Below, piece by piece: positions 1-64,000 of a DNA stretch of 64,000 nucleotides (positions within the stretch are counted from its first letter, which is position 1; each line of letters starts with the position of its first letter). The stretch lies in IMG/VR virus record IMGVR_UViG_3300031370_000003; one strand, given 5' to 3'. Under the pieces are notes generated by a model. The model was not told where the DNA came from and did not search any database. It saw nothing but the letters and a program-made list of their open reading frames with translations. Source of the stretch: a virus (Duplodnaviria; Heunggongvirae; Uroviricota; Caudoviricetes). The position numbers were made by a program, and so were the translations under genes.

Positions 1-106
1 AATTTCGCGCCAGCGACCACCAGCATGGGAGCAGGGTTTAAGTCATCATCGATGCACCCGCACCAGTTGGATGGTGCTGGCGTTGTTTATTCACATGGAG
101 GTGAAT

Positions 107-451
107 ATGCACGTAGCCTGGCAAACAGAACTCGCTGTTTATCGAAAAGGTGGGATGAACATCTATGGCGAGTCGAAATACCAGTTTGTGAGAAGCACCA
201 AAGTAGGCGTAGTGAATTTTACAGAAGGCGTCGTTAAATCGTCGGTACGAGCTGATAGCTCTGGCAGTCGTGGCAAAGCTGACGTTGAGACATTCAATGC
301 TGTGCTAATTGTGCCCCTGGCTGCTGATGTGAAGCTGGATGACGTATTGGTGATGTCTGGCACTAAGTTGCTGGTGGCGAGCGTAGAGCGTCGTTGGGGG
401 CTTCGTGGGCGCCCTGGTCATTTGGAAGTCGGGGCTAACGTATGGGTCTGA
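107..451 (+). CDS. virion morphogenesis protein (head-tail joining / tail-completion region), family not recognised
   Basis: In-frame part of ORF 71..451; ATG at 107 preceded by GGAGGTG (97-103); lies directly upstream of the tail gene block. Confidence 0.4.
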   Translation: MHVAWQTELAVYRKGGMNIYGESKYQFVRSTKVGVVNFTEGVVKSSVRADSSGSRGKADVETFNAVLIVPLAADVKLDDVLVMSGTKLLVASVERRWGLRGRPGHLEVGANVWV

Positions 452-912
452 GTTACGACGCATCAAAGTTACGACGCCAGGCCAATTCTCTCGATCAGCG
501 TCAAAAAGCGTTTAAGCGCTATCTGCTTCGCGATATGGAGAAGGTGGCGAAAGTGATGGAGCGATTAGCCAGAGCGATGGTGCCGATTGAAACCGGATCA
601 TTGGAAAAGGCGATCTACGCGCGCGTCATCAATAACTTCTCTGAGGTGAAGGTTGAGCTTTATGTCTCCGGTGCAACATCGCGCGAGGGACACCCGGGCG
701 TGACGGTTGGGCAATATGCGGATTACATGCACAACGATCACTACCGGCTTGGCCGATTGTCGAGAATGAAGAGCGTCACCAACCCGCCGATCGAGGGAAT
801 GCGAGCGAGGGTAGGGCGTCTCTACATGGAACGTGCGATTGAAATGGGTGAAAAGCGGTTCAGGGAAGCTGTAACGGAAGCAGCGAGAAAAGCTGGGTTC
901 ACAAGGGGGTGA
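442..912 (+). CDS. virion morphogenesis protein, unassigned (neck/tail-completion candidate)
   Basis: 156-aa ORF overlapping the previous gene by 10 nt (tight operon); position in the head-tail junction region. Confidence 0.4.
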   Translation: MGLSYDASKLRRQANSLDQRQKAFKRYLLRDMEKVAKVMERLARAMVPIETGSLEKAIYARVINNFSEVKVELYVSGATSREGHPGVTVGQYADYMHNDHYRLGRLSRMKSVTNPPIEGMRARVGRLYMERAIEMGEKRFREAVTEAARKAGFTRG

Positions 913-913
913 C

Positions 914-1294
914 ATGTTTATTGAAGCGTTTGCCAAATTTCTTCAGGACAAGAAGCTAGGCGTGATTGGTAAGGACACTTTCGCACATCACATGCCAGCT
1001 TCAGTCAAAAGCGGAATTTTACTGGTGAATCCCAATACTGGTATTGCTATTGACCGCGAGCTTGAAGGCTTTTATCAGGATGTTTTCACTGTAATCATCA
1101 GAGAGCCGACATTGTCTGCGGTGTCGGCCAGAGCTAACAAAATCATGGCTGTTCTGCCGCTTCTTGATACAGAAGTTCAGGGCATCCGGTTTAAATATGT
1201 TAAGCCTCTGTCTCTACCGATTATCTACCCGCAGGATGATGGATCACTGTTCGAAGCTGGTATTCCCGTCGAATTTGCAGCATATCCGGTGTAA
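914..1294 (+). CDS. tail-completion-like protein, unassigned
   Basis: 126-aa ORF; RBS AAGGGGG before ATG 914; immediately precedes the major tail gene as in lambda-like tail operons. Confidence 0.4.
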   Translation: MFIEAFAKFLQDKKLGVIGKDTFAHHMPASVKSGILLVNPNTGIAIDRELEGFYQDVFTVIIREPTLSAVSARANKIMAVLPLLDTEVQGIRFKYVKPLSLPIIYPQDDGSLFEAGIPVEFAAYPV

Positions 1295-1402
1295 TCATCA
1301 TTAAAATAGCCATATGGTTACTTTTTTAAAGTAAAAAATAGCTATATACTTACTTTTGCCGCAAGGAATGCGGCAACCAATGCAAAAAGGAGTTTGTAAA
1401 CA

Positions 1403-2164
1403 ATGGCTAACACCCATGTTAAAAATATCAAATTAGGCGCTTGCAAAGTGTCTTTCGGTGGCCAGGATCTTGGCTACACCAAAGGCGGCGTTGAAGTCGA
1501 GGTTTCTACCGAAACCCTAAAAGTCACCGTTGACCAGCTGGGTCAGACCACCATTTCTGAACTGGTGCAGGGTCGTAACGTAAAAGTTACCGCTCCGCTG
1601 GCCGAAAGTGTTCTGGCGAACCTGGTTAACCTGATGCCTGGCTCAACCATGTCTGCCGACAAAAACACCCTGTCTATCAGCTCCGCTCAGGGCGTCAACC
1701 TCGTTGACGTTGCTCAGGAGTTGATCCTGACTCCGCAGGATGGCACCGATTTCGTGCTGACTCTGCCGAAGGCGGCAACGGCGGGTAACTTCACCATGGC
1801 CTACAAATCCGATGACGTTCGCGTGTTCTCCGTTGATTTCAACGCATACCCGGACGAGGACGGCATTCTGGGAACCATGACCAACCCAAAGCCTGATGCC
1901 GGTGATGCGTCTGTCGCAGTTACCGGCGTAGCTGTTAACCCAACCACCGCGAACATCGCTGTGGGCGGTACTACCCAGCTGGCCGCAGTATTCGCCCCTA
2001 CCAACGCCACCGATAAAACCGGTACGTGGGTATCGAGCAACACTGCTGTAGTCACTGTTGATAGCACCGGCAAGGTAACAGGTAAAGCTGCGGGTAATGC
2101 CCAGATCACCTTCACCACCACTGACGGCGCGAAGACTGCAACAGCAGCCATCACCGTAGCGTAA
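1403..2164 (+). CDS. major tail tube protein with C-terminal Ig-like (Big_2-type) domain
   Basis: Strong RBS AAGGAG 8 nt upstream. C-terminal ~80 aa (VTGVAVNPTTANIAVGGTTQLAAVFAPTNATDKTGTWVSSNTAVVTVDSTGKVTGKAAGNAQITFTT...) is a typical bacterial Ig-like fold decorating phage tail tubes (as in lambda gpV). Followed by a strong terminator and chaperone genes. Confidence 0.7.
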   Translation: MANTHVKNIKLGACKVSFGGQDLGYTKGGVEVEVSTETLKVTVDQLGQTTISELVQGRNVKVTAPLAESVLANLVNLMPGSTMSADKNTLSISSAQGVNLVDVAQELILTPQDGTDFVLTLPKAATAGNFTMAYKSDDVRVFSVDFNAYPDEDGILGTMTNPKPDAGDASVAVTGVAVNPTTANIAVGGTTQLAAVFAPTNATDKTGTWVSSNTAVVTVDSTGKVTGKAAGNAQITFTTTDGAKTATAAITVA

Positions 2165-2169
2165 CCCTA

Positions 2170-2196
2170 AAGAGGCTCAGGACGAGCCTCTTATTT
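2170..2196 (+). terminator. rho-independent terminator after major tail gene
   Basis: Stem AGAGGCTC / GAGCCTCT (2171-2178 / 2184-2191), loop AGGAC, followed by TATTT. Confidence 0.7.
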
Positions 2197-2204
2197 AAAC
2201 GGAA

Positions 2205-2528
2205 TTGAAAATGACCAAATTACTCGACCTGGATGCCATTTCGCCTCCACAAAAATCAGTCAAGTTCGGCGGCAAAAAGTACCCGATCGTTGAAATGACC
2301 GTTGGCTTGTTTGTTGCCATCAAGCAGATGGAAGGCAAAGACCTGGCGGCTCTGTCTATGGCAGATCAGGTAACCGCATATGCAGATTTGGTGCAGAAAT
2401 TACTGCCGACCGTCACGTCTGAAGCGCTCCAAAAGCTGACTTTGCCTCAGCTGCAGCAAGTCTTCACCTTCGCAATGGAAGTGGTTGAAGAAGAAAACGA
2501 AAAAGCTGCTGGTGAAGAAGCAAAGTAA
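2205..2528 (+). CDS. tail assembly chaperone (lambda gpG-like)
   Basis: 107-aa acidic C-terminus; position between major tail and tape measure; followed by a -1 frame ORF ending at the tape-measure start. Confidence 0.6.
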   Translation: MKMTKLLDLDAISPPQKSVKFGGKKYPIVEMTVGLFVAIKQMEGKDLAALSMADQVTAYADLVQKLLPTVTSEALQKLTLPQLQQVFTFAMEVVEEENEKAAGEEAK

Positions 2529-2551
2529 TCACCCGCGATGAGTCCGGGCAG

Positions 2552-2881
2552 ATGGTGACGGTTTCCATCGATCTCGGATTCTATTTCAGTCGTGTTGTTG
2601 CTCACTATGCCGTCTCGCCGATAGAGCTACTCCAGCTACCGCTGGCCATGTTTTGGATGTTAAGCCGAAACATTGATCGTCTCCGGGCTGAAGAGGATGT
2701 CCGTAGATTCCAGGTGGCAAGGGTCGCCCAGGCAGATGCGGATAGCGGCAAGGCGTTTATGGAGGGTTTGCAACACCGTATTGGAAGACCAGTCGTTACC
2801 GATAAAGTCTACGATCCAAGTTATGCGAAAGCAGACCCCGACGCCAAAGAGCAACTGATGAAAATATTTGGCGCAGGATGA
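2552..2881 (+). CDS. -1 frameshift extension of the tail assembly chaperone (gpGT-like)
   Basis: ORF in the -1 frame relative to 2205..2528, ending 8 nt before the tape measure start. A-rich run CGAAAAAGC at ~2505-2513 near the end of the G-like ORF is a candidate slippery site; arrangement matches the conserved G/GT programmed frameshift. Confidence 0.45.
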   Translation: MVTVSIDLGFYFSRVVAHYAVSPIELLQLPLAMFWMLSRNIDRLRAEEDVRRFQVARVAQADADSGKAFMEGLQHRIGRPVVTDKVYDPSYAKADPDAKEQLMKIFGAG

Positions 2882-2888
2882 CAAGGGA

Positions 2889-5800
2889 ATGTCTGACAAC
2901 GTAGAGTTTATTCTGTCGCTGGACGATAAAAAGTTCACCGCGGCAATCGACCGGGCGGGAAAACTGCTGGTCAGTTTTGGCGAGAAGGCCACAAAGCCAG
3001 CGCAAAAAATCGCAACACTTGAGCGTTCTCTGGGTTCCGTTGCCGGGATTCTGGGTACGCTCGACAAAAAGCTGGAATCGGTCGCCAATGGTCTTCAGGA
3101 CTTAGGCGCCGGTTTCGAGCTTGTCTCTAAGGCAATGCGCGACACCAGACAAGAGCTGGTGACGTTTAATGCCAACCTCAAAACCTACACCACATGTATT
3201 GACGCCGCCGACAAAGCCACGAAGGGGTTTCATCATTCCTTGCAGGCTGTTCAGTCAGAGCTGAGCGACTTCTCTGATTGGGCTAATCACGCTGGACGTG
3301 CAGCCTCATCCTTTGGCCATGAGGTCAAAGAGGCTAATACAGCCACCTCCGGTATGAACACTCGTTTGTCCAACTCCAGCAAGCGAATGGAGAATTGGGC
3401 TGCATCGTCCACCAAAGCCGCTGCCCAGATGAAAAAGGTCGTGGCGGAGATGGATGCGCTGATTAACCGCCAAAGAGAATTGGGCAATCTGCGAGCGGAT
3501 GTGCGTGGCCCTGGTCGTGGTGGTTCCGGTGGAAGTTCGAGCGGTTCCGGTGGCGGTTCCGGTCGTGGTGGTCGTCACTCAAGCGGCGGGCTGATGGACG
3601 GCATGAAAGGCAATATCTTCATGCTCGGTGAAATCGGTGATGCAGCTTATACCGTTCAGCAGATGTTGTTTGGTTGGCAGGTGCCGATCGTCGAAGCAGC
3701 AGCCCAGATGCAGAAGATGCGCATCTTGCTTGAAGGCATGAACAAAGAAGCTGCCAACCCGAAGCTGGCTGCGACTAATGACATGAATTACATCGTGAAC
3801 ATGGCTAAAACAGCCCCGTTCGCAATGGAAGCTCTGACAGACGCATTCGTTAAATTCAAATCAGCTGGCATCGATCCCGCCAATGGCTCTCTAAAGTCGC
3901 TGGTTGACTCTGTGGCACGTTTTGGTGGCGATAGTGAGCTGTTGAAGCGAGCAGCTGTGGCAATCCAGCAGATGTCCGGTAAGGGCGTCATTTCGATGGA
4001 AGAGCTGCGTCAGCAATTAGGTGAAGCCGTTCCTACCGCGATGCAGGCAATGGCAGATTCCGCTGGCGTTACCATGGGGCAACTGACCAAGGCGATTTCT
4101 ACCGGTACTGTCTCAGCGAAGCAGGGTTTAGAGCTGTTATTCCAGGGGCTTGATGCTCAAAGCCGTGGTGCAGCCGAAAATCTGATGCAGGCATACAGTG
4201 GGGCGCTGGCGCAACTCCAGACCTCATTCACTCTGTTTGCTGATCGTATTGGTCGTGCCGGCTACCTCGAATCCATCACTAAAGCCTTCAAAGAGCTGTC
4301 CAATTACATGAACAGCACTGACGGTAAGGTGTTTGCGCAGGATCTGGGCGAGGGGTTGTCCACTGCGGTAAATGCGTTGATGGACATGGCGAAGTGGGCG
4401 GAGCGCAACAAAGAGCTGCTTCTCACTCTCGGCCAGGCTGCTTTGGCGTTGATCGGCTTTAAGGTGCTGAAAGGTACTGTGACGGGGCTGGCCACCGCAG
4501 GGACGCAAATGGGTGGTAGCCTCAAAAAAGCCTTTGAGGTCGTAAATGGCGCTGGCGCGAAAACAATCAGTGTAATTGCCGGTGTGGTTAAAACATTCCG
4601 TGATTTCGGCGGTACCGCGGCGATGATCATCTATGTAGGTGAGGCCATTAAGATGGTTCGCACTGCATGGCTGGCATTCCAGGCAGTGATTGTGGCTAAC
4701 CCTGTGGGCGCAGCCATTACAGCGATCGCTGTAGCGGTCGGTGGCTTAATCGCCGTTATGACGTCGCTGCGTGACAAAACTGCCGAAACAGTGGCGGAGA
4801 TTCGTAAGATCCCTGAAGCGATGACAGCCGCCCAGCGATCTCAGATGACCGCTCGTATCAAGCAACTGGAGAGCCAGAACAGCGGCGATCAGCAGACTCT
4901 TGAAGCGATGAAGAGTGGCGGCCTGTCATCCTCAGCAATTGGCGTAGATCAGAAGGCACTTCAGTCGCGGTTAGAAGCAAACCAGAAGGAGTTGGCTCAG
5001 CTTAAAGAGACCGTTGGTATGGGTGATAAAGCCCAATACGAGAACCTGGCGCGCGACATTGTCACCAAACGTCTGGAAGACGTAGACAACGGCATCAAAG
5101 CGGGGATGGCGCAGTACAGCACAACCACTCTCAAGGATGCGCGTAATAAGCGCACGGTGCTTTCGCAAGACCAGAAAATGTCTCCTTCTGAGAAAAGCGC
5201 GCAGCTGGAATCAATCAACGCTTCCGATCGCGATGCTCATCTTAAGCCATTCCTTGAAGGGGCAGACAAAACCCAAAAGATCGTCGATAGCCTTGGGCAA
5301 GAGGTTGTTCGAATTACGAAACTGCTGGAAAACCCGAATCTGAATGACAGCGATCGCTCGCGTCTGCAAGGTCAATTAAATGGCCAATCTCAGGCATTTA
5401 ACACCGCGCAGGAGTCACTCAGCAGCCTCCAGGGGCAAATTAAGAACATCCGTGAGCAATCTGGCAAGGGTTTGCAGATGCTGGATGGCTCTTATTACAC
5501 CGGGGTTGGCGGTACCAAAAAGCAAGATGATCGTCTGAACTCACTGTTTGTTAATTCCCAGCTCGGTACTGGCAAACAAACTCGAATGAATCCAGACGGC
5601 ACAATCATGCGTGATATTGCCGGTGATGCTGTGATGGGTGATGCCCAGCTGAAGGCCAACACTAAGCTGCGTTCCATCTACGGCGAAACCATCAAGATGG
5701 AGCAGCTGACCGCAGATCAGCGCGAGAAGATCTCTTCCATCCTGACCGCAGCAAAGCTGAAGGATGAGCAAAAAGCGCAGCGCGCAGCTGAGCGAGCGGG

Positions 5801-7487
5801 GAAATCGGCTGAGGCAGCTGCTAAGCGTGAGGAGAGTGCGCGTCAAAAGGCAATTAAGGCCAATGAGACGTGGATCGGAAAAGCGGAGCAGATGGCCGGT
5901 CAGCTGGGGCTGTCATCGAAAGCGAGCGTTGAGTTCGACCAGAACATTCAGGAAGTCACCAAGCACCTGACTGAGATGGCTAACGCAGTGCCAAGCGATA
6001 CGCTTTCCAAGGGGATGATCGACAACGCCAAAACTATGCTGGCGTTCATCAACCAGAACAAGGACGCCTACTCCAAGCGGCTGAATCAAGACGCTGCCGA
6101 GCAGAGCATTACCAAGTTCGCGCCGATGGCCAATAAGGTGATCAGCTCAGGCTACACCCCGGATTATCAATCTGCCGCGGCCGAGTGGAATAAGAAGTTT
6201 AACGAAAGCCTTGCTTACCTCCAGAGTCAGTCGAAGAACGCACAAGACCAGGGCATGAAAGAGGTGTACGACCGTGCAATCTCACAAATGTTGGCTGGCC
6301 GAAATAAAGCGTTTATTACCGAAGTTGGTACGTCCCAGCAGAAGTTGGCGCAGGAATACAGCGATGTAGCCTCGCAAATGGAATCTGTGTGGACGAGCTG
6401 CTTCGAAAACCTGACCGATAAGCTGACCGAGTTCGTCAAAACCGGCAAGTTCAGCATCGCTGATTTTGGCGATTACATCTTTGACGAGATGTTGAAGGTT
6501 AGCACCAAGGCTCTGGTTGTTGAGCCGCTTATGCAGTCGCTGGGCATGGGTACAAACTCAGGTGCCAGTTGGGGCGATAAGCTGTCGGGAGCCAAAGATG
6601 CGGTCATCGGGAGCTTCACTAAAACCCAGCAGTCAGGTTCTCCAGTTGAGGCAATGTCTTCACCAACCAGCGCCGGTAATGATTCTGGCAGCATGTTTGA
6701 GGGGCTGAAGAACTCCTTCAAGTCACTGACCACATCAGTATCGGATCTGGCGTCATCAGGTTTGAAAAGCCTGAAAGATGGCTTCAACGAACTGACCGGC
6801 AGCACCAAAAACTCGACTTCGGCGGTGACGCAGAATGCAGTCTCTACCCAAGAGGCGACTTCTGCAACGCGCGGATTCACTTTGTCAGCTAGCACGGCTG
6901 TAACTGCGATCGGGGCGACGATTTCAGCGCTAGGCGCTGCTACAGGCAATAAGTGGATGGGGTATGTGGGTGCGGCTGCGAGCATCATGGGGCTTGCATC
7001 ATCTGCGTATGGCGCGATGTCCTCTGCCGGTTGGACAGGAAATTCGGCCAGCACGGTGCAGGATGGAACCAAGGGATTCCAGGTCAAGCCAAATGCCAAC
7101 CAGTTCCAGGTGACGGCACACGCAAAGGGTGGGGTATTCGGTCCAGACGGTGTGGTTCCTCTCAAAAAGTATGCCAAAGGCGGTATTGCATCATCCCCGC
7201 AGCTGGCGTTGTTTGGCGAGGGCAGTCACAAAGAAGCGTATGTGCCACTTCCAGACGGCCGTTCAATTCCGGTGACGTTTACTGGTGGTGGCGAAGGGTC
7301 TGGCGGCGACAGTGTGGCAATTTCCATCACTGTTCAGAACTACGGTGATGGCAGCAGCAAGTCATCTGAGGAATCGGACAACGGCTCTCAGTGGAACGAT
7401 ATGGCCCGCAAAGTGAAGGCGGTCGTGCTTGACACGCTGACCGACGAAAGCAGACCGGGCGGAATGTTAAGCAGTACAAGCAAATAA
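2889..7487 (+). CDS. tail tape measure protein
   Basis: ~1530 aa, long coiled-coil/alpha-helical composition, Gly-rich tract GRGGSGGSSSGSGGGSGRGG, hydrophobic segments mid-protein; position after G/GT. ORF track begins at TTG 2868; first ATG is 2889. Confidence 0.85.
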   Translation: MSDNVEFILSLDDKKFTAAIDRAGKLLVSFGEKATKPAQKIATLERSLGSVAGILGTLDKKLESVANGLQDLGAGFELVSKAMRDTRQELVTFNANLKTYTTCIDAADKATKGFHHSLQAVQSELSDFSDWANHAGRAASSFGHEVKEANTATSGMNTRLSNSSKRMENWAASSTKAAAQMKKVVAEMDALINRQRELGNLRADVRGPGRGGSGGSSSGSGGGSGRGGRHSSGGLMDGMKGNIFMLGEIGDAAYTVQQMLFGWQVPIVEAAAQMQKMRILLEGMNKEAANPKLAATNDMNYIVNMAKTAPFAMEALTDAFVKFKSAGIDPANGSLKSLVDSVARFGGDSELLKRAAVAIQQMSGKGVISMEELRQQLGEAVPTAMQAMADSAGVTMGQLTKAISTGTVSAKQGLELLFQGLDAQSRGAAENLMQAYSGALAQLQTSFTLFADRIGRAGYLESITKAFKELSNYMNSTDGKVFAQDLGEGLSTAVNALMDMAKWAERNKELLLTLGQAALALIGFKVLKGTVTGLATAGTQMGGSLKKAFEVVNGAGAKTISVIAGVVKTFRDFGGTAAMIIYVGEAIKMVRTAWLAFQAVIVANPVGAAITAIAVAVGGLIAVMTSLRDKTAETVAEIRKIPEAMTAAQRSQMTARIKQLESQNSGDQQTLEAMKSGGLSSSAIGVDQKALQSRLEANQKELAQLKETVGMGDKAQYENLARDIVTKRLEDVDNGIKAGMAQYSTTTLKDARNKRTVLSQDQKMSPSEKSAQLESINASDRDAHLKPFLEGADKTQKIVDSLGQEVVRITKLLENPNLNDSDRSRLQGQLNGQSQAFNTAQESLSSLQGQIKNIREQSGKGLQMLDGSYYTGVGGTKKQDDRLNSLFVNSQLGTGKQTRMNPDGTIMRDIAGDAVMGDAQLKANTKLRSIYGETIKMEQLTADQREKISSILTAAKLKDEQKAQRAAERAGKSAEAAAKREESARQKAIKANETWIGKAEQMAGQLGLSSKASVEFDQNIQEVTKHLTEMANAVPSDTLSKGMIDNAKTMLAFINQNKDAYSKRLNQDAAEQSITKFAPMANKVISSGYTPDYQSAAAEWNKKFNESLAYLQSQSKNAQDQGMKEVYDRAISQMLAGRNKAFITEVGTSQQKLAQEYSDVASQMESVWTSCFENLTDKLTEFVKTGKFSIADFGDYIFDEMLKVSTKALVVEPLMQSLGMGTNSGASWGDKLSGAKDAVIGSFTKTQQSGSPVEAMSSPTSAGNDSGSMFEGLKNSFKSLTTSVSDLASSGLKSLKDGFNELTGSTKNSTSAVTQNAVSTQEATSATRGFTLSASTAVTAIGATISALGAATGNKWMGYVGAAASIMGLASSAYGAMSSAGWTGNSASTVQDGTKGFQVKPNANQFQVTAHAKGGVFGPDGVVPLKKYAKGGIASSPQLALFGEGSHKEAYVPLPDGRSIPVTFTGGGEGSGGDSVAISITVQNYGDGSSKSSEESDNGSQWNDMARKVKAVVLDTLTDESRPGGMLSSTSK

Positions 7488-7497
7488 GGAGTGGGTA

Positions 7498-7830
7498 ATG
7501 TCACGGACGACATTTACCTGGTTCCCGTTGTTTGATTCCGAGAAGGAGATGAAGCCGGAAGTAACCCGGCTCGCCTTCAACGAAGGGTATGAACAACGTG
7601 TAACCAGTGGTTTGAACTGGCGCAAGTCCAGCTGGGATCTGCAATTCCAGGGAACACGAGCTGAGATGCAGGAGATCGACGACTTCCTGTATGCGCGCGG
7701 CGGGGTGGAGTCATTTAACTGGACTTCACCAAACGGGCAAAAGGTTGTCGTGGTGAGCGATAGCCATAAGGTCAAAAACTCACGAGGGTACGCGACCTTG
7801 ACCACAACTTTCCGCCAGGTATTTGAGTAA
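7498..7830 (+). CDS. minor tail protein (lambda gpM-like)
   Basis: 110 aa directly after tape measure; RBS AGGAG; size and position match lambda M. Confidence 0.65.
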   Translation: MSRTTFTWFPLFDSEKEMKPEVTRLAFNEGYEQRVTSGLNWRKSSWDLQFQGTRAEMQEIDDFLYARGGVESFNWTSPNGQKVVVVSDSHKVKNSRGYATLTTTFRQVFE

Positions 7831-7877
7831 TTAAAGCCCCCAAGGATGGGGGCAAAACTTCAAGGATGAAGGTAAAA

Positions 7878-8576
7878 ATGGAAACTATTGCATCGAGCAT
7901 TCAGTCACTGCAACCGAGTGCGCTGATTGAAGTGTTTGAGTTGGATATGTCAGTAACCACCAGCGGTGGGAAGCTGTACTTTCACGCAGGCACCAACGAA
8001 CTCTCTGAGCCAATCATTTGGCAGGGGGTAACCTATAACCCATGGCCAATTGCGGCATCGGGCTTCGATAAAAATGGCCAGGGCAAGTTGCCACGGCCAA
8101 AACTGCAGGTGAGTAACCTCGATGGCATTATTTCGGCTGAAGTGCAGTCGAATGAGGATTTGATCGGCTGTAAGCTGATTCGTCGGGTCACGCTCGCTCG
8201 ATTTTTGGATGCTGTCAATTTTACTGAGGGCAACCCTACAGCTGACCCTAACCAGCATTTTGCCGATGAAATGTGGTACATCGACCAGAAGACTTTTGAG
8301 GATCGCGAGATTGTTGAGTTTGAGCTTGCCTCAGCATTCGATTTGATGGGAGTTATGCTGCCTAACCGCCAGATCGTCAAAAACTCATGCCAGTGGCGGT
8401 ATCGAAGCGCTGAGTGCGGTTATACCGGTCCCTACTTTGACAAAAATGATGCGCCAACCAAACTGGCCAGCGCCGACTATTGCACCAAGCGATTGTCATC
8501 GTGCCGTGCTCGGATTAATTACTTTGCCAACGGCATCATTGCGTTTGGCGGGTTCCCCGGAGCAAACCGCGCATGA
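7878..8576 (+). CDS. minor tail protein (lambda gpL-like) with C-terminal Cys cluster
   Basis: ~232 aa; C-terminal cysteines CQWRYRSAECGYTG...C...C consistent with the Fe-S cluster of gpL family; synteny M-L-K-I-J. Confidence 0.7.
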   Translation: METIASSIQSLQPSALIEVFELDMSVTTSGGKLYFHAGTNELSEPIIWQGVTYNPWPIAASGFDKNGQGKLPRPKLQVSNLDGIISAEVQSNEDLIGCKLIRRVTLARFLDAVNFTEGNPTADPNQHFADEMWYIDQKTFEDREIVEFELASAFDLMGVMLPNRQIVKNSCQWRYRSAECGYTGPYFDKNDAPTKLASADYCTKRLSSCRARINYFANGIIAFGGFPGANRA

Positions 8577-9349
8577 TGAAGAATGAAATGATGAATGAAA
8601 AGTTGCTTGGCGCTATGCGCCTTGCAGCTTTGCAGGAATATCCGAATGAGGCTTGCGGCCTGCTTGTTAATACAAGAGCGAACAAATATGAGTTAATTCT
8701 ATGCCGAAACGTCGCTGATGATCCTGAAAACTATTTTGTCATGCACGCCGAAGACCAAATTGCAGCTGAGAGAGCTGGCGAGGTAGTGGGTGTTTGGCAT
8801 TCGCATACTGACGAGGATAATCAGGCATCTGAGGCAGATATGTCTGGTTGTGAAGCATCAGAGTTGCCGTGGTTTATTGTCAACATCAGCAAAAACTACA
8901 ATCCTGAAATTGATGCAGAGTATCGTTTTAGTGATGTAAATGTGATCAAGCCATCTGGATTTGAAATGCCTTATGAGGGAAGGCCTTACGCATTTGGGGT
9001 ATTTGATTGCTGGTTGCTGTGCCGAGATTATTTAAAGCGTGAGAAAAATGTGGCTATTGGCGTCTGCCCTGAGTTGCATATCCCATCGTGGTGGGAAAAG
9101 GGGGTTGATATTTTAAACGACAACTTCCAATCGCAGGATCTTGTAAGATTGCCACCGGGAACCCCACGTCAAAATGGCGACATTTTCTTCATGCAGTTAG
9201 CATCGCAAGTTCCTGATCACTGTGCAGTTTACATTGGCGATGGTATGATATTGCATCATCAAATGGATAGATTGAGCTGTAAAGCAATTTATGGCGGGAT
9301 GTACGAAAAGCACACTACGCACCATTTGAGACACAAGGATTTAATGTGA
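8573..9349 (+). CDS. tail assembly protein (lambda gpK-like; JAB/MPN plus NlpC/P60 domains)
   Basis: ATGA overlap with previous gene; JAMM-like HSHTDEDNQASEADM motif and a C-terminal Cys...His papain-like region (CWLLCRDY...H); synteny. Confidence 0.7.
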   Translation: MMKNEMMNEKLLGAMRLAALQEYPNEACGLLVNTRANKYELILCRNVADDPENYFVMHAEDQIAAERAGEVVGVWHSHTDEDNQASEADMSGCEASELPWFIVNISKNYNPEIDAEYRFSDVNVIKPSGFEMPYEGRPYAFGVFDCWLLCRDYLKREKNVAIGVCPELHIPSWWEKGVDILNDNFQSQDLVRLPPGTPRQNGDIFFMQLASQVPDHCAVYIGDGMILHHQMDRLSCKAIYGGMYEKHTTHHLRHKDLM

Positions 9350-9358
9350 GGGAAGACA

Positions 9359-9988
9359 ATGAGTGAAATGGCTATGGATAAGCCTGAACTTGTCACTGTC
9401 GAATTAGGTGGAGTTTTAGGTAAAAACTTTGGCAAGGTTCATCGCGTTGCTGCAAATACTGTCCGGCGCGCAGTAAGTATTATTGACTGTAATCGCCCTG
9501 GTCTCGTAACCTGGATGAAGATGAACGCTAAGAAATATCAGAAGTATCATATTTCAGTCGAGCGTCATGATGGTGCAGCCTACGATATGAGTGAAGCCGA
9601 GTTCCAAATGGAAAATAACGGAAGCATGAAATCGATCAGAATCACACCAATTTATCGTGGCTCTGGATCAAAGGTTGTCGGTGCGGTTCAGGTTGTTGTT
9701 GGTGTTATTTTGATGGTTGTGGCAGTGTTTGCATCGTCAGTAACCGGTGGTGCTTCATTGGCAATGTTTTCTGCTGGTTTTGCTATGGCCTTCGGTGGTG
9801 TTGCAGCGCTCTTGTCCAAGCAGCCATCAAATAAAATGACGACCGTTGACAATAAAGACTCGTACTACTTTGATGGGCCGCAAAATACAGTATCTCAAGG
9901 CAACCCCGTACAGCTGATTTACGGTAAAGAGATTTTAGTCGGCTCCCAGATTGTCAGTGTCAAGATGTCTGTTGAGCAGATGCTTTAG
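9359..9988 (+). CDS. tail assembly protein (lambda gpI-like)
   Basis: 209 aa with a long hydrophobic Gly/Ala/Val-rich segment; position between K-like and J-like genes. Confidence 0.6.
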   Translation: MSEMAMDKPELVTVELGGVLGKNFGKVHRVAANTVRRAVSIIDCNRPGLVTWMKMNAKKYQKYHISVERHDGAAYDMSEAEFQMENNGSMKSIRITPIYRGSGSKVVGAVQVVVGVILMVVAVFASSVTGGASLAMFSAGFAMAFGGVAALLSKQPSNKMTTVDNKDSYYFDGPQNTVSQGNPVQLIYGKEILVGSQIVSVKMSVEQML

Positions 9989-10141
9989 TGCAAAACACTA
10001 TGCCAGGCTTAGACGTTTGCGGTGGTGGCTAAGGTAGATTAAGTAAAACAGTTGGGCATTGACAGGATGTTGATGCCCAACCAATCGCCGGCAGGATGCC
10101 AGCGATCACACATAAATTGCACCAAAAAAGGGAGATTTTCG

Positions 10142-13100
10142 GTGGCAACTGTTAAAGAAAGACGCCTGCTCGCCGGTTCTGGCGGTGGCAGCAAGGGCGG
10201 CGGTTCCGCTCGCACGCCTGTAGAAGACAAAGATAATGTTCAGTCGCGATCACTCGCCTCAATCCTTGACCTTCTTGGTGAGGGAAAAATTGGTGGATTG
10301 ATCAATGGCGGCCAGTCAATTTTCCTCGACAATGTACCAATTCTAAACCCGGACGGCACCAGTAACTTTAATGGGGTTACCTGGTGGTTTCGTGATGGAA
10401 CCCAGAATCAGGCAGTGATCGAGGGCTTTGATGCCGTTGAAACCCCGCATGATGTTGGCGTCCAAATCAAGCTGTCTACCCCTCGTACCATTCAGATCGA
10501 CAACGATGATTCTGACCAGGTACGTGTCATTATGATGTTCCCGAAACTGACCAAAACGGATCGGAAGTCGGGTGACACCCACGGTACGACCGTTCAATTC
10601 CAGTTTGAGATCGCATACGGCACTACATCGTTTAAGCCAATTAAACCGCAAGGATATGCCTCACATGTCGTTACGCTGAGCAAAAAGTCCAGCGGCAAAC
10701 ACTATCGTGAATATCTTTTTGACCTGCCCAAGCCAGGCTCAAACTATCGCATTCGCGTAAGCCGCGTGACCGCTGATAGCACCACTGACTATATCCAGGA
10801 TCAGACCTGGCTCAGTCAGTACGGTGAAATCGTCAGCACAAAACTTAACTACCCAAACAGTGCGCTTGTTGGTCTTAAAATCGACTCGCAGCAATTTGGT
10901 AGTTCTGTGCCGGCGCGTTCCTACTTGGTCTCGGGTATGGAAATCCGCGTTCCGTCCAACTATGACCCGGTGCTTGGTACGTATTCGGGAGATTGGGATG
11001 GAACCTTCCGTTTAATGGTATCTGAAAACCCTGCCTGGATTTTGTACGACCTGCTCACCAGTAAGCGCTATGGCTTGGGAGAGTACGTCACTGAATCAAT
11101 GATCAACATCGGCCAGCTTTACCAGATTGGGCGCTATTGCGATGAGCTGATCAATGATGGATTCGGGGGCAAGGAGAAGCGCTTCGCAATTAACACCGTA
11201 ATTAACTCACGCGGTGAGGCGTACAAGGTTCTTCAGGATATTGTATCGACTTTCCGGGGGATGATTTTCTGGGCTGGTGGCATGGTTAACATCATGCAGG
11301 ATAGCCCAAGTAGCCCGGTCATGCAGTTCAGTGCTGCGAACATCATTGGCAAAGTATCTTACAAAGGCTCTTCCCGCAAAGACCGCGCAACTGTAGCCCT
11401 CATCACCTACAACGACAAAGATGACCTGTACAAGCAGAACATCGAGTACGTTGAAGATGAAGAGGGTATTAAGCGTTTTGGTGTACGTAAAACTGAATCA
11501 GTAGCTTTCGGATGTACAAGCCGTGGCCAGGCTCACCGTGTGGGGCTTTGGACGCTTTATAGCAACCGCATGGAAACAGATCTGATCACCTTCACCTCTG
11601 GTATGGACGCATCGTTACTCATGCCTGGCGAGCTGGTGAAACTGCAAGATAAGTTCCGATCAGGGAAACGAAATTCCGGGCGTCTGGTGAACTACACCAA
11701 AAACAGCATCACACTCGACGCCTCTGTAAAACTGACTAAAGCCGGGAACACCGTCTCTTTCCTAAGTGCTAAAGGGAAGATGATTGATCGCGACCTTATT
11801 GAAGGCGCTGGCGAATACACTGTTGTCACCTTCAAGAAGGCATTAACTGAAGAAGAATACCCAGCGATTATGGGGATCTGGTCAGTCATTGAGCCTAAGC
11901 TGGAGCCAATGCTGCTGCGTGTGCTGGCCGTTAACCAGAATGAGGAGAAGGGTGCCTTTGATATCGTGGGTGTGCAGCACAACCCTACGAAGTTTAACGC
12001 TATCGATGAAGGGGCCACACTCGTTCCATCGAAGACGACCATTCTCGACCCGACTTTCTCAACCCCTGAAAACCTGCAGGTGACCGAAGGCACATATGTT
12101 TCTTCTCCAGGTAACCTTTCGGTAAAACTGATGGTGAGTTGGGAGGGCAAGTCACCTTCGTATGTGCTGCGTTACCGTCGTTCCGATGTTGTTGAAGATT
12201 GGGTTACAACAGAAGTTAAGACTGAGCAGTTCGATATTTTAAACGCTGCTGAGAATGGCATGTATGACATCGAGCTGTACTCGATTTCAGCCACGGGAAG
12301 ACGTTCCAGCGTCATTTCCATGGTGTACACCACTCTTGGAACGATGACGCCACCAGACGCGCCCACGCTTCTCACAGCGATCGGGGATTATCGCGTCAAC
12401 GTTCTGGCATGGCAGTTGCCTGGCACAATCGACATCGACAAAATTAACGTTTACGCCTCTCGCACCAACGATCTCACCACCGCGTCTCTTATTGCGGCGG
12501 TTGCCTCGACGACATTTACCCATAGCGGGCTGGGCGATGACGAAACTTGGTTTTATTGGGTGCGCGCAGTAAACAAGCGCGGAATGCTGAGCCAGCCAAA
12601 CTCTTCCCTCGGCACCGAGGCTACCACCAAAGATGTTCTGTCGTTCCTGAAGAACAAAATCACCTCTTCTGAGCTTGGGCAGGATCTTCTTGCTGACATC
12701 AACCAGTCAGCGGCAAAAGAAGCTGTTGAAGAGGTCAGCAAGAAGATCGACGAAAGCGTGGGTGAGCTGCATAAAACCGTCGATGAGATTGAGCTGTCTG
12801 TTACAGGTGTTAAGCAGTCAGTGACCGACATGCAAAACTCGTTCGACGGCATGGAGAAAGAGCAGAGTGACCTGAAGGCAAACGTTCAGGACACGGCAGA
12901 TAAAGTTAGCCAGGCGATCGATGAACTAGACGATGCCACCGCCAATGTTTTGGCTCTAAAGGAGACCGTCAAGAAGCAGGGTGAGTCCGTTGCCAGCACT
13001 CTCGATGCGGCACAGGCAGCTTTGGACGGTAGCAAAACGCTTATCGCCGAAGAGAGACAGGCTCGTGTTGATGGTGATACAGCGATCGGCAAAAAAGTTG

Positions 13101-14728
13101 ACACTATGCAGTCAGTGGTGGACACCGGCCAGGCCAACATTGATGAAATGAAACAGACGGTGGCAGGAGTCGAGCAAACAGCATCACAGTGGTCAACGAG
13201 TTTGGAGGCAAATGCAAAAGCGAATATCGATCTGGCACTTCGTCAGGAAGAAGACAAAAAGCAGCAGGCGTCAACTAACGCATCGGTGACCACCAGCCAG
13301 CAGGCTTTGGCAGACTCTGTTTCATCGGTAGCCAAGCGTGTCGATGAGATGAAAGCTGAAATCGGTGATGACATCGCCGCGCAGTTGCAGGAAGAAAGGG
13401 AGACCCGAGCTAGTGCTGATGAGGCGGTCACTACCCAACTTACCCAGCTGAAGGCTCAAGTTAATGATGATGTTAAAGCGTCGCTGGCAACCGAGCAGCA
13501 GGCTCGTGCTGATGCTGATAGTGCTTTGTCGAAGCAGGTCACAAATCTGCAGTCGCAGGTTAATACTAACGTTAAAGCGCAGATCGCAGCGGAGGCCAAG
13601 ACGCGGGCGGATAAAGACAGTGCCTTGTCCAGCCAAATTACCGCACTCAGCGCGCAGGTTAACAACGATGTGACCGCCCAGATCGCAACTGAGTCAAAGG
13701 CACGAACTGCTGGTGACACCGCAATCAGTACCAAAGTCGATACACTGGCAACCAAAACTACCAGCGACATCAAAGCAGCGGTAGCCACGGAGACTAAAGC
13801 CAGAACAGACGGCGATACCGCATTGGGGAGTCAGATTACGTCATTGAAAACCCAGACGGCTTCCGACATCAAAGCTGCGGTGGCCACTGAGACCAAAGCA
13901 AGAACTGACGGTGATTCCGCGCTCAGTAGCCAAATTAGCTCTCTTAAGACGCAAACGGCAGCAGATATTAAAGCCGCGGTAGCTACTGAGACAAAAGCTC
14001 GTACCGATGGCGATACTGCGCTGGGAAGCCAGATTACGTCCCTAAAAACGCAGACTGCGGCTGACATTAAAGCGGCTGTTGCTACAGAGACGAAGGCTCG
14101 TTCAGATGCCGATTCGGCTATGGCCAGTGACATCACCGCGCTTAAATCCAGAGCCGGAAAGATTGAGTCGTCAGTGACCTCTGAGCAAACAGCGCGCGCT
14201 AATGGTGATACAGCATTGGGCAAGCGAGTTGATACGGTCAGCGCCAAAGCTGATTCGGTTTCATCCACCGTTCAACAAACTTCTCAAGCCGTGGCTAATG
14301 TGAACTCTAAGGTTTCTGCATCTTGGACGTTGAAGATGGAGACCTCCACCTCAAACGGCCAAAAGTATGCTGCTGGCATGGCGCTGGGGATCGACGGATC
14401 AGGGCTGTCACAGTTCCTGATTCGCGCTGACCGCTTCGGGTTGGTTAACTCCGTCGATGGCAAGGTGACCACGCCATTTGTGGTGCAAAACAGTGTTGCC
14501 TACATGAATGGTGCGTACATCAAAGACGGCACAATCGTGAACGCCAAAATTGGTGATTTGCAATCCACTAACTACGTTTCGGGAAGGACTGGTTGGCGAA
14601 TTGCAAAAGGAGGTGCTTTCGAGATGAATGGTAACAGCGGAAGCACCGGCCGCATGGTGATCAACAATAACCGAATCGAAGTGTATGACGAGAATGGGCG
14701 TCTTCGAGTACGAATGGGATTGATGTAA
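10142..14728 (+). CDS. central tail fiber / host specificity protein (lambda gpJ-like)
   Basis: N-terminal GSGGGSKGGGSARTP...SLASILDLLGEGKIGGL resembles the J N-terminus. Probable start is GTG 10142 preceded by AAGGGAG (the ORF track's ATG 10052 adds ~30 unrelated residues). ~1530 aa with a 33-aa repeat block and distal domains. Confidence 0.85.
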   Translation: MATVKERRLLAGSGGGSKGGGSARTPVEDKDNVQSRSLASILDLLGEGKIGGLINGGQSIFLDNVPILNPDGTSNFNGVTWWFRDGTQNQAVIEGFDAVETPHDVGVQIKLSTPRTIQIDNDDSDQVRVIMMFPKLTKTDRKSGDTHGTTVQFQFEIAYGTTSFKPIKPQGYASHVVTLSKKSSGKHYREYLFDLPKPGSNYRIRVSRVTADSTTDYIQDQTWLSQYGEIVSTKLNYPNSALVGLKIDSQQFGSSVPARSYLVSGMEIRVPSNYDPVLGTYSGDWDGTFRLMVSENPAWILYDLLTSKRYGLGEYVTESMINIGQLYQIGRYCDELINDGFGGKEKRFAINTVINSRGEAYKVLQDIVSTFRGMIFWAGGMVNIMQDSPSSPVMQFSAANIIGKVSYKGSSRKDRATVALITYNDKDDLYKQNIEYVEDEEGIKRFGVRKTESVAFGCTSRGQAHRVGLWTLYSNRMETDLITFTSGMDASLLMPGELVKLQDKFRSGKRNSGRLVNYTKNSITLDASVKLTKAGNTVSFLSAKGKMIDRDLIEGAGEYTVVTFKKALTEEEYPAIMGIWSVIEPKLEPMLLRVLAVNQNEEKGAFDIVGVQHNPTKFNAIDEGATLVPSKTTILDPTFSTPENLQVTEGTYVSSPGNLSVKLMVSWEGKSPSYVLRYRRSDVVEDWVTTEVKTEQFDILNAAENGMYDIELYSISATGRRSSVISMVYTTLGTMTPPDAPTLLTAIGDYRVNVLAWQLPGTIDIDKINVYASRTNDLTTASLIAAVASTTFTHSGLGDDETWFYWVRAVNKRGMLSQPNSSLGTEATTKDVLSFLKNKITSSELGQDLLADINQSAAKEAVEEVSKKIDESVGELHKTVDEIELSVTGVKQSVTDMQNSFDGMEKEQSDLKANVQDTADKVSQAIDELDDATANVLALKETVKKQGESVASTLDAAQAALDGSKTLIAEERQARVDGDTAIGKKVDTMQSVVDTGQANIDEMKQTVAGVEQTASQWSTSLEANAKANIDLALRQEEDKKQQASTNASVTTSQQALADSVSSVAKRVDEMKAEIGDDIAAQLQEERETRASADEAVTTQLTQLKAQVNDDVKASLATEQQARADADSALSKQVTNLQSQVNTNVKAQIAAEAKTRADKDSALSSQITALSAQVNNDVTAQIATESKARTAGDTAISTKVDTLATKTTSDIKAAVATETKARTDGDTALGSQITSLKTQTASDIKAAVATETKARTDGDSALSSQISSLKTQTAADIKAAVATETKARTDGDTALGSQITSLKTQTAADIKAAVATETKARSDADSAMASDITALKSRAGKIESSVTSEQTARANGDTALGKRVDTVSAKADSVSSTVQQTSQAVANVNSKVSASWTLKMETSTSNGQKYAAGMALGIDGSGLSQFLIRADRFGLVNSVDGKVTTPFVVQNSVAYMNGAYIKDGTIVNAKIGDLQSTNYVSGRTGWRIAKGGAFEMNGNSGSTGRMVINNNRIEVYDENGRLRVRMGLM
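13690..14110 (+). repeat. ~99-bp tandem coding repeats (x4) inside the J-like gene
   Basis: Protein-level repeats KAAVATETKARTDGDTALGSQITSLKTQTA(A/S)DI seen four times; matching DNA periodicity. Confidence 0.6.
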
Positions 14729-14731
14729 TAA

Positions 14732-14764
14732 TTTTGCCCCGAATATATCGGGGCAATTTTGCCA
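14732..14764 (+). terminator. rho-independent terminator after J-like gene
   Basis: Perfect hairpin TTGCCCCGAATATATCGGGGCAA followed by TTTTGCC. Confidence 0.75.
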
Positions 14765-14905
14765 TCTATTAAAAGCTATGAAAATCATGGTCTTTTGTGT
14801 TGCTACTAATGCAAAAATAAGTAACCATTCACCTACTTTATGTAAATGCGCAGGAGCGTAGTGTAACCGCCGAAGCAAGGAATGCTGACGCGTTAAGGAG
14901 AAAAT

Positions 14906-17900
14906 ATGTGGTACAGGGAAGGTACTAAGACCTTGATCAATGGCTCTAACATCGTTACCGGTGTTGGCACCAGTTGGTCAAAGGCTGAAAATGGCGTTCT
15001 GCCGGGCATGATTTTGCTTGGTGAAAAAGGCGAGCCATACGAAATCAAGTCAGTTGAGTCAGATACATCGCTTACGCTCGTTGAACCTTACGATGGTAAA
15101 AATGTGAATGGCACGCCATGCCGTATCATCACCACCTATCAGGGGGACATTAGTCAATTTTCAGCGCGCTTTGCGGCTCAGTTGCAACGCATGAATATTG
15201 ATTCAGGCGTTATTCGTTCTTGGCTTACTTCGGGGCAGGACGCCCAGCTGTTAGCTGAGGATGGCACTCTGATCACGCTGAAGGCTTTGCGTCAGATCAT
15301 ATCTGAGCACGAAGGGGCAATGGCTTGGTTTTCCGCAAACAAGGATTCGATCCTTAAGGCCGCCGCTAACGCAACAGCTGCTGCTTCAAGTGCGTCAGCC
15401 GCATTGTCATCCCAGAAGGCGGCAAAGACTTCAGAGACAAGCTCAGCGGGATCAGCGAGTGCGGCTGCATCTTCCAAAGCGGCAGCGGCGGTTTCCGCTA
15501 CCAAAGCGGCAGCGTCAGAGAAAAACGCCAAGGCGTCTGAAGTTAACGCCAAGACATCCGAAACCGCCGCAAGTGGTTCGGCAATCGCTGCAGCTACCTC
15601 AGAAACTAGCGCAAAAGCCTCCCAGGACTCTGCAACTTCCTCTGCTGGAAAGGCTGCAACTTCGGAGAAGAACGCCGCAGCATCCGCCACCAGCTCAGCC
15701 AGCTCAAAGGGTTCGGCAGCAACGTCGGCAACGAGTGCCGCCACCTCCGCAACTAACGCTAAAACATCCGAGAGTAACGCGAAGAAGTCCGAAGCAAACG
15801 CTAAGGCTTCTGAAAATGCAGCGGCTGGTTCTAAATCCGCAGCGGCGGCTTCAGAGGCTAACGCCAGTACCTCGGAAACAAATGCCGCATCTAGTGCGAC
15901 TGCGGCTAAGGCATCTGAGACCAGCGCTGCCAGCTCAAAATCGGCCGCGGCCACCTCTGCTACCAACGCTAAATCTTCAGAAACAAACGCAGCCAGCTCT
16001 AAAACAGCTGCGGCCACTTCTGCATCGAATGCGGCCACCTCGCAATCGAATGCGGCCACCTCGCAATCGAATGCCTCGACCTCCGAAGCTAACGCAAAGA
16101 AATCAGAGACAAATGCTAAAGCGTCTGAGAATGCCGCAGCGAGTTCAAGCTCTAACGCAGGCAAATCAGCGTCAGCTGCCAAAACCTCTGAAAACAATGC
16201 TGCCGCCAGTGCCTCGTCTGCTGCGGCATCGGCCAAGAGCCTCGATGCCGATAACTTATGGAATAAATCAACTTTAACTAAAGCGGTATTGGTCGGCTTA
16301 GGGTTGGCTCCGAGTGACGCTCCTTCCTTCACAGGTGGTGTCACCATTGCCGGTAGTATTTTGAATACTGGAGAAGTCCAAACAAAATCCGCTAACTCTT
16401 ACCGAATGGTTGGTAGTAAATACGGGCTTTTCCAACGCATTGATGGTTCCAACTGGTACATGATGCTGACCAACCTCAATGATAATTATGGAACCTATAA
16501 CGCTTTCCGCCCTCTTTCTATCGCTCTTACAAATGGAAGAGTAACTATGGGGAACGGTTTGAGCGTGACGGGCGATGTTAGGCTCGCTTCAGACCTATCT
16601 GTGACGGGCGCACTCAGCGCTTCAAAAGGTGGCATCATTAATGCGCCGGGGGCAGGAGCTGTAGCTGACCTTACCAAAGCAGCACTAGTTGTGAATGGCT
16701 CTGCAAATGATGGCTCTCAAGGTATCACGATCAACAGCTATGCGCCCGCGCTGTCCTTTATTGATCGTAGCGCATCAAACGCTGGTTTCCGCTGGCGTGG
16801 TGATGGCAACTGTTTGCGCTTAGATGTCGATAATCGTGACAATGGGGCAACATGGAACAGCAATCTAGTTCAGATTGACGAACAAGGTAGATTGAGCGTT
16901 GGTGGTGCAATAACAGCTGGTTACGCAGAGTCATTTACCTATCGGGATCAGTGGAAAACCAAAGCCCCTTTCTTCAACGAGTTTTCTTCGAGTGGGGCAA
17001 GCGAGTATCACCCCTTGGTGAAGCAAAAGGTGACTGCTGGGGATAAGAGCTATGTGGCGTCTCTCGGCTGGCTGGTTAACTCAATGGTCTTCGAGCTGAG
17101 CATTACTGATCAAGCCGGTACAACTCAAAACTTTATCTTTCGACCTAATGGTGAGTTCTCAACCCCGGCCAGAGTTTTGCCTGGAGACTATTCAAACTTC
17201 GACACCCGGTATTTGGGTATCAAAGCGAATGCAGTTAGCGCAAGTAAATTAGCCACGGCTCGTAAGATTGCAGGCAAGGCTTTTGATGGCACATCTGACA
17301 TTGCGATAAGCGCTGGTGACGTGAAGGCGTTACCTAATACTGGAGGCACTGTAGCCGGCCAAGTGACCGTTGCAGCAAATGGCGCCGCTCTTGTACTGAG
17401 AAGGTTGGCGGCGTCTCAAGCAGTTTACCTCATGGGACGTGACGAAAAAAACGTTGCACGTTGGTACGTTGGTAATGGCGGCACGGATGATGTTGTTACG
17501 ATTCACAACTACATCCAGAACACCACCTTGCAGCTTAACGCCAGTGAGTTGTACACCAACAGAAACATTCGCGCAGCCGGAAGTTTGACTATCAATGGCA
17601 GTGGCGAATCGAATGCGGTAGTAGGTTCAGGATCTGCCGATGTTTTCCTGCAAAATACAAAGTCAGGCAAGTATCTTCAGCTTAAAGATACCGGCGATCT
17701 GATGTACTCAAATCAGAAGATTTACCATGCAGGTAGCAAACCTACAGCGGCAGAAGTAGGCGCTTTGTCTTCATCGGGCGGTCAGGTGAGTGGAGAGGTC
17801 GTAACCACTTCAGCTAATGGCTTCCGTATTAAATACGGGGCCTTCGGTTCATTCTTTCGCAATGATGGAGGTTCAAGCTACTTCCTGCTGACTGCATCCG

Positions 17901-18604
17901 GGGACCAAAATGGAGGCTGGAACGGACTGCGTCCAATTTACTGGAGCAATATTACCGGCAACGTAACAATGGGTCATAACGTTGGCGTTGGCGGCTCTTT
18001 AACTGCTAACGGCGGGATTGTGTCGGGTAACGTTATCAATGTCCCGACGGCCAGTGGTTCATGGATCAGTATGCGAACCGGCACTGCTTTGCAAGGTAAT
18101 GGCGCTGTAGGCACCAGCTCTGCCGCAGCAGTCGTTCGTCAGGAGCACGCCGATCGCCATTACGTTTTGGGTGGCTTGGGCAACTCTCAGTTCGGCATCT
18201 ACATGATCAACAAATCGCGTACTGACAATGGTACTGATGCGTATGCGTATCTGGGTAGTGATGGCACCTGGACTTGCAGTGGCAATGGTAACTTTAACGA
18301 TGTGTACATCCGTTCTGACCGCCGCAACAAGCGCAACATTAAGAGAATTGATAGCGCACTGGACAAGCTGGAGAAAATCGACGGTGTGCTTTACGAAATT
18401 CAGAACATGGATGGGTATGATCAATCCGCTGGTCTCGTTGCTCAGCAAGTGCAGGAAGTGCAGCCAGAGTTGGTAACATCAGACATCGATCATGCCACTC
18501 AGGAAGAGCGCCTTCGCTTGAACTACAACGGTGTCATCGGCATGTTGGTTGAGGCGGTGAAAGAGCTGCGCGCGGAAGTTAAAGAGCTGAAGGAGGCCAG
18601 ATAA
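14906..18604 (+). CDS. tail fiber protein with C-terminal intramolecular chaperone (peptidase S74-type) domain
   Basis: RBS AAGGAG. Long low-complexity Ala/Ser-rich region with K-x-SE-x-NA periodicity. C-terminus ...SDRRNKRNIKRIDSALDKLEKIDGVLYEIQ...GLVAQQVQEVQPELVT...LNYNGVIGMLVEAVKELRAEVKELKEAR matches the auto-cleaving chaperone domain of endosialidases and T5 pb1-type fibers. Confidence 0.8.
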   Translation: MWYREGTKTLINGSNIVTGVGTSWSKAENGVLPGMILLGEKGEPYEIKSVESDTSLTLVEPYDGKNVNGTPCRIITTYQGDISQFSARFAAQLQRMNIDSGVIRSWLTSGQDAQLLAEDGTLITLKALRQIISEHEGAMAWFSANKDSILKAAANATAAASSASAALSSQKAAKTSETSSAGSASAAASSKAAAAVSATKAAASEKNAKASEVNAKTSETAASGSAIAAATSETSAKASQDSATSSAGKAATSEKNAAASATSSASSKGSAATSATSAATSATNAKTSESNAKKSEANAKASENAAAGSKSAAAASEANASTSETNAASSATAAKASETSAASSKSAAATSATNAKSSETNAASSKTAAATSASNAATSQSNAATSQSNASTSEANAKKSETNAKASENAAASSSSNAGKSASAAKTSENNAAASASSAAASAKSLDADNLWNKSTLTKAVLVGLGLAPSDAPSFTGGVTIAGSILNTGEVQTKSANSYRMVGSKYGLFQRIDGSNWYMMLTNLNDNYGTYNAFRPLSIALTNGRVTMGNGLSVTGDVRLASDLSVTGALSASKGGIINAPGAGAVADLTKAALVVNGSANDGSQGITINSYAPALSFIDRSASNAGFRWRGDGNCLRLDVDNRDNGATWNSNLVQIDEQGRLSVGGAITAGYAESFTYRDQWKTKAPFFNEFSSSGASEYHPLVKQKVTAGDKSYVASLGWLVNSMVFELSITDQAGTTQNFIFRPNGEFSTPARVLPGDYSNFDTRYLGIKANAVSASKLATARKIAGKAFDGTSDIAISAGDVKALPNTGGTVAGQVTVAANGAALVLRRLAASQAVYLMGRDEKNVARWYVGNGGTDDVVTIHNYIQNTTLQLNASELYTNRNIRAAGSLTINGSGESNAVVGSGSADVFLQNTKSGKYLQLKDTGDLMYSNQKIYHAGSKPTAAEVGALSSSGGQVSGEVVTTSANGFRIKYGAFGSFFRNDGGSSYFLLTASGDQNGGWNGLRPIYWSNITGNVTMGHNVGVGGSLTANGGIVSGNVINVPTASGSWISMRTGTALQGNGAVGTSSAAAVVRQEHADRHYVLGGLGNSQFGIYMINKSRTDNGTDAYAYLGSDGTWTCSGNGNFNDVYIRSDRRNKRNIKRIDSALDKLEKIDGVLYEIQNMDGYDQSAGLVAQQVQEVQPELVTSDIDHATQEERLRLNYNGVIGMLVEAVKELRAEVKELKEAR

Positions 18605-19089
18605 TGACAGTAGGATCTGGGTGGATTGGCTCAAGTGCAGTTGGGGAAACCGCTCAGCGTTGGATGTCGGCCGCAGGGCCGGCAATCAATGTCGGGGTTC
18701 CTTTTTGGATGAGTACATTGGCAGGCAAAAGTAAAGGGGTAAAGTTGACAGTGGTGCAAAAGCAGGTGGGAATTTTGCCACCTGGCGTTCGTGGGCCTCA
18801 GCCCTTCCCGATTGTAGAGTTTGGCTATCACAAAGCGCAAGGTTTTGGTGGTATTACCGGAAACTACAATGGCCGCGAAATTATTGCCCTATATTCAAGC
18901 ACACAATTTGGTGGTCTTTTGTTCCAGCTAAGTGGCGCAATGTCAGGCTCGGTCGTCATTAAAATTAACGGGGCGGCATTTACGTTGCCCTATAACTCAT
19001 CATTAAGTGCCTATGCGATTTCAAGTAATAATGCGGCCTACACTGCTTTGCAGACAAGAGTAGGCCAAACGGTCGATGTGACTTTTTAA
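18604..19089 (+). CDS. hypothetical protein (fiber-associated by position)
   Basis: 161 aa, ATGA overlap with the fiber gene stop; no family recognised. Confidence 0.4.
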   Translation: MTVGSGWIGSSAVGETAQRWMSAAGPAINVGVPFWMSTLAGKSKGVKLTVVQKQVGILPPGVRGPQPFPIVEFGYHKAQGFGGITGNYNGREIIALYSSTQFGGLLFQLSGAMSGSVVIKINGAAFTLPYNSSLSAYAISSNNAAYTALQTRVGQTVDVTF

Positions 19090-19169
19090 CGGTGATAGTA
19101 GGTATTTGACTACTAATCTGTATCAAGTAATGGATAATGCACCCATTCAAACCGAATGGGTGCATTATA

Positions 19170-19460
19170 ATGAAATGTTTAAACTTATCCTTCCTTGCAT
19201 TGGCTCTTGCCTCGCTAACTACTACTGGCTGCGCCGGACTTCCCGACTCAAAAAGTGAGAAAGTTGATTGTGTTGCGAAATACATCTCTGGAACCTGGCC
19301 TGGTGGTGAGCACTGGGTGAAGGTTGACGAACGTCGTGTTAATCACGTTGGGCATCGTTACGTTCACGTAAGAAGTGATTTAGTCCTGCACTTCTATGGC
19401 CGCTGGCAACGAGAAGAGTTGTTCGCTGATTACCAGTGCAAAAAGGCAGGTGAGGTATGA
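19170..19460 (+). CDS. small lipoprotein (paralog 1)
   Basis: Signal peptide MKCLNLSFLALALASLTTTGC with lipobox-like TGC; paralogous to the next gene (shared K-V-x-C-x-x-KY...W-K-D......G-RYVH pattern). Confidence 0.55.
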   Translation: MKCLNLSFLALALASLTTTGCAGLPDSKSEKVDCVAKYISGTWPGGEHWVKVDERRVNHVGHRYVHVRSDLVLHFYGRWQREELFADYQCKKAGEV

Positions 19461-19744
19461 TTAAACTAGGCTCAAAGCTCCTTGTCGCCGCTCTGGTTTT
19501 AAACGTGGTAGGGTGCGCAGATCTGCAAAAATTCGAGAGACACAAGGTAAGCTGCTACGGTAAGTACGGTTCGAACTTTACAGGCTTTACCCGTTATAAG
19601 TGGATAAAGATTGACGCTATCAGCGTCAGTCAAAACGGCACTCGATATGTTCACCCAGAGCCAGACCTCGATGTGAGTTTCGAGGCCAATTGGGTCTCGG
19701 ACAAAGTGTTTAAAGAAATCCAATGTGACCCCCATCCAAAATAA
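19457..19744 (+). CDS. small lipoprotein (paralog 2)
   Basis: MIKLGSKLLVAALVLNVVGCADL lipoprotein signal; ATGA overlap with paralog 1. Confidence 0.6.
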   Translation: MIKLGSKLLVAALVLNVVGCADLQKFERHKVSCYGKYGSNFTGFTRYKWIKIDAISVSQNGTRYVHPEPDLDVSFEANWVSDKVFKEIQCDPHPK

Positions 19745-19855
19745 TCCCCAAAAGCGCCTGTTGGCACTTTTTCTTTGGTTGTTAGCTACTTACTTTCTTG
19801 TTGCATTTTGCTACTATTTGCGCCTATCGAGATTTGACTTTTCATGGAGGAAAAA

Positions 19856-20182
19856 ATGTCAAATGAGATGGGAGGCGTGACCCCAGACCAGGTGGAGCGC
19901 ATTGCCCAAATTGTCGCCAGAGAGGTCATGGGGAACTTGCGAAAGGATCTCCGTGATGACATCGGCGCAGAAGTGAAAGCACAGCTTGGGGCCTATTTTG
20001 GTGACATGACTGCCGCCCAGCACAGCATCCAGCACTCAAATCTGGAAAAGCTGCTGACGCGGTTAGACAGCATCTCAAGTGGATTCTTCGGCGGCATCAT
20101 CTCCAAGATCACATCCATTCTAACCGCTGCTCTTCTTCTGGGGCTGGCGGCGTATGGCGTTAAAAACGGTTTCGGCAACTAA
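19856..20182 (+). CDS. small protein with single C-terminal TM helix (holin-like candidate)
   Basis: RBS GGAGG 5 nt before ATG 19856; hydrophilic N-terminus and one C-terminal TM (ILTAALLLGLAAYGV); first gene of the putative lysis cassette. Confidence 0.3.
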   Translation: MSNEMGGVTPDQVERIAQIVAREVMGNLRKDLRDDIGAEVKAQLGAYFGDMTAAQHSIQHSNLEKLLTRLDSISSGFFGGIISKITSILTAALLLGLAAYGVKNGFGN

Positions 20183-20196
20183 GAGGAAAGCTAAGG

Positions 20197-20889
20197 ATGG
20201 CTACTTCAAGAGGTATCAGAAACAACAACCCAGGTAATCTTGACCGCGGTGCGCCGTGGCAAGGTCTGGTGGACAACCCTGCAGAACCGCGGTTCTGCAC
20301 CTTTAAGGACGCTACCTGGGGCATCCGTGCTCTGGCAGTAACGCTCATCACCTACCACGACAAACGTAAAGCGCGCGATGGCTCGCCGATCGATACTGTC
20401 CGTGAAGTGATCGAACGTTGGGCGCCGCCGCATGAGAACGACACCGAGGCTTACATCAATGCGGTGGCCAAGGCAGTCGGCGTCTCTCCTGAGATGATTG
20501 TGGATCTTCACGACTACAGCACCCTACGCCCCTTGGTAGAAGCGATTATTCGCCATGAGAACGGCAAAGGCCCATTAAAGACGGCAAACAGCTGGTACTC
20601 AGTGGAAGCCATCGATGAGGGTCTGCGTCGTGCCGGTGTGGTGCGAGTGGTTAAAGCTGTAAAAGCAGTTCCAGTCACTAAGGAATCTGCTGGCGCAACG
20701 ATTACTGCCGGCATTGGTGTCGCGCAGCTGGTGGACGTAGCACCGCAGATCACACATGCAATGGATAAGGCTCAGGACAATATCTCCAGTGGCGATACCA
20801 TCCGCATCGTGTTCGGTGTTGCCACGGTAGCAATTGCACTTTTCATTGCCTGGTCTCAGGTTCGCAAACACCAGAAGGGGATCGCGTAA
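20197..20889 (+). CDS. lysis-cassette protein of unknown fold with C-terminal TM anchor (endolysin candidate, unproven)
   Basis: 230 aa; N-terminal GIRNNNPGNL motif; C-terminal TM (IVFGVATVAIALFIAW); sits between holin-like and spanin-like genes. No canonical lysozyme/amidase/peptidase motifs recognised by eye. Confidence 0.3.
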   Translation: MATSRGIRNNNPGNLDRGAPWQGLVDNPAEPRFCTFKDATWGIRALAVTLITYHDKRKARDGSPIDTVREVIERWAPPHENDTEAYINAVAKAVGVSPEMIVDLHDYSTLRPLVEAIIRHENGKGPLKTANSWYSVEAIDEGLRRAGVVRVVKAVKAVPVTKESAGATITAGIGVAQLVDVAPQITHAMDKAQDNISSGDTIRIVFGVATVAIALFIAWSQVRKHQKGIA

Positions 20890-21140
20890 TGCTTCTTGGC
20901 CTTTACATTAAGGTCAAGCAGTACCTGTTGACGGCTGCGGCCGTCATCATGGTGCTTGCTGGTGCCTATTACCTCGGTGGCCTGGCTGCTCGCCGGTCAA
21001 TGGAAATCAAAGCAGAGCGTGAAGACAACAAGCGCCTGCAACACACACTGGATGTGAAAAATGACGTTATCAATGCAGTCCGACGCTCGGATGATGCTAC
21101 CGTTGATGCTCAGCTTGCTGCTGATTGGATGCGTGATTAA
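20889..21140 (+). CDS. i-spanin-like (Rz-like) protein
   Basis: 83 aa, N-terminal TM then charged coiled region; ATGA overlap with previous gene; overlapped at its 3' end by a lipoprotein ORF in another frame. Confidence 0.45.
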   Translation: MLLGLYIKVKQYLLTAAAVIMVLAGAYYLGGLAARRSMEIKAEREDNKRLQHTLDVKNDVINAVRRSDDATVDAQLAADWMRD

Positions 21141-21291
21141 GCCACCAGCCCAAGGGGGGCTGTTCTGCGACGCAGCAAACCCCATTTACGTTAGCCATAG
21201 CGATCAGCTAACGCAGGAAACAAAACGTGAGATCCTTTCCCACAACGTTCAAGGCGCTACGTTGTGCCATTGGGAGAAAAAGCCCCGTTAG
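21091..21291 (+). CDS. o-spanin-like (Rz1-like) outer-membrane lipoprotein
   Basis: MMLPLMLSLLLIGC lipobox; Pro-rich (PPAQGG); starts inside the 3' end of the Rz-like gene in a different frame (overlapped spanin architecture). Confidence 0.5.
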   Translation: MMLPLMLSLLLIGCVIKPPAQGGLFCDAANPIYVSHSDQLTQETKREILSHNVQGATLCHWEKKPR

Positions 21292-21536
21292 CGTTGTGCT
21301 TTTGAAGGCGTCTCGCTGGGTCTGGGGACGCCGGTTTTCCTTACCGGCTGTAAGGAACTAATCAACGTTTGGTTGAGTTTAGTGGTTGCCACAAAGCCAT
21401 ATATGACGTAAATTTGTTAGACAGTTGACGAAAGCGTCAACCCAATTTTAAGACCTACGAAGCATCCTCGTAGCCTCTAAATCCCCAGGTTGGGGGTCGC
21501 CGAACACGCTGCATAGCACTCGGCTAAGGTGGAAAC

Positions 21537-21932
21537 ATGCGTAACTCTCTGAACATTAAAGAAGCGAAGCGCTCAATTCAAACCATTCGTGATTGTACGA
21601 GTGTCATCGCTACTCACATCTTCGGTAATTCGAAGCTGCAGGTGCGCACACTCAACAATGAAGCGTTGGCACCTAAAGACCTCAAATTCATCGTTACTTT
21701 TGCTCACGATGTAGAGACAGCTCGAGCCTCGGTAAAACCGCTGGCTGAAGCTCGTTTTCTCGATGGCGAAATTTGCTTTACGGTGAACCCAGCTAAGCAA
21801 TTCCCTGAGATGGCTAACAAAATTTCGTCTTTCTCAGAGGCAATTGAAACTTCTATTCGCGATTTTTTGAGCAAGCATGATAGTATCTTTAGCACCAATT
21901 CTGCTAATGATACTGCTAAATGGTTACACTAA
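21537..21932 (+). CDS. hypothetical protein
   Basis: 131-aa ORF after a 240-nt non-coding stretch. Confidence 0.4.
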   Translation: MRNSLNIKEAKRSIQTIRDCTSVIATHIFGNSKLQVRTLNNEALAPKDLKFIVTFAHDVETARASVKPLAEARFLDGEICFTVNPAKQFPEMANKISSFSEAIETSIRDFLSKHDSIFSTNSANDTAKWLH

Positions 21933-22672
21933 TACCTTCATCGTTTTTCGATAAGAACATAGGTAAGTTTGCTCATGAAGGCGAAATTTGCCTTCTTCGT
22001 TTCGGCTATTTGTTCACTAATGATGCGCTCTACAAGCTATCTCAGTTGGAGTTAATCGAACCCGAAGATGAGATTCATACCTACATAACGATTGAATGTG
22101 TAGGTGCTGCTGACGACGACAAAGCGCGTATCACCAAAACCATCGCAAAAATGGTTGATGATGACGCCTCCGATGAAGAGATTATCAAGCATCTTTTAGA
22201 CTCTGGCTATGTTGATGAATCTAAAAACGTAGATGCCGGCAGAATTGCACTCCGATCCTATTTCTTCATCGATGACGCTGGCCAAGAGGTGGAAGCCCCT
22301 CAAGTCGCTGGCGTTAAAGTTGAGCGACCTTTCCAGCAGCAAGGTCTAAGCAGTCGCGCATATATGTTTATTCTGAATTGGTTTGATCACCTGGTTTGCG
22401 ACGAAGAGCAAACAGTTCCAGGCGCAAAAATCTGGGCTGGTCGTCTTTATGACCAATGCGACGTGCGCATCTATAACGGCAAGGGTCAGGTTTTTGAAGA
22501 TCGCTTGAGCGAACTCGGTGTTGGCGCTAAAGGCTTTCTGCCGTGGAACAAGGGCATGTTGGTAGACCTCAGCGGATGGACACCGAACCAAGTTCAGCAG
22601 AAGGTTCAAAAGTTCATCGTTTTAATCATATCTCGCGACACGTCTCCATCAGTCGGCTACTGTCCAGCCTAA
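21920..22672 (+). CDS. hypothetical protein
   Basis: 250-aa ORF overlapping the previous stop; followed by a strong terminator. Confidence 0.4.
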   Translation: MVTLIPSSFFDKNIGKFAHEGEICLLRFGYLFTNDALYKLSQLELIEPEDEIHTYITIECVGAADDDKARITKTIAKMVDDDASDEEIIKHLLDSGYVDESKNVDAGRIALRSYFFIDDAGQEVEAPQVAGVKVERPFQQQGLSSRAYMFILNWFDHLVCDEEQTVPGAKIWAGRLYDQCDVRIYNGKGQVFEDRLSELGVGAKGFLPWNKGMLVDLSGWTPNQVQQKVQKFIVLIISRDTSPSVGYCPA

Positions 22673-22681
22673 TTCTATATG

Positions 22682-22706
22682 AACCCGCTTCGGCGGGTTT
22701 TTTATT
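22682..22706 (+). terminator. rho-independent terminator
   Basis: ACCCGCTTCGGCGGGT hairpin then TTTTTATT. Confidence 0.75.
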
Positions 22707-22833
22707 CTCAAAATTCAGCTCATTGCCTACAGACTGGCCTTTACACCGTGGCCGCCCCGCATTAGGCTAATAGCCACATAAGAAAACAACTTGTTTTCAC
22801 ATAATTATTATTTCGCATAACAAGGAAACAAAA

Positions 22834-23499
22834 ATGGCTAAGATCATTGTGATTGGCGGCACCAAAGGTGGCCCCGGAAAATCTACGGTTGCGCAGCAGG
22901 TAGCCGGTGCGCTGGTTCTTAAAAAGCAGAAGAAATGTCACCTGACCGACATCGATGGGCAGATGACGACCGCAGGCTGGGCTGAAGAGCGCCGCGAAAA
23001 CGAAGACCTGGCACTTATTCCATTTGAGTTTGTGGATCATGACGTTGTAAAGCACATCAACGCGGTCAGCCAGCGCCATGACTTCGTGGTTATTGACGCC
23101 GGCGGCTTCGACTCCGAAATCCAGCGTCAGGCTATGCAGATGGCCGACATCATCCTTCTTCCGTTCCGCCCGAAGCGTCGTGACATTAAATCACTGCGTA
23201 ATCTCGACCCTGTTCTGGATAACGTGCGGAATACCAATCACAAGGTTCGAATCATTGGGGTGATGAACCAATGTCCATCCCTGCCAAACCAGGCTCAGCG
23301 CATCATTAACGCAAAAGGTGTGATCGAGTCATTTGGTATCGAGCCGGTGCCAGTAAACCTCTACACTCGTAACGTGTACGACGATGCAGAAGAGTCTGGC
23401 CGCACCATCTTTGAAATGACCGGTGCCGATCGCGATGCGAAGGCTGAAGCAGAAATTATCGAGCTGGTGGATTACCTGCTTAACCTGGAGGGTAAATAA
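22834..23499 (+). CDS. parA: ParA-family partition ATPase (small type Ib ParA)
   Basis: Deviant Walker A GGTKGGPGKST at the N-terminus; 221 aa; followed by a small partner ORF with ATGA-type overlap. Confidence 0.85.
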   Translation: MAKIIVIGGTKGGPGKSTVAQQVAGALVLKKQKKCHLTDIDGQMTTAGWAEERRENEDLALIPFEFVDHDVVKHINAVSQRHDFVVIDAGGFDSEIQRQAMQMADIILLPFRPKRRDIKSLRNLDPVLDNVRNTNHKVRIIGVMNQCPSLPNQAQRIINAKGVIESFGIEPVPVNLYTRNVYDDAEESGRTIFEMTGADRDAKAEAEIIELVDYLLNLEGK

Positions 23500-23891
23500 T
23501 GGCGAAGGGTATGGGTGATTTGACTAAGCGTGTAACGCCACCAGCAGCGCCAGAAGCGCAGCAGCAAGAAAGTCAGCCAGTGACACCAGCTGCACCACTT
23601 CGTAACCCCGTGAAGCCCCAGGGGCGTCCTACTCGTGGTAAAAGCAAGATTCAGTCTCGCACCATGTCGATGGAAGATGAGTACATAGAGCTGATTGATA
23701 TGCTGGCCGTCATTCCTCGTTTCGACAAGTTCACACGTTCTGACGTGATCCGCGCAGCCATCTTCCAGCTATCAGAGAAAACCCCGGCTGAAATCGAGGA
23801 AGCCATTAAGCTAAATATTGAAGCGGTTAATGCGAGTGATGTTTCATTCCGTACCGAAGAAATCAAACGTAAGTTGATGGGTAAGAGTTAA
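23499..23891 (+). CDS. small partition partner protein (ParG/ParB-like, RHH-type candidate)
   Basis: 130 aa, basic/Pro-rich N-terminal tail then a short helical C-terminal domain; position directly downstream of parA. Confidence 0.45.
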   Translation: MAKGMGDLTKRVTPPAAPEAQQQESQPVTPAAPLRNPVKPQGRPTRGKSKIQSRTMSMEDEYIELIDMLAVIPRFDKFTRSDVIRAAIFQLSEKTPAEIEEAIKLNIEAVNASDVSFRTEEIKRKLMGKS

Positions 23892-23951
23892 TATAAAATC
23901 TACCTAAAATAATAGTCCTGCGCCTTAAAATATCATAAGGCGCAATACAGA

Positions 23952-24629
23952 GTGCAAAAAGAAATGGGATTTTTCGACCGCTTCAAGAATAAAACAGCAG
24001 TTAAATTAGCTTCAGAAGTTAAAGACGGTAAATTAGTGGCACTAAGCGAGCTTGTAAAAAGGTCTGATGCAGGCGATGTCGATGCTCATTTAGAGTTAGG
24101 TGTACTGTTTGCGACAGGAAACAAAGACCCTTATGTGCCGCTGGATTACACAAAATCATTTCATTATTACACTAAGGCAGCTGTCGAGGGACGTTTGCCT
24201 AACGCCTATTATAATATTGGGATCATGGCCTTGTTGGGACAAGGGGTAACCCAAAACACTACCAATGCGATTGATTACTTTAAAATAGCAGAGCAAGGCG
24301 GCAATCCCAGAGCGGCTTCAAAAATTAAAGCGGCCAAAACTTACATTGCACTAAATGAGCTGTTTGAAGAAATTAAGAAATTAGTTGTTGATCAGCAATA
24401 TATTAACAACATTTACAACTTAATTAATGGGATGGGTATTACTTTCGGCTATAGAGAGAGCATCGAGAATACAATTTCCTTCGCCCAGCTAATAAATTAC
24501 TTTAACCAACAATCGGTAGAGGAAACATTGCACACCATTGCATCTGGTGATGTTGAACAAATCCAAGCCGTCATGCCTTCAATGATTTACTTGTGCAATT
24601 TTGCAGACCGAGAATCTGGAATTTCATAA
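23952..24629 (+). CDS. Sel1-like (TPR-like) repeat protein
   Basis: Repeats of the type A..LG.ly..G.G...d...A..yy.kAA..G...A...lG; lower GC than flanks. Confidence 0.55.
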   Translation: MQKEMGFFDRFKNKTAVKLASEVKDGKLVALSELVKRSDAGDVDAHLELGVLFATGNKDPYVPLDYTKSFHYYTKAAVEGRLPNAYYNIGIMALLGQGVTQNTTNAIDYFKIAEQGGNPRAASKIKAAKTYIALNELFEEIKKLVVDQQYINNIYNLINGMGITFGYRESIENTISFAQLINYFNQQSVEETLHTIASGDVEQIQAVMPSMIYLCNFADRESGIS

Positions 24630-24844
24630 TTAAAAATTGATTCCTTGAAATAATTTGTAAAGTCTTTGATGAGCCTGCTTCTCTATAAAAGATTAAGACC
24701 AGTATATTAAAATATACGGAAGCAGGCTTCTTTCAAGCACCACCACCCAGCCTCATCACCACCAAACTCCCTGCATTCACTGCTTTAAAAAAGATTGGTA
24801 ACTAGCTATCATCCAGCCACGGATAACTAACTGGCTACCTACTA

Positions 24845-25582
24845 ATGGGCGATTTTTTTTACCAATGCTTAGGCAACGACGACCAGTACGGATTCATGGA
24901 AGAGTGGGATTCGGCCGTCATGGATGAGTGGGTCGCTAAGAACATAGGGCTGTCTCGCTGTAAAGGCGAAGCTGACCTCTTCGAGACTAAGTGGTTTGAT
25001 TACCGCGATATGCACCCACTTCAGGCTACAGCTGTCTTTACCGAAGAGTACAAACGCCAGTACGCCAACATCATGCTCACTCACGGTCGCGAAGACTTCC
25101 AGAGCGCGCCTTTCAACATCGGTTTAAAACGTGTTCCGTTTCAGGATCAGTCAGCGGCCAATAAGACATCGCTTTGGAAAGCACGTCAGTTTGCCGATCG
25201 CTACTGCGTCAATTACGGCTACTTCATTGGCACCGTTCTCTCGATAGCCGCATCACGTCTCTGGGATAAGCTGCCACGCCCTCAACATCTTTGGCAACCA
25301 GATCTGATAGAGATCTTCGAAGACAGATTTAAGAAACGCGCGCTCACCCGTCTGGATAGCTCTCTGTGGGGTTCTGGCTCTTCTGGGGTAATTGTGCAAG
25401 GGGGCAACGTCGAAATCCAGCGAGATTACTTTGAGTGGCTTCTCATGCAGATTGAAAATCGTGAGCCATCCCGTCGCGTTCTGATCATCTATTCCGCTGT
25501 TTGGCTGACAGAGCTTCTCCCCGAACACATAGCGCTGCAGCGCTTCCCTAAAGAAACCATGGAAGCACGGTCACTGAATTGA
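24845..25582 (+). CDS. hypothetical protein
   Basis: 245-aa ORF preceded by an AT-rich non-coding region. Confidence 0.4.
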   Translation: MGDFFYQCLGNDDQYGFMEEWDSAVMDEWVAKNIGLSRCKGEADLFETKWFDYRDMHPLQATAVFTEEYKRQYANIMLTHGREDFQSAPFNIGLKRVPFQDQSAANKTSLWKARQFADRYCVNYGYFIGTVLSIAASRLWDKLPRPQHLWQPDLIEIFEDRFKKRALTRLDSSLWGSGSSGVIVQGGNVEIQRDYFEWLLMQIENREPSRRVLIIYSAVWLTELLPEHIALQRFPKETMEARSLN

Positions 25583-25667
25583 TTGCCTTTGCCCACTTAG
25601 TAAACTCAGTAAACAAGTTGTTTAGAACGATGGAAAAGCACATGAACATGAATAAAGAGGTGGCGTA

Positions 25668-27008
25668 ATGACCACCATTTGCCATACCGGACGCCCATTG
25701 TCAGAAGAGTTTGATGATGACTTCCAGAACCGACTAACAGCCTACTACTGCAAGGATCAGGAGTTCCTGATGCGCGCCGGGGATTTGGTTGATCCGAGCC
25801 AGTTTGAAAACGCGGCAAACGCAATATTGGTTAACCTTGTTTCGTCCTACTTCCGCATGTACAAGAGCGCACCATCCAGCACGGCCATTCTCGACCAGCT
25901 GAAGCGCGCGAAGAAAGATAAGACGATCCGCGAAGAGCTATTCCCGGATGTGGTCGGCGCCTTCAAGCGTGTATTGGGTGAGAAATTGACAGACACCAAA
26001 TACATGGTTGACCGCGTGGCCACATTTGCCCGGAGCATAGCTTTCGATGACGCGCTGATCAAAGCCGCCGAGCTGAAAGAGAAGGGTGACTTCGAACGCG
26101 CCATGGAAGTGATGGCCAAGGTGCAGCTGGTGGGTGCGAGTGACACTATCGGCATCTATAACTATCTGGGCGAAGCGGCTGAGCGTTTAAAGCAACGTGA
26201 GTATGAGGCGTCTGAGGATTACGTGCCAAACAGCATCACTACCGGCATACCGTTGTTGGATCGTCTGCTGTATCAGAAAGGCTGGGGGCGTCGTGAGATG
26301 GTTCTCTTCATGGGCTTCGCAAAGTCAGGTAAATCGACGGCCATGGGTGAGTTCTCTATTAACGCGACTTTAAAGGGCTTCAACGTCCTGTACGTCTCGC
26401 TGGAAGTTCACACGGCAATCTTGTCTGACCGTTTCGACGCACGTCTTTCTCAAACCGAAATGACGAAGCTGATCGAGAAGCGTGACGATGTTCATAAGAA
26501 GCTGGCCGACCTGGGCGCCAGTATCGGCGTGGGTAATTTGTGGGTTGTGGAAAGACCGTCTGGCAGCTTGTCACCTGCAGACCTCGACCGCTTGCTGGAA
26601 GGCATGAAATCGAACGGAATGATACCTGACATGGTCGTGGTGGATTACGCCGACCTGATGAAGCCAACACGACGCAGCGGTGATGAACGTGCAGATGTGA
26701 AGAGCATCTATACCGATCTCCGTGCAGTCTTCGACAAACACAACGCCGCTGGCATAACAGCATCCCAGACAAACCGAGAGGGTGGGGCGTCTGAGGTGGC
26801 CACGATGATGCACGCCGCGGATAACATTGAAAAGGTGCGTATCGCTGACCTGGTTATCTCGATCAACAAAACGGAAGAGGAAGCGACGAAGGGTGAAGCG
26901 CGCTTGTACTTTGCAGGCTCTCGTAACCAGAAAGGCAACATCAGCATCCGAGTGAAGCAGAACCTGGAGCAGATGCGGTTTATTCAGGAAATTCTCGACG
27001 TTATCTAA
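25668..27008 (+). CDS. DnaB-like replicative DNA helicase
   Basis: RBS AAAGAGG; Walker A GFAKSGKST; Walker B-like VVVDYADLM; RecA-fold C-terminal domain; DnaB-type N-terminal domain. Confidence 0.85.
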   Translation: MTTICHTGRPLSEEFDDDFQNRLTAYYCKDQEFLMRAGDLVDPSQFENAANAILVNLVSSYFRMYKSAPSSTAILDQLKRAKKDKTIREELFPDVVGAFKRVLGEKLTDTKYMVDRVATFARSIAFDDALIKAAELKEKGDFERAMEVMAKVQLVGASDTIGIYNYLGEAAERLKQREYEASEDYVPNSITTGIPLLDRLLYQKGWGRREMVLFMGFAKSGKSTAMGEFSINATLKGFNVLYVSLEVHTAILSDRFDARLSQTEMTKLIEKRDDVHKKLADLGASIGVGNLWVVERPSGSLSPADLDRLLEGMKSNGMIPDMVVVDYADLMKPTRRSGDERADVKSIYTDLRAVFDKHNAAGITASQTNREGGASEVATMMHAADNIEKVRIADLVISINKTEEEATKGEARLYFAGSRNQKGNISIRVKQNLEQMRFIQEILDVI

Positions 27009-27011
27009 AAA

Positions 27012-27042
27012 ATAAAGGCGTGGCAAAAATCGCCACGCCTCA
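27012..27042. terminator. hairpin / possible bidirectional terminator
   Basis: GGCGTGGCAAAAATCGCCACGCC hairpin; T-tract only on the minus strand. Confidence 0.4.
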
Positions 27043-27176
27043 TTTCCAATTCGAGAAATCAAGTTTCTCGCCCTGTTAAAAACAACAAGGGAAAAACACA
27101 TGAGCGGCCATCATACCCCATCTTCCCTAATACACACAAAATTGCCTTCAAATAATGACCGGAGAGGATTGCTGGC

Positions 27177-28292
27177 ATGAGCGACATTAAAGAGCTTTTG
27201 ACCGAGCTAGACTTTGAGCAGTGGCTCGATACAGAGGGGATCATCTATCGCCGTGGTGGTGTCAGCGCGCGCGGTCGTGAAATAAACATCAAGGAATGCC
27301 CGGTATGCGGCAGCTCCGGTTGGAAGGTGTATTTCAATCTGACCAACAACGTCGGTAAATGCTTTGCTGGTGATCACCCAGAAGAGATCCAATTCAACAA
27401 GCTGGTATTCCTGAAGCATTACAGCGGCAAGTCACGCCGTGCATTTGAGGAATACGTGAACAATGCGCTGCTGGAGCAGGGCTGGGCGCCAAAACGAGAA
27501 GAGATAAAACTGACCAGCGCCGTCGAGCTGGAAGGGCCGGTTTCGTTGCCGCGTCACTATGAGCTTCCGATCGAGGGTCAGCTGCCCACTTATCTGGTAG
27601 AGCGAAATGTAACGTCTGAGCTGGCCAAATATTTCGACCTTCGATACTGCATAGAGGGCAAACATGCTTATGTGGATGTCTACAACGACCAGGTTCGTGG
27701 CCAAGATTTCGGTATGCGTATTCTGATTCCAATTTACGACCTCGATGGCGTGATGAAAACCTTCCAGGGGCGTGACGTTACTGGAACTGCGGAGCGCCGC
27801 TATCTCTTCCCCATGACGTTGCCGGCTTCAGGTAAGTTTCTCTATAACGGCCACAACGCAGTGGGTAAGCAAACTGTCGTAGTGAGCGAGGGCGCATTTG
27901 ACGTTATTGGCATCAAGCGAGCGCTGTTCGATGAGCCAACGTTGCGGGATTACGTTGAGCCAATCGGGACGTTTGGTATGCACTTGTCTGGCGTAACGAC
28001 GCAGGACGAAGAGGATCAGTTAGGTGCATTCCTGACGCTAAAAGCGAAGGGGCTGAAGAACGTCGTAATGATGTGGGACAGCGAGAAGCAGGCAATCAGA
28101 AACACAATGGCCGCCGCGCGTAAGCTGGTGGGGATCGGACTTAACGTGAAGATAGCCTGTTTGGGCAAAGAGGGCATTGACCCGGGCGACGCATCTGTTG
28201 AGGAAATCATCAAAGCCTACTTCCGAGCGAAGACCTACACTCGCCAGCTTGAGTTAATGGCAAAGGTAAAAGGAATAGCGGCTTTGGTCTGA
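27177..28292 (+). CDS. DNA primase (DnaG/T7 gp4-like zinc-binding plus TOPRIM)
   Basis: Zinc ribbon CPVCGSS...GKCFAGDHP; TOPRIM-like acidic motifs (VVVSEGAFD, MMWDSE); RBS GGAGAGG. Confidence 0.7.
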   Translation: MSDIKELLTELDFEQWLDTEGIIYRRGGVSARGREINIKECPVCGSSGWKVYFNLTNNVGKCFAGDHPEEIQFNKLVFLKHYSGKSRRAFEEYVNNALLEQGWAPKREEIKLTSAVELEGPVSLPRHYELPIEGQLPTYLVERNVTSELAKYFDLRYCIEGKHAYVDVYNDQVRGQDFGMRILIPIYDLDGVMKTFQGRDVTGTAERRYLFPMTLPASGKFLYNGHNAVGKQTVVVSEGAFDVIGIKRALFDEPTLRDYVEPIGTFGMHLSGVTTQDEEDQLGAFLTLKAKGLKNVVMMWDSEKQAIRNTMAAARKLVGIGLNVKIACLGKEGIDPGDASVEEIIKAYFRAKTYTRQLELMAKVKGIAALV

Positions 28293-28357
28293 CCTAAGAA
28301 AATAAGTAGCTAACTACCAATCATTAATTATAATGGCGACCAAAGTCTATAAGAGAG

Positions 28358-29140
28358 ATGAAGATGCACCCGAATATCACTCATGAAATCACAAAGCTGG
28401 TTAGAGACTCAAAGCTGCCGCTGAGCGAAGAAGAGTTCGACTCGGTTGTTGTCCAGGCTATTCAGGCTGGAGCTGACAGAATCGCGACCGCAGAGGCTGG
28501 CAAGTTACTGCTGGCCGAGTACCCGTATTTGACGGTCACCATGGTTGTTGGCGATGTTCGCCCAAGCGTAAGTAACGAAGCGCCTCGATGCGCGGCGATC
28601 GTCAGCTTTATCAGCCGAATGGGAGATTCGCCTGTCACCCATACAGCTGCTTATTACAACGGCTACATTGTCCAGACCCAGACCGTTCTTGAAGAGCTGC
28701 ACCGTGACAACTTGTGGAATTTCGTTGAGTTCATGGATGAAAAATGCGAAAGCGTGGAGTCCTCTTCGGCCATAAAAGAACTCTGGGCAACGAGTTTGGT
28801 TGGCGACGATAACACTGCAAATATGAGTGTCCCGGAAGGCATGGTTGACCTGGTTCTTGAAGGGCGAGGAACCGCCACCAAAGCGGCTAATGAGAAGAAC
28901 TTCCCAGCGTTAATGAAATTGACCGGTGGCGAGCGTCGCAAGCAGGACATTATCAATGCCTGCAGTTCAGCCTGCGATGGCGTCATGGGAGAGTATGAAC
29001 GTCGCCTGGTGAAGATGTCGAACGAAATGCCTATGTTGATGCAGGAAGCCAAATCATACGCTCTGCACACCGCTGAAGAGCTTCTGAAGCCTTTCCGTGA
29101 CCGACAACACGCCGTCATGTCTGGCTGGGGAAGCTGGTAG
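28358..29140 (+). CDS. hypothetical protein
   Basis: 260-aa ORF; RBS AGAGAGATGAAG; followed by a terminator. Confidence 0.45.
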   Translation: MKMHPNITHEITKLVRDSKLPLSEEEFDSVVVQAIQAGADRIATAEAGKLLLAEYPYLTVTMVVGDVRPSVSNEAPRCAAIVSFISRMGDSPVTHTAAYYNGYIVQTQTVLEELHRDNLWNFVEFMDEKCESVESSSAIKELWATSLVGDDNTANMSVPEGMVDLVLEGRGTATKAANEKNFPALMKLTGGERRKQDIINACSSACDGVMGEYERRLVKMSNEMPMLMQEAKSYALHTAEELLKPFRDRQHAVMSGWGSW

Positions 29141-29156
29141 CCTGACAAAAACGCTA

Positions 29157-29180
29157 TAGCCCCGTATGGGGCTTTTTTAT
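29157..29180 (+). terminator. rho-independent terminator
   Basis: AGCCCCGTATGGGGCT then TTTTTTAT. Confidence 0.75.
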
Positions 29181-29220
29181 AATTGCATTAATAAGTGATT
29201 AGCTATTTTGGTGATACAGA

Positions 29221-29679
29221 ATGACAGTTTTAAAGACCGACTTTTCGAAGATTCCATCCATATCGGGCAACAACATGTTCAGCCTGAAGTGCGAGGAAGT
29301 GCTGATCCGCAAGGAACCAACAAGAGCGAGCTACACGGTCTGCCAGCACACGATTCTGGCATTCAAAGAGGGTCGGCTGCCGCCCGGCTCATTCAGTGAA
29401 TGTGTAACGGCTATCAGCGGCGGCAAATGCAAAGCGCTGAAGATGATGGTCGAGGAAGTTCGTGCCGGTGAATCACTCTATTTCGAAGACTACGGTGCTT
29501 TGGTTGCTGAAGTTGCAGCCCGTAACAGTCAGAGCAGTTTCGGTGGCCAGCGCAAGACCAAATCCGCGATGTCACTTCTGCCGTCGCGTAAATCAAAAGC
29601 AGAAGACACAACAAAAAAGGGCGAGTTCGAGGCCATTACTGACCTTCACTCAGCCTTAGTGCAAGAGGAAAACACATGA
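29221..29679 (+). CDS. hypothetical protein
   Basis: 152-aa ORF. Confidence 0.4.
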   Translation: MTVLKTDFSKIPSISGNNMFSLKCEEVLIRKEPTRASYTVCQHTILAFKEGRLPPGSFSECVTAISGGKCKALKMMVEEVRAGESLYFEDYGALVAEVAARNSQSSFGGQRKTKSAMSLLPSRKSKAEDTTKKGEFEAITDLHSALVQEENT

Positions 29680-30080
29680 AAGTTTCGGATCTTAAAGAAG
29701 GGGAGCGCGCTTATTTCATGGTCGATTTGGAGGGGCAAAGAACGTGGGAAGAGTGTCGCGTTCTGGCTGTTTCAACATACGGCTTTGCGCTTGAGCACAA
29801 GGTGAATGGCCAGACTGTGCAGAAGTGGTACGACGCTATTGGAACCGGTGCAGCGCTTCGATTCCGACGCCTCATCGAATATTGGCATCAGTGGACGAAC
29901 AAGCAACACGGTGGGCTTTACGAGCTGGTTATGTTCGCTAACCAAAAAGCCACCATGAAAGGTTTCGTTCCTACCGCAGTTTTCAAATCAACATCGACCG
30001 GCGACATCTACTCGCTGCCGATCGAACAGTTTCACGCTGAATTTACACAACACGAGCCAGTACAAGGAGTGCCGTTTTAA
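29676..30080 (+). CDS. hypothetical protein
   Basis: 134-aa ORF; ATGA overlap; carries the recurring AAAACACATG start context. Confidence 0.45.
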   Translation: MKVSDLKEGERAYFMVDLEGQRTWEECRVLAVSTYGFALEHKVNGQTVQKWYDAIGTGAALRFRRLIEYWHQWTNKQHGGLYELVMFANQKATMKGFVPTAVFKSTSTGDIYSLPIEQFHAEFTQHEPVQGVPF

Positions 30081-31402
30081 TGGAAAAGCTGATTACCCTT
30101 CGAACCAAGCTGGATGACATCAAAGCGATGGGAACCAATGCCAAGAAAGAGGCTTTGGCCAAGCTGGACGACTTCGAGCAAAAAGCCGTTTCGCTGATGC
30201 TCAATCCATTCATCCGCTTCGGCATCAAGAAGTATAACGTAGCCCCGGCGCAGCTGGTGTCCACGCCAAGTGACCAGAAGGTATTGGATGTGTTGGAGCA
30301 GCTGGCAACGCGTCAACTGACAGGTGGAGCAGCTGTAACCGCGGTTGAGTCCATCGTTGGCTCTATGTGTGAGGCTGGTCAGGACGTGTTTCGCCGCTTC
30401 CTGTTGAAAGATCCGAAGGCCGGTGTAGGCATTAGCCTTTGCAACAAAATCTTCTCGGCGCCAATTCCAGTGTTTGAAGTTCAGCTGGCGACCGCCTACA
30501 AAGAAAAGGGGGACAAGTTCCCGTTCAAGCCGAACAAACACGCCAAATGGCCGATGATTGGAAGCATCAAGCTCGATGGGATGCGCGTTATCTGCGAGGT
30601 GATTGTGGGCGAAGAGGAGGTTAACTTCCTGTCGCGCACCGGTAATCCAGTAACATCACTCGATCACCTTAAACCGGCAATGCTGGAGCTGGCTCGTGCC
30701 ACCGGTCACCAACACGTCTTCTTTGATGGTGAGGCAACGGTCGGCTCATTTAACGGCACTGTTTCAGCGATCCGCAAAAAGAATGTGAAAGCAGTTGGCG
30801 CTCAGTTCTACATCTTCGACTTCTTCTTGCCAGAGTGGAAGGCGTTGGCCAAGACCAAAGAGTATAAATCCAATGGCATGAAGCTGAAGGAACGTAAGGC
30901 TGCGCTGGTGGCGTGGTTCCGCAATGAGAGAAGCGAAGAGTCAGCTGGTGATTTGGTGCTGGTTCCCTTTGAAATCTACCATAGCCACGAAGAGTACATT
31001 GCTCGATTCATGCAGCGTTTGGACGAGAACGAAGAAGGGGAGATGGCTTACGATCCCAACTCGGTGTACGAATTTAAGCGCTCTCGTGCCTGGTGGAAAA
31101 TGAAGGATGAGAATGAGGCAGATGGTGAAATCATTGGCTTCCTGCCTGGCGACCCGGATGCCGGCTTCGCACACACCCTCGGTAAAATCGTTGTCCGTTT
31201 GGAGGATGGTACGGAAGTTCGTGCTTCAGGCTTCAAGTATCAATACCTCGATGAGATCTGGCTGAATCAGGATAAATACATGGGGCGCATCGTGAAGGTC
31301 AATTTCCACGAATACACGCCAGATGGAAGTCTGCGCCACCCTCGGCTTAAGTGGCCAAGCTGCCTTCGTGATACAGAAGACCGTATTGGGGATAAAGAGT
31401 GA
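30080..31402 (+). CDS. ATP-dependent DNA ligase
   Basis: Adenylation motif I KLDGMR (IGSIKLDGMRVI) and downstream nucleotidyltransferase motifs; 440 aa. Confidence 0.8.
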   Translation: MEKLITLRTKLDDIKAMGTNAKKEALAKLDDFEQKAVSLMLNPFIRFGIKKYNVAPAQLVSTPSDQKVLDVLEQLATRQLTGGAAVTAVESIVGSMCEAGQDVFRRFLLKDPKAGVGISLCNKIFSAPIPVFEVQLATAYKEKGDKFPFKPNKHAKWPMIGSIKLDGMRVICEVIVGEEEVNFLSRTGNPVTSLDHLKPAMLELARATGHQHVFFDGEATVGSFNGTVSAIRKKNVKAVGAQFYIFDFFLPEWKALAKTKEYKSNGMKLKERKAALVAWFRNERSEESAGDLVLVPFEIYHSHEEYIARFMQRLDENEEGEMAYDPNSVYEFKRSRAWWKMKDENEADGEIIGFLPGDPDAGFAHTLGKIVVRLEDGTEVRASGFKYQYLDEIWLNQDKYMGRIVKVNFHEYTPDGSLRHPRLKWPSCLRDTEDRIGDKE

Positions 31403-31569
31403 TGCACAACGTGATTCCATACATCATGTTAGGGTTGATCGGTGGGGTGCTCGGTTCGGCATATTTCATCGTTGATATGCTTAAGCAGGAGTTAAAGACC
31501 GGCACTGTCGCCATGGGGCGCCGGGTGTACAAGGTTGTTGAAGTTAAGGAATTTAAACGCAATGGATAA
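31402..31569 (+). CDS. small hydrophobic protein
   Basis: 55-aa ORF (MHNVIPYIMLGLIGGVLGSAYFIV...), TGATG overlap with the ligase stop. Confidence 0.35.
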   Translation: MHNVIPYIMLGLIGGVLGSAYFIVDMLKQELKTGTVAMGRRVYKVVEVKEFKRNG

Positions 31570-31852
31570 CATTACAATTTATGACAGCCTGTTGTTGGCT
31601 TACTTTTTACTGAGCGGCTTTTACGCTGCGTTCATGGTGGGCGGGAAAGGAACCAAACTGATTATCTTATGGTTGTTCTGCCGCACTGCAAAGTTAGAAG
31701 ACTTGGCCTGGAAGCTGTTTACCATCATAGAAATGAGATACGGCAAATTGAAGGCGCAGCAGAGCTACACGATTCAGGGTAAAGAATATGCTGTAAGGAT
31801 CATGAGGAAGACGCCTGAGCCAGCAGCTGCTTCCCCAGGGCCGAAAACATAA
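31535..31852 (+). CDS. small membrane protein
   Basis: TM segment LLLAYFLLSGFYAAFMVGG; likely start ATG 31562; followed by a terminator. Confidence 0.4.
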   Translation: MLKLRNLNAMDNITIYDSLLLAYFLLSGFYAAFMVGGKGTKLIILWLFCRTAKLEDLAWKLFTIIEMRYGKLKAQQSYTIQGKEYAVRIMRKTPEPAAASPGPKT

Positions 31853-31873
31853 CCATCACCGTCAACTATCACT

Positions 31874-31902
31874 TAAGCGCCTCTCGTGGGCGCTTTTTTA
31901 AT
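31874..31902 (+). terminator. rho-independent terminator
   Basis: AGCGCCTCTCGTGGGCGCT hairpin followed by TTTTTTAATTT. Confidence 0.75.
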
Positions 31903-31923
31903 TTATGTTGCTTATAAATATTT

Positions 31924-33114
31924 TTAAATTTTATTGAAAAGCTTTCTTAATTCAGTCATTAATTTTCTCTGCAATAATTTGTATCGTATTTTCCTGATAA
32001 GGGATTTACTTACTTTATTATCACCGTAAACAATAAAGTAGTTATAGCCACGAATTAAGGCGATTCTATATATGTCGGTAAGGCAGGATGCTTTGTTTTT
32101 ACCAAATGCACCATGTGTTTTATCATCGCTTAATAAATATTTTACGGAAATTTTTTTCTTTCCAATTATGTAATAGGCCATTTCGTAAATTGAAACAATA
32201 ACCTTATCCCCAATCTTATAATCTATCTGATTGTTTTTTATGTTGTAATTCAATCTCAGTTTGCCTGATGATGTTACTTTCAAATGCTCTAGCATTTGGT
32301 ACTTAACAAGAAGATTCGCGAATCTGCCGTCATCACAAACCTCATGTAGGCAATTTAAAAATAAAACAGTAAGTTCGCTCATTGAGAGCTGTGCCCTAAG
32401 AATCCTGGAGTAATATTTTTTCCTCTCTATACTCTCTGGTAAATTATCAATAGTTTTAAGAATGGTATACAGATTCCTGAAGTAATGCCCAAAACACTCA
32501 TTGGATTTATTATTGAAATCCTCATAAAAAATACGAGCCATGCTATAACTATGATGAGGCTTCATTACATGTTCGCTGCAGGATATATTAAATTTACTAT
32601 GATTGTCATCAAGAAATTGAGTAAAGGCAGCTCTTTTTGTTGCATTATTGTATTTTAAGTTTTCAATAATATTGTTTTGAAAATTGATAAGGTTGAAGAT
32701 GCTGGTCTCGTAAGACTGCTCTGCGGTTTTTTTGTTTTGCTTAATTTGCAATGAAATAGTAATCATAAGTGCAATGAAGCCGACACTACCTATTATTGGG
32801 TTTGTTAACCCACCCACAAAATCACCATAGGTTCCAAGTGCTGCCAAATATACCCCAAAGTTTGCATCCTTCAAATTTGTCGAATGAAGTGCTTCAGAAC
32901 CAATGCCATAAACAACTAACAGAAAAAAGCCTAGAAAACACACTGAAATTATTGGGAGAAGATAAGAAATGATTTTTTTAGTCATTGAATTCAGATCTTT
33001 ATAAAGTTCAAAGGAGTATTTTAACATACCGGCAAACCAAAACACATATGATACCCCACCCTTGAGTCTACATTTATAGACTCTACAAGCCATCTTGATA
33101 AAACTTATAGCCAT
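31924..33114 (-). CDS. AT-rich polytopic membrane protein (possible abortive-infection / exclusion-type membrane protein)
   Basis: Minus-strand ORF. GC visibly far below flanks. N-terminal ~120 aa contains 3-4 TM helices (ISYLLPIISVCFLGFFLLVVYGIG, FGVYLAALGTYGDFVGG, IIGSVGFIALMITISL) followed by a ~250-aa Asn/Lys/Tyr-rich soluble domain. Start codon uncertain (33114, 33027 or 32985). Confidence 0.5.
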   Translation of the reverse strand: MAISFIKMACRVYKCRLKGGVSYVFWFAGMLKYSFELYKDLNSMTKKIISYLLPIISVCFLGFFLLVVYGIGSEALHSTNLKDANFGVYLAALGTYGDFVGGLTNPIIGSVGFIALMITISLQIKQNKKTAEQSYETSIFNLINFQNNIIENLKYNNATKRAAFTQFLDDNHSKFNISCSEHVMKPHHSYSMARIFYEDFNNKSNECFGHYFRNLYTILKTIDNLPESIERKKYYSRILRAQLSMSELTVLFLNCLHEVCDDGRFANLLVKYQMLEHLKVTSSGKLRLNYNIKNNQIDYKIGDKVIVSIYEMAYYIIGKKKISVKYLLSDDKTHGAFGKNKASCLTDIYRIALIRGYNYFIVYGDNKVSKSLIRKIRYKLLQRKLMTELRKLFNKI

Positions 33115-33192
33115 TTTTAATAGTTGTAGTTTGTCTACATGCGCTCAATATTAATTAAGCCAACGAGTGGCAAATAATTAACGATTAAGGAA

Positions 33193-33960
33193 ATGATCAT
33201 GGCAGAAGATACCCTCATTGTTGAAGCAGTACCAACCTGGCCAGCTACCTACAACTACTCGATCATTACCAACCCCGGACAGGGGATGCCAAGCCCACAA
33301 GAGCGAGTACGGCGTGCTCAGGCATATCAGAACGGCACGATGACCGCCCTGAAGCTCGAACAGTGTCTTAAAGATCCAGCTAAGGTCAAAGACCTGTTAT
33401 GTGCAGCCGCATATGCTGAAGAGTTACGCGCAACACTTAATCACGCGCTGTACCAGGCTGACTATTTGAATGCCCCGAAATTCTATGATCCAAAGAACCA
33501 AACCGAACTGACAAATGGTGCATTTGCGCCCCTAGCAGCGCTTTACCATTACGCCTTTGGTGACGGTTCTTCCTTGAGTGCCGACCTCGGCAAGCTGAGC
33601 TTTAATTTTGACCGTGGAAATTTGGCGCCGGTTAACAACATCCTGAACAGCATCCGCATTGGTCGATTCGATATTAACCAGAACATCGGTTACGACTTCC
33701 GCCAGAGTAGCTATTGGGAATGGGGTTATCTGGGACGTGTCTCTCTGAACTTACGTGGCACCCTTGACGTGGACAGGACGGGCAACTGGAGCTTTGATGG
33801 GAAAGTCATTGGTTTCAGTGATCGCTATGACGCGAACAAGGATGTTAACCGCGGTAAAGTTGGTGAGCTGCTAACTGACGTACTGCGAACCATCCCTGGC
33901 CAAGAGTACGAAATTTACTTTAAAGGCGAGCACAAGATTCAGCTGAAAGGTAAGAAGTAA
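33193..33960 (+). CDS. hypothetical protein
   Basis: 255-aa ORF on the opposite strand to its neighbours; followed by a terminator. Confidence 0.45.
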   Translation: MIMAEDTLIVEAVPTWPATYNYSIITNPGQGMPSPQERVRRAQAYQNGTMTALKLEQCLKDPAKVKDLLCAAAYAEELRATLNHALYQADYLNAPKFYDPKNQTELTNGAFAPLAALYHYAFGDGSSLSADLGKLSFNFDRGNLAPVNNILNSIRIGRFDINQNIGYDFRQSSYWEWGYLGRVSLNLRGTLDVDRTGNWSFDGKVIGFSDRYDANKDVNRGKVGELLTDVLRTIPGQEYEIYFKGEHKIQLKGKK

Positions 33961-33964
33961 TGGC

Positions 33965-33993
33965 AAAGGGGGCTTTGAAGCCCCCTTTTTTTA
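33965..33993. terminator. bidirectional rho-independent terminator
   Basis: AAGGGGGCTTTGAAGCCCCCTT flanked by A-run upstream and T-run downstream. Confidence 0.7.
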
Positions 33994-34341
33994 ATCGTTC
34001 GCGTACTCAACGTTGCTAAGCACTGAGCAGCGTGACATCCCGAAGAACTGCTTTCCAGGCTCTTTGGCTATGTGGAAAGGAACCAGAATAGAGGAAGATC
34101 CAATCTGGACACCGGCGCTCTCTACTGAGACATCACTGGCCGCGAGGTTGTACTTTGAAAATATCCGGTTTTCCGGGCGTATAACATCTTGAATCACTGC
34201 ATTGATAGCGTCTTCAGATTTGACGGTTGGGCAGGCTTCTTGATCTGCTTTCAACCCCATTTGTGCATCAACGTAAATAGCAACCACTCCAGCAGCTACA
34301 AGAGCAACAACCCCTAAGCCTACCTTAGCAATCTTGTTCAT
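33991..34341 (-). CDS. small N-terminally membrane-anchored protein
   Basis: MNKIAKVGLGVVALVAAGVVAIYV signal/anchor; minus strand. Confidence 0.4.
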   Translation of the reverse strand: MNKIAKVGLGVVALVAAGVVAIYVDAQMGLKADQEACPTVKSEDAINAVIQDVIRPENRIFSKYNLAASDVSVESAGVQIGSSSILVPFHIAKEPGKQFFGMSRCSVLSNVEYAND

Positions 34342-34863
34342 AACGCATCCCAATCAATTAGTTAGCTACCAAAAGCCAATGATAATCGTTTCACTGCGGC
34401 TGTAAATACACAAACTTAGGTGAGCTGAAACTGATCAAACGAACCGTCAAAGTGAAAAACCTGTAAGATAGGTATTTACCTACCTACCTATATCAATTAT
34501 AGTCGCTCTCGTTTTCGGCGGTGAGCGATTGTTTTTACTTTTAAAATAAATGCAAACGACACTCAGTACCTGGCAGTAGCGTAATAGCCAAACACCAGCA
34601 GGGTCAGTCTCCAGCCCTGTTATCGAAATGGAGCAGACTGAGCGAGTCTGATTACGGAACGCAGGGACGGTGGCCACGGCCACCCGACCGATGGGGTAAC
34701 GAGATGGGTGGGGGTAATTCCGACATGAACACCCGGGTTTTAAAGGCACTTCCGCCCATCTCGTTACGTCATTCCATATTACTTATGTCATTTATTCTTG
34801 GGTTGAATAATCGTAGACGTAGCCCGGCTGGCATGGTTAGCCAGCACAAATTCAGGGATCGAT

Positions 34864-35076
34864 ATGCAAGACGTTGATGAGCTTAAGCGAGCGGCCGCAA
34901 CACTCTTTGTCAAAGCTATTCAACAGAATCGTGGTGATTACGGCTCCACGAGCACTGTAGAGGCGGTAAAGCAAGGGTGTTCGACGATGACAATTAGCCA
35001 CGACGGAACTATATCGGCCTACAAAGATGGTGTGCTGAGAGTGCGAATGGGTAGCTTTGTTGGTGATCCGCAATGA
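34864..35076 (+). CDS. small hypothetical protein
   Basis: 70-aa ORF with RBS AGGGA 5 nt upstream. Confidence 0.35.
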   Translation: MQDVDELKRAAATLFVKAIQQNRGDYGSTSTVEAVKQGCSTMTISHDGTISAYKDGVLRVRMGSFVGDPQ

Positions 35077-35201
35077 TTCCATACATCTCAGAGTTTAGAT
35101 CCACACCACGCACCTAACCTTGGTGCTCGTGACAAGATTTTTTAGCTTTGCAGTATCAATGCCCCTCGAAGGGCTACATATAAAATACAAAGGAAAAACA
35201 C

Positions 35202-35813
35202 ATGTCAGAAGTCAAAAAGGTTATCACCGCGTCCGACCGTTCAGCTAAAGGGGTTGTTAAAGCTGTTGCCGATCTGAGCAAGGTTGCAGTCGAGCTGACA
35301 GCTCTGGCGCAGTCTAACGTCAACCTGGCCGAAGAAATTGAGTTCAAGCAGTCCCAACTGGCCGACCTGGATAACCAGATCAACACCAAAGAGCGTGAAG
35401 GTGCTGCCCAGCTGCGACTGCGTGTTATTGAAAACGAAGACCGCGTACTGGCTGACCTGATGAAAGCTCGTGGCCTGGCGACCATCTCCGTTGCTGATCT
35501 AAACCAGCTGAACACTCGTGCACTGAACGCTGAAGCAGGCAATGAGCAGGCAGTTGAAGAAGCGCGTACCGCTGCATTCCGTCAGGCTGACTCTGCTGCC
35601 AAAGCTCAGATTGCTCAGCTGCAGGGCGATCACCGTGTTGAAATGGCTGAACTGAACGCAAACAGCAAAGCGAAAGACAACCGCATCGAGTTCCTCGAAG
35701 CGCAGGTGACTCAGCTGCAAGGCGAAGTGAAAGCTGAACGTGACACTCGTCTGGAAATCGCTAAAGCGGAATCTAACCGCCAGGGCGTTACCGTAAACAC
35801 CGGTAAGAACTAA
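35202..35813 (+). CDS. coiled-coil protein of unknown function
   Basis: 203 aa, heptad-rich, strong RBS AAGGAAAAACAC; followed by a very stable UUCG-loop hairpin. Confidence 0.5.
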   Translation: MSEVKKVITASDRSAKGVVKAVADLSKVAVELTALAQSNVNLAEEIEFKQSQLADLDNQINTKEREGAAQLRLRVIENEDRVLADLMKARGLATISVADLNQLNTRALNAEAGNEQAVEEARTAAFRQADSAAKAQIAQLQGDHRVEMAELNANSKAKDNRIEFLEAQVTQLQGEVKAERDTRLEIAKAESNRQGVTVNTGKN

Positions 35814-35993
35814 GTTGTGTGTCTGTTCCCCTTCGGGGGAACAGCACATCGTAGAGCGGGTTGGGTTTATTTATTCACTTAAAGACTCCGCTAACAGTCC
35901 CCAGCCCGCTCTACGCTGTGTACGCAGCAGATTATGTCTGCAATCGGTAGCTGACATCGTCGAACTCCAAACCTTACTTATAGCGCAAATACC

Positions 35994-36018
35994 AAAGGGG
36001 CTTCGGCCCCTTTTTTGT
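35994..36018 (+). terminator. rho-independent terminator
   Basis: AAAGGGGCTTCGGCCCCTTTTTTG. Confidence 0.75.
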
Positions 36019-36028
36019 TGAGGCAAAT

Positions 36029-36622
36029 ATGGCAAGAATGAACGATTGGGATGCTTTTGAAGGGTATAAAGCACAATTACGGGGTTATGAAGATCACGCC
36101 AATAATCGCTTCAGTACAAGGATGCCGGCCAGCTTAACGGAGGCGTTTGAAAGGTCGATGATGAACAGCGATACCTCTTTCACTTACCAGCATATCCAAT
36201 ACAAGAACACTATGCCTGGTCGTTTCATTCAGGTGATCGGGGATAGCAGAGAAATTCGGCCACTGAGCTGTATGCAGTTGCGCACTAACTTTCTCAGCAG
36301 CCGCGAACGCTTTAACATTGCCCACATGCCAATGATGCCTTCGACATTCGAAGATGACCCATCAGACCCTATCGTAAGCAGAGCTTTTAAAACCGTCACA
36401 TTGTCATCCTTCGTCGCAATTTCAATGTCCACGCTGGATAGCAGGGCGCGTCATTTCTCGCTCTACTTTGCTGACAAATTCATAGACGGAGCCGCCAGCT
36501 TCAGCCCGATTTTCTTTGAGTCTAACGGTGCTCGTGTTCCTGACAACGCACCGGCTGAAGAATACCTAACCTGGCCGCGTCGTACAGCCAAGAGCGATTT
36601 TCTGGCAAGATTTACCAGCTAA
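36029..36622 (+). CDS. hypothetical protein
   Basis: 197-aa ORF. Confidence 0.45.
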   Translation: MARMNDWDAFEGYKAQLRGYEDHANNRFSTRMPASLTEAFERSMMNSDTSFTYQHIQYKNTMPGRFIQVIGDSREIRPLSCMQLRTNFLSSRERFNIAHMPMMPSTFEDDPSDPIVSRAFKTVTLSSFVAISMSTLDSRARHFSLYFADKFIDGAASFSPIFFESNGARVPDNAPAEEYLTWPRRTAKSDFLARFTS

Positions 36623-36714
36623 AGATGATAGGTAGTGACCTACCAAATATTATTAGCTATTCTTGTCCCGATTTTATTAGGCAATGGACGCCTACACTAA
36701 CGAAGGGAATCAAC

Positions 36715-37173
36715 ATGACAGATGCGGAACTGGAACAGCAGTTAATCGAAAAGGGGCTAACCGCCCCGCGGGTTACTCTTGAGCACATCGAAAGCCTGAT
36801 TGCAGAAGAGCACTATTTCTCAGCTTACGACGGCATCCGAGCTGCAAACCAGGGCGTTGATGCAGCTTGGTGGGCGAACACGGCCGCCGACCGTCACACA
36901 TTTTGCTATCTGCTACTGACCAATGGTTACACTGTCACGGGTGAAAATGCGTGTGTGAGCAAAGAGAACTTCGATCCCGAGCTGAGCCGCCAGCTGGCGC
37001 GCCGCAACGCTATCGCAAAAATCTGGCCTCTTGAGGGCTACCTTTTAAAACAAACATTGAGTGATGAACAGAATGGTAAAAGTGAAAATATATGGCAAAG
37101 AACAGTGCGCCTACTGCAAAAACGCAAAGGAGCTGGCCGAACAGCTGCAGAGCCAGGGCAAGCTGACGTTTGA
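36715..37173 (+). CDS. hypothetical protein (possibly phage gp49/gp66-like family)
   Basis: Start ATG 36715 with RBS GAAGGGA; weak resemblance from memory to the N4 gp49 / Sf6 gp66 family; 3' end overlaps the next gene by ~110 nt. Confidence 0.35.
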   Translation: MTDAELEQQLIEKGLTAPRVTLEHIESLIAEEHYFSAYDGIRAANQGVDAAWWANTAADRHTFCYLLLTNGYTVTGENACVSKENFDPELSRQLARRNAIAKIWPLEGYLLKQTLSDEQNGKSENIWQRTVRLLQKRKGAGRTAAEPGQADV

Positions 37174-37315
37174 GTACATCGACATCCAGGTCGCCGGGAT
37201 TGGTGCGACGGAACTAAGTGAGCTTGTTGGCAAGCCGATTAGACAAGTACCCCAGATCTTCGTTGATGATAAACCGGTGGGCGGCTACACTGAGTTTGCT
37301 AAAATTCACTCGTAA
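37061..37315 (+). CDS. glutaredoxin-like protein (NrdH/Grx-type)
   Basis: MVKVKIYGKEQCAYCKNAKELAEQL: C-x-Y-C redox motif in the typical Grx position; ~80 aa; true start may be ATG 37073. Confidence 0.6.
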   Translation: MMNRMVKVKIYGKEQCAYCKNAKELAEQLQSQGKLTFEYIDIQVAGIGATELSELVGKPIRQVPQIFVDDKPVGGYTEFAKIHS

Positions 37316-37327
37316 CTGAAGGCCCCT

Positions 37328-37352
37328 TTGGGCCTTTTGTTTCTCAAAAGGA
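37328..37352 (+). terminator. rho-independent terminator
   Basis: AAGGCCCCTTTGGGCCTT followed by TTGTTTCTC. Confidence 0.7.
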
Positions 37353-37362
37353 TGTCTAATTA

Positions 37363-38349
37363 ATGAATAATGAAACTACACCTTTTATACCTTATGAGAA
37401 TAACCCCTTTGGAATTTCTGACCGTGTCATAGTCGTTGCGCTCGACGATCAAAAAAATATTCGTCACATTCAGCAATTAAAAGATTACATTCAGAAGCCG
37501 AGTATACAAATAGCCATGAATAGCCATGGGGCTAGCCTGCTAGATGTATTAACCAAGGAGAACTACCTGACCCTTAATCAAGCAGGAGAGCCTGGCCTCA
37601 AATTTTTTTGCACAAATAATCCGCATGGAGATGCTACAAAGCTTTTGGGTTCTATAGCCGAAGCTATAATAGTACAAGAATGCAATAACAATCCTGAATT
37701 TAACAGGGCCATGGCAAGGCATGCTCGTGGAAGCTCAGAATTATCAGAAATTCCAGATGGTTACATAGCAATTGCCACTGGTTCTTATCAAACAAAACTT
37801 CACCACAACAATCACTACAACCCTAATGACACTCAACGAGATATTATTTGGGTTGACAAAAATGACGCTGCTCTTCAATTAGACTCAGTTTCACTTTCAA
37901 TTAACAAGCACTCTACTAAACCTGCAGGATTGCAGATCAAAGCAAGTTATGATTATAGAAACGTTTTAAGAAATATAGAAAAATATGCCTACCCCGTTGT
38001 CTACTTCGATATGAATAATGATTGGGACTATCTCAATGTCGCCATCAGAAATATAAATAAAAACGGTTTGGGAAATGAAATAAAATTAGTTAAGCATGAT
38101 GATGTTCTCAAGGACATCAAACATCGCCTGAGTCACTATCACCAGATTATAGTGGCATTACTACAAGGTGAATGTTCAATGCAACAGTTGATTGAAGAAG
38201 CAAATTATAGAGGTGATAGTGCTTTAGGTAGCGTCATAGACAATGCAGCTCCTGACAGTGGTGACAAGGTCATTCTCCCTGTAGAAAAATCATTTGAAGA
38301 ACAAATGAGGGAGGCCAGCCGAAGAATAGCCGAAAGTCTATTTAAGTAA
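37363..38349 (+). CDS. low-GC hypothetical protein (moron next to integrase)
   Basis: 328 aa, Asn/Ile/Lys-rich composition from AT-rich DNA, between a terminator and the integrase. Confidence 0.5.
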   Translation: MNNETTPFIPYENNPFGISDRVIVVALDDQKNIRHIQQLKDYIQKPSIQIAMNSHGASLLDVLTKENYLTLNQAGEPGLKFFCTNNPHGDATKLLGSIAEAIIVQECNNNPEFNRAMARHARGSSELSEIPDGYIAIATGSYQTKLHHNNHYNPNDTQRDIIWVDKNDAALQLDSVSLSINKHSTKPAGLQIKASYDYRNVLRNIEKYAYPVVYFDMNNDWDYLNVAIRNINKNGLGNEIKLVKHDDVLKDIKHRLSHYHQIIVALLQGECSMQQLIEEANYRGDSALGSVIDNAAPDSGDKVILPVEKSFEEQMREASRRIAESLFK

Positions 38350-38468
38350 AACATCCCTAGCTGAACGTCCAGAAATCAAAAAACAAGCTTTAAATGATTC
38401 CATACTTATATAGTATGGAATCATTGTAAAATCCGAGCTATGCTGACCCTAAAAAAGAGGTTTCGCAT

Positions 38469-39599
38469 ATGCGCAGTGATTTTGATTTGGCTAAGGCAGC
38501 AGAGAACTGTTCCGCAGAGACGATCGCGTTTTTGCAGACCGTCATCGAGTCGCCGCTTGACCAGCTGGAAGATTTCAGTGATTCCGACCCGGCATTCAGG
38601 AAAGCATTCATGCTTTTCACTCGGCTATCTTTGTTAGTGACTCGCCGCCGACCCGAGCTTGGCGTCCACTGTATTTTGATACATGTTTTGCCTAAAATTG
38701 GCGATCTTCCTCTGTCCAAAATCACAAAAGTGGTCGTTAACCGGCTGACTAACCCGCTGATCATGGAAGGCAAAATTGTTCAGGGAAAACGTGTCTTTTC
38801 CATAATGAAGCAATTCCTAGCCTGGTGCGTGTTTCAGGGGTATCTGGAGAACTCACCAGTTGGCGACATTCCACTGAACAAAGTTGGTGGCTCAAACCCT
38901 AAGCCCAGGGAGCGCACTCTAACCGACGCTGAAATCTGGGTGTTCTGGCATGTATGGGATTACTTCGAAGTCTGCGAGGTGACGCGCTGGGCTGCCAGAT
39001 TGACGCTTGCTGCTGCTCGACGCCCTGACGAGATACTACGTGCAAAATCCGCTGAGTTTGACCTCACCAATAACATATGGAACCAGGGTCGTCGCAACAA
39101 GTCGAATCGAGACCACCGGTTGCCCATCAGCCCGATTATGAAACTCTGTATCGAACGGCTGCTTGCCGCGGGCGAGGGGAGCGAATGGCTATGCCCATCT
39201 AATAAGAAAGCGGGCCGACCGATGTCTAAGGTGGCCATCAGCCAATCTCTACGCCGAATCCTTGAAACACCTGAAATGCTTGCGCTTGAGCCTTTCACTC
39301 CGCGTGACCTCCGCAGGACTGCAAGAAGCTGCCTGGCAAGCTTGGATGTACCGAGTGACGTATCAAGAAAGGTTTTAAATCAAAGCCTTGAAGGCATAGA
39401 TCGTGTATACGATAGGCACGACTATATAGATCAAATGCAAGAAGCACTGTACAAATACTCAGTATTTTTGTTTAATATAGTCGAAAGCGAGGGGGTGGAG
39501 GATTTGAGCCACAAATACAAAGGCGACCGCCTGGATCTCTCAAACAGTCGCCTTGGGCTTGGTGTCGTTAATTTTCGATTGCGGCAAGTATCTTCTTGA
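38469..39599 (+). CDS. int: tyrosine site-specific recombinase (phage integrase family)
   Basis: C-terminal catalytic region with R (AARRPDEI), H-x-x-R (DHRLPIS), R-x-x-x-R (RDLRRTARS) and the terminal Y (RVYDRHDY). Confidence 0.75.
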   Translation: MRSDFDLAKAAENCSAETIAFLQTVIESPLDQLEDFSDSDPAFRKAFMLFTRLSLLVTRRRPELGVHCILIHVLPKIGDLPLSKITKVVVNRLTNPLIMEGKIVQGKRVFSIMKQFLAWCVFQGYLENSPVGDIPLNKVGGSNPKPRERTLTDAEIWVFWHVWDYFEVCEVTRWAARLTLAAARRPDEILRAKSAEFDLTNNIWNQGRRNKSNRDHRLPISPIMKLCIERLLAAGEGSEWLCPSNKKAGRPMSKVAISQSLRRILETPEMLALEPFTPRDLRRTARSCLASLDVPSDVSRKVLNQSLEGIDRVYDRHDYIDQMQEALYKYSVFLFNIVESEGVEDLSHKYKGDRLDLSNSRLGLGVVNFRLRQVSS

Positions 39600-39948
39600 G
39601 CTTTTCATCTGAAAGAGTGCCGGATGCTTTTGTTTTTTCTCTTAAGGCATTGATTATCTGGCGCTCTTCGTCACTTAGACCAGGGAGGTTTTTCTTTATG
39701 AATTGGTGGATGACCGGGTATCGTTCTTCCAGCACCAGCATCATAAAGCGGGTCTCATCTGTGCTAAGAGCTTCAGCGAGAAGGGATACTTTTTCCAATG
39801 GCATCGGCAGTCGGCCGGTTTTGATATTGGAAAGGTTGTTTGCGTTTTCGTAGCCAATCTCAGATGCGATCTGAGTCTGGGACTTTGGGGAGGTCAAAAT
39901 TAGCCCCTCAATAAACGCTGAAATGCGGTTACCTTTTTTAGCGACCAT
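39568..39948 (-). CDS. XRE-family helix-turn-helix transcriptional regulator (repressor candidate)
   Basis: N-terminal HTH (QTQIASEIGYENANNLSNIKTGRLPMPLEKVSLLAEAL); transcribed divergently from the downstream replication operon; 3' end overlaps integrase 3' end by 32 nt (convergent). Confidence 0.7.
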   Translation of the reverse strand: MVAKKGNRISAFIEGLILTSPKSQTQIASEIGYENANNLSNIKTGRLPMPLEKVSLLAEALSTDETRFMMLVLEERYPVIHQFIKKNLPGLSDEERQIINALREKTKASGTLSDEKLKKILAAIEN

Positions 39949-40203
39949 AATATATTTTTTTCCTGCTTACTTATGCGAAATAATTCTTAATAGAAAGGTG
40001 TCATTTGCACCATTGCCCTGAGTGTATTACCGGCTAGAAAGTAAGTAAAGGGTTATCCCTGCATAACTATAAGTAACCCACTAACTATTCAGAATACGCC
40101 CATATCTCAAGGCGTAATGAGAATTATTTTTGATATAAAACCTTTGATTTTTGTTACATACCGTATAAGATGCCGCCTCATTAAATAAGAACTGTCTCAA
40201 AGG

Positions 40204-40422
40204 TTGTTTATGGATGATCTAATCGCCTCCTTGAAGGCACTTGGCGTAGGTATGATTATCGCCGTTCCTTACCATTTAGTTTCTGACATTATCCTTCGCT
40301 GCAACGGTATTGACATTGACTGCGGAGACGACGCCGTCGCATGTTTTCACATCAGCATTGCGCAAATGAAGTACACCCTTGCCTGCACTGGCGAAACCAA
40401 TCTGGTCACACGTTTTCTTTAA
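40204..40422 (+). CDS. small hypothetical protein (first ORF of rightward operon)
   Basis: 72 aa, RBS AAAGG; in the cro position but no HTH recognised. Confidence 0.3.
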   Translation: MFMDDLIASLKALGVGMIIAVPYHLVSDIILRCNGIDIDCGDDAVACFHISIAQMKYTLACTGETNLVTRFL

Positions 40423-40554
40423 TTCTCTTTAGCCTTTCTTAAAATCCAAACCTTGTTACTAGCCTGCGCGTTAATGGTCTCATTCATTGCGCGCAATGTT
40501 ATTATCACCACTCAGAAAACAAATTGTTTTCATAAACAAGAAATGTAAAAGCAC

Positions 40555-42837
40555 ATGAAAAACAAACAAAAAATTAGAAAAGAGGTTCAGATATTTCTCG
40601 AAAGTATTCGCAAGGTTGTTGTCATGCTCTCCGGTAAAGACATTCCTGTGGCAGAACGTGGAAGCCGCGCATACGTCGAATACAACAAAGATGGGACGCC
40701 TTGCATGGTGAACCTACCTTCTCTGCCAGATGATGCCACTGATGGCCTCATGAACGCGATCCGTGGCTTCCTTGACCATGAAGTCGCCCACCTCCTTTTC
40801 ACCGACTCGAAGCTAGCATTTAAGCTACTCGAAAAGAAAGACAGCCCAGCTTTTCACCTCTGGAACGCTGTTGAAGACACCTTCATTGAACGACGCATGG
40901 GTGAGGTTTTTTCTGGCTCTAAACGCAACCTTGTCAACACGCAACGGCATGTAATTGAAAAACTTTTCGTTCCGAAAGTGGATGATGCACTAAAGGCTTT
41001 ATCACGTAACCCGCGGGATCTCTTTCTAAAGTTCCTGTTAATGCCAGCTTTACGTGCCTGGGCGGGACAAACGCCTTTTATTGAGTTCATGGAGCCGTAT
41101 TGGGCTTATGTTCGCGATCCTGTATCAAAACTAAGTAAAGGTGGTGTGCCGGCTGCTGTGCCAATGTTGATGAGCACCGAAGATTGCATCAAGCTGGCAG
41201 GCCGCATTTCACTGGCTTTAAAGGAAGAAATGGAGAAACCAGAAGGTGAATCTGGACATGGTGATTCGGAAGAAAATGATTCGCCTGGTTATGTAGGTAG
41301 TGAACAACCTACTAAATCAAATGATGAATCTGTTAGTGATAAGCCTGGCAGTGATGATGAGACGCAGGAAGAAGAAGAGCCTGCTCCTGTAAATAATAGT
41401 AATGAAGATAATATAAAAGATAAGGAAGAAGGCTCTGAATCAGATCCTGACTCCAGCAACGCTAATGACTCCCAGCCTAAAGATGGTGACGCTCACGAGG
41501 ATGACGCCCCAGCTACATCAGGTGATGGTGATGGTAAACCAGAAGGTGAAGAGGAATCTGATCAGTCTGAAGGGTTTGGTGGATTTGAGGGCGAGTCGGA
41601 CGACAATGAACCAGATAATGAGCAGCCTGAAAGTGGTTCGGGCGGTGCAGACGATACTGATTCAGCGGCCAACTCAGATGACCAACAAAGCACACCAGGT
41701 GATCTAGAACGTGATGGTCGTCAGGAAGCCACCCAGGGCGATCTAAACGAAGAAGATGGCGGTACTGGTGAAATTCCATTGGACGCAGCGTTTAAGGCGC
41801 TGGAAGGCACTGAGGTGGCTCCAGAGCAAGGCATGGAGGAAGCGCTCAACGAGGTAATGGCCAACGAGCTGAAAGGTGTGCCAAAAGGCTCATATCGCCC
41901 ATATCAACGCTCCTACGACTTTATTGGCCCGATTGATGAAGTTGAGAACCATCTCCGCAAAACTCATAAAGCTTTTGGCCGCATCCATCTTAACCGTGGT
42001 TTAAAGAACTGGCGTATCGACGACGAAGGCACCAGTTTATTTGCCTCGAATGTCGAGCGTCGTCTCGCTGATGGATCGGCCTCGACACTGGCCAAAGACC
42101 TTGAACGTGCCATTGCGAGTCGTAACAAAGTCCAGTTCCTACCTGGTCAACGTCGTGGAAAAGTGCATAGCGCCAATTTGTACCGACTGTCTATGAACGA
42201 TGACCGCGTATTCCGTCGCAAGGAAGACCATAAGGCAGTAAACGCTTGTGTGCAGCAGGTTATCGACTTGTCTGGCTCAATGCAGGGTTCGAAAATTTGT
42301 CTCGCTCTGGCCTGCGCCTACACAATTTCTGACGCGCTCGATCGCATAAATGTACCGAACATCATTACCGGGTTTACAACTGCAGGCTGTGACATCGATG
42401 CAGCAAGGAAGATGGGTCGCGGCTACAACCGCTATGAATCATTGATGCTCCCCACTATCAAGGGTTGGCACGAACGAGCAAACACGCCCACCACACGCAA
42501 ACGCTTAGGCTGCTTGTCAGAGAGATTCCCCCTTGAAGACAACATTGATGGTGAATCAATTATGGCTTTGGCTCAGCACTTTGCTGGCCGCACTGAGGAT
42601 AAGAAAATCATGCTTGTCATGAGTGATGGTGCGCCAGCTGGAATCGGTCATGACTTCAGCGACCATCTTAAAGCTGTGGCGGAGTCAATTGAAGGCAGTG
42701 GTCTTATCGATCTAATGGGTATCGGCATTCTTACGGATGCTCCCAGCCGGTTCTACAAGAACAACGTTGAGGTTAAAAAAGTGGAAGACCTGGGCGCCAC
42801 TGTCGTGAGGAAATTGTCTCAATTGATACTTGGCTAA
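40555..42837 (+). CDS. CobT-like protein: N-terminal helical domain, extreme acidic low-complexity linker, C-terminal von Willebrand factor A domain
   Basis: ~230-aa D/E/S/G-rich region (residues ~235-460); C-terminal VWA with MIDAS-like D-x-S-G-S (VIDLSGSMQG) and downstream T...D motifs; paired with a following AAA+ ATPase as in CobS/CobT. Confidence 0.6.
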   Translation: MKNKQKIRKEVQIFLESIRKVVVMLSGKDIPVAERGSRAYVEYNKDGTPCMVNLPSLPDDATDGLMNAIRGFLDHEVAHLLFTDSKLAFKLLEKKDSPAFHLWNAVEDTFIERRMGEVFSGSKRNLVNTQRHVIEKLFVPKVDDALKALSRNPRDLFLKFLLMPALRAWAGQTPFIEFMEPYWAYVRDPVSKLSKGGVPAAVPMLMSTEDCIKLAGRISLALKEEMEKPEGESGHGDSEENDSPGYVGSEQPTKSNDESVSDKPGSDDETQEEEEPAPVNNSNEDNIKDKEEGSESDPDSSNANDSQPKDGDAHEDDAPATSGDGDGKPEGEEESDQSEGFGGFEGESDDNEPDNEQPESGSGGADDTDSAANSDDQQSTPGDLERDGRQEATQGDLNEEDGGTGEIPLDAAFKALEGTEVAPEQGMEEALNEVMANELKGVPKGSYRPYQRSYDFIGPIDEVENHLRKTHKAFGRIHLNRGLKNWRIDDEGTSLFASNVERRLADGSASTLAKDLERAIASRNKVQFLPGQRRGKVHSANLYRLSMNDDRVFRRKEDHKAVNACVQQVIDLSGSMQGSKICLALACAYTISDALDRINVPNIITGFTTAGCDIDAARKMGRGYNRYESLMLPTIKGWHERANTPTTRKRLGCLSERFPLEDNIDGESIMALAQHFAGRTEDKKIMLVMSDGAPAGIGHDFSDHLKAVAESIEGSGLIDLMGIGILTDAPSRFYKNNVEVKKVEDLGATVVRKLSQLILG

Positions 42838-42934
42838 GTCATGCCGATGAAGATAAGTAGGCAGCTACTTATCTTTTTATCTTAAAATTATTACTATAAG
42901 CACCAGATAAACAAAAACGAGAAAGGAAAAGCAC

Positions 42935-44158
42935 ATGAGCGCCGTCCAAGTCCAAGACACCCCAGCGAAGGAAACCATCACCTGCCATTGGTGTTCTTGC
43001 GAGTTCCACCACCTGAAATCGCATCTGCAGGGCAAATGCACCGGCATTCCTGAAGAGCATAAGAGCAGTACCGTAGAAGACATCATCGCGGCATACACCA
43101 CTCAGTTCCCCGACGCCCCAACGATTTCACCTTTGGCCATTAAGACAATTCAGGCTCGTAAGCAGGAAATTCAAGTTGCTGAGAGCAAAGCACCGACCGT
43201 TAAGGTTGGCTACATCGGCACTGAGGAATACAAGGTGGAGATGGTGGCCGCACACGAGCTGCTTGGCGTGGATCTGAAAAATCTATCCACCGCGCTGAAC
43301 CAGCCCCTCAAGGTATCAGTGAACGTAAACACGCCATTCCCAGAGTTTGTACCGGTGGCCAAAGACAACTACGTATACGGTGACTTTGAGCTTATCAAAG
43401 ATGTTCTGATGATGATGGAGCTGGGCATTCCAGGCTATCTGTGGGGTCATGCAGGCACTGGCAAAACCTCTCTCCCAACTCAGCTTTGCGCCCTGATGAA
43501 TCGACCGGTCATCCGCTCTCAGCACACCGCTTCGACGGAAGAAGCGCATATCTCCGGGCAGATTCTGGCACGAGACGGCTCAACGTATTTCGAGCCAGGC
43601 TTGTTGGCGCTGGCAATGCGTCACGGCTGGGTATATCTGGCAGATGAATACGACTTTGCATTCCCTCAAATTTTGGGCATCTACCAGCCAGTGCTGGAGG
43701 GTGAAGGTCTTGTCATCAAAGAAGCTACCCCAGAGTGGCGCCGCGTTGCACCGCACAAACGTTTTGCTTTCATCGCCACCGGCAACACAAACGGATCGGG
43801 AGACGAAACAGGACTATATCAGGGTACAAACCTGCAGAACGCCGCCAACTTCTCTCGCTTTGGAATTGTCTCGAAAGTTCATTACATGAGCCAGCGCGCC
43901 GAAACCAACATGCTGGTTAAAGCAGGCGCTACAGATGATTTCGCTCAGAAGCTGGTGCGCTTCGCAACTCTTATTCGTGAAGGTTACGAAACCAGCGTGA
44001 TCTCACAACCAATTGGGCCGCGCGAGCTGCTGCTGTCTCTTCAAGTTGGTATTCGTCGCGGTGACATTCCAGCTGGTCTGCAACGCGCATTCATCAACAA
44101 ACTCCCTTCAGCGTCTGCCCAGGCAGCGCGCGAGATTGCGGATCGCATTTTCGTATGA
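42935..44158 (+). CDS. CobS/MoxR-like AAA+ ATPase (AAA_5 type)
   Basis: Walker A GHAGTGKTS, Walker B VYLADEYDF; N-terminal Cys/His cluster CHWCSCEFHHLKSHLQGKC. Confidence 0.65.
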   Translation: MSAVQVQDTPAKETITCHWCSCEFHHLKSHLQGKCTGIPEEHKSSTVEDIIAAYTTQFPDAPTISPLAIKTIQARKQEIQVAESKAPTVKVGYIGTEEYKVEMVAAHELLGVDLKNLSTALNQPLKVSVNVNTPFPEFVPVAKDNYVYGDFELIKDVLMMMELGIPGYLWGHAGTGKTSLPTQLCALMNRPVIRSQHTASTEEAHISGQILARDGSTYFEPGLLALAMRHGWVYLADEYDFAFPQILGIYQPVLEGEGLVIKEATPEWRRVAPHKRFAFIATGNTNGSGDETGLYQGTNLQNAANFSRFGIVSKVHYMSQRAETNMLVKAGATDDFAQKLVRFATLIREGYETSVISQPIGPRELLLSLQVGIRRGDIPAGLQRAFINKLPSASAQAAREIADRIFV

Positions 44159-44358
44159 GCAAAGGCTGCTTTGGCTCACTGATAGCAGCCTCTGAAACTA
44201 ATCCCGTTTGCATGGCATGTTCCAGCAAGCGGGATTGCTTCGTTAAGGCACAAGAGACCGCTATCAAGATTTACGGGAAGTTCGCTGGCTTCCCAAACGA
44301 CAAAATAAAAAAGACAAGTAAGGCAAAAGCACATGAAAGCATTAATGGTACGAACTGA
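44155..44358 (+). CDS. small Cys-rich protein
   Basis: 67 aa with C-x...C-x2-C...C spacing; ATGA overlap with the previous gene. Confidence 0.3.
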   Translation: MSKGCFGSLIAASETNPVCMACSSKRDCFVKAQETAIKIYGKFAGFPNDKIKKTSKAKAHESINGTN

Positions 44359-46690
44359 CTTCTCCCTGGGTGAGTCGTCTTTGAAGGCAGAGCGCGCCGT
44401 AGAGAAAGCCCGCGAAATGGGTTACTCGTCGGTGATCTCCGCTGACAGCATGAATCTGGCATCCGTAATCCCTTTGCAGATGGCGGCTGGTGACGATGTT
44501 GCGGTCATTTGTGGTGTGAAGCTGAACCTGGTTGACGATCCTACATACGAGCACCGTGCTCGACTCGCTAAGGAGTCTAAAGGATGTATGGAATCATTAA
44601 CGCGCGCGCGCAGCTACAGCTTCACGGCGCTCATTAAGAACGAGCAAGGTTATGTCGATCTCTGCGAACTGATGACGCTGGCAAACACACGCGAGCAGTT
44701 TTATCACGTTCCCCGTCTTGAGCTGGCGCAACTGCTGGCGACGTTCGCCAAAGGCAACATCATCCTGCTGACCTCGGACATGGGAAGCGTATTCCAGCGC
44801 CCGGACTTCGCGAAGATTATCGCCCAGCTGGTTCACGCTGGCGGCCGTGAGAACTTTTACTGCGCCGTTTATCCGATTGCTACCCCACTCTATGACCAGC
44901 TGAATAGCAAAGCGCTCAAGGTGGCCAGTGCTCTTAAGATCGAGCCGGTGGCGTTCTACCCTGCTTACTACGAGGCTCCCACTGACGCTGACATCAAAGA
45001 CATCGCGCATATGGTGCTGAACAACATCAAAATCGACCAGCTGCACCGTATGCGAATCCCGTATCAACGTGACAATGGCGTTAATGATCGCCGCCACTTA
45101 CTCCAGCTATTGAAGGAGTTTGCGGTGCGGATGGGTGTCAACGTCACGCCAGCAATGGTCTCAACAACTCAGGACGCGATCATTGATGCGTGTACATGGC
45201 GCTGGCACCCGCTGGAACCCGCTTTACCAACCATGGCAGATGATGAGCCAGCCACATTGCGTAAACTCGCTGTAGAGGGGCTGAGGAAGCGTCTTAGCAC
45301 CAAAGAGTTCGGCTATGCACCACCAGCCACAATGCACCGTGATTATGTTGAGCGCCTGAAGTACGAACTTGATGTTTTAACCCGCCTTGGCTTCTGCGGC
45401 TACTTCCTCATGGTTCACGACTTGATGAATTACGCTCGCCGCGCCGGGATTCCTGTTGGGCCTGGCCGTGGTTCATCCGCTGGCTCTCTTGTCGCCTGGT
45501 GCGTGGGGATCACAAACGTAGACCCTATTCGCCATGGATTGCTGTTCGAACGTTTCATTAACCCTGAACGTCTCGACTTGCCCGATGCTGATCTGGACTT
45601 TAGCCAGGCACGTCGCCACGAGGTCATTGAATACCTGGGTGAGCGTTACGGGGAGGATTACGTCGCTGGCATTCCCAACTTCACATACCTCGGTGCGGCT
45701 TCAGCACTGCGCGACACCGCACGTATCTTTGGCGTGGATTCAGCTGATATGGCGGTATCGAAAGACCTGCGCTTTGTCGATGACGATTCATTGTCACTCG
45801 AAGAGATGCGCGAAGAGCTTTCCAGCCTGGACAAATACGCAGCCAAATACCCGGACGCTTTTAATGCGGCCACCAAACTGCAAAGCCTCATGCGCGGATT
45901 CGGCCGTCACGCAGCTGGCATGATCGTAGCCGGTGTGAAACTGACAGAGCGCACACCGGTCGAGCGACGCGGGGATGCGCGTGTAATCGCTTTTGACAAG
46001 CGTTACTGCGAATCCATGGGATTGATTAAGTTGGACGTGCTCGGCCTTGCTACGCTCGATCTGCTGGCTTATGCGCAGCAATACGTGAAAGAAGCCACGG
46101 GCAGCGTGATTGATCTCGATGCAATTCCACTAACTGACAAAAAGGTTCTTGATGGCTTTGCCGGTGGCCACACCCAAGGCGTGTTCCAGCTTGAATCAGG
46201 TTCGATGCGTAAGCTGCTGAAGGATCTGGGCGGCGGCATTGATCCGATGAGCTTTGAAACAGTTGTCGCCACGACAGCATTATTCCGACCTGGCCCGATC
46301 GAATCTGGAATGTTGGACAGCTACGTTTCGGTGGCCAAAGGCTTCAAAGAGGCTGATTCCATCCACCAGGTGCTCGATGAGCTGACCTCTGAAACCAATG
46401 GGGTAATTCTCTATCAGGAACAAACCATGAAAGCCACGCAGCTGCTGGCCGGCTTCACGCTCGCGGAAGCTGATGGCGTCCGTAAAGCGATCGGTAAAAA
46501 AGACATGGAGAAGATGAAGAAGGTCGGTAGCCAGTTCATTGAGCAAGCCCAGGCTGGCTGGATAGAGGTGAAGCTGGAAGACGGAAGCACTCGCCAGTTC
46601 CACCGCGCGGAGCACTTCAAATGTGCCGATGGCAAGCAGCGAACCATCGAAGAAGCAATGCACGATGGCGCCGACGTTCTGGGCATCTAA
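44333..46690 (+). CDS. DNA polymerase III alpha subunit, N-terminal part (PHP domain, palm, fingers)
   Basis: Hallmark motif GRGSSAGSLVAWCVGITNVDPI; PHP-like N-terminus; ends just upstream of the conserved FNKSH region. Confidence 0.85.
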   Translation: MKALMVRTDFSLGESSLKAERAVEKAREMGYSSVISADSMNLASVIPLQMAAGDDVAVICGVKLNLVDDPTYEHRARLAKESKGCMESLTRARSYSFTALIKNEQGYVDLCELMTLANTREQFYHVPRLELAQLLATFAKGNIILLTSDMGSVFQRPDFAKIIAQLVHAGGRENFYCAVYPIATPLYDQLNSKALKVASALKIEPVAFYPAYYEAPTDADIKDIAHMVLNNIKIDQLHRMRIPYQRDNGVNDRRHLLQLLKEFAVRMGVNVTPAMVSTTQDAIIDACTWRWHPLEPALPTMADDEPATLRKLAVEGLRKRLSTKEFGYAPPATMHRDYVERLKYELDVLTRLGFCGYFLMVHDLMNYARRAGIPVGPGRGSSAGSLVAWCVGITNVDPIRHGLLFERFINPERLDLPDADLDFSQARRHEVIEYLGERYGEDYVAGIPNFTYLGAASALRDTARIFGVDSADMAVSKDLRFVDDDSLSLEEMREELSSLDKYAAKYPDAFNAATKLQSLMRGFGRHAAGMIVAGVKLTERTPVERRGDARVIAFDKRYCESMGLIKLDVLGLATLDLLAYAQQYVKEATGSVIDLDAIPLTDKKVLDGFAGGHTQGVFQLESGSMRKLLKDLGGGIDPMSFETVVATTALFRPGPIESGMLDSYVSVAKGFKEADSIHQVLDELTSETNGVILYQEQTMKATQLLAGFTLAEADGVRKAIGKKDMEKMKKVGSQFIEQAQAGWIEVKLEDGSTRQFHRAEHFKCADGKQRTIEEAMHDGADVLGI

Positions 46691-46762
46691 CCGTTTAACG
46701 CAGCTTGGATGCCGTGTCCGAGCTGCGAAAATTAATACATGGATTGTGATTAAGAGGCACCA

Positions 46763-47932
46763 ATGAAAATTTTAGAGACGATCTCCACGAAGCCCGGACT
46801 AAGTGATAGTAAAGCAAAAGAGATCTGGGAAGCGTTTGAGAAAAACGGGGCGTACCAGTTCAACAAATCTCACTCAGTGGCGTACTCGCTGATTAGCTAT
46901 CAGTCGATGTTCATGAAGACGCACTACCCTGCCCAATTCTTCGCAGCAGCGCTGACTATTTTGGGTGATGACAAGCATCAGGGGCTGGTCAAAGACGCGC
47001 TGAGCTTTGGCATTCGCATCTTGCCACCAGATGTAAACATCTCGACCAACCGCATTGAGATCCGTCAGATGGAAGATGGTACGCAAGTGCTGTATGCGCC
47101 CTTCTCAGCTGTTAAAGGATGCTCAGAGAATGGATGCCAGGCGATCATGCGCGCCCGGGCGAAAGTGGGAGGTCATTTCACCGACATCATGCAGTTTGAA
47201 GAGGCGGTTGAGAAGCGCGCCTGCAACAGCCGTGTACGTGACTCTCTCGATCGTGTCGGCGCATTTGCCAGCATCATTCCCGGCAGCGTACCAGCTACCT
47301 CAGAAGAACGTCGCCGCGACCAGGCGGAGCTGATGGGTAATCTGGTGATCGATGCGGTAAAAGCAACACGCCAGTTTGAAATGAACCCGAAACGCCAGGC
47401 TGAAGTAAACGTGCTGATGACCAATATGGCCGCTGAAATGGGGCTGGGTGATGAGCTTATTCGTCCGAGCATCGGCATCAAGCCGCGTCTGATGATCATC
47501 CTCGACAACGCCAACGGTAACGATGGCAAAACCGGTTACTTCATGGAGAACGGTTACGACGACTTCAAGACTAAGTTGCTGGTTGCCGGTGATCTGAAGA
47601 TGGGCGATCTGTACGTGACCGGCGTCTGCAAGAAGGTGAAGGATAAGGAAAAGGACTACACCAAAGACGAGTTAGGCCAGTTTAACGAGTTCATCAAAGC
47701 AGAGGTGGCTCTGGTGCGACCAACGTACATCCTTACGTGCGGTGCTAAGTCCACCAGCCTGTTTAACAACAAATCAAAGCCATCGGATCTTGTTGGCCGC
47801 AAAGAGTATCTGCCGGAGCTGGATGTCACGGTCTTTTATGGCTTCAACCCTAACATCCTCCACTTCCGCCCGGAAGAAGGTGAAAAGTTGGAGCTAATCC
47901 TCGCTGACGTTGCCGAGGCAGTTAATTCGTGA
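46763..47932 (+). CDS. DNA polymerase III alpha subunit, C-terminal part (separate ORF)
   Basis: Begins just before the conserved FNKSHSVAYSLISYQSMFMKTHYPAQFFAAAL segment; own RBS AAGAGG 5 nt before ATG; same reading frame as the N-terminal part. Confidence 0.8.
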   Translation: MKILETISTKPGLSDSKAKEIWEAFEKNGAYQFNKSHSVAYSLISYQSMFMKTHYPAQFFAAALTILGDDKHQGLVKDALSFGIRILPPDVNISTNRIEIRQMEDGTQVLYAPFSAVKGCSENGCQAIMRARAKVGGHFTDIMQFEEAVEKRACNSRVRDSLDRVGAFASIIPGSVPATSEERRRDQAELMGNLVIDAVKATRQFEMNPKRQAEVNVLMTNMAAEMGLGDELIRPSIGIKPRLMIILDNANGNDGKTGYFMENGYDDFKTKLLVAGDLKMGDLYVTGVCKKVKDKEKDYTKDELGQFNEFIKAEVALVRPTYILTCGAKSTSLFNNKSKPSDLVGRKEYLPELDVTVFYGFNPNILHFRPEEGEKLELILADVAEAVNS

Positions 47933-48189
47933 GCAAGCCTCACATCCTCTATAGGGCAGACTTGCGCTGCCCTAACTGCAAATCAGCCCCTGAAGTCATT
48001 CGAATGACCGATGAAAATGCCGAGCAATTTTGGTGGGAAGAGGACGGCACGACATATCCCGTGTTATTGCGCCATACAGAGCTGGCAGCACGTCATTGCC
48101 CATTCAGGACTGAGATCTACCACCTGACTCTCCCGCTGGCTATTGGCGTTTGGAAAGAAGAAATTAAAAACAGGAAGCAACGAAAATGA
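47929..48189 (+). CDS. small hypothetical protein
   Basis: 86-aa ORF, GTGA overlap with the polymerase gene. Confidence 0.3.
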   Translation: MSKPHILYRADLRCPNCKSAPEVIRMTDENAEQFWWEEDGTTYPVLLRHTELAARHCPFRTEIYHLTLPLAIGVWKEEIKNRKQRK

Positions 48190-48566
48190 CTATCGAATTG
48201 GCACCGGCGATGATTGAGAAAGCGCGCGAAGCAATTACCCGTTCTAACTTTTGGGAGTTTATCGACCGCACCATGACGCTTGAGCTGGCCGTGGCCAGCG
48301 CCAAATACGACGGCGAACGCGCCCCTAATCGTCTTCGCAAGGCGGCTAAAGCAATGCTCAACGTCGTTTACGATCCTCTTATGCGTCGATTCGTTGACGG
48401 TATCAGCAGTTCGAGCAAGGCGCTGGAAAAGCTGGATGAGCTAAAGGCATACCGCGACAGCCTGGTGACAAAGGTAGCCAACGAGTTCACCGAGGCGGAA
48501 AAGTTTGGTGACGTTGGTGAGTACCGCCGCCATCGGGCTGAGCGAATGACACGGAAGGCTGCTTGA
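48186..48566 (+). CDS. hypothetical protein
   Basis: 126-aa ORF, ATGA overlap. Confidence 0.35.
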   Translation: MTIELAPAMIEKAREAITRSNFWEFIDRTMTLELAVASAKYDGERAPNRLRKAAKAMLNVVYDPLMRRFVDGISSSSKALEKLDELKAYRDSLVTKVANEFTEAEKFGDVGEYRRHRAERMTRKAA

Positions 48567-48596
48567 TAATAAGGAGCCGTGCATAAAGCGCGGCTC

Positions 48597-49373
48597 TTAG
48601 GAAATTTCACCAACGATAACGTAGCCCGGAATATTTTTACTGCCTCCACTTGGAGTCCCTACTCCATATCTCATCGTCACTAAGTGACTTCCGCGCAAAT
48701 AAATTCGGGCGCCAGCAGCAAACACAATTTCTTTTTCATGACCTTGGTTGGTGTTTTTGTTTTTAAATATATAGGCTTTTGTCTTTGGGTCTTTAACCTT
48801 GAGTAAGGTTAGTTCGAGCCTTCCAGCATTTAAAGCATTAAAGTGCTTTTCAGCCAATCGAACACCTATTTGTGGGCATAGCGAGGTGGACAAAGGTCTC
48901 GTGGTGAAAAAGTCAGCTCCATTTCGGCTAAGCAACCCACCATGATAAACATATTGCCCATCAGGGAGGCATACTCCGACTTCATTGATTATTGAGTTAA
49001 CCTCTGGGTAATCATTACCGCTCTGATGACGTAATTGATAGTTCGACAAAGGTTTTGGAATTGCTGTAGGCATTGAACGTCTCCACTCAGCAAAGTTATT
49101 GTCCGTTTCAAGAAAATCATCAATATGTGACTCAATATCAGTGGCGCCGCGCTGCACCTGGTAAACAGCAGCTGCGTAGGGATCGTTAACTACAGCCAAT
49201 AGGCGTGTTCTGACGTCTCCCATTACGAAATGGTTATGTTGCCTGTAAAACGTTAAAAGTTCATCATGCGTCGGGCGGCGATGTTCCCACTCCTCAAAAG
49301 GATTCAGGAATGGGTTAACGATATTCAATGCTCCGCAATTACTGAGGATAAATTCTGATGCCATGATGAGCAA
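48597..49373 (-). CDS. hypothetical protein, partner of the adjacent nucleotidyltransferase (possible toxin/effector; weak ADP-ribosyltransferase-like motifs)
   Basis: Minus strand, overlaps the upstream NTase gene by 35 nt; contains YVYHGG, RPLSTSL and HEKE segments reminiscent of ART signature motifs (speculative). Confidence 0.4.
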   Translation of the reverse strand: MLIMASEFILSNCGALNIVNPFLNPFEEWEHRRPTHDELLTFYRQHNHFVMGDVRTRLLAVVNDPYAAAVYQVQRGATDIESHIDDFLETDNNFAEWRRSMPTAIPKPLSNYQLRHQSGNDYPEVNSIINEVGVCLPDGQYVYHGGLLSRNGADFFTTRPLSTSLCPQIGVRLAEKHFNALNAGRLELTLLKVKDPKTKAYIFKNKNTNQGHEKEIVFAAGARIYLRGSHLVTMRYGVGTPSGGSKNIPGYVIVGEIS

Positions 49374-49782
49374 TTACCCCAACAAACCCATGCTGCCCAA
49401 AGAAATTGAAGCCCGAGGTTTTATCAAAAATCACATCTAAAAGCCCACTGGAGGGTAATTCCGCATTGGCGAGAGCGAGGTCGTGAGTGAGGCGACTTTC
49501 AGACATTGAAATAAAATCAAATTTTACATGCTGATCGATTCCTTCATGCGGTAACCAATGCTTTAAGAGTGTTTCAAGGGCCTTGTGGGTTTTTGCCCAC
49601 TCATCACTACCATAACGACAAGCCAACTCATACACGGTGTCTTCAAAGACAAACACATAATCGTAATCTCTACCAGATCCTACCTGAGCCTGGCTACCAA
49701 CAAGGTAAATAGCCTTCAGAGGATTTCCAAGGTTCTGAGTTGCCGCCTTTACCACTAAATTATTGATTTGATTTAAGGACAT
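49339..49782 (-). CDS. minimal nucleotidyltransferase (Pol-beta superfamily MNT fold)
   Basis: Signature IYLVGSQAQVGSGRDYDYVFVFED (G-S ... D-x-D); 147 aa. Confidence 0.6.
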   Translation of the reverse strand: MSLNQINNLVVKAATQNLGNPLKAIYLVGSQAQVGSGRDYDYVFVFEDTVYELACRYGSDEWAKTHKALETLLKHWLPHEGIDQHVKFDFISMSESRLTHDLALANAELPSSGLLDVIFDKTSGFNFFGQHGFVGVIAHHGIRIYPQ

Positions 49783-49895
49783 ATACCCTCCCGGTAATAG
49801 GAAACCAAGATTACACCTTCAATTATCATCTGCCAACATTAAGTGCATTATGATAAATTTGCATAAAATAAAGTAACCAACTGGCTATCACGCAC

Positions 49896-50324
49896 ATGAA
49901 CAATATTCTTGATCAAATTATCATCGACCTTGAGTTTAATCGCGACGATCTTGAGGCGGTCTGGCAACGACAACCAGTGCTGCTCATGCAGTACGGTGCA
50001 AGACTGGCGCAGGCTGAAAGACAAGTGGCTGATGCTAAGCGCGGCCTCGATGCGGTTGAGGCCAAACTTTATGACACTCACCGTAAAGACTTGAGTATGA
50101 ACGGCATCAAGTTCAACGAATCAATCCTCGATGCCAAGGTAAAGACCAGCGTGAGCTACCTATCTCATCGACAAAAGCTGGATGATGCTCGTTACCTAGC
50201 TGACATGTACAAACATGCCGTTGCAGCCTTCAACCACCGAAAAGACATGATCGTGCAGGCATCTAAGCTCGCCATTATTGAAATCGAACGCATGGGTGCC
50301 GAACGTTTTAACCGCCCCTCCTGA
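49896..50324 (+). CDS. hypothetical protein
   Basis: 142-aa ORF, mostly helical. Confidence 0.4.
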   Translation: MNNILDQIIIDLEFNRDDLEAVWQRQPVLLMQYGARLAQAERQVADAKRGLDAVEAKLYDTHRKDLSMNGIKFNESILDAKVKTSVSYLSHRQKLDDARYLADMYKHAVAAFNHRKDMIVQASKLAIIEIERMGAERFNRPS

Positions 50325-50445
50325 CACCCTGTTTTTATATCTGTATTATAGCTAGTTAACCAGCTATTATGCGCTTGCTCGTTAGCGAGTCACGACTGCC
50401 CAAAGTGCAATGCACCCTCGGCCAAAAACAATAATGGAGAAACAC

Positions 50446-51450
50446 ATGTCATCAGCATTAATGAACCTTCTGAGCAAAGCTCGCGGCGACATCGCAGCTA
50501 AGCGTGGTAACAACGTCGATATGGCTCGCCTGAAGGATGGCGATAACTACCTGCGTCTGTTCCCAAACAAAGACGATCCTGACGGCGTCTTCTATCAAAC
50601 GTGGGGTATGCACTTCGTTAAGTACCAGAACGACGAAGGCAAAGAAGCAACCACCGCCTACGTGTGTGATCAGCACACCCATGGTCGTGCTTGCCAGCTG
50701 TGCGAAATGGTGATGGAAGGTAAAGCTCGTCACAAAGGCAACAAAGCAATGGAAGACCGCATTCAGGCAATGCGCGCTACTCCACGCTATCTGGTTAACG
50801 GCGTACTTTCTGCTCGTGAAGATTTCGCTGATGCGAAAGAAACCCAGCTGATTGAACTGCCAGCAACCGTGTTCGATGACATTCTGAAAGTTATCGGCGA
50901 AGACCTTTCCGATGAAATTGGTAACCCGCTGAGCAAAACTGAAGGCTATGCGTTCTGCATTACCCGTACCGGTTCTGGTCGCGACACCAAATACAGCGTC
51001 TCTCCTAAGCGCAAAGTCTTCAAAGGCAACATCGAAGACAAGTTCTGGAACAAGCAGCATGACCTGATTGCTTTCGCAAACCAGGCTGACGAAACCAAAT
51101 TGCTGGCTACCACGCGTCACATGAGCCGTCAGATTGGAATCGCTGCACCTTCTGCGATTGCCGCTGTTAAATCAACAACCACCTCAGCAGCAGCACTGCC
51201 AGGTTTCGGCTCCATCACCGGCCACGACGACGCCCCAGCCACTACTCACGGTGCAGCAGCTGTTGCGCGTGAAGAGACCCCGGCGCCATCGTCCATCGTT
51301 GATGAAGAAGTTGCTCGTGCGATTGAAGCTGAGTTCGTGCCAGAAGCTGAAAAAGTTGCTGAGCCAGCGGCGGCAACGCCAGCGGCAGAAGCACCTGCAG
51401 CAGCAGACCCGGCACTGGATTCACTTCTGGCTGAGCTGGAAGGTCTGTAA
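50446..51450 (+). CDS. single-stranded DNA-binding protein (T4 gp32-like)
   Basis: NYLRLFPNKDDPDG and Zn-site pattern C-DQHTHG-x-ACQLC resemble gp32 (IRFLPSKND... and His/Cys3 zinc site); acidic C-terminal tail; strong terminator downstream. Confidence 0.55.
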   Translation: MSSALMNLLSKARGDIAAKRGNNVDMARLKDGDNYLRLFPNKDDPDGVFYQTWGMHFVKYQNDEGKEATTAYVCDQHTHGRACQLCEMVMEGKARHKGNKAMEDRIQAMRATPRYLVNGVLSAREDFADAKETQLIELPATVFDDILKVIGEDLSDEIGNPLSKTEGYAFCITRTGSGRDTKYSVSPKRKVFKGNIEDKFWNKQHDLIAFANQADETKLLATTRHMSRQIGIAAPSAIAAVKSTTTSAAALPGFGSITGHDDAPATTHGAAAVAREETPAPSSIVDEEVARAIEAEFVPEAEKVAEPAAATPAAEAPAAADPALDSLLAELEGL

Positions 51451-51468
51451 TCGTCGAATAGACGGAAA

Positions 51469-51497
51469 GAAGGCGTCTTCGGACGCCTTACTTTTTG
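51469..51497 (+). terminator. rho-independent terminator
   Basis: AAGGCGTCTTCGGACGCCTT (UUCG loop) followed by ACTTTTTGG. Confidence 0.75.
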
Positions 51498-51510
51498 GAA
51501 GGAGCATACC

Positions 51511-52461
51511 TTGAACTACTTATTCGTCGATGGTAACAGCCTCGGCTACTACCACCAGCAGCAGAAAGAGAAACTTCACAACGGTGAAATGGAAGTGCAG
51601 GCGATTTTCGGCTTCGTCAAAAACGTTCGTCGTTACGCCTCCATCCTTCGCGCGCGGCCAATTGTCTTTTGGGACGGATTCAGCGATCGCCGCCGTTCGT
51701 TTTACCCAGAGTACAAAGCCAACCGAGACGACAACCCAGAAATGCTGAAGATGAAAGAAGGCTTTTCCAAGCAAAAGCCTTACATCGTCAACATGATGAA
51801 AGTGCTGGGCGTAAACCAGTTCACGGCCAAAGATGGCGAAGCTGATGATCTGGCCGGCATGTTCGTTGAGAAGTTAGTTGATTCACCTGCAGTCGAGCAC
51901 ATCTATCTGCTCACAGGCGATCAGGACTGGCTTCAGCTGGTTAGCGAAAAGGTTACATGGGTGACAGTACGAGCCGACGCCCAGCATAAACAGATCAACT
52001 TCGAACAGTTTTCGGAGCTTACTGGCTATGCAACTCCCCGCGGCTTTCTCGAAGGTAAAGCACTCCAGGGCGACAAGTCCGACAATATTGCTGCTGTAGG
52101 TGGCATTGGTGACGGTGGCGCCAAGGAGATCATTGCGGAGTACGGCAGCGTTGTAACGATGGTGCGGGGCATTATGGACGGCAGCATTGTCATCGACAAA
52201 GGTCGCCATAAAACAGCATTCAACAACCTGGCCAAGAACGCTTTCAACGAGAAAACCAAATGTCGGATGCTCGAAGCCTTCAAGCGCAACATGTCACTGA
52301 TGAACCTCATCAAAACTCAATTCCCACCGACTGTAATCGAGCCAGTAAAAGCTGAGCGCGACCAGAAAGCATTTGAGCAGATGTGCCTAGAGCTTAACTT
52401 CCGGTCGTTCCTTGAAGATATGGACGTGTTCAAGCTGCCATTCGAAAGGTACTGCGCATGA
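51511..52461 (+). CDS. flap endonuclease / 5'-3' exonuclease (RNase H-like)
   Basis: FVDGNSLGYY, YKANRD, GEADDL, LLTGDQDWLQL motifs characteristic of the 5' nuclease family. Confidence 0.75.
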   Translation: MNYLFVDGNSLGYYHQQQKEKLHNGEMEVQAIFGFVKNVRRYASILRARPIVFWDGFSDRRRSFYPEYKANRDDNPEMLKMKEGFSKQKPYIVNMMKVLGVNQFTAKDGEADDLAGMFVEKLVDSPAVEHIYLLTGDQDWLQLVSEKVTWVTVRADAQHKQINFEQFSELTGYATPRGFLEGKALQGDKSDNIAAVGGIGDGGAKEIIAEYGSVVTMVRGIMDGSIVIDKGRHKTAFNNLAKNAFNEKTKCRMLEAFKRNMSLMNLIKTQFPPTVIEPVKAERDQKAFEQMCLELNFRSFLEDMDVFKLPFERYCA

Positions 52462-52723
52462 TCCGCTCTTTGTTCACCGGACACCCATCAACCTACACCG
52501 CGCTGGCCAAAGAGGTCGTTTTCCTTCATGGGGAAAGCGCAGTGACCTGTCTGCCAACAATTCTGTCACGAGCCGGGATGAGCGTTACCAAACGCGAGCT
52601 GGGGCAGGTTTCAGATCAGGTTGTGAAAATGCTTTCACGCGTAAAGAAAAACCTTAATTGCGACTCGATTGAGTGGAACGAGGCGAAAGCCGCAGAACGT
52701 ATAAAACCACAAGGATAAAACAC

Positions 52724-53803
52724 ATGGCTAAATCAAAACTCGCTCAGGCGCTAAATAAGGCGCTGGGTAAAAACGACAGCATTCAGAAAGTAGAACAATG
52801 GCTGGACACTGGCTACCCTCCATTGAATCGTGCGATCTCCGGGCGGTATGACGGTGGGCTTCCAGCTGGCCGCATTGTGGAAATCTTCGGTCCACCATCT
52901 GCAGGCAAAACGTTCCTCGCAACCAAAGCGATGATCGCGGCGCAGCGTATGGGTGGCGTTGCTGCATTCTTTGACCACGAAAACAGCTTTGATGTTGGCC
53001 TGGCCGTGGGCATGGGATTAGACGCCGACGAAGATGAAGGCTATTGGGTGTACAAGCAGCCAAACACCTTTGAAGAATCAGTTGAGAACATCGGCATCCT
53101 CCTGAACACGATCCGCAGCAACGAGCTTATTCCAGCCGATGCCCCGATCGTCATCGTTACCGACTCGCTGGCATCAATGGTTCCTCGCTCTAAGGCAGAG
53201 AAGTTCACCAAGATGGCCGAGGGTACAGCGAAGGATAAAGATGAGCTGAACATGAACGACAACACGGCTCTGGCGCGCGCGACCTCTGCGAACTTCCCTA
53301 CTCTTGCCCAATGGTGTCGCCAGTACAACTGTCTGTTGATCGTGCTTAACCAGGTGCGCACAAAACTCGGCGTGATGTTTGGCGACCCAACAACTTCACC
53401 CGGTGGCGACTCACCGAAGTTTTACGCGTCCGTGCGCATTCGTCTGGGTGCGAGCCAGCTGAAAGACGGCAAAGAAAAGATCGGTCAATGCGTTGGTGCT
53501 GAAGTCGTTAAAAACAAAGTGGCGCCACCGTTTGAGAAATGTAGCTGGAACTTCTACTACGACACCGGTCGCGGCCTCGATGTCGTTGAGTCTCTGGTGG
53601 AGCACATGCTTGAAGATGGCTTGCTGCCGAAGAACGCCAGCGGCCGCGTTGAAATCGGTGATAAGAAATACACCAAATCCCAGATCGTTGAACTGTATCG
53701 CCAGAAGCCGTTAGAGGAAATCGTGGCCGCGCTGGCCAAGATCGACAGTGACAAACGCGCAAAAGCAGAAGCAGAAAAGGAAGCCACTTCCGAAGCTGAA
53801 TAA
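52724..53803 (+). CDS. RecA-family recombinase
   Basis: GRIVEIFGPPSAGKTFLA (Walker A) closely matches RecA GRIVEIYGPESSGKTT; start ATG 52724 carries the AAAACACATG context. Confidence 0.8.
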   Translation: MAKSKLAQALNKALGKNDSIQKVEQWLDTGYPPLNRAISGRYDGGLPAGRIVEIFGPPSAGKTFLATKAMIAAQRMGGVAAFFDHENSFDVGLAVGMGLDADEDEGYWVYKQPNTFEESVENIGILLNTIRSNELIPADAPIVIVTDSLASMVPRSKAEKFTKMAEGTAKDKDELNMNDNTALARATSANFPTLAQWCRQYNCLLIVLNQVRTKLGVMFGDPTTSPGGDSPKFYASVRIRLGASQLKDGKEKIGQCVGAEVVKNKVAPPFEKCSWNFYYDTGRGLDVVESLVEHMLEDGLLPKNASGRVEIGDKKYTKSQIVELYRQKPLEEIVAALAKIDSDKRAKAEAEKEATSEAE

Positions 53804-53825
53804 GGCCAACTAATAGCCATTTAAA

Positions 53826-53860
53826 CGAGGGGGGCTAACGCACCCCTTCTTTTTTGGTTG
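53826..53860 (+). terminator. probable rho-independent terminator
   Basis: GC-rich imperfect hairpin AGGGGGGCTAACGCACCCCT followed by TCTTTTTTGG. Confidence 0.5.
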
Positions 53861-53917
53861 CAATTAGGTAGGTAACTACCTATTTTATGTAAGCACTATA
53901 AAATATTGGAAAAACAC

Positions 53918-54106
53918 ATGATTAAGTTCTACACCTTCACAATTGGAGTGATTGCATCTGCCTTAGCGGTGTATCGATTCATTGTGCCAGCACTGTTCTC
54001 ACTGAGTGATGATTTCGCCATGGTTTTGGCCGTTGTAATCGCTCTTTCTTATCCGGTCGCCCTGGTGACCATCTCTAAAAAAGTATGGAAACGCAAAAAG
54101 AAATGA
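53918..54106 (+). CDS. small membrane protein
   Basis: 62 aa, two hydrophobic segments; AAAACACATG context. Confidence 0.35.
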   Translation: MIKFYTFTIGVIASALAVYRFIVPALFSLSDDFAMVLAVVIALSYPVALVTISKKVWKRKKK

Positions 54107-54948
54107 AAAAGGTAATTGTCGCGCTGCTATTAGCAGCATCCGCATTCACGCTGACAGCGTGTGATCGTGAAACCGTACCTGCGGGCTACGTTGGTGTGAA
54201 AGTCGATCTGTATGGCACTGAGAAGGGCGTACAGCAGCAGGTTGTTGGTGTTGGCCGCTACTGGCTGACCATTAACGAAGAACTGTACAAGTTCCCAACG
54301 TTTAACCAGCTGCACACGTATCATGACCCGTTCGTCTTCCAGACTTCGGACAGCATGACCATCTCCGCGCATGTTGGCGTTGAGTACGCTGTAGAACCTG
54401 ACAAGGTGGCCAAAGTCTTCCAAACGTACCGCAAAGGCGTTGATGACATTACCACCAGCAATCTACGTCAGAACATCTCGGACGCACTGATTAAGCACTC
54501 CACCGACATGAACATAACTCAGCTGGCTGCCGGTGGAAAAACCAAGCTGCTCGATGAAGTGACCAAAGATCTGCGCGCCGGTCTTGAGCCTATTGGCATC
54601 CACATCGTGAAACTGAGCTGGACGACTGACCTGGATTATCCAAAGCAGGTTAAAGACTCCATTAACGCCAAGATCGAAGCAAACCAGAAAGCAGCGCGGG
54701 TAGAGAACGAAGTCGCTCAATCCAAAGCTGAAGCCCAAAAGGCTATCGAGTTGGCGCGAGGTGAAGCCGAATCCAATCGCATTCGTGCTGAAGCGGAGGC
54801 TAACGCTATCACCCTGCGCGGCCAGGCGCTTCGTAGTAATCCTGAAGTGCTGCAACTGGAGGCGATCAATCGCTGGGATGGCAAGACGCCTGTTTATGTC
54901 GCTGGAGGCGGCAATAGCGCCCCACCATTCGTACAGTTCAAGCCGTAA
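54085..54948 (+). CDS. SPFH/band-7 (prohibitin/HflC-like) lipoprotein
   Basis: Lipobox LTAC after a signal peptide; SPFH-type core with C-terminal coiled coil (EAQKAIELARGEAESNRIRAEAEANA). Confidence 0.65.
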   Translation: METQKEMKKVIVALLLAASAFTLTACDRETVPAGYVGVKVDLYGTEKGVQQQVVGVGRYWLTINEELYKFPTFNQLHTYHDPFVFQTSDSMTISAHVGVEYAVEPDKVAKVFQTYRKGVDDITTSNLRQNISDALIKHSTDMNITQLAAGGKTKLLDEVTKDLRAGLEPIGIHIVKLSWTTDLDYPKQVKDSINAKIEANQKAARVENEVAQSKAEAQKAIELARGEAESNRIRAEAEANAITLRGQALRSNPEVLQLEAINRWDGKTPVYVAGGGNSAPPFVQFKP

Positions 54949-54954
54949 CAAACA

Positions 54955-54985
54955 CAAGGCGTCCAGTTGGACGCCTTTTTCTTTC
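54955..54985 (+). terminator. rho-independent terminator
   Basis: AAGGCGTCCAGTTGGACGCCTT then TTTCTTTC. Confidence 0.75.
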
Positions 54986-55023
54986 TGTCATTATGACCCA
55001 TAAGAAAACAACTTGTTTGCTGA

Positions 55024-55266
55024 GTGAATATGAAATTCAAATACATACCACTTATTGACGTTACAACGCCCCGCTCTTTTCGGATCGCGATAGTTGACTG
55101 CTATTGGCTGACCAAGAGAGAGAACGTTGTAACTAATGAGCGTTACGGGAACTACATGTACAACTCAGACAGACGCGTTGTGGAACGAGTATTCGAACGT
55201 CACATTCAAGAGGATGGTTACAGTGTCACACATATCCCCCTCGCGTTTATTGAAAGGAGAGATTAA
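55024..55266 (+). CDS. small hypothetical protein
   Basis: 80-aa ORF. Confidence 0.3.
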   Translation: MNMKFKYIPLIDVTTPRSFRIAIVDCYWLTKRENVVTNERYGNYMYNSDRRVVERVFERHIQEDGYSVTHIPLAFIERRD

Positions 55267-55968
55267 GTGTCTTTTGCATTAGAACCCATTGAACCAGAAA
55301 TGACCCAGGTTCGGGGCGATAACGTTTCAAACCACCCTGCTTTTGGGATGGTTTCAGTAAACCGCATCCACTCAACCGGCACGACCTTATTCGCTTCTGA
55401 CCTTCGCCATGCTGAAATCATAGAGCTGGAGATCTACCAAGGCCAGATGGTTGAAAGGGATGGTGTGCAAAACCCGGCGCGCGCTACACGACGCCCTATA
55501 ACATCCATCAGCCTCAGTTCAGCTCAATGGGCGACTCTGGTTTGCAGCTTTGGCCTCGGCGAAGGTGTTCCATGTACGCTCATTCGCACTAAAACCGGCG
55601 ATAGCGTTCGCATCCCTCCCATCAAACGAATTGAGTCCACGCGTCAGCGATTCGACCGGAACATTGAAGAAGCAGCCCAGCGCCAGCTGGCAAACCTTGC
55701 AGAAGATCTGCAATCACTCAGAACTTTAGTGGCCAAGGGGAAAGCCGGTAAGCGAGAGCTGGAAGAATTGTACCGTTCAATGTCTGCCCATCTGGGCAAC
55801 CTGCCTAAAAACCTCTCGTTCTCAACCCAACTGATCCAAGAGTCGATGGACAGCATTGTGTCAGCCGGAAAAGCCGAATTAGAAGCGTCAGCCGTTGGCG
55901 TGGCACTTCGCCTGGGGATCAAAGAGATTGGCCGCTTGGCCGAACTGGAGAACAAAACTCATGAGTAA
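55267..55968 (+). CDS. hypothetical protein
   Basis: 233-aa ORF (GTG start in the track; first ATG at 55300). Confidence 0.35.
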   Translation: MSFALEPIEPEMTQVRGDNVSNHPAFGMVSVNRIHSTGTTLFASDLRHAEIIELEIYQGQMVERDGVQNPARATRRPITSISLSSAQWATLVCSFGLGEGVPCTLIRTKTGDSVRIPPIKRIESTRQRFDRNIEEAAQRQLANLAEDLQSLRTLVAKGKAGKRELEELYRSMSAHLGNLPKNLSFSTQLIQESMDSIVSAGKAELEASAVGVALRLGIKEIGRLAELENKTHE

Positions 55969-56317
55969 CATCGAAGGTATCAAATGGGTGGCTGATGGCG
56001 AGCCAAATTTCTACACCCTGGTTGCTGGCAAGAACTGGTTCGGAAAACTCCAGCTTAACGGAGAGATTCACACCGTCGCTCAGGAGAAGTTTTTAAATGG
56101 CCTGTTCCCACACTTGAAAGAAGAGGCGAGCAAGTCAGCAACGCCTCTCACACCGGTAGAAATCATCCAAATCATGATCGATTGGCTGGAGTGTAACGTG
56201 GACATGGGCGCACCTATCATCTTTGACAATGATGATGACAACACGGATTCGGCAAAAGCCTTGCCAGCTATGTATGAAGCGCTGCGCATCCTTCGAGGCA
56301 TAGGGGAGCAATCTTGA
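55961..56317 (+). CDS. hypothetical protein
   Basis: ATG 55961 overlaps the previous stop; 118 aa. Confidence 0.35.
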   Translation: MSNIEGIKWVADGEPNFYTLVAGKNWFGKLQLNGEIHTVAQEKFLNGLFPHLKEEASKSATPLTPVEIIQIMIDWLECNVDMGAPIIFDNDDDNTDSAKALPAMYEALRILRGIGEQS

Positions 56318-56657
56318 CTGTGGTATGCGAAAGCGTGTGGCCTGGCGTCGATTGGTTCACTCCGGGTAAGGAGTATAGCGGTGTGTCAGATTCTGATGGC
56401 CAGGCGCTGCATACCACTGACGACTTTGGCGAGGATGCCCTGATCTTCATTGACCATTCTCACCACGGCATCTTCAAAACTAAGAAGGATTAACTGATGG
56501 CAAGACAGCATAAAGATGACAAGGCAGCTGAGCGCCAGAGATGGATTGCAGAAGGCGTAGAACTCGCCATAAGTCACCTTGAAAGATCTGACTTTGGTGA
56601 AGAAAACGACATTCGCCTACTTCGCGAATTATCTACAAAACTCAAAAAGGAAATGCC

Positions 56658-57104
56658 ATGACCAGTAAACCAAAGGGAAGCGCTCTTGCAGCGCTTTACA
56701 GCGCTTCTAACGCTGCGCTTGATGAAGTAGACCAGTTAAGAGCGGATGGCTTCCCGCAGCCATTGTGGGCTGAATCCATGCGTACTGCGATTGGGGAAAT
56801 GGGCGCGCCCGATGTGGCTGAGAATGAGCAGCCCTGGCAAAAACTGATCCGCGTGTATGCCGAAGATATTGGGCCGACACCGGAACCAGAGCAGGCATTG
56901 CTGCTGAAGCTGTTCAAGGAGGCGGGTGAAAACTTACCAATTTGGCCAGGCACTTGCCATGAGGTGTTTCATTCGCAATTTAGAAAGATCGACATCTTTG
57001 AAAATTCCGTTGAGAGCAAAGAGGCAATCGTCTGGTTTCTTCTTCACCTCGATGATTGCTTCCCCCGCGTAGCCGCGAAAATGTGGCCTGTAGATAAAGA
57101 TTAA
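56658..57104 (+). CDS. hypothetical protein
   Basis: 148-aa ORF; preceded by a 54-aa ORF (56497..56661) with ATGA overlap. Confidence 0.4.
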   Translation: MTSKPKGSALAALYSASNAALDEVDQLRADGFPQPLWAESMRTAIGEMGAPDVAENEQPWQKLIRVYAEDIGPTPEPEQALLLKLFKEAGENLPIWPGTCHEVFHSQFRKIDIFENSVESKEAIVWFLLHLDDCFPRVAAKMWPVDKD

Positions 57105-57164
57105 TCGCCTTTTTAAGTTAAATATAATTAAGTAACCAACAACTTATAATAAGGGTATAAACAC

Positions 57165-57434
57165 ATGAAAACGCTTGTCAGAATCCACTCAAGTTGTGAC
57201 TTCTCAGTCTTCCCTCTTTTCATCGTTGAAGCAGAGAATGAAGAGTCAATGGACGAGGCCATTGAACGCGCTATTAACCGATGCACCGGTTATGAAGATG
57301 ACCAGATAACCGTTGACGATAGCAATGTGCGCTGGCGCGGTAGCCAATGCTGGTATCAGGAAGACACGCAACCGCTTTCCAATGAGGATGCAGAAACACT
57401 GGTGAGGATCTTATCGTTAGAAACCTACAGCTAA
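57165..57434 (+). CDS. hypothetical protein
   Basis: 89-aa ORF with AAACACATG context. Confidence 0.4.
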   Translation: MKTLVRIHSSCDFSVFPLFIVEAENEESMDEAIERAINRCTGYEDDQITVDDSNVRWRGSQCWYQEDTQPLSNEDAETLVRILSLETYS

Positions 57435-57635
57435 CACTTTCCTTACATTTCAAAAATAGGTTACTATCTACCTATCTTATGGGGTTCGCATGACAGTAGC
57501 TTTGCAATTAACCTCTCTCCTTCTGGTAGTTTTATGCCATCAGTTGAAGAAAGCCTTCGAGCCAATGCCCGGGCGCATTTATTACGCCTTCATGCTCAGC
57601 ACCGCATTATTCATGTTTCTTTCACCGGTGCTGAA

Positions 57636-58001
57636 ATGAAGTGGGTCCCGTTAACCGCATTAATGATGCTTCCCGCTTTAGTCCAGGCTAACGATCTGAA
57701 AACGTTGCAGTGTCACGCTGCAATCATTCATTCAGCGGGCCAGCGAATCACTGGAGTTTCAGAGCGCATGACCGGTGCGCTGGTCGTTGACAGCGGTATG
57801 GAGTTTTACGCGCTGCTCGACTCTAAGGTTTACAAGTCTCCCCCGCTGAAATCGCGGAAGAAGATGAAATTTGGTGTTGGCTCGGATGGCCAGACCTTTA
57901 TTAAAAAGGATGCCGTGTACAGCGTGTCTTCTCAGGACACCAGTATCATATTTGACGAGTGTTCCGAGGTTAGTAATGATTTACACCATGCAGAAAAGTG
58001 A
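57636..58001 (+). CDS. secreted/periplasmic protein (signal peptide)
   Basis: MKWVPLTALMMLPALVQA signal peptide; start chosen at ATG 57636 within ORF 57534..58001. Confidence 0.4.
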   Translation: MKWVPLTALMMLPALVQANDLKTLQCHAAIIHSAGQRITGVSERMTGALVVDSGMEFYALLDSKVYKSPPLKSRKKMKFGVGSDGQTFIKKDAVYSVSSQDTSIIFDECSEVSNDLHHAEK

Positions 58002-58199
58002 GATCCAAAAAGAGAGCGGTTACTGGCGCGCAAAGGGCTTTAAGCGTGAAGGGAACGAAGAGCTTCTGGATCGCTGGGACTGCACCATCACCTTCAAGCG
58101 CAAGCAGTGGCAGCACTTCGATAAGCTGAAAAACGAAATGACGATCACTGCACCGACACTCTTTGGGCTTCTTAAGAAAATCATCTAACTGGTTATCAA

Positions 58200-58460
58200 G
58201 AATTGACTGAGGTATGTGGCTATTACATACCGCAGTCAATGGCATTTGCCGAAGTACGCAACTCTACATACCGCAGTCAAGAAATCACATATTCTGGTTG
58301 GTTCAGGGTGGTTTTCATTGACTGCGGTATGCATATTACGTATCGCAGTCAAGATGGGATGTGAGACGCATATCTCAGTGAAGATTGCATACCGCAGTCA
58401 ACATCACATACCGCAGCAAATAAACCGCATATCGCAGTCAATAAACTGCATACCTCAGTC
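58200..58460. repeat. iteron array (about 10 copies of CATACCGCAGTCAA-like 14-mers, both orientations)
   Basis: Copies at ~58204, 58226, 58266, 58318 (inverted), 58340, 58388, 58406, 58425, 58444; irregular spacing; directly downstream of the RepA-like gene. Confidence 0.7.
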
Positions 58461-59478
58461 AATTTTCGGGTTTGGATTTAGCGAGAGCTTCTGCCAGTTT
58501 GACGGGATCTATACCTGCAGTTTTCAAAGCCTTAATGACTTCGTCGTAGTTCTCTTCTGACGGCGGCTGCTCTTCAACCTTTTGTTTAGGCAGCTTAGAA
58601 GTCTGGATCAGCTTCGGATTGCGGTAGTGAACGACGAAGAAGGTGGAGTTTCCGCGTTTAGTTTCGGTGTATTCGAGGTACCCGATTTCTTTCAGTTGTT
58701 CCATGGCCTTTCTAACAGTGTGATTTTGCGTGTAAACGCTTGAAGTCAGGTTAAGCCGGTCACGAAGGCGCTTCATCGAAATGGGAGCGTGGTTCTGGGG
58801 TAGACTTTCAATGAAGGTGTATAGAGCCTGGGCTGATTCTTTGCGTGGCAGTGCATCAATGGCTTTAAGTCGAAGCAGCACACGCCTGTCCATGTCATAA
58901 AGTTCGAAGAGCTTAGGCTCAGCTTCAATTTCAACAACGTTTTCAACGACATCGTATGAAGCTGATTTTACCAGGTGTGTCACCCACCCTTTCGTATCGT
59001 TCTGGAACTTAAGCGTTACGGATGCCAATTTGAACAGGGAGTTACTGATACGATCTCGCATCTTCTGGTTGGAACGCCGGCTATCGAACCCACACATTTT
59101 AACGAACTCGACAAACGTGAGCTTAAGCGCACTTCCCTGCACCCCATGCTCAGCCATTGAGCGAACGATCCCCAGCCATACCTTGAAATCAGTGTCCATA
59201 TCCAAACGTGACCCTGTAATTTTCACGTCGTTGTAGCCTTCGCTCTTGGCTATGGACAACTGGACAAGTTCTTCGGTCGCATCTGTGATATTTTTACGGT
59301 TAGTCTTGCTCTTACTCGTTGATTTTAGGGTAGGTACAAACAGGCCGAGACGCATGAGAGGTACCGGCTGAACAGTGCTGGAGCTGTTAATATCCAGTGA
59401 AACGATCTCACCTGTCGATTTGTTTGTTTCTTCCAAATTCATCGGTAAGGTTTTGGATTTCTTGACCATTTTATGCAC
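58459..59478 (-). CDS. replication initiator (RepA-like, iteron-binding) candidate
   Basis: 339-aa minus-strand ORF flanked on both sides by arrays of the same 14-mer; basic N-terminus; no other plausible binding protein nearby. Confidence 0.55.
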   Translation of the reverse strand: MHKMVKKSKTLPMNLEETNKSTGEIVSLDINSSSTVQPVPLMRLGLFVPTLKSTSKSKTNRKNITDATEELVQLSIAKSEGYNDVKITGSRLDMDTDFKVWLGIVRSMAEHGVQGSALKLTFVEFVKMCGFDSRRSNQKMRDRISNSLFKLASVTLKFQNDTKGWVTHLVKSASYDVVENVVEIEAEPKLFELYDMDRRVLLRLKAIDALPRKESAQALYTFIESLPQNHAPISMKRLRDRLNLTSSVYTQNHTVRKAMEQLKEIGYLEYTETKRGNSTFFVVHYRNPKLIQTSKLPKQKVEEQPPSEENYDEVIKALKTAGIDPVKLAEALAKSKPEN

Positions 59479-59494
59479 CAGCAGTTGTTCACAT

Positions 59495-59625
59495 GCCGTA
59501 AGTGTAACTGCATATCTCAGTCAAGGTAAATACATACCGCAGTTAATGGATTTGCGTACCGCAGTTGGTAGGTTCACATGTCGCAGTCATGATTCTGCAC
59601 ACTACAGTCAAGATCGATCCTGTCT
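59495..59625. repeat. second iteron array (about 5 degenerate copies)
   Basis: GCATATCTCAGTCAAGG, ACATACCGCAGTTAATGG, GCGTACCGCAGTTGGT, ACATGTCGCAGTCATG, CACACTACAGTCAAGA upstream of the RepA-like gene. Confidence 0.6.
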
Positions 59626-59811
59626 CAGCCCTGTGGTGGCGTGGGTTTGCGGCGATCGGGGATCTCTTTTGGATCTCCATTGGGATCACTTTAGGATCAA
59701 TTTATTGGATCGACACTGTGGAAATTGGGGATAAGCAAAACAGGCAGTTGCAGCCTAACGCCAAATTTATGCGTTACAGTCGCAAATATTTCCACCAGCA
59801 AGAGTAGACCA

Positions 59812-60456
59812 ATGGATCTTAAACGAACACGCTGGGTTCGCCGTCTCGAAGATGGCACCTATGCCATTGAGCCAGACAGCAAACTTAACTCCCAGAAAGA
59901 ACTATGCGACCTCTGTGGAATTGCATCAAAATGCCCAATTAACGAGGCACGGCATAAGTTCAAGGCTACAGGAGCTGACTTCCACTTAAATTCTTGTCTG
60001 CGGTATGTGCCGCTTATCGCGTTTCGTAAACCGATCATCGGATTGAATGAGCCTTACTTCAACACGCTCCGAAGCGGAGTTACCTGGGTTAGCCGTGTAG
60101 AGCCAGGCAAAATCGTGTGTCTGGTAGACGCAGCGAACGGAGAGCGAATCAGGTTCGCAAAAGTGGATCGAGTATGTTCGGGGCCCTACGAAGAAATGCT
60201 TCGAAAACACAGCCGATTCAACCACCTTTGCATGGGTGGTGAAAGCGTCGAAAAGGTTTCTGAAGTAATCCGTAAATCCTATGGGCATTTTCTGAAGCCT
60301 GATAGTCAGCTGACGGCCATTTATCTGCGGAGCATCAGCCGTGAACATGACGTTGAATATCACACGGATCATGAACTTGAGTTAGAAGATCCTCGGGCAA
60401 AAGCACCAGTGATAGATATGGCCTCGCTTCGCAGAAAGCACGAGAAAACGATTTGA
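59812..60456 (+). CDS. hypothetical protein
   Basis: 214 aa from ATG 59812 (track ORF begins at 59725). Confidence 0.4.
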   Translation: MDLKRTRWVRRLEDGTYAIEPDSKLNSQKELCDLCGIASKCPINEARHKFKATGADFHLNSCLRYVPLIAFRKPIIGLNEPYFNTLRSGVTWVSRVEPGKIVCLVDAANGERIRFAKVDRVCSGPYEEMLRKHSRFNHLCMGGESVEKVSEVIRKSYGHFLKPDSQLTAIYLRSISREHDVEYHTDHELELEDPRAKAPVIDMASLRRKHEKTI

Positions 60457-60529
60457 ACCTATAAGATGGGTGAACGTACCAGAGCTTACGTTCACCCTCT
60501 TAGAAAAGCGTACAGCGGGCTTGTGCTAT

Positions 60530-60898
60530 CTACCGCTCAATCAAATCGCCATCCCCATTCATCCACATGCCATCAGCCAAATAAACCCACTCATCTGGAT
60601 CATCGGTGACTCGCAGATCTTCATAGAGCGAAGTCAGGTCGCTACCAACAATCATTTGTTTGTATTTGTTGTAATTTCTCCGAACGTCGTAATAAGTTTC
60701 AACATCGTAATCCTGTTCCCTCAGCTCATCATCTGAAGAGACATTTAGAGTTTTCTTTAGGCCTACTATGTTGAAGATCCATTTTAAGCCGTTTTTGACA
60801 TAGTATGCCGACGTATAGGCGTCCTCGTCTGGCACACGTTCATAACCAAGTTTTAATGCGATCTGAATTTGTTCAGTCACTGAAAGCACAATTGCCAT
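60530..60898 (-). CDS. hypothetical acidic protein
   Basis: 122-aa minus-strand ORF, convergent with the previous gene across a hairpin (60468-60497). Confidence 0.4.
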   Translation of the reverse strand: MAIVLSVTEQIQIALKLGYERVPDEDAYTSAYYVKNGLKWIFNIVGLKKTLNVSSDDELREQDYDVETYYDVRRNYNKYKQMIVGSDLTSLYEDLRVTDDPDEWVYLADGMWMNGDGDLIER

Positions 60899-61118
60899 TA
60901 TGATCCCTATTATGCTGTGTAAAACATCATCTTAGAGCGCCTTTGCTATGGAGTTAAGAAATTTAAAACTTGTCCCTCCTGATAGTAGGTAGTTAGCTAC
61001 TTATAAATATTGCATAATAGCCAGCCTGCGAACCAACCCAATAGCCTATAGCTCTGAATTGATGGCCTATTCAGTGTTGGTAACATTGCGTTGAATTTAT
61101 AACAAGCTGGAAGAACAC

Positions 61119-62204
61119 ATGACTATACCATATGGCGTGATCTCTGATCCCCACTACCACAACTGGAATACTTTCGCGGTTTCTGACGCCAACGGGCTTA
61201 ATTCCCGCCTGGCCATTCTGCTTGAATCGACAAAGGAAGCTGCGATTGCCATCAAAGAGGCTGGCGCAAAGCATCTGCTTGTTGCAGGTGACACGTTCCA
61301 TGTACGCGGCACTATAACGCCATCTGTACTGCACTACGTGACGGAAGCCTACAAGTGGATCATCAATGAGCTTGGCCTGGAAGTGGTCATGCTGGCCGGC
61401 AACCACGACCTCGAAACCAACGATTCTGTCTACAGCGCTAACGCAGCTGCCTCACTGCAGTCGATCGGGGTGCATATCGTTTGTGGGCAGCAGCCGTTCA
61501 GCATTGAAGTTGGTGATGTGAATGTTCATTTCATCAGCTGGCGTAACTCCCACGCCGAGCTTTTGAGTGATATGAAGGCGTTGCGAAATCGTCTTGAGGG
61601 CGACAACCACGACATCATCATTCATACCTCAGTCAATAAAGCGATTCCTACCATGCCCGATGTGGGCATCGATGCGCAGGAGCTGAAGGACATTGGCTTC
61701 CGCCTTGTTTTGTCTGGTCATTACCATAACCACAAAGAAGTCCTGCCCGGTGTCGTCAGTGTAGGTGCGTTAACGCACCAGAATTGGGGTGATGTAGGGA
61801 CTTTGGCCGGCTACATGATCGTACAGCCAGATGGCAGTTTTACCCAGCATGAAACCTCCGCTCCAAAGTTCGTCAATCTCGAAGAGGGCGTTGATGACAG
61901 CGAAGTACGCGGCAATTACGTTCGTTTCTACGCGACTATTGAAGCCGACGAAGAAGGCGTGAAGATAAAAAACACCCTCAACTCCATGGGCGCCAAAGGC
62001 GTCGTGTGCAACTTCGTTCGTAAATCCTCAATGATGACCGGCTCCGCCAGCACTTCTGCAACGTCAAAGATAGATAGCCTTGGAGAGTCAGTAAGCGCTT
62101 ACTGTCAGATCATGCACGACACTGACGGCGGTTTTGATGTAAAGGCATTGGGCGCCCTTTGCAGCGACATCCTGCTTGAAGCGGAAACCGGAACTTCAGA
62201 ATGA
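61119..62204 (+). CDS. sbcD: SbcD/Mre11-family nuclease
   Basis: Calcineurin-like phosphoesterase motifs LVAGDTFH, LAGNHD, GHYH; 361 aa. Confidence 0.8.
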   Translation: MTIPYGVISDPHYHNWNTFAVSDANGLNSRLAILLESTKEAAIAIKEAGAKHLLVAGDTFHVRGTITPSVLHYVTEAYKWIINELGLEVVMLAGNHDLETNDSVYSANAAASLQSIGVHIVCGQQPFSIEVGDVNVHFISWRNSHAELLSDMKALRNRLEGDNHDIIIHTSVNKAIPTMPDVGIDAQELKDIGFRLVLSGHYHNHKEVLPGVVSVGALTHQNWGDVGTLAGYMIVQPDGSFTQHETSAPKFVNLEEGVDDSEVRGNYVRFYATIEADEEGVKIKNTLNSMGAKGVVCNFVRKSSMMTGSASTSATSKIDSLGESVSAYCQIMHDTDGGFDVKALGALCSDILLEAETGTSE

Positions 62205-62437
62205 TCACCGGCAAATACCAGTGGGCTGTGAATATCCTGAACAACGGAGGGACGGTCACACTCCATCGTTTTACATACCGCAGTGAACGAGTGCGCTACA
62301 AGCTCAACCGTCTTTATCGTGACGGAGTCTTAGATCGCGCTTTGTACAAAACTCACCTGGAGTTTCGTCTCAAGAAAGATCAGCCAAAGCTGACTAACCT
62401 GGCATCCAAAATAAAACATACAGAGAAAAGCACATGA
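62201..62437 (+). CDS. small hypothetical protein
   Basis: 78 aa, ATGA overlaps on both sides. Confidence 0.3.
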   Translation: MITGKYQWAVNILNNGGTVTLHRFTYRSERVRYKLNRLYRDGVLDRALYKTHLEFRLKKDQPKLTNLASKIKHTEKST

Positions 62438-64000
62438 AATTTTTGTCAATGAAGGTTGAGAACTTCATGGCGCTGGCCGAAGCGGAAGTTGAACTCTCCG
62501 ACCGCGGGCTGGTGCTGATCCAGGGTATCAACACTGACGACTCATCAGCTTCCAGCAATGGCGCTGGCAAGTCCACCCTCATGAACAGCTTAATGTGGTG
62601 CATCTATGGCGAAACAGCCCACGGTGTGAAGGGTGACGATGTTCTGTCAACGGGGAACGAGAAGAACTGTCGCGTTCAAGTGACCATAGAGGACGAAGGC
62701 AAAAAGTTCGCGATCATCCGTCACCGCAACCACAAAGAGTTTAAAAACCGTCTGATTGTTCGTGGTGAAGATGGCGACATGACTAAAGGCAAAGACACGC
62801 TTACGCAGGAGCTTGTCGAACGGCTGATTGGTGCATCGAAGGAAGTGTTCACCGCATCGATTTATGCAAGCCAGGAGGCTATGCCAGACCTGCCGGGCAT
62901 GACTGACAAGAACCTTAAAGCGATAGTGGAAGAAGCTGCTGGCGTTGACCGTTTGACCCGGGCGTATTCAATTGCTCGCGAACGAGCAAATGCAGCTGCC
63001 GCGCGCGTAGATAACGTTAAGACCAAGATGGAAGGCACTCTGTCGCTGGTGGACTCAGCTGAAACAGAGCTGAAGTCTGCAAAGGCATCCTCAGAAGAGT
63101 GGGAAAAGAGCCGCAGCCAGCGTTTGGAAAAGTCCCGCGAAGATCTGACCGGCGCTGAAGTTGAGCTGGCAGAGGCGGAGCTGGAGCTGCGAACCATTCC
63201 AGAACAGATCCGCGATAAGCAGAACGCCATTACCGCAGAGCGTGAAAAACTGGCAACTAAAGATGAACACGACAAAAAGCTGGTTCGTGTCCGGGCTGTT
63301 ATTTCCGAAGCGGAAGGCAACATCCGTTCCGCAGAGACGTTAAAAGCGTCAGCGGTTAAACGTGCCCACAATAACAAAGCGCAGGCTGATGCCATTGATT
63401 CCAAGGTTGGCACTCCGTGCCCAACATGCGGAAAGGTTTATTGCAGCGAAGATTTATCAACCGTTAAGGAGAACTATATTGGCCAGGCACGCAGTGAAAT
63501 TGCAGAAGCGCAGGCATCAGCAGCGACAGTGGCTGAACAGCAAGGCCGTCTTGATAAAGCGCGCGGCATCGAGCGAGCACTTATCGACGCAACACCAGAC
63601 GTCTCAGCCATCGTTGCCCGAATCCAGCAGCTGAATGGTGAGCTAAGCACCTTAAACAAGCGCTCCGGTGAGCTGGGTTTGCTTGAGACCACCTTCCGTC
63701 GCGCTAAGGCTGAAGTGGACCGTGTTATGGTAGAAGTGAATCCGTTTCTGGCGAGCATTACGCGCCATGAAGAGAGCCTGCGCGCCAATAAATCTAAATA
63801 TGCTGAACTTAAAACAGAACTTAAAAACCATCAGGATCAGGCTCAGCTGCTTGAGAAAGCGCGCCAGGTATATTCCCCAGCCGGTGTCCGTTCGCACATT
63901 CTCAGCTCAGTGACGCCGTTCCTGAACATGCGCACCGCCGAATATCTCAACACGCTGTCTGACGGCAATATCGTTGCTGAATGGTCAACCATGGAGACCA
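62434..64000 (+). CDS. sbcC: SbcC/Rad50-family ATPase (5' partial, runs off window)
   Basis: N-terminal Walker A NGAGKST, long coiled coil, zinc-hook CPTCGK at ~63420. Confidence 0.8.
   Translation, partial: MKFLSMKVENFMALAEAEVELSDRGLVLIQGINTDDSSASSNGAGKSTLMNSLMWCIYGETAHGVKGDDVLSTGNEKNCRVQVTIEDEGKKFAIIRHRNHKEFKNRLIVRGEDGDMTKGKDTLTQELVERLIGASKEVFTASIYASQEAMPDLPGMTDKNLKAIVEEAAGVDRLTRAYSIARERANAAAARVDNVKTKMEGTLSLVDSAETELKSAKASSEEWEKSRSQRLEKSREDLTGAEVELAEAELELRTIPEQIRDKQNAITAEREKLATKDEHDKKLVRVRAVISEAEGNIRSAETLKASAVKRAHNNKAQADAIDSKVGTPCPTCGKVYCSEDLSTVKENYIGQARSEIAEAQASAATVAEQQGRLDKARGIERALIDATPDVSAIVARIQQLNGELSTLNKRSGELGLLETTFRRAKAEVDRVMVEVNPFLASITRHEESLRANKSKYAELKTELKNHQDQAQLLEKARQVYSPAGVRSHILSSVTPFLNMRTAEYLNTLSDGNIVAEWSTMET

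Follow-up and report, generated by a model that had tools for sequence, protein, structure and literature searches.

Characterized members of the Cor/Llp superfamily stop further phages from attaching to an infected cell, and receptor-blocking lipoproteins are a main way in which siphophages and prophages bar later phages, with a specificity that co-varies with the receptor choice of the phage. The lipoprotein Llp of phage T5, in complex with its target FhuA (PDB 8A60, chain B), provides a known mechanism for this kind of blocking (PMC9586334); Llp and Cor are ~20% identical, and a disulfide is common to both (PMC9586334). More generally, receptor-binding loci are associated with exclusion proteins (PMC8594841; PMC13164509; PMC12685063). 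Cor of N15, phi80, T1, HK022 and SSU5 (SSU5_025) belongs to the FhuA-type gp22-gp23-cor cassette; transport through FhuA is blocked by T5 Llp. Unnamed lipoproteins of ~89 aa in Drexlerviridae (e.g. KarlJaspers bas06_0026), Dhillonvirus and Queuovirinae are regarded as the cognate exclusion proteins of their receptor-binding loci (PMC8594841; PMC13164509), and Rtp45 is an exclusion lipoprotein that binds LptDE (PDB 9RPS).

Here, we describe two adjacent lipoprotein genes, LpA and LpB, in a 64-kb stretch of phage DNA, the whole of which is referred to as the window. Like T5 Llp, their products are small lipoproteins, predicted here to reside in the outer membrane, that are encoded beside receptor-binding genes; however, T5 llp is divergent from its pb5-type receptor-binding gene and has an early promoter, whereas LpA and LpB are co-oriented after a tail-fibre adhesin, and they also differ from Llp in being present as two copies. 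An early promoter was not detected (18746-21385), and none of the genes nearby was recognised as a pb5 homologue. The pair shares its slot, between the fibre adhesin and the holin, with Cor of SSU5, but the gp22/gp23 partners of Cor are absent here. The ~89-aa lipoproteins occur as single copies, in every case adjoining a gp22/gp23-like pair next to J; LpA and LpB, by contrast, form a doublet without such a pair and follow a side-fibre adhesin. Rtp45 represents the functional class that we propose for LpA and LpB and has the same genomic logic (PMC12685063).

The lipoprotein genes and their neighbourhood

The window is 64 kb of an SSU5-like phage-plasmid of the Enterobacter type whose full length is about 110 kb. 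Its DnaB shares 80% identity with the counterparts in SSU5 and in phage-plasmids of Klebsiella and E. coli, and its best DNA match is plasmid pCP102 of Enterobacter sp. CP102 (92.8%). Copies identical to the window are present on metagenome contigs of ~110 kb, and Enterobacter cloacae and E. hormaechei have yielded close variants. Searches for near-identical DNA among phages and in E. coli genomes returned no match, and a scan of representative genomes returned no relative.

Region 19100-19800 contains two small open reading frames in the same orientation. LpA (19170-19460, plus strand) encodes a 96-aa prelipoprotein starting at ATG 19170 (MKCLNLSFLALALASLTTTGC...), with the lipobox cysteine, Cys21, at 19230-19232 and Ala at position +2 (...LTTTGC-AG); the mature form has 76 aa and contains the conserved residues Cys34, Trp79 and Cys90. 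LpB (19457-19744, plus strand) encodes a 95-aa prelipoprotein (MIKLGSKLLVAALVLNVVGC...), with Cys20 of the lipobox at 19514-19516, again followed by Ala at +2 (...NVVGC-AD). The LpA stop and the LpB start overlap as ATGA, and AGGTGAGG at 19448-19455, just 5' of the LpB start, is the LpB ribosome-binding site. Two lipobox patterns were used, and LpA and LpB each satisfy one and fail the other. Under the Lol sorting rule, Ala (non-Asp) at +2 of a lipoprotein directs it to the outer membrane; from the lipobox and this residue, both products are predicted to be outer-membrane lipoproteins.

LpA and LpB are 36% identical over 85 residues (BLASTP, E 1e-15) and are true, diverged paralogues. The original prediction of two adjacent paralogous lipoproteins of ~95 aa downstream of the tail fibre genes is thus borne out by the two reading frames with their signal peptides and lipoboxes, by this similarity and by the genes that precede them. 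The start of LpA is an exception: it had been placed at ATG 19137, whereas 19170 is preferred because it gives a proper lipoprotein signal peptide. The 107-aa reading from the in-frame ATG 19137 was dropped because its 11-residue extension lies within a hairpin (see below) and is not conserved in relatives. Some public records call LpA as 107 aa from this upstream ATG.

The genes preceding the pair, all on the plus strand, encode a J-like central tail-tip protein, a side tail fibre and a tail-fibre adhesin. The J-like protein (10052-14728; 1558 aa; PF24801, PF13550 and PF09327 on an identical contig) is 31-36% identical in its C-terminal 300 aa to J of T1, N15, Rtp and Dhillonvirus. The C-terminal third of this protein (~13100-14100 of the window) contains many near-identical repeats of ~26 residues (..ATETKARTDGDTALGSQITSLKTQTA.DIKAAV..), probably an extended coiled coil that precedes the conserved domain at the C-terminus. 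The side tail fibre (14906-18604; 1232 aa; PF21446, PF20744, PF13884) has gp34/gp37 trimerisation domains and a C-terminal S74 intramolecular chaperone; two further reading frames in its Ser/Ala-rich low-complexity region (15292-16347, minus strand, 351 aa; 15390-16277, plus strand, 295 aa) were rejected as composition artefacts. The adhesin (18604-19089; 161 aa) has an N-terminal domain of the T2/T6 gp38 type (PF21721 Gp38_N, E 3e-16; PHROG 1121) and a unique C-terminal part, tblastn matches to T-even gp38 being limited to residues 1-50.

LpA and LpB come directly after these fibre and adhesin genes and are themselves followed by the lysis cassette (19856-21291, plus strand; PHROG 5093, 873, 1026 and 1275), in synteny with SSU5_026-030. 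It comprises a holin-like protein (19856-20182, alternative start 19844; PHROG 5093), an endolysin of 230 aa (20197-20889; PHROG 873), an Rz-like i-spanin (20889-21140) and an embedded Rz1-like o-spanin lipoprotein (within 21061-21291). The product called holin matches only PHROG 5093 (function unknown) and has one C-terminal hydrophobic segment, and a C-terminal hydrophobic stretch of the endolysin (...IRIVFGVATVAIALFIAWSQVRKHQKGIA) resembles a membrane anchor. The GC content of the two lipoprotein genes is 44-49%, as against 51-56% in the flanks. The window encodes a third lipoprotein (54103-54948, plus strand; 281 aa; MKKVIVALLLAASAFTLTAC...), which has an SPFH/Band 7 domain (PF01145, E 5e-23) and no relationship to Cor/Llp.

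A hairpin at the LpA start codon and other signals

The perfect hairpin that had been noted at 19139-19163 is present exactly there, with the core GCACCCATTC-aaacc-GAATGGGTGC of 10 bp, and extends to a perfect 14-bp stem with a 5-nt loop at 19135-19167 (plus strand). The fold has a dG of -22.1 kcal/mol (z -7.9), and none of 200 shuffled sequences folded as well. Its 3' end lies 2 nt from the LpA start codon, and the only Shine-Dalgarno-like bases before LpA (GGGUG, 19158-19162) sit within it. Every stem position is paired in all five diverged variants, although the flanking intergenic spacer diverges; one pair changes in the series C-G/U-G/U-A and another is a U-G wobble. This covariation is statistically not strong with five sequences, being equalled by 143 of 500 shuffles. 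The wobble pairs would be functional only in RNA of the sense strand. The hairpin is not a textbook terminator, because no T-run follows the stem in the window (ATTATAATG); the Cronobacter version has TTTT. Probably, the hairpin limits translation of LpA, attenuates read-through from the tail operon, or does both.

No promoter-like sites were found between 18746 and 21385. Two hexamers near the LpA start were considered and rejected, namely TATAAT at 19166-19171, which runs into the start codon and is not shared by pCP102, and GATAAT at 19133-19138, which on inspection has no acceptable -35 element. After LpB, a terminator-like stem with a T-run (AAAAGCGCC-tgtt-GGCACTTTTTCTTT; one mismatch) is located at 19750-19778 (plus strand). 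In the window, this stem is not significant (-9.9 kcal/mol, z -0.9) and was not called by a consensus terminator scan; in the Cronobacter relative, it is perfect (-20.2 kcal/mol, z -3.7).

Relationship to Llp and Cor

PHROG 1119 ("Cor superinfection exclusion protein") was matched by LpA (E 2.7e-3) and LpB (E 5.4e-5) with weak scores, and by 20 of the 20 members of our first family alignment (best E 7.5e-12). This profile also takes in T5 Llp (1e-19), N15 Cor (3e-32) and T1 Cor (3e-30), but not Rtp45, which matches PHROG 4281 and has no sequence relation to LpA and LpB (hhalign probability 1.2%). A hidden Markov model of the family itself detects LpA with E 5.5e-29 and LpB with E 3.9e-24.

Because signal peptides inflate the scores, the profile comparison was repeated with the mature parts only. 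The full-length family profile had matched Cor with 90-97% probability; these scores were discounted once the signal peptides were removed, when N15 and T1 Cor reached only about 20% (T1 Cor falling from 96.6%). With T5 Llp, the mature-only comparison gave a probability of 86% (E 4.7e-6) and paired both cysteines and the tryptophan. The cysteine pair (Cys34 and Cys90 in LpA numbering) is invariant in 69 of the 69 aligned lipoprotein sequences and aligns with the two cysteines of Llp. LpA and LpB are ~18-20% identical to Llp, and their mature part is ~15 residues longer.

These comparisons place LpA and LpB in the Cor/Llp superfamily as divergent members that resemble Llp more closely than classic Cor. 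They share with Cor the lipobox and the cysteine pair in addition to the PHROG; nevertheless, they are not Cor in the strict sense, because the Cor equivalog NF047972 of NCBIfam was not reached (LpB 12.7 bits against a cut-off of 31; LpA no match) and because the classic-Cor and family models do not detect each other. For the likeness to T5 Llp, proposed earlier from gene position, there is now support beyond position in the form of remote homology (PHROG 1119 and the mature-only alignment) and of the Cor annotated in the same slot of SSU5; the T5 gene arrangement itself is absent.

An exhaustive profile search of 1.8 billion representatives delimited the subfamily as 55 clusters at 50% identity, of which 53 consist of lipoproteins of 79-118 aa; the other two are long proteins (796 and 968 aa) with partial matches. 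The closest relatives outside phage-plasmids are the ~89-aa lipoproteins mentioned above, with 30-36% identity and a match to the same family model. Searches of Pfam, NCBIfam and PADLOC gave no usable match for LpA or LpB, and a sequence search of the PDB gave only a marginal match to Llp (E 0.41), mostly in the signal peptide. AlphaFold models (pLDDT 74 and 77) contain a small five-stranded beta domain, for which Foldseek found nothing significant in the PDB. In BFVD, the best structural matches were lipoproteins of T5-like Providencia and Proteus phages (E 5e-4, TM about 0.6), and a "receptor-blocking protein" of a T5-like Yersinia phage ranked ninth. The predicted fold is weakly compatible with an Llp-like placement.

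Slot content, variation and the proposed role

In Drexlerviridae (for example KarlJaspers, whose terminal receptor is BtuB), as well as in Dhillonvirus, a Queuovirinae Vibrio phage and an unclassified metagenomic contig, the receptor-binding locus next to J contains a single subfamily lipoprotein together with a gp22/gp23-like pair. The SSU5-like plasmid pCS1 of Cronobacter sakazakii has the order J, lipoprotein, gp22-like, gp23-like and side fibre. Its lipoprotein is of the LpA type, and the stretch between J and the side fibre (2914-4233 of locus L023) is the canonical receptor-binding locus that is absent from the window; the gp22-like gene (3313-3585) is missing from the PLSDB gene table.

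Among SSU5-like elements, the content of the slot between adhesin and holin is variable. SSU5 has a gp22-like gene, a gp23-like gene and the annotated classic Cor (SSU5_025); E. coli phage Cyrano and Klebsiella pJN2-26 have nothing; the plasmid of Cronobacter sp. JZ38 has LpA only; and the window clade has LpA and LpB. Searches with tblastn using four different gp22/gp23-type pairs, including those of pCS1, SSU5 and Dhillonvirus BEK2-2, found no such genes in the 64-kb window, and because these partner genes are lacking, no cognate receptor-binding protein was identified. Every other lineage examined pairs its lipoprotein with gp22/gp23-type genes. By the family model, two adjacent copies occur in 12 of the 12 loci of the window clade, and one copy in 11 of the 11 loci of other lineages. 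The nearest non-orthologous relatives of LpB are the LpA group, and LpA has closer relatives elsewhere; this fits either a local duplication long ago, after which LpB diverged faster, or capture from a lineage that is missing from the sample.

The two genes remain intact in all 12 loci, three diverged variants among them, with pairwise omega values of 0.16-0.35 for LpA, the more variable of the two, and 0.02-0.16 for LpB. Both copies are under purifying selection, and neither is decaying. These observations bear on whether LpB and LpA could be a recent, redundant duplicate, with one copy decaying or serving as an equivalent spare. The tandem arrangement and the affinity of LpB to the LpA group would be consistent with such a local duplication; however, the copies share only 36% identity, both are maintained across the diverged variants with low omega for each, and the Cronobacter relative that keeps LpA alone shows that they are separable, so that we regard redundancy as extremely improbable.

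The stretch from the adhesin to LpB is a recombination hot spot. Compared with the window, the variants L026 and L027 are 66% identical in the adhesin, 67% in LpA and 80% in LpB, as against 99% in holin and endolysin and 95% in the J C-terminus, whereas in pCP102 only the adhesin is replaced (59%; LpA 92%, LpB 94%). The original prediction had proposed a comparison with variants of the receptor-binding domain; in this small sample, the identity of LpA and LpB does not follow that of the adhesin or that of the J tip one-to-one. Assigning targets by covariation with the adhesin, the fibre tip or the J tip was not decisive. A route to BtuB through KarlJaspers was also considered and set aside, the lipoproteins being ~33% identical and the gp22/gp23-like partners of the nearest phage-plasmid relative only ~21%; the link to BtuB is weak.

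With somewhat better than even confidence, we propose by analogy to Llp acting on FhuA and to Cor that LpA and LpB are superinfection-exclusion lipoproteins of the Cor/Llp superfamily that act as periplasmic blockers of outer-membrane receptors. Each lipoprotein would have its anchor in the outer membrane's inner leaflet. Its beta domain of ~76 residues, stabilised by the disulfide of the two conserved cysteines, would bind an outer-membrane receptor from the periplasmic side, the most plausible receptor being a TonB-dependent transporter. Binding would alter the surface loops of the receptor such that phage receptor-binding proteins could not attach, and phages would consequently be kept from infected or lysogenic cells as well as from lysis debris. 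As both copies are conserved despite an identity of only 36%, their targets are most likely two different receptors or variants of a receptor. We further speculate, with little confidence, that one paralogue blocks the receptor of the gp38-type adhesin (probably a porin, not a TonB-dependent transporter) and the other a transporter-type receptor, with the hairpin setting their relative dosage. If this is true, an exclusion lipoprotein would for the first time be known as the cognate of a gp38-type adhesin, and LpA and LpB would be a natural pair of paralogues showing how Cor/Llp proteins are retargeted.

The same biochemistry may also serve a different role, in which LpA and LpB no longer match the receptor-binding proteins of their own element and are kept by the plasmid prophage as lysogenic-conversion genes against unrelated phages or colicins (e.g. 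at BtuB- or FhuA-type transporters). We give this reading a fairly low probability, and as it overlaps with the proposal above, both could hold. The absence from the window of the gp22/gp23-type genes with which the lipoprotein is paired elsewhere would be expected of such genes, as would the failure of lipoprotein identity to follow adhesin or J tip; the low GC content relative to the flanks is moron-like. In N15 and phi80, Cor is expressed from the prophage and gives resistance to other FhuA-dependent phages, which is a further point in favour of this role. However, LpA and LpB are co-oriented within the late string of tail and lysis genes with no promoter of their own detected, a cognate partner could exist in the gp38-type adhesin or in the J tip, and the window is only part of the element.

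A role outside exclusion, as accessory lipoproteins of the lysis cassette (spanin- or antiholin-like) or of fibre assembly, is quite unlikely, because the cassette is complete without the pair, is intact in relatives that lack it, and homologues are encoded far from lysis genes. It would explain why the genes lie immediately 5' of holin, endolysin, Rz and Rz1, and the likeness to Cor/Llp would then be generic; indeed, the signal peptide supplies part of the full-length profile scores, as the fall for T1 Cor illustrates, and one family member weakly matches a spanin PHROG (E 0.0067). No spanin PHROG is matched by LpA or LpB, and neither belongs with the o-spanins, Rz1-like lipoproteins that have a short, proline-rich mature part and are encoded within or after an i-spanin gene. 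The element already has its own Rz/Rz1 pair at 20889-21291, the cassettes of Cyrano and pJN2-26 are intact with no lipoprotein in the slot, homologues elsewhere are found in receptor-binding loci, and the mature-only match to Llp, including both cysteines, persists.

That exclusion lipoproteins exist is well established, and Cor is already annotated in this slot in SSU5. New here are the Llp-like subfamily, which has no annotation, the tandem arrangement of the two genes, which is conserved and lacks cognate gp22/gp23 genes, and the hairpin conserved at the start codon of the first gene; the kind is ordinary, and doubling of the copy in the absence of partner receptor-binding genes adds modest novelty. 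A conserved pair of this divergence in one element would let one ask which residues set target specificity, and whether plasmid prophages stack such genes against several phages or colicins. The pair also bears on predicting the phage resistance of Enterobacter strains that carry these phage-plasmids.

The 55-cluster subfamily is unnamed in the databases and lacks a Pfam model, and one gene of the pair is often overlooked by gene callers. Public gene calls lose one of them in several records (L007 10382-10669; L026 5714-6004; L027 6288-6575), and among the missed genes are LpB in the PLSDB table of pCP102, LpA in one Logan contig and LpB in an E. cloacae assembly.

On one 8.5-kb Logan contig (L005), positions 1-4465 are 99.9% identical to 16295-20309 of the window, from the C-terminus of the side fibre through the adhesin, LpA and LpB to the holin. 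Upstream of this shared block, the contig carries DNA that is unmatched in the 64-kb window, with genes for a DEAD helicase, ParB_N and Flag1_repress. The junction could represent transfer of the module to another backbone, a part of the element that lies outside the window, or a chimeric assembly.

Follow-up and report, generated by a model that had tools for sequence, protein, structure and literature searches.

An accessory island of 2,520 bp in the window (the whole 64,000-nucleotide stretch of DNA that was analysed) is best read as composite 'competition' cargo, made up of a colicin M (ColM)-type bacteriocin and immunity module together with a putative AbiC/AbiP-group anti-phage module; we put the probability of this reading at about three in four. 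Each island gene belongs to a known family, and the island is not a new kind of system. The preliminary description of this DNA had treated the whole cassette as a defence or exclusion module, but two of the three genes appear to encode a bacteriocin and the matching immunity protein, and such a pair is aimed at competing bacteria, not at phage.

The island and its carrier

Judged by sequence, the carrier is an SSU5-like temperate phage-plasmid, and the island occupies a variable slot that follows the DNA ligase gene. The ligase is 74–77% identical to the ligases of SSU5, pJN2-26 and Cyrano, in which the genes are ordered in the same way. Among the backbone genes are those for tape measure, tail J, tail fibres, DNA polymerase and ParA, together with an endolysin-like gene. 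The carrier is placed in this group by its synteny and homology with SSU5 and by having both virion and plasmid-maintenance genes, and its close relatives have been deposited as circular plasmids. Two of these relatives lack the island; pCP102 has 374 bp in its place, and a plasmid of Cronobacter sp. JZ38 has 1,662 bp with three other ORFs. The breakpoints are sharp, which bears out the earlier view of the island as moron-like accessory cargo, and they define its limits in place of the 31874–34353 first proposed. The same island is present at loci L013, L014, L015 and L016, and at L018 the slot holds a divergent toxin-immunity allele; different toxin-immunity alleles fill one slot in related phage-plasmids.

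Homology to pCP102 and the JZ38 plasmid stops at position 31896, and the left breakpoint (31896/31897) falls directly after the terminator of the ligase operon. This terminator, with an 8-pair stem and a T-run (−11.9 kcal/mol, z −3.0 on folding), is conserved backbone and not part of the island. A second hairpin has a 10-pair GC-rich stem (−17.3 kcal/mol on the + strand, −17.8 kcal/mol on the − strand); it is a clear terminator on the + strand and has just three T after the stem on the − strand. Both hairpins that had been thought to bound the island are real, but the first belongs to the backbone and the second sits between the toxin and immunity genes.

The three island ORFs alternate in orientation (−, +, −) and break a co-directional series of + strand genes, as first described; a shorter start is likely for each. 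The reported drop in GC content is also real, at about 0.33 over 31.8–33.2 kb. The 400-bp windows covering 31800–33199 have values of 0.32–0.34, against 0.46–0.54 on either side and 0.494 over the window as a whole. It is, however, restricted to the Abi-like gene (GC 0.323, GC3 0.326), the other two genes being ordinary (0.497 and 0.476).

Table 1. Features of the accessory island and its left boundary; coordinates are those of the window.
Feature	Coordinates	Strand	Size or elements	Basis
Accessory island	31897-34416		2,520 bp	comparison with pCP102 and the Cronobacter sp. JZ38 plasmid
Intrinsic terminator of the upstream ligase operon	31875-31901 (hairpin 31875-31895)	+		terminator scan
ORF, Abi-like	31924-33114	-	396 aa
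Predicted AbiC/AbiP-group (putAbiC) membrane protein; module 2	31924-32985 (frame open to 33114)	-	353 aa, likely start ATG 32985	Pfam, PADLOC, phrog
Bacteriocin and immunity gene; module 1	33145-34364
Candidate sigma-70 toxin promoter	33124-33152	+	TTGTAG, 17 nt, AATATT
ORF, toxin	33193-33960	+	255 aa
Predicted colicin M-family (lipid II-degrading) bacteriocin	33199-33960 (ORF opens 33193)	+	253 aa, likely start ATG 33199	Pfam, PDB, fold
Hairpin terminator common to the convergent toxin and immunity genes	33965-33988			scan, folding
ORF, immunity	33991-34353	-	120 aa
Predicted immunity protein, diverged Cmi-like ('PeiB'-type)	33991-34341 (ORF opens 34353)	-	116 aa, likely start ATG 34341	profile, Cys, synteny
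Putative sigma-70-like promoter of the immunity gene, inside the island	34379-34406	-	TTTACA, 16 nt, TATCAT

The colicin M-type toxin and its immunity protein

The product of the central gene, at first listed as a 255-aa unknown, is assigned to the ColM family by both sequence and fold. It matches the Pfam model Colicin_M (PF14859) with an E-value of 9.5e-28 (97.5 bits, cutoff 27) and, among PDB entries, pectocin M2 (2.8e-28) and ColM (1.2e-21). With its AlphaFold2 model (mean pLDDT 83.2) as query, all 14 significant Foldseek matches are ColM-family proteins, with TM-scores of 0.70–0.72 to full-length ColM. Homologues already carry the annotation "lipid II-degrading bacteriocin", and plasmids of Pantoea and Rahnella carry full-length relatives. 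Such a protein would be expected to hydrolyse lipid II and to kill sensitive cells from outside.

The compact three-part architecture also corresponds to that of ColM. Residues 1–12 are disordered in the model and include a TonB box, D4-T-L-I-V8, that aligns with E2TLTV6 of ColM, in which L4 and V6 are essential; both follow the pattern xTLxV. A helical central domain (approximately residues 21–90) is followed by an α/β catalytic domain (approximately residues 100–253) that bears the motif D-R-Y-D-A-N-K-D-V-N-R. The TonB box suggests import through an outer-membrane receptor. No hydrophobic segment and no signal peptide are seen in the toxin, and the sequence AAGGA precedes its ATG by 7 nt. 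Overall identity to ColM is only ∼24%, rising to ∼29% in the catalytic domain, and ColM is encoded on a conjugative plasmid instead of a temperate phage-plasmid.

The core catalytic residues of ColM, Asp226, Tyr228, Asp229 and Arg236, correspond with Asp210, Tyr212, Asp213 and Arg220 of the toxin (255-aa numbering), which are invariant or nearly so in 15 aligned sequences. In the family alignment (A1) D, D, N and R are invariant, as are many further positions in the catalytic domain besides the D, Y, D and R of the motif. The signature DxYD(x5)HR is broken at a single residue, His235 of ColM, which is Asn in the toxin and Asn, Lys, Ser or Thr in 14 of 14 family members. The H235A mutant of ColM retains 1.4% activity and is non-toxic (PMC8469651). 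Functional burkhocins without this His are known, however, and the same Asn-Arg pair occurs, in DKFDADSSNR, in burkhocin M2, which is active by experiment (PMC4661593); not every active member therefore has the motif His.

Comparison with other ColM-type toxins shows that the best matches to the catalytic domain are the characterised ColM orthologues pectocins M2 and M1, syringacin M and PaeM, with ∼35% identity to pectocin M2 and a Foldseek E-value of 8e-16 for syringacin M. The pectocins differ in having a ferredoxin receptor-binding domain and no TonB box, where the island toxin has its helical ColM-like central domain. The Pseudomonas ColM-type toxins are paired with four-helix PmiA immunity proteins, unlike the Cmi-like protein encoded here. 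Another likeness is to the enterobacterial ColM-α bacteriocins of Pantoea and Erwinia, accompanied by 'PeiB' (Ghequire et al. 2018, PMC5821083).

The 116-aa product of the downstream gene is probably the immunity protein of this toxin, distantly homologous to Cmi and with an inner-membrane anchor. It had been noted earlier as a small anchored protein, and the anchor is indeed seen, as one hydrophobic segment at residues 2–30; the rest would form a periplasmic domain, in an overall size close to that of Cmi (∼117 aa). Cmi (4aeq, 2xgl) is its sole PDB match, with E ∼2 for the single sequence and 2.8e-4 for a 26-member profile. Profile-profile alignment of the immunity family with Cmi by hhalign gives P 2.3e-7 and a probability of 93.5% over 80 columns, and brings both Cys residues and the C-terminal VEYAND into register. 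Cys37, Phe89, Cys105 and Tyr113 are invariant in the family, and Cys37 and Cys105, present in all 26 sequences, align with Cys31 and Cys107 of Cmi. The Cmi fold comprises one helix and a four-stranded sheet; the AlphaFold2 model of the island protein has the transmembrane helix, one helix and five short strands, with a mean pLDDT of only 55.6.

None of the 26 family members matches the Pfam YebF/Cmi model PF13995 (E up to 1), and the window protein has no Pfam match at all. Its sole named relative is from Pantoea. PeiB is likewise described as having Cmi-like topology without the YebF signature and as paired with a ColM-type toxin (PMC5821083), a likeness that holds by description alone; in contrast to PeiB, the island family is related to Cmi by profile comparison, as a distant homologue and not an unrelated protein. 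The toxin and immunity genes are convergent, with stop codons 30 bp apart, and cmi, too, has its own promoter and lies downstream of its toxin gene in the opposite orientation (PMC8469651, PMC5821083).

Upstream of the island immunity gene, TTTACA-16 nt-TATCAT is the top promoter-like match (10/12) in a scan of 8.5 kb, and by analogy with cmi (PMC8469651) we infer that it is the promoter of this gene. The toxin gene appears to have a weak promoter of its own, in which TTG of the −35 element and A.A.T of the −10 element are invariant in the phage-plasmid, chromosomal and lambdoid-prophage copies (alignment A5). The best LexA and Fur box matches upstream of the toxin, 12/20 and 12/19, are at background level, compared with 17/20 and 17/19 in the lambdoid-prophage copies, and CTGT-N8-ACAG does not occur in the whole window. 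The island differs from the ColM locus of the E. coli pColBM plasmids in having neither an upstream colicin B operon nor an SOS box. The two share the lack of a lysis gene (PMC8469651); in the island only the three ORFs have homologues, and no lysis gene adjoins the toxin gene.

The AbiC/AbiP-like gene

The low-GC gene is a candidate abortive-infection defence gene, as the preliminary description had suspected from its membrane-protein profile. Among the families then named for profile searches putAbiC was matched (PF16872, E 2.3e-20, 73.3 bits, cutoff 22; residues 204–279), and Abi_2 and KAP NTPase are absent from the Pfam matches (E up to 0.1). PADLOC models for AbiP (1.3e-11, residues 99–269) and AbiC (5.1e-5) are also matched, as is phrog_8999 (1.3e-30). 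The conserved core comprises 353 residues from Met44, the position at which relatives of ∼355 aa start, and the motif LGTxGDFxGGxxNPI is kept among them.

The N-terminal membrane domain reported earlier is present, but consists of only two hydrophobic segments (Kyte-Doolittle), an anchor of the kind that characterises the putAbiC group. The anchor comprises two helices in lactococcal AbiC and one in AbiP, and AbiP is a nucleic-acid-binding protein with a cytoplasmic soluble domain (PMC13064643). The island protein resembles AbiC in this respect; its large C-terminal domain, rich in L, K, I, N, S and Y, is predicted by the positive-inside rule to be cytoplasmic. Like the lactococcal proteins it would be a single-gene system with an N-terminal anchor and a putAbiC domain, but it comes from a Gram-negative phage-plasmid and the match covers only part of it. 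In the literature we found no enterobacterial protein of this group with tested activity, and even in Lactococcus the mechanism is not known (PMC13064643). At one locus, L023, a relative lies among defence-type neighbours.

Association of the modules and their possible role

All three genes occur together at L013–L016, and a short contig, L012, has the Abi gene and toxin and ends right after the toxin gene. The toxin-immunity pair is found without the Abi gene at L005-7, L018 and L019, the toxin gene alone at L008-11, and the Abi gene with neither the pair nor any toxin trace at L021 and L023. Toxin remnants lie beside Abi-like genes at L017 (Enterobacter asburiae chromosome) and L022 (a contig of host GC ∼0.39); L017 also keeps a scrap of the phage-plasmid backbone and is therefore not an independent occurrence. 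The same toxin family is present in integrated lambdoid prophages of the Enterobacter cloacae complex and on a non-phage metagenome contig, adjoining insertion-sequence remnants. A Klebsiella SSU5-like phage-plasmid of the same backbone type, pRHB30-C05_4 (NZ_CP057316), carries a ColM-type toxin with a Cmi-type (YebF-family) gene between ligase and integrase. Its toxin belongs to another clade (∼29% identity), its immunity gene, recognisably YebF-type, lies upstream in the same orientation, the pair is in another slot, after a 203-aa gene, and there is no Abi gene.

The convergent arrangement of toxin and immunity genes is kept at L005-7, L013-16, L018 and L019. Over five loci the two proteins co-diverge, with toxin/immunity identities to the window pair of 98.8/94.0, 98.4/95.7, 85.9/77.6, 52.3/44.8 and 47.0/41.4%, and divergence is faster in the import part of the toxin than in its catalytic part. 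Both genes are under purifying selection, with dN/dS well below 1 (0.04–0.11 for the toxin, as low as for the ligase, and 0.12–0.37 for the immunity gene). The Abi allele, in contrast, has been exchanged in L015/L016, where its identity is 66% compared with 94–99% for the ligase, toxin and immunity proteins.

These features suggest how the composite cargo might act. The toxin would be made in the cytoplasm and freed on lysis of the producer cell, most plausibly when the phage-plasmid turns lytic. It would then bind a TonB-dependent receptor in the outer membrane of related bacteria, be pulled in by its TonB box and cleave lipid II in the periplasm, halting peptidoglycan synthesis and causing lysis. 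Carriers would be shielded by the Cmi-like protein, through its inner-membrane anchor, disulfide-bonded periplasmic domain and own constitutive promoter, and the pair would therefore favour cells that keep the element and penalise those that lack or lose it. The AbiC/AbiP-group protein most likely aborts infection by other phages.

It is possible, if rather unlikely, that the pair serves mainly to stabilise the phage-plasmid, as a population-level addiction in which cells that lose the element are killed by sibling toxin and the killing of competitors is secondary. This overlaps with the reading as competition cargo and differs only in which benefit is selected. Maintenance as a plasmid, with ParA and close relatives that are circular plasmids, is consistent with it, as are the different toxin-immunity alleles in the same slot, and the apparent freedom of the toxin from SOS and iron control would fit steady low-level production. 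Against this, segregational loss is no issue for the integrated lambdoid prophages or the non-phage contig that carry the same toxin family, close relatives manage without the pair, and release would still need some carriers to lyse.

That all three genes form one defence or superinfection-exclusion cassette guarding the lysogen seems improbable. One gene is a true Abi-family member, and co-travel in L013–L016, the Abi-toxin contig L012 and the remnants in L017 and L022 would all agree with such a cassette; the other two genes, however, have specific strong matches to a bacteriocin and an immunity protein, the TonB box marks the toxin for uptake from outside, and each module occurs without the other and at a different GC content (0.32 versus 0.48–0.50). 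We likewise give little weight to the idea that the Abi-like protein is tied to the bacteriocin, for instance by serving in its release or export or by giving the producer further protection against it. ColM-type toxins have no known release factor, two Abi alleles only 66% identical preserve the same divergent orientation to the toxin gene, and L017 and L022 have toxin remnants directly beside Abi-like genes. Yet five other toxin contexts lack the Abi gene (L005-7, L008-11, L018, L019 and L020), two Abi contexts lack any trace of toxin, L017 is not independent, and the soluble domain is predicted to lie in the cytoplasm, like that of AbiP, which binds nucleic acids. That the toxin has lost its catalytic activity or is a relic in decay, as the toxicity-abolishing H235A substitution, the absence of this His here and in all relatives and the degraded copies in L017 and L022 might imply, is very hard to reconcile with its ligase-like dN/dS, the invariant motif and catalytic-domain residues, the retained and co-diverging immunity gene and the Asn-Arg of active burkhocin M2.

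With the island taken as composite competition cargo, the killing of potential hosts is not obviously a gain for the phage side of the life cycle. Phage lysis is the likely route of release for the toxin, since it lacks a signal peptide and is accompanied by neither a lysis gene nor a LexA or Fur box. Piggybacking on prophage lysis has been proposed (PMC5821083), and lambdoid prophages of the Enterobacter cloacae complex also carry this toxin family. We suggest, tentatively, that carriage on a temperate element whose lysis cassette frees the toxin, here a phage-plasmid and in the E. cloacae complex lambdoid prophages, would be the missing release mechanism for ColM-type bacteriocins, and that the Abi gene, with its exchanged alleles, would turn the island into a cassette for both offence and defence that travels as one. 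If so, every lytic burst would release virions together with a bacteriocin that eliminates neighbours without the element.

The island and its phage-plasmid host

Three open reading frames (ORFs) on alternating strands follow the ligase gene, as the preliminary description had stated, in a region where the + strand holds almost all other long ORFs. The sharp fall in GC content reported there is also seen, with values of 0.32-0.34 over 31800-33199 in 400-bp windows compared with 0.46-0.54 on both flanks; the AT-richness is confined to the first gene, the second and third being close to the window mean of 0.494. Both of the hairpins proposed as strong terminators bounding the island are real, but the second sits between the convergent second and third genes and therefore does not mark a boundary. 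An Rfam scan of 31000-36200 (E up to 1) gave nothing but one sub-threshold chance match.

Coordinates of the island, its genes and neighbouring features
Feature	Coordinates	Strand	Length	Details
Hairpin 1	31875-31895		8 pairs	T-run; folds at -11.9 kcal/mol
Island, as delimited by homology	31897-34416
Slot in pCP102	left homology stops 31896, right resumes 34417		374 bp	filled with one 113-aa ORF
Slot in Cronobacter JZ38 plasmid	left homology stops 31896, right resumes 34464		1,662 bp	filled with three other ORFs
Abi-like ORF	31924-33114	-	396 aa	GC 0.323, GC3 0.326
Promoter-like element	33124-33152			TTGnnn, 17 nt, AAyATT
Toxin-immunity unit	33145-34364			common to window and non-phage locus
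Toxin ORF	33193-33960	+	255 aa	GC 0.497
Likely toxin start	33199	+		ATG; AAGGA 7 nt upstream
Hairpin 2	33965-33988		10 pairs	-17.3 and -17.8 kcal/mol on the two strands
Immunity ORF	33991-34353	-	120 aa	GC 0.476
Likely immunity start	34341	-		ATG
Promoter-like site, immunity gene	34406-34379	-		TTTACA, 16 nt, TATCAT
Candidate structured RNA	34525-34848	+	~320 nt	non-coding
Junction lacking Tad2-like gene	36715-36722			two alignments overlap by 8 bp
Second variable slot	37298-38393			between glutaredoxin and integrase genes
ORF in second slot	37363-38349	+	328 aa	GC 0.38

A megablast search of 29000-37500 against 50,697 phage records gave zero matches, after which the backbone was identified by protein-level and plasmid searches. 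The ligase protein shares 74-77% identity with its counterparts in Salmonella phage SSU5, Klebsiella phage pJN2-26 and Escherichia phage Cyrano, and the order of helicase, primase, ligase and small ORFs is as in these phages. Also encoded are a tape measure protein, the central tail fibre J and tail fibres, together with a DNA polymerase, a CobT-like protein, an endolysin-like transglycosylase, ParA and an integrase. Ligase identity, gene order and the presence of virion genes alongside those for ParA and integrase identify the window, at the level of sequence, as part of an SSU5-like temperate phage-plasmid.

The nearest deposited DNA is that of plasmid pCP102 from Enterobacter sp. CP102 (~93-95% identity) and of a plasmid from Cronobacter sp. 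JZ38 (~90-94%). The points at which homology to these relatives breaks and returns set the limits of the island and place the first terminator in the conserved backbone; both plasmids fill the slot otherwise, which supports the earlier view of the island as accessory cargo. Among contigs of the same backbone, drawn from metagenomes and read archives, L013 and L014 carry the same three-gene set at this position, and in L012, a contig of 4.4 kb that stops shortly beyond the toxin gene, the Abi-like and toxin genes are together. The three-gene island is present with a different Abi allele in L015 and L016 (109.5 kb). In L018 (110.4 kb) there is no Abi gene, and the toxin, at just 47% identity, is paired with a 116-aa protein of its own. 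Since its contents differ among the relatives and these contigs, the slot after the ligase is, on this comparison, a variable cargo site.

Three further features lie to the right of the island. The non-coding stretch at 34525-34848 is ~74% identical to SSU5 and pJN2-26, in which it is found upstream of tRNA-Asn, and plasmids of ~50-110 kb from Cronobacter sakazakii have it too; Rfam gives no match to it. Its consensus fold comprises 93 pairs in 15 helices, including a 25-pair hairpin. Among the five sequences in two clades on which the covariation is based, 14 pairs are changed on both sides, compared with 0-3 when the partners are slid, and 94.6% of cells are paired, compared with 33-45%; invariant G-U pairs favour the + strand. 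We propose this stretch as a candidate for a novel structured RNA in SSU5-like phage-plasmids. The ORF in the second variable slot has no significant match in Pfam, PHROG, NCBIfam or PADLOC and is missing from L013 and L015; in L018 the slot is occupied by a 359-aa gene, of which ~400 nt align with the window ORF at 69% identity, and the JZ38 plasmid has a HEPN/Toprim-associated gene near the same position. The ORF may be another defence-type cargo gene. Finally, the window is without a DUF2829/Tad2-like gene (~480 bp) that lies between a 197-aa gene and a gp49-family gene in pCP102, the JZ38 plasmid, L013, L015 and L018, and the overlap of alignments at the junction suggests loss by deletion through microhomology.

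A ColM-type toxin and its immunity partner

The 255-aa product, at first described as unknown, is assigned to the colicin M (ColM)-type bacteriocins by Pfam, PDB and structural searches. Pfam Colicin_M matches residues 101-253 (E 9.5e-28), and by sequence the PDB entries matched are pectocin M2 (2.8e-28), pectocin M1, syringacin M, colicin M (1.2e-21) and PaeM. With a structure model derived from 14 family sequences (mean pLDDT 83.2), all 14 significant Foldseek matches are ColM-family bacteriocins, and full-length colicin M aligns over ~260 columns with a TM score of 0.70-0.72, so that the helical central domain is also predicted to follow the ColM plan. Residues 1-12, disordered in the model, contain D-T-L-I-V, which MAFFT pairs with the TonB box of colicin M, E2-T-L-T-V6, where L4 and V6 are essential (PMC8469651). 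There is no hydrophobic segment in the toxin, and so no signal peptide. Its relatives start with MAE or MSE, and other gene callers assign it 253 aa.

From the signature DxYD(x5)HR, the toxin keeps the equivalents of D226, Y228, D229 and R236. The signature His is replaced by Asn, this position being N, K, S or T in all family members. The H235A mutation inactivates colicin M; burkhocin M2, which is experimentally active, has DKFDADSSNR, with the same Asn-Arg as the window toxin (PMC4661593). The dN/dS of the toxin gene against three relatives is 0.04-0.11, as low as that of the ligase. We conclude that the window protein is predicted to be a working toxin. A role as a phage lysis accessory acting on lipid II from inside was rejected, given the TonB box, the absence of a signal peptide, the periplasmic immunity partner and a location outside any lysis cassette.

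The third gene had been noted as encoding a small anchored protein in a defence module; profile comparison and gene pairing point instead to an immunity protein like Cmi, that of colicin M. Its relatives are all 115-124 aa long and begin MNK, which fixes the likely start, and the protein has one N-terminal hydrophobic segment. A PDB search with the single sequence finds Cmi only (E ~2), in an alignment that reaches the common C-terminal VEYAND. A profile search of 1.84 billion representative proteins yields only 24 family members, and four residues, C37, F89, C105 and Y113, are invariant in the family alignment (26 sequences). When the 26-sequence profile is compared with the PDB, Cmi is again the sole match (E 2.8e-4), and hhalign aligns the family with Cmi over 80 columns (P 2.3e-7, 93.5% probability), with both cysteines aligned to Cys31 and Cys107 of Cmi. 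The Pfam YebF model matches none of the 26 members, and the immunity protein has no match in NCBIfam, PADLOC or PHROGs; the structure model (pLDDT 55.6) is too poor to use, and the identification rests on the profile comparisons. These suggest that the 116-aa immunity family is a distant Cmi homologue. By description it fits PeiB, the immunity type of Pantoea and Erwinia ColM toxins, which has a Cmi-like topology without the YebF signature (PMC5821083).

The immunity and toxin genes converge, their stops 30 bp apart, and the same convergent pairing is seen in a non-phage contig adjoining insertion-sequence remnants (L005-7), in other phage-plasmids of this backbone and in a 92-kb plasmid-like contig (L019). 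With the window proteins as reference, toxin and immunity identities drop in parallel across five loci: 98.8% and 94.0% in L015, 98.4% and 95.7% in L013, 85.9% and 77.6% in L005, 52.3% and 44.8% in L019, and 47.0% and 41.4% in L018. The import part of the toxin diverges faster than the catalytic part, and dN/dS for the immunity gene is 0.12-0.37. Convergence, conserved pairing and parallel divergence provide strong genetic evidence for a predicted toxin-immunity pair, in which the small anchored protein is the putative immunity protein of the toxin.

A different arrangement is found in the Klebsiella pneumoniae plasmid pRHB30-C05_4 (L020), which has the same backbone type and carries YebF-family and ColM-type genes in a nearby but different slot (6290-7573), the YebF-family (Cmi-type) gene being directly upstream of the ColM-type gene and on the strand that carries it; an IS5 transposase lies close by. 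Two further Klebsiella plasmids, of ~108-110 kb, give similar toxin matches.

The Abi-like gene and its association with the toxin

Pfam putAbiC, one of the families proposed at the outset for the 396-aa protein, matches it at 73 bits (cutoff 22, E 2.3e-20), whereas the others, Abi_2 and KAP NTPase, are absent from the Pfam results. PADLOC gives AbiP (1.3e-11) and AbiC (5e-5), and phrog_8999 matches at 1.3e-30. We place the protein, on these profile matches, in the AbiC/AbiP group. In Lactococcus, AbiC and AbiP are each a single-gene abortive-infection system whose protein is anchored in the membrane; their predicted structures are similar, and AbiP binds nucleic acids (PMC13064643). The relatives of the window protein are ~355 aa long and begin at the position of Met44, so that the real product is probably one of 353 aa. 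It has two hydrophobic segments and a conserved motif, LGTxGDFxGGxxNPI, and the positive-inside rule would place its large C-terminal domain in the cytoplasm. Whichever of the examined host backgrounds it lies in, the gene has a GC content of 0.32-0.35, which suggests that it is foreign in origin. In L015 and L016 the Abi protein is only 66% identical (dN 0.30, dS saturated), compared with 94-99% for the ligase, toxin and immunity proteins (dS 0.12-0.20), a disparity which argues that the allele was exchanged by recombination.

Remnants at two loci show that the association of toxin and Abi genes is not random. On an E. asburiae chromosome (L017, 6427-6821 and 8111-8166), a toxin fragment with 83% nucleotide identity to 33108-33599, frameshifted and truncated, is divergent from an intact AbiC/AbiP-like gene that it adjoins; the locus keeps a scrap of phage-plasmid backbone beside it, and so probably derives from such an island. 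In L022, a contig with host GC ~0.39, a short degraded toxin fragment (4883-4975) abuts an intact Abi-like gene. It seems that, once transferred, the Abi gene persists longer than the toxin. These remnants would fit a functional tie between the Abi-like protein and the toxin, for example in release, but we consider this of low probability, as each module is also found without the other: the toxin without any Abi gene in L005-7, L018, L019, the Klebsiella phage-plasmid L020 and lambdoid prophages of the Enterobacter cloacae complex (L008-11), and Abi relatives without trace of a toxin in L021 and L023, the latter with defence-type genes as neighbours. In our reading, the toxin-immunity pair and the Abi gene have independent functions and at times travel together as a single cassette. 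A 116-aa ORF in L021, considered as an orphan immunity gene, was rejected as unrelated to the immunity family.

Control, release and significance

The promoter-like element at 33124-33152 is kept in all contexts, and the immunity gene has its own promoter-like site within the island, in parallel with cmi, which has its own promoter. LexA and Fur consensus scores upstream of the toxin in the phage-plasmid copies (12/20 and 12/19) are at background, on which ground SOS or iron control of the window copy was rejected; the LexA-box pattern CTGT-N8-ACAG is absent from the whole window. The copies in the lambdoid prophages, whose toxin is 74% identical, have an upstream Fur box scoring 17/19 and a LexA box scoring 17/20. 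In these prophages (L008-L011, ~7750-9110) the toxin gene, preceded by the near-consensus boxes, lies between dinI and the replication genes; no Cmi-like gene follows it, its place being taken by a convergent, uncalled 84-aa hydrophobic ORF (L009 8852-9106) that may represent a different immunity type.

There is no lysis gene for the toxin in the island. Colicin M also lacks one, and how ColM-type toxins exit the producer is an open question (PMC8469651, PMC5821083), for which piggybacking on prophage lysis has already been proposed (PMC5821083). Because the toxin is carried by a temperate phage with an endolysin-like gene, release at phage-induced lysis would be the most economical model; the toxin would leave the cell when the phage-plasmid lyses the producer.

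All three proteins fall into families already described. NCBI labels the toxin's relatives 'lipid II-degrading bacteriocin', and a 2018 survey found ColM-type genes outside E. coli in mobile contexts (PMC5821083). In the 50,697 deposited phage records the toxin is absent, save for a distant cma in a Pseudomonas prophage; the Abi gene, sought there by tblastn with the Abi-like protein, gives no match. Defence systems are listed in a 2025 survey of SSU5-group phage-plasmids, of which the passages available say nothing of bacteriocins on these elements; its text has 'bacteriocin' once, in another passage, and 'colicin' never.

The preliminary description of a phage-borne defence or exclusion module thus holds for accessory cargo with one Abi-like gene, but the core of the island is a predicted bacteriocin-immunity pair, not a phage-defence cassette. 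The labels of the three genes are corrected to AbiC/AbiP-like, ColM-type bacteriocin and Cmi-like immunity, and the profile comparisons, by marking the 116-aa family without the YebF signature as remotely homologous to Cmi, help to unify the ColM immunity types. In SSU5-like phage-plasmids, a defined slot after the ligase appears to serve genes for both inter-bacterial and anti-phage competition, with toxin-immunity alleles that vary by lineage. The setting of the toxin is informative for how ColM-type toxins are released: on a temperate phage with its own lysis genes, it offers a natural system for release by phage lysis, and the lambdoid copies with LexA and Fur boxes, set against the window copy with neither, provide a ready comparison of toxin control.

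Follow-up and report, generated by a model that had tools for sequence, protein, structure and literature searches.

The topoisomerase of phage T4, encoded by genes 39 and 60, is split at the site of a homing endonuclease (mobA), and in T4 gene 60 ribosomes bypass a 50-nt gap that is linked to a homing endonuclease cassette. In cyanobacteria, DnaE is divided at a junction that we take, from the junction sequence and our alignment, to be Y754|G755 in E. coli numbering. 'Fractured genes' are a further class, described among phage-type replication genes that include three dnaE loci (Dassa, London, Stoddard & Pietrokovski 2009, NAR 37:2560; PMC2677866). In these loci, two adjacent genes on the same strand encode split-intein parts at the break, with a free-standing homing endonuclease gene between them; trans-splicing is expected of these split inteins, whose catalytic residues are complete, and the endonucleases are of GIY-YIG or Vsr-like type (PMC2677866). 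The split nrdA-a / mobE / nrdA-b locus of Aeromonas phage Aeh1 encodes an essential replication-related enzyme interrupted by an HNH-type endonuclease insertion; each piece is a translation product of its own, and the two come together with no splicing of either RNA or protein (Crona et al. 2011, PMC3045599). With that insertion came unique tails, C-terminal and N-terminal and opposite in charge, on which activity depends, and Crona et al., who also mention the gp39/gp60 tails of T4, raised as a speculation that tails of this kind may have been left behind by a degenerate intein (PMC3045599).

Here, we describe a two-piece dnaE in a 64,000-nucleotide stretch of viral DNA (the window), which we consider on balance to be an endonuclease-less fractured gene with a split-intein relic at its break, encoding halves that would assemble non-covalently. 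The two dnaE halves are adjacent ORFs on one strand (Table 1), and their start coordinates, both 2 mod 3, place them in the same frame. After the TAA that ends the N-half, two further in-frame TAA codons follow at 46733-46735 and 46751-46753; the coordinates and translation agree exactly with a prior sequence-only reading of two same-frame ORFs separated by a 72-nt spacer with three in-frame TAA codons. End to end, the halves are colinear with the 1172-aa single-ORF DnaE of two relatives, L003 and L004, and their excess over the closest unsplit relatives is only ~81 nt, in one block. Aligned with E. coli Pol III alpha, the break maps to G735/I736 and lies ~20 residues upstream of the FNKSH segment (E. 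coli residues 756-760), in keeping with its earlier placement just before FNKSH. The ribosome-binding site read for the second half was likewise located.

Table 1. Features of the split dnaE locus in the window
Feature	Position	Strand	Description
dnaE N-half (ORF1)	44333-46690	+	785 aa; PHP, palm and N-terminal part of fingers; motifs LPDADLDF and KLDVLGL
Intein-relic N-tail (putative)	46559-46687	+	W743-I785, 43 aa; similar by profile to the C-terminal ~40 residues of IntN from DnaE-type split inteins; no block A or Cys1
N-half TAA stop	46688-46690	+	Coincides with canonical intein split site / endonuclease insertion point
dnaE spacer	46691-46762	+	72 nt; site of relatives' HNH homing endonuclease, empty here
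Spacer hairpin	46699-46727	+	Predicted by RNA folding; 12-bp stem, 5-nt loop
C-half RBS	46752-46757	+	AAGAGG, 5 nt upstream of ATG
dnaE C-half (ORF2)	46763-47932	+	389 aa; rest of fingers (FNKSH), HhH/beta-binding, family-4 UDG-like C-terminal domain
C-head (proposed)	46763-46798	+	MKILETISTKPG, 12 aa; proposed remnant of first IntC strand; lacks blocks F, G and terminal Asn

The break falls inside an insertion of ~55 aa in a fingers-domain loop, made up of an N-tail and a C-head that are both missing from insert-free relatives. The extra residues that the sequence-only reading saw at the break do exist as this 43-aa tail and 12-aa head, but most of them are also present in the closest unsplit relatives. 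Profile comparisons give statistical support to the N-tail as a relic of a DnaE-type split intein. When profiles of the insertion only were searched against the PDB, DnaE split inteins were the top 14 matches for profile A2 and the top 13 for A5 (E values of 1.5e-5 to 1e-3), and the match of the relic to Npu IntN scored 25.6 bits. The profile alignment spans IntN residues ~56-103 and stops at the IntN C-terminus, ending at residue 96-102 of the 102 of Npu IntN, exactly where the endonuclease genes of relatives lie; ~60 N-terminal IntN residues are missing. These matches were obtained with profiles only, as the window's relic sequence alone matched no intein and Pfam intein models did not match single relics. 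The C-head's likeness to the first IntC strand, seen by eye and without statistical support, suggests that it derives from the other half of the intein. No relative was found to carry an intact, splicing-competent split intein at precisely this position; genuine split inteins and full inteins do occur elsewhere in genes of this family. The connection with the cyanobacterial DnaE intein that had been drawn beforehand holds for the N-tail, which is apparently intein-derived, but not for the site: the cyanobacterial-type DnaE inteins, which are closest to the relic, sit ~20 residues downstream, and this counts against the intein-relic account.

Based on these observations, we propose that the phage-plasmid encodes a C-family replicative polymerase of its own whose catalytic subunit consists of two polypeptides of 785 and 389 aa, produced from adjacent cistrons that each have their own stop or start, the second with its own ribosome-binding site. 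With the break inside the insertion, the N-half would keep the last ~43 residues of IntN and the C-half a head of ~12 residues. The two chains would reassemble non-covalently into an active polymerase, with the acidic N-tail and the mildly basic C-head forming a small shared beta-sheet that helps the halves to dock, much as the tails of Aeh1's split NrdA aid its assembly. Under the 'capture and collapse' model of split-intein association (PMC11766414), tail and head would correspond to the region through which the two intein fragments first touch.

A rather unlikely but still serious alternative is that the relic is passive: the polymerase would work in two pieces, with its native fingers-domain interface reassembling the halves and the tail and head adding nothing specific. 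Six re-fused alleles (L003, L004, L087, L088, P0005 and P0055) retain the insertion in one polypeptide, so the relic may simply be tolerated, or built into the structure, without any part in docking. The Aeh1 NrdA a/b heterodimer also forms without need of its tails (PMC3045599). Charge complementarity is modest, with a net charge of -1 to -5 for the N-tail in 12 of 13 sequences and an average of +0.9 for the heads. Against a passive relic, 45 split C-halves retain M-K-[IV]-x-x-[IV]-x-x-L-x-D-G as their head motif, and both this motif and tail residues D8, G9, H15, T29 and G55 are conserved where lineages otherwise share ~33% identity; moreover, no split lineage seen has deleted the relic. AF2 models the N-tail as three strands and a helix (pLDDT 74-92) and, in the concatenated halves, the head as an 8-residue strand (model residues 204-211), folding tail and head together confidently.

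Both halves have the features of a working polymerase. The C-family DnaE hallmarks are all present (PHP, palm with catalytic aspartates, fingers and HhH), with Pfam assigning PHP, DNA_pol3_alpha and DNA_pol3_finger to ORF1 and HHH_6 to ORF2, and the protein matches PDB entries 2HNH, 2HPI and 5FKV in both sequence and fold. Loss of catalytic residues had been named beforehand as evidence of a pseudogene; instead, both catalytic motifs in the N-half were found intact. The C-terminal OB fold and tau-binding domain of Pol III alpha are absent from the window's DnaE. Foldseek matches the C-half to both Pol III alpha and family-4 uracil-DNA glycosylases; the last ~165 aa match the folds of the latter (TM ~0.75, target-normalised), and distant homologues are annotated with PF03167. 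Against two relatives, L001 and L002, the N-half gives dN/dS values of 0.02-0.07 and the C-half 0.01-0.03, at dS values of 0.07-0.29, and both halves are therefore under strong purifying selection.

The split is also widespread in the family of phage DnaE proteins that end in a UDG-like domain. Plasmids of Cronobacter sp. JZ38 and Enterobacter sp. CP102 (97% and 95% nucleotide identity) share the split and spacer, protein clusters P0001 and P0002 represent the same C-half at 98-99% identity, and L165, at 85% amino acid identity, has a homologous 73-nt spacer. C-halves that start with M-K-I-x-x-I-x-x-L-x-D-G reach down to ~33% identity, Acinetobacter baumannii included, while many relatives lack the insertion entirely. 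As the sequence-only reading had entertained, the enzyme would thus be a naturally two-subunit polymerase, with a split conserved in related phage-plasmids, a spacer common to independent assemblies, and both pieces seemingly kept as functional genes. That the gene is instead a recent pseudogene, with the plasmid depending on the host polymerase and both ORFs decaying, is very unlikely. In PLSDB, the corresponding stretch of L001 and L002 has no CDS listed, from which we infer either a RefSeq pseudogene flag or missing annotation, the PLSDB table omitting pseudogenes. The low dN/dS of both halves speaks against decay, as do the conserved ribosome-binding site and ATG, the lack of additional stops or frameshifts in any allele, and the retention of the same split in dozens of divergent lineages.

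We give almost no credence to production of a single polypeptide by stop-codon readthrough or ribosomal bypassing of the spacer, even though the window's halves share a frame and a stable hairpin begins 8 nt past the stop. The same-frame layout is a coincidence of lineage: the halves are in different frames in L165, whose spacer is homologous, and in L085, L086, L089 and L095. The earlier suggestion of readthrough or recoding is further contradicted by relatives with 700-800 nt, including a whole endonuclease ORF, between the halves, by the three in-frame TAA codons in the window and two in L002, and by the universal M-K start of the C-half. For bypassing, matching take-off and landing codons are not conserved: the window has ATC then ATT, L001 and L002 have GTT at that codon, and L165 ends in CTC. 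Homologous spacers occur in L001, L002 and L165, and the AGAGG core of the ribosome-binding site is identical in these three and the window. The 5' arm of the hairpin and most of its loop are invariant across the four alleles, and changes in the 3' arm preserve pairing (G-C to G-U, U-G to U-A), with the exception of the outermost pair, which is broken in L165. The hairpin has no match in Rfam, is not followed by a T-run, and is not called by a terminator scan.

Scarcely any credence, too, attaches to continued trans-splicing of the halves by the relic as a minimal, non-canonical split intein, although this would fit the relic's homology to IntN and the operation of real split inteins elsewhere in the same gene family. 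The insertion opens with W, Y, F, M, Q or V and never with Cys, Ser or Ala; the head, 12-13 aa long across relatives, closes with an invariant Gly and not with Asn, Gln or Asp; and position +1 holds L, M, I or V rather than Cys, Ser or Thr. By comparison, the real IntC in P0209-P0214 ends ...VVHN|S/C. The window's relic has lost blocks A, F and G together with Cys1, the terminal Asn and the +1 nucleophile, and should therefore be incapable of protein splicing. The insertion of ~55 aa in total also falls short of the Hint fold, which is expected to need at least 125-130 aa, bearing out the prior judgment that a functional split intein would need longer tails, and fused relatives hold the relic within one ORF of matching length. 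A sequencing or assembly error in a continuous gene, an artefact that had also been considered, is refuted, as two complete plasmids, which come from separate genera and countries and differ in their spacer substitutions, show the same arrangement, which is also seen in P0001 (43 members on 5 contigs), in P0002 and in 18 contigs with L165's C-half, and as unsplit relatives differ by an 81-nt block and not by a point error.

Among relatives, HNH endonuclease ORFs lie between the dnaE halves in L085, L089, L100, L112, L168 and L173, and their domain layouts (HNH_3+NUMOD3 or NUMOD4+HNH_3) represent two different families. The cassette carrier L089 is 62-70% identical to the cassette-free L090 and 38-42% identical to other carriers, L112 and L113 follow the same pattern, and L085, L168 and the fused L003 share 89-96% identity with one another. 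The unit of tail, stop, endonuclease, start and head is thus patchily spread among closely related dnaE alleles, and therefore appears to behave as a mobile cassette. Homologues of these endonucleases were found nowhere in the window. Because relatives carry an endonuclease at the same site and the window has none, we infer that the window's gene is an endonuclease-less derivative of a fractured gene. At the nucleotide level its spacer resembles none of the sequences flanking the relatives' endonuclease genes, so the view that the endonuclease was lost, rather than never present in the window's lineage, draws on the relatives' tree, a rough neighbour-joining one. The earlier idea of a degraded insertion was therefore half right, in that the site holds what seems to be the remnant of a split-intein/endonuclease cassette.

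More tentatively, and with the balance of probability somewhat against it, we suggest that a domesticated, non-splicing split intein, reduced to its 'capture' part, serves as a docking module and spreads with HNH endonucleases as a self-neutralising gene-fracturing cassette that repeatedly invades phage and phage-plasmid dnaE, decays and is re-fused. The parts kept, on this reading, are the C-terminal part of IntN and the first IntC strand. At this one site the dnaE family includes insert-free, endonuclease-bearing, endonuclease-less and re-fused alleles, and finding several states at one site in one family makes the intein/endonuclease life cycle directly testable, and with it the means by which an essential enzyme withstands being cut in two. 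If the docking role is true, a non-splicing association pair of ~43 and 12 residues could become a tool for protein engineering. The two-piece polymerase is found across SSU5/pHCM2/pMT1-like phage-plasmids and related phages, yet genome pipelines probably treat such a dnaE as broken, as two RefSeq-derived plasmid records list no CDS; C-halves carry the annotation 'uracil-DNA glycosylase'.

The window's locus shares features with each of the known systems. Like T4 genes 39/60, it encodes a phage replication enzyme split at an endonuclease site, with a stop followed by a short untranslated gap containing a hairpin. Unlike in T4 gene 60, its C-half has its own conserved ribosome-binding site and ATG, and the length of the gap and the relative frame vary among relatives. 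With the cyanobacterial split DnaE of Ssp and Npu it shares the host protein, a relic N-tail closest to that intein lineage, and a break at the end of IntN; there, however, the halves are encoded at distant loci and joined covalently by trans-splicing, whereas here they are adjacent, the site is G735|I736, and the intein is truncated at both ends and predicted to be unable to splice. The fractured-gene layout is exactly matched by L085, L168, L089, L100 and L112 at the window's site, but what remains here is a ~55-aa relic without splice-junction residues, the endonucleases of relatives are HNH enzymes, and the window's is gone. Like Aeh1 NrdA, the locus encodes a replication enzyme split at an HNH endonuclease site with tails of opposite net charge. 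In contrast to Aeh1, the host gene is that for Pol III alpha, the split is widespread and ancient and not confined to one phage, and the function of the tails is predicted. Finally, while an intein origin was only speculation for the Aeh1 tails, the homology of the dnaE N-tail is statistically supported, and it lends sequence-level support to the idea of Crona et al. that the assembly tails of fractured genes can be degenerate split inteins.

The dnaE gene of the window is divided between two ORFs, an N-half carrying the Pfam families PHP, DNA_pol3_alpha and DNA_pol3_finger and a C-half carrying HHH_6. The 72-nt spacer between them translates in frame as PFNAAWMPCPSCEN-TAA-YMDCD-TAA-EAP. The sequence-only reading had described a two-ORF dnaE with a stop-bearing spacer, and its ORF coordinates, spacer translation and ribosome-binding site proved accurate.

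Features of the split dnaE locus in the window
Feature	Position	Strand	Description
dnaE N-half (ORF1)	44333-46690	+	785 aa; TAA at 46688
dnaE C-half (ORF2)	46763-47932	+	389 aa; same frame as ORF1
RBS AAGAGG	46752-46757	+	5 nt upstream of the C-half ATG
Spacer hairpin	46699-46727	+	12 bp; RNA fold

Both halves have been constrained since the split, which is neither an artefact nor a sign of a pseudogene. PLSDB contains 399 plasmids related to this region, whose backbone is that of an SSU5/pHCM2/pMT1-like phage-plasmid. When the split was sought among these, as had been proposed, the same two ORFs and spacer were found in two complete plasmids, from Cronobacter sp. JZ38 (97.0% nucleotide identity) and Enterobacter sp. 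CP102 (95.4%). Both plasmids carry private substitutions, and CP102 has TTA in place of the third TAA; a sequencing error, one of the earlier suggestions, is thus dismissed. Among the window allele and those of the two plasmids (L001 and L002), where dS is 0.07-0.29, the N-half shows a dN/dS of 0.02-0.07 and the C-half one of 0.01-0.03; the palm motifs LPDADLDF and KLDVLGL are unbroken. These values and the intact motifs show strong purifying selection on both halves since the split, and speak against the loss of catalytic residues that would have marked a pseudogene. PLSDB lists no CDS over the dnaE region of JZ38 and CP102, which is consistent with pseudogene status in the source annotation. 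In the remaining related plasmids (Klebsiella, Yersinia pMT1, Salmonella pHCM2 and E. coli) the gene is a single 1172-aa ORF, 81 nt shorter here.

Stop-codon readthrough, one of the options listed in the sequence-only reading, and bypass of the spacer, either of which would join the halves during translation, are excluded by comparison with relatives. The spacer of one relative, L165, is clearly homologous to that of the window and one nucleotide longer, so that its halves are out of frame, and the halves also lie in different frames in L085, L086, L089 and L095. The shared frame in the window is therefore coincidental. A universal M-K start and a conserved RBS indicate that the C-half is initiated independently.

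Four states of the site can be distinguished among viral contigs that encode the same architecture, a DnaE with a UDG-like C-terminus (L-numbers denote relatives' loci and P-numbers protein clusters). In the first, the gene is unsplit and lacks any insertion, reading ...G-[MV]DE..A..LFDKIE.FAGYGFNKSH in E. coli-like fashion. In the second, it is unsplit with an insertion of ~55 aa (L003, L004, L087, L088, P0005 and P0055). In the third, the insertion is present and the gene is split by a short spacer, of 72 nt in the window and L001/L002, 73 nt in L165, ~90 nt in L086 and ~300 nt, with a small ORF, in L095. In the fourth, a free-standing gene lies between the halves. By Pfam these intervening genes are homing endonucleases, with HNH_3+NUMOD3 in L085, L089 and L100 and NUMOD4+HNH_3 in L112 and L168, two groups that are mutually unrelated by BLASTP; L173 is an additional case with a gene between the halves. 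L085 and L168 share 79-83% identity with the window in the polymerase core. No homologue of the relatives' endonucleases occurs anywhere in the window, which has the endonuclease-less version of this fractured layout.

In L095, a 56-aa ORF (4815-4985; MNTDTFTNKLNRRSEAVIQEEARLANQL...) occupies the place of the endonuclease within the ~300-nt gap, with a terminator-like hairpin upstream. In P0019, the N-terminus of a NUMOD4/HNH_3 endonuclease is joined in frame to the final ~230 aa of a relative's DnaE C-half, pointing to a further site of endonuclease insertion. P0024 combines a C-half and a gp32-like ssDNA-binding protein in one chain, a fusion that probably arose by deletion.

Two segments make up the insertion at the break, a tail on the N-half (W743-I785) and a head on the C-half (M1-G12), both missing from insert-free relatives. 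A profile of ten tail + head sequences, with the polymerase flank left out, was searched against all PDB sequences, and its best 14 matches were all DnaE split inteins, 13 of them at E<=1.2e-3 and one at 0.07, followed by noise at E>0.3. Ssp entries (1ZD7, 1ZDE, 3NZM, 4GIG and 5OL5) matched at E ~6e-5 and Npu entries (2KEQ, 4KL5 and 4QFQ) at E ~4e-4, and a tail-only profile of 16 sequences returned the same 13 entries at the top (E 1.5e-5 to 1.8e-4). The alignment covers an internal part of the intein, 40 residues in Ssp, up to the C-terminus of IntN, which places both the N-half stop and the relatives' endonucleases where Hint folds are canonically split or take up an endonuclease. On its own, the window's relic found no intein match in the PDB (phmmer), and single relic sequences hit no intein family in Pfam (hmmscan); it is only at the level of the profile that the insertion reads as an intein relic. 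The profile scores 25.6 bits on Npu IntN, whereas the phage DnaE family's other genuine inteins get only 1-2 bits, a gap that makes the resemblance specifically cyanobacterial in type. The relic sits at E. coli G735|I736, which we take to be ~20 residues upstream of the cyanobacterial DnaE intein site. The head also resembles, by eye and without statistical support, the first IntC strand of Npu (MIKIATRKYLGKQ; compare MAKIVSSRVLENG in L095). Longer C-halves, N-halves and a scan for endonuclease relatives yielded no complete split intein at G735|I736, and a 590-aa model of the N-half end and C-half matched mostly Pol III alpha and UDG in Foldseek.

Judged by its sequence, the relic is unable to splice. 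Its first residue is W, Y, F, M, Q or V across the family, its last is an invariant Gly followed by L, M, I or V, and at ~55 aa it is too short to hold blocks A, F and G. A trans-splicing split intein was accordingly rejected as a description of the break, the catalytic ends being missing. Genuine inteins, full or mini, do occur elsewhere in the same phage DnaE family (P0090, P0186, P0172, P0158 and P0142) and illustrate the make-up of a competent element; they lie at no fewer than three sites: RK|C...HN|CMGKK, where the intein preceding MGKK has a LAGLIDADG domain; FNR|C...N|SH, where some inteins have an HNH domain and others have none; and GVHA|C, in the palm. The dnaE gene of this phage family is a hotspot for inteins and endonucleases. 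Some relatives have a ~200-aa middle cistron (P0209, P0210, P0213 and P0214) that starts with a complete IntC (...IANGIVVHN|S/C-GMRKLL; upstream site FQLES|SGM) and ends with a non-splicing relic tail; dnaE in these relatives is a three-piece gene, which would have one spliced and one unspliced junction.

The split extends well beyond the closest relatives. With the C-half as query, many proteins 385-421 aa long were recovered that start at the same position and have the conserved head M-K-[IV]-x-x-[IV]-x-x-L-x-D-G, ranging from 99% to 33% identity and including one cluster from Acinetobacter baumannii. An exhaustive search of 50%-identity representatives gave 106 clusters at E<1e-30, by eye ~40 C-halves (~380-420 aa) and ~45 unsplit proteins (~1080-1140 aa). 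The representative search was the source of these numbers, since the homologue search appears to favour proteins near the query length and so does not count split against unsplit forms. A rough, motif-based classing of ~160 sequences, in which truncated ORFs may inflate the split class, put 66 down as split, 4 of these having an endonuclease, 86 as unsplit and free of the insertion, and 6 as fused; 45 split C-halves carry the canonical head. A profile scan of genome contigs with the C-half alignment recovered chromosomal dnaE alone, via FNKSH, and was uninformative.

The state of the break site varies among closely related alleles. L089, which carries the tail-stop-endonuclease-start-head cassette, is 62-70% identical to cassette-free L090 versus 38-42% to other cassette carriers; L112 and cassette-free L113 share 67-75%, and L100 and cassette-free L097 share 65% in the C-core only. 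A rough NJ tree intermixes split and insert-free alleles family-wide, a pattern that fits homing-driven horizontal spread, repeated loss, or both. Nearly all members of the enterobacterial clade of that tree are split, and fused forms are nested within it at three places with differing junction sequences; the fused junction of L003 (...VKLP-M-AAVRVTGSQPG; compare MKVVRVVSDKPG in P0003) retains the former initiator Met. The nesting, distinct junctions and retained Met are best read as the outcome of secondary in-frame fusions. Identities among L085 (NUMOD3-HNH), L168 (NUMOD4-HNH) and fused L003 are 89-96%, and turnover at the site is fast.

The C-half ends in a family-4 UDG-like domain (residues ~225-389; window 47435-47929) that takes the place of the OB fold and tau-binding domain found in bacterial DnaE, and its relatives are named 'uracil-DNA glycosylase' in source records. 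The domain matches Thermus, Thermotoga and Sulfolobus UDGs in Foldseek (TM ~0.75), and by our reading the motifs standard for such domains have given way to others (GE[AG]PG to LDNANG, HPS to FNPNIL), so it may be non-catalytic. The C-half stop overlaps by 4 nt an 86-aa ORF (47929-48189; GTG start within ...GTGA) with a CxxC motif. At this position relatives encode a hypothetical protein of 120-147 aa (PF24886/DUF7740 in L165 and L168), of which the window may hold an interrupted or otherwise started version.

In the spacer hairpin, the 5' arm and most of the loop are invariant across the three close alleles (window, L001 and L002) and also in L165, which is more distant, even as adjacent codons diverge. 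Changes in the 3' arm retain pairing (G-C to G-U, U-G to U-A), the outermost pair is broken in L165, and no pair has changed on both sides among these four. The three close alleles differ at 2-3 of 75 spacer positions; in two of the three pairwise comparisons this is far less than the flanking dS, though the counts are small. Read from the raw sequence, the L086 and L095 spacers also open with hairpins, of unrelated sequence. The spacer has no T-run, a scan called no sigma-70-like promoter or intrinsic terminator in it, and no Rfam family matches it; it shares no nucleotide similarity with the endonuclease flanks of L085, L086, L089, L095, L100 and L112 and shows no direct 'deletion footprint'. 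In PLSDB it is no repeat or mobile element, occurring only in the two close relatives. Possible roles for the hairpin include mRNA processing or stability, or it may be a leftover of endonuclease regulation similar to the structure by which translation of mobE is repressed (PMC3045599). The 16-nt hairpin core (GCAGCTTGGATGCCGT) recurs with one mismatch on the minus strand at 36832-36847, followed by a similar AGCTG...GAAA, inside an ORF at 36625-37173 (+; Phage_gp49_66). The copy has a local alignment score of 33 versus 26 for the next best elsewhere in the window, and could be chance or a sequence tied to the spacer's origin.

The two cistrons have their own signals and are both constrained, and we propose that their products reassemble non-covalently. 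Located in a loop that connects two fingers helices, the break would leave an extensive native interface, and the relic may serve as an extra docking module for the halves. AF2, given a chain of the final 201 residues of the N-half followed by the C-half, folds the relic at pLDDT 74-92, with three strands (159-164, 169-173 and 178-180), a helix (188-194) and, in the head, one more strand (204-211). Net charge is -1 to -5 in 12 of 13 N-tails and averages a mildly basic +0.9 in heads (n=45), the same polarity as the acidic IntN and basic IntC of the capture-and-collapse model (PMC11766414).

These findings bear on the annotation of hundreds of phage-plasmids and are relevant to the intein, homing-endonuclease and phage-replication fields. 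The searchable literature holds no account of this dnaE split in SSU5-type phage-plasmids, which does not in itself prove novelty, and no 'intein relic' tails. The endonuclease-bearing relatives are arranged like the 'fractured genes' of Dassa et al. 2009 (PMC2677866); the window has no endonuclease between the dnaE halves, and its split dnaE probably has its ancestry in something like these fractured genes. The relatives with an intervening endonuclease also resemble nrdA-a/mobE/nrdA-b of Aeh1, an endonuclease-fractured ribonucleotide reductase gene whose products assemble non-covalently, as we infer for dnaE. The split Aeh1 NrdA requires its analogous tails for activity, as Crona et al. showed, and they speculated that these tails might be degenerate intein remnants (PMC3045599).
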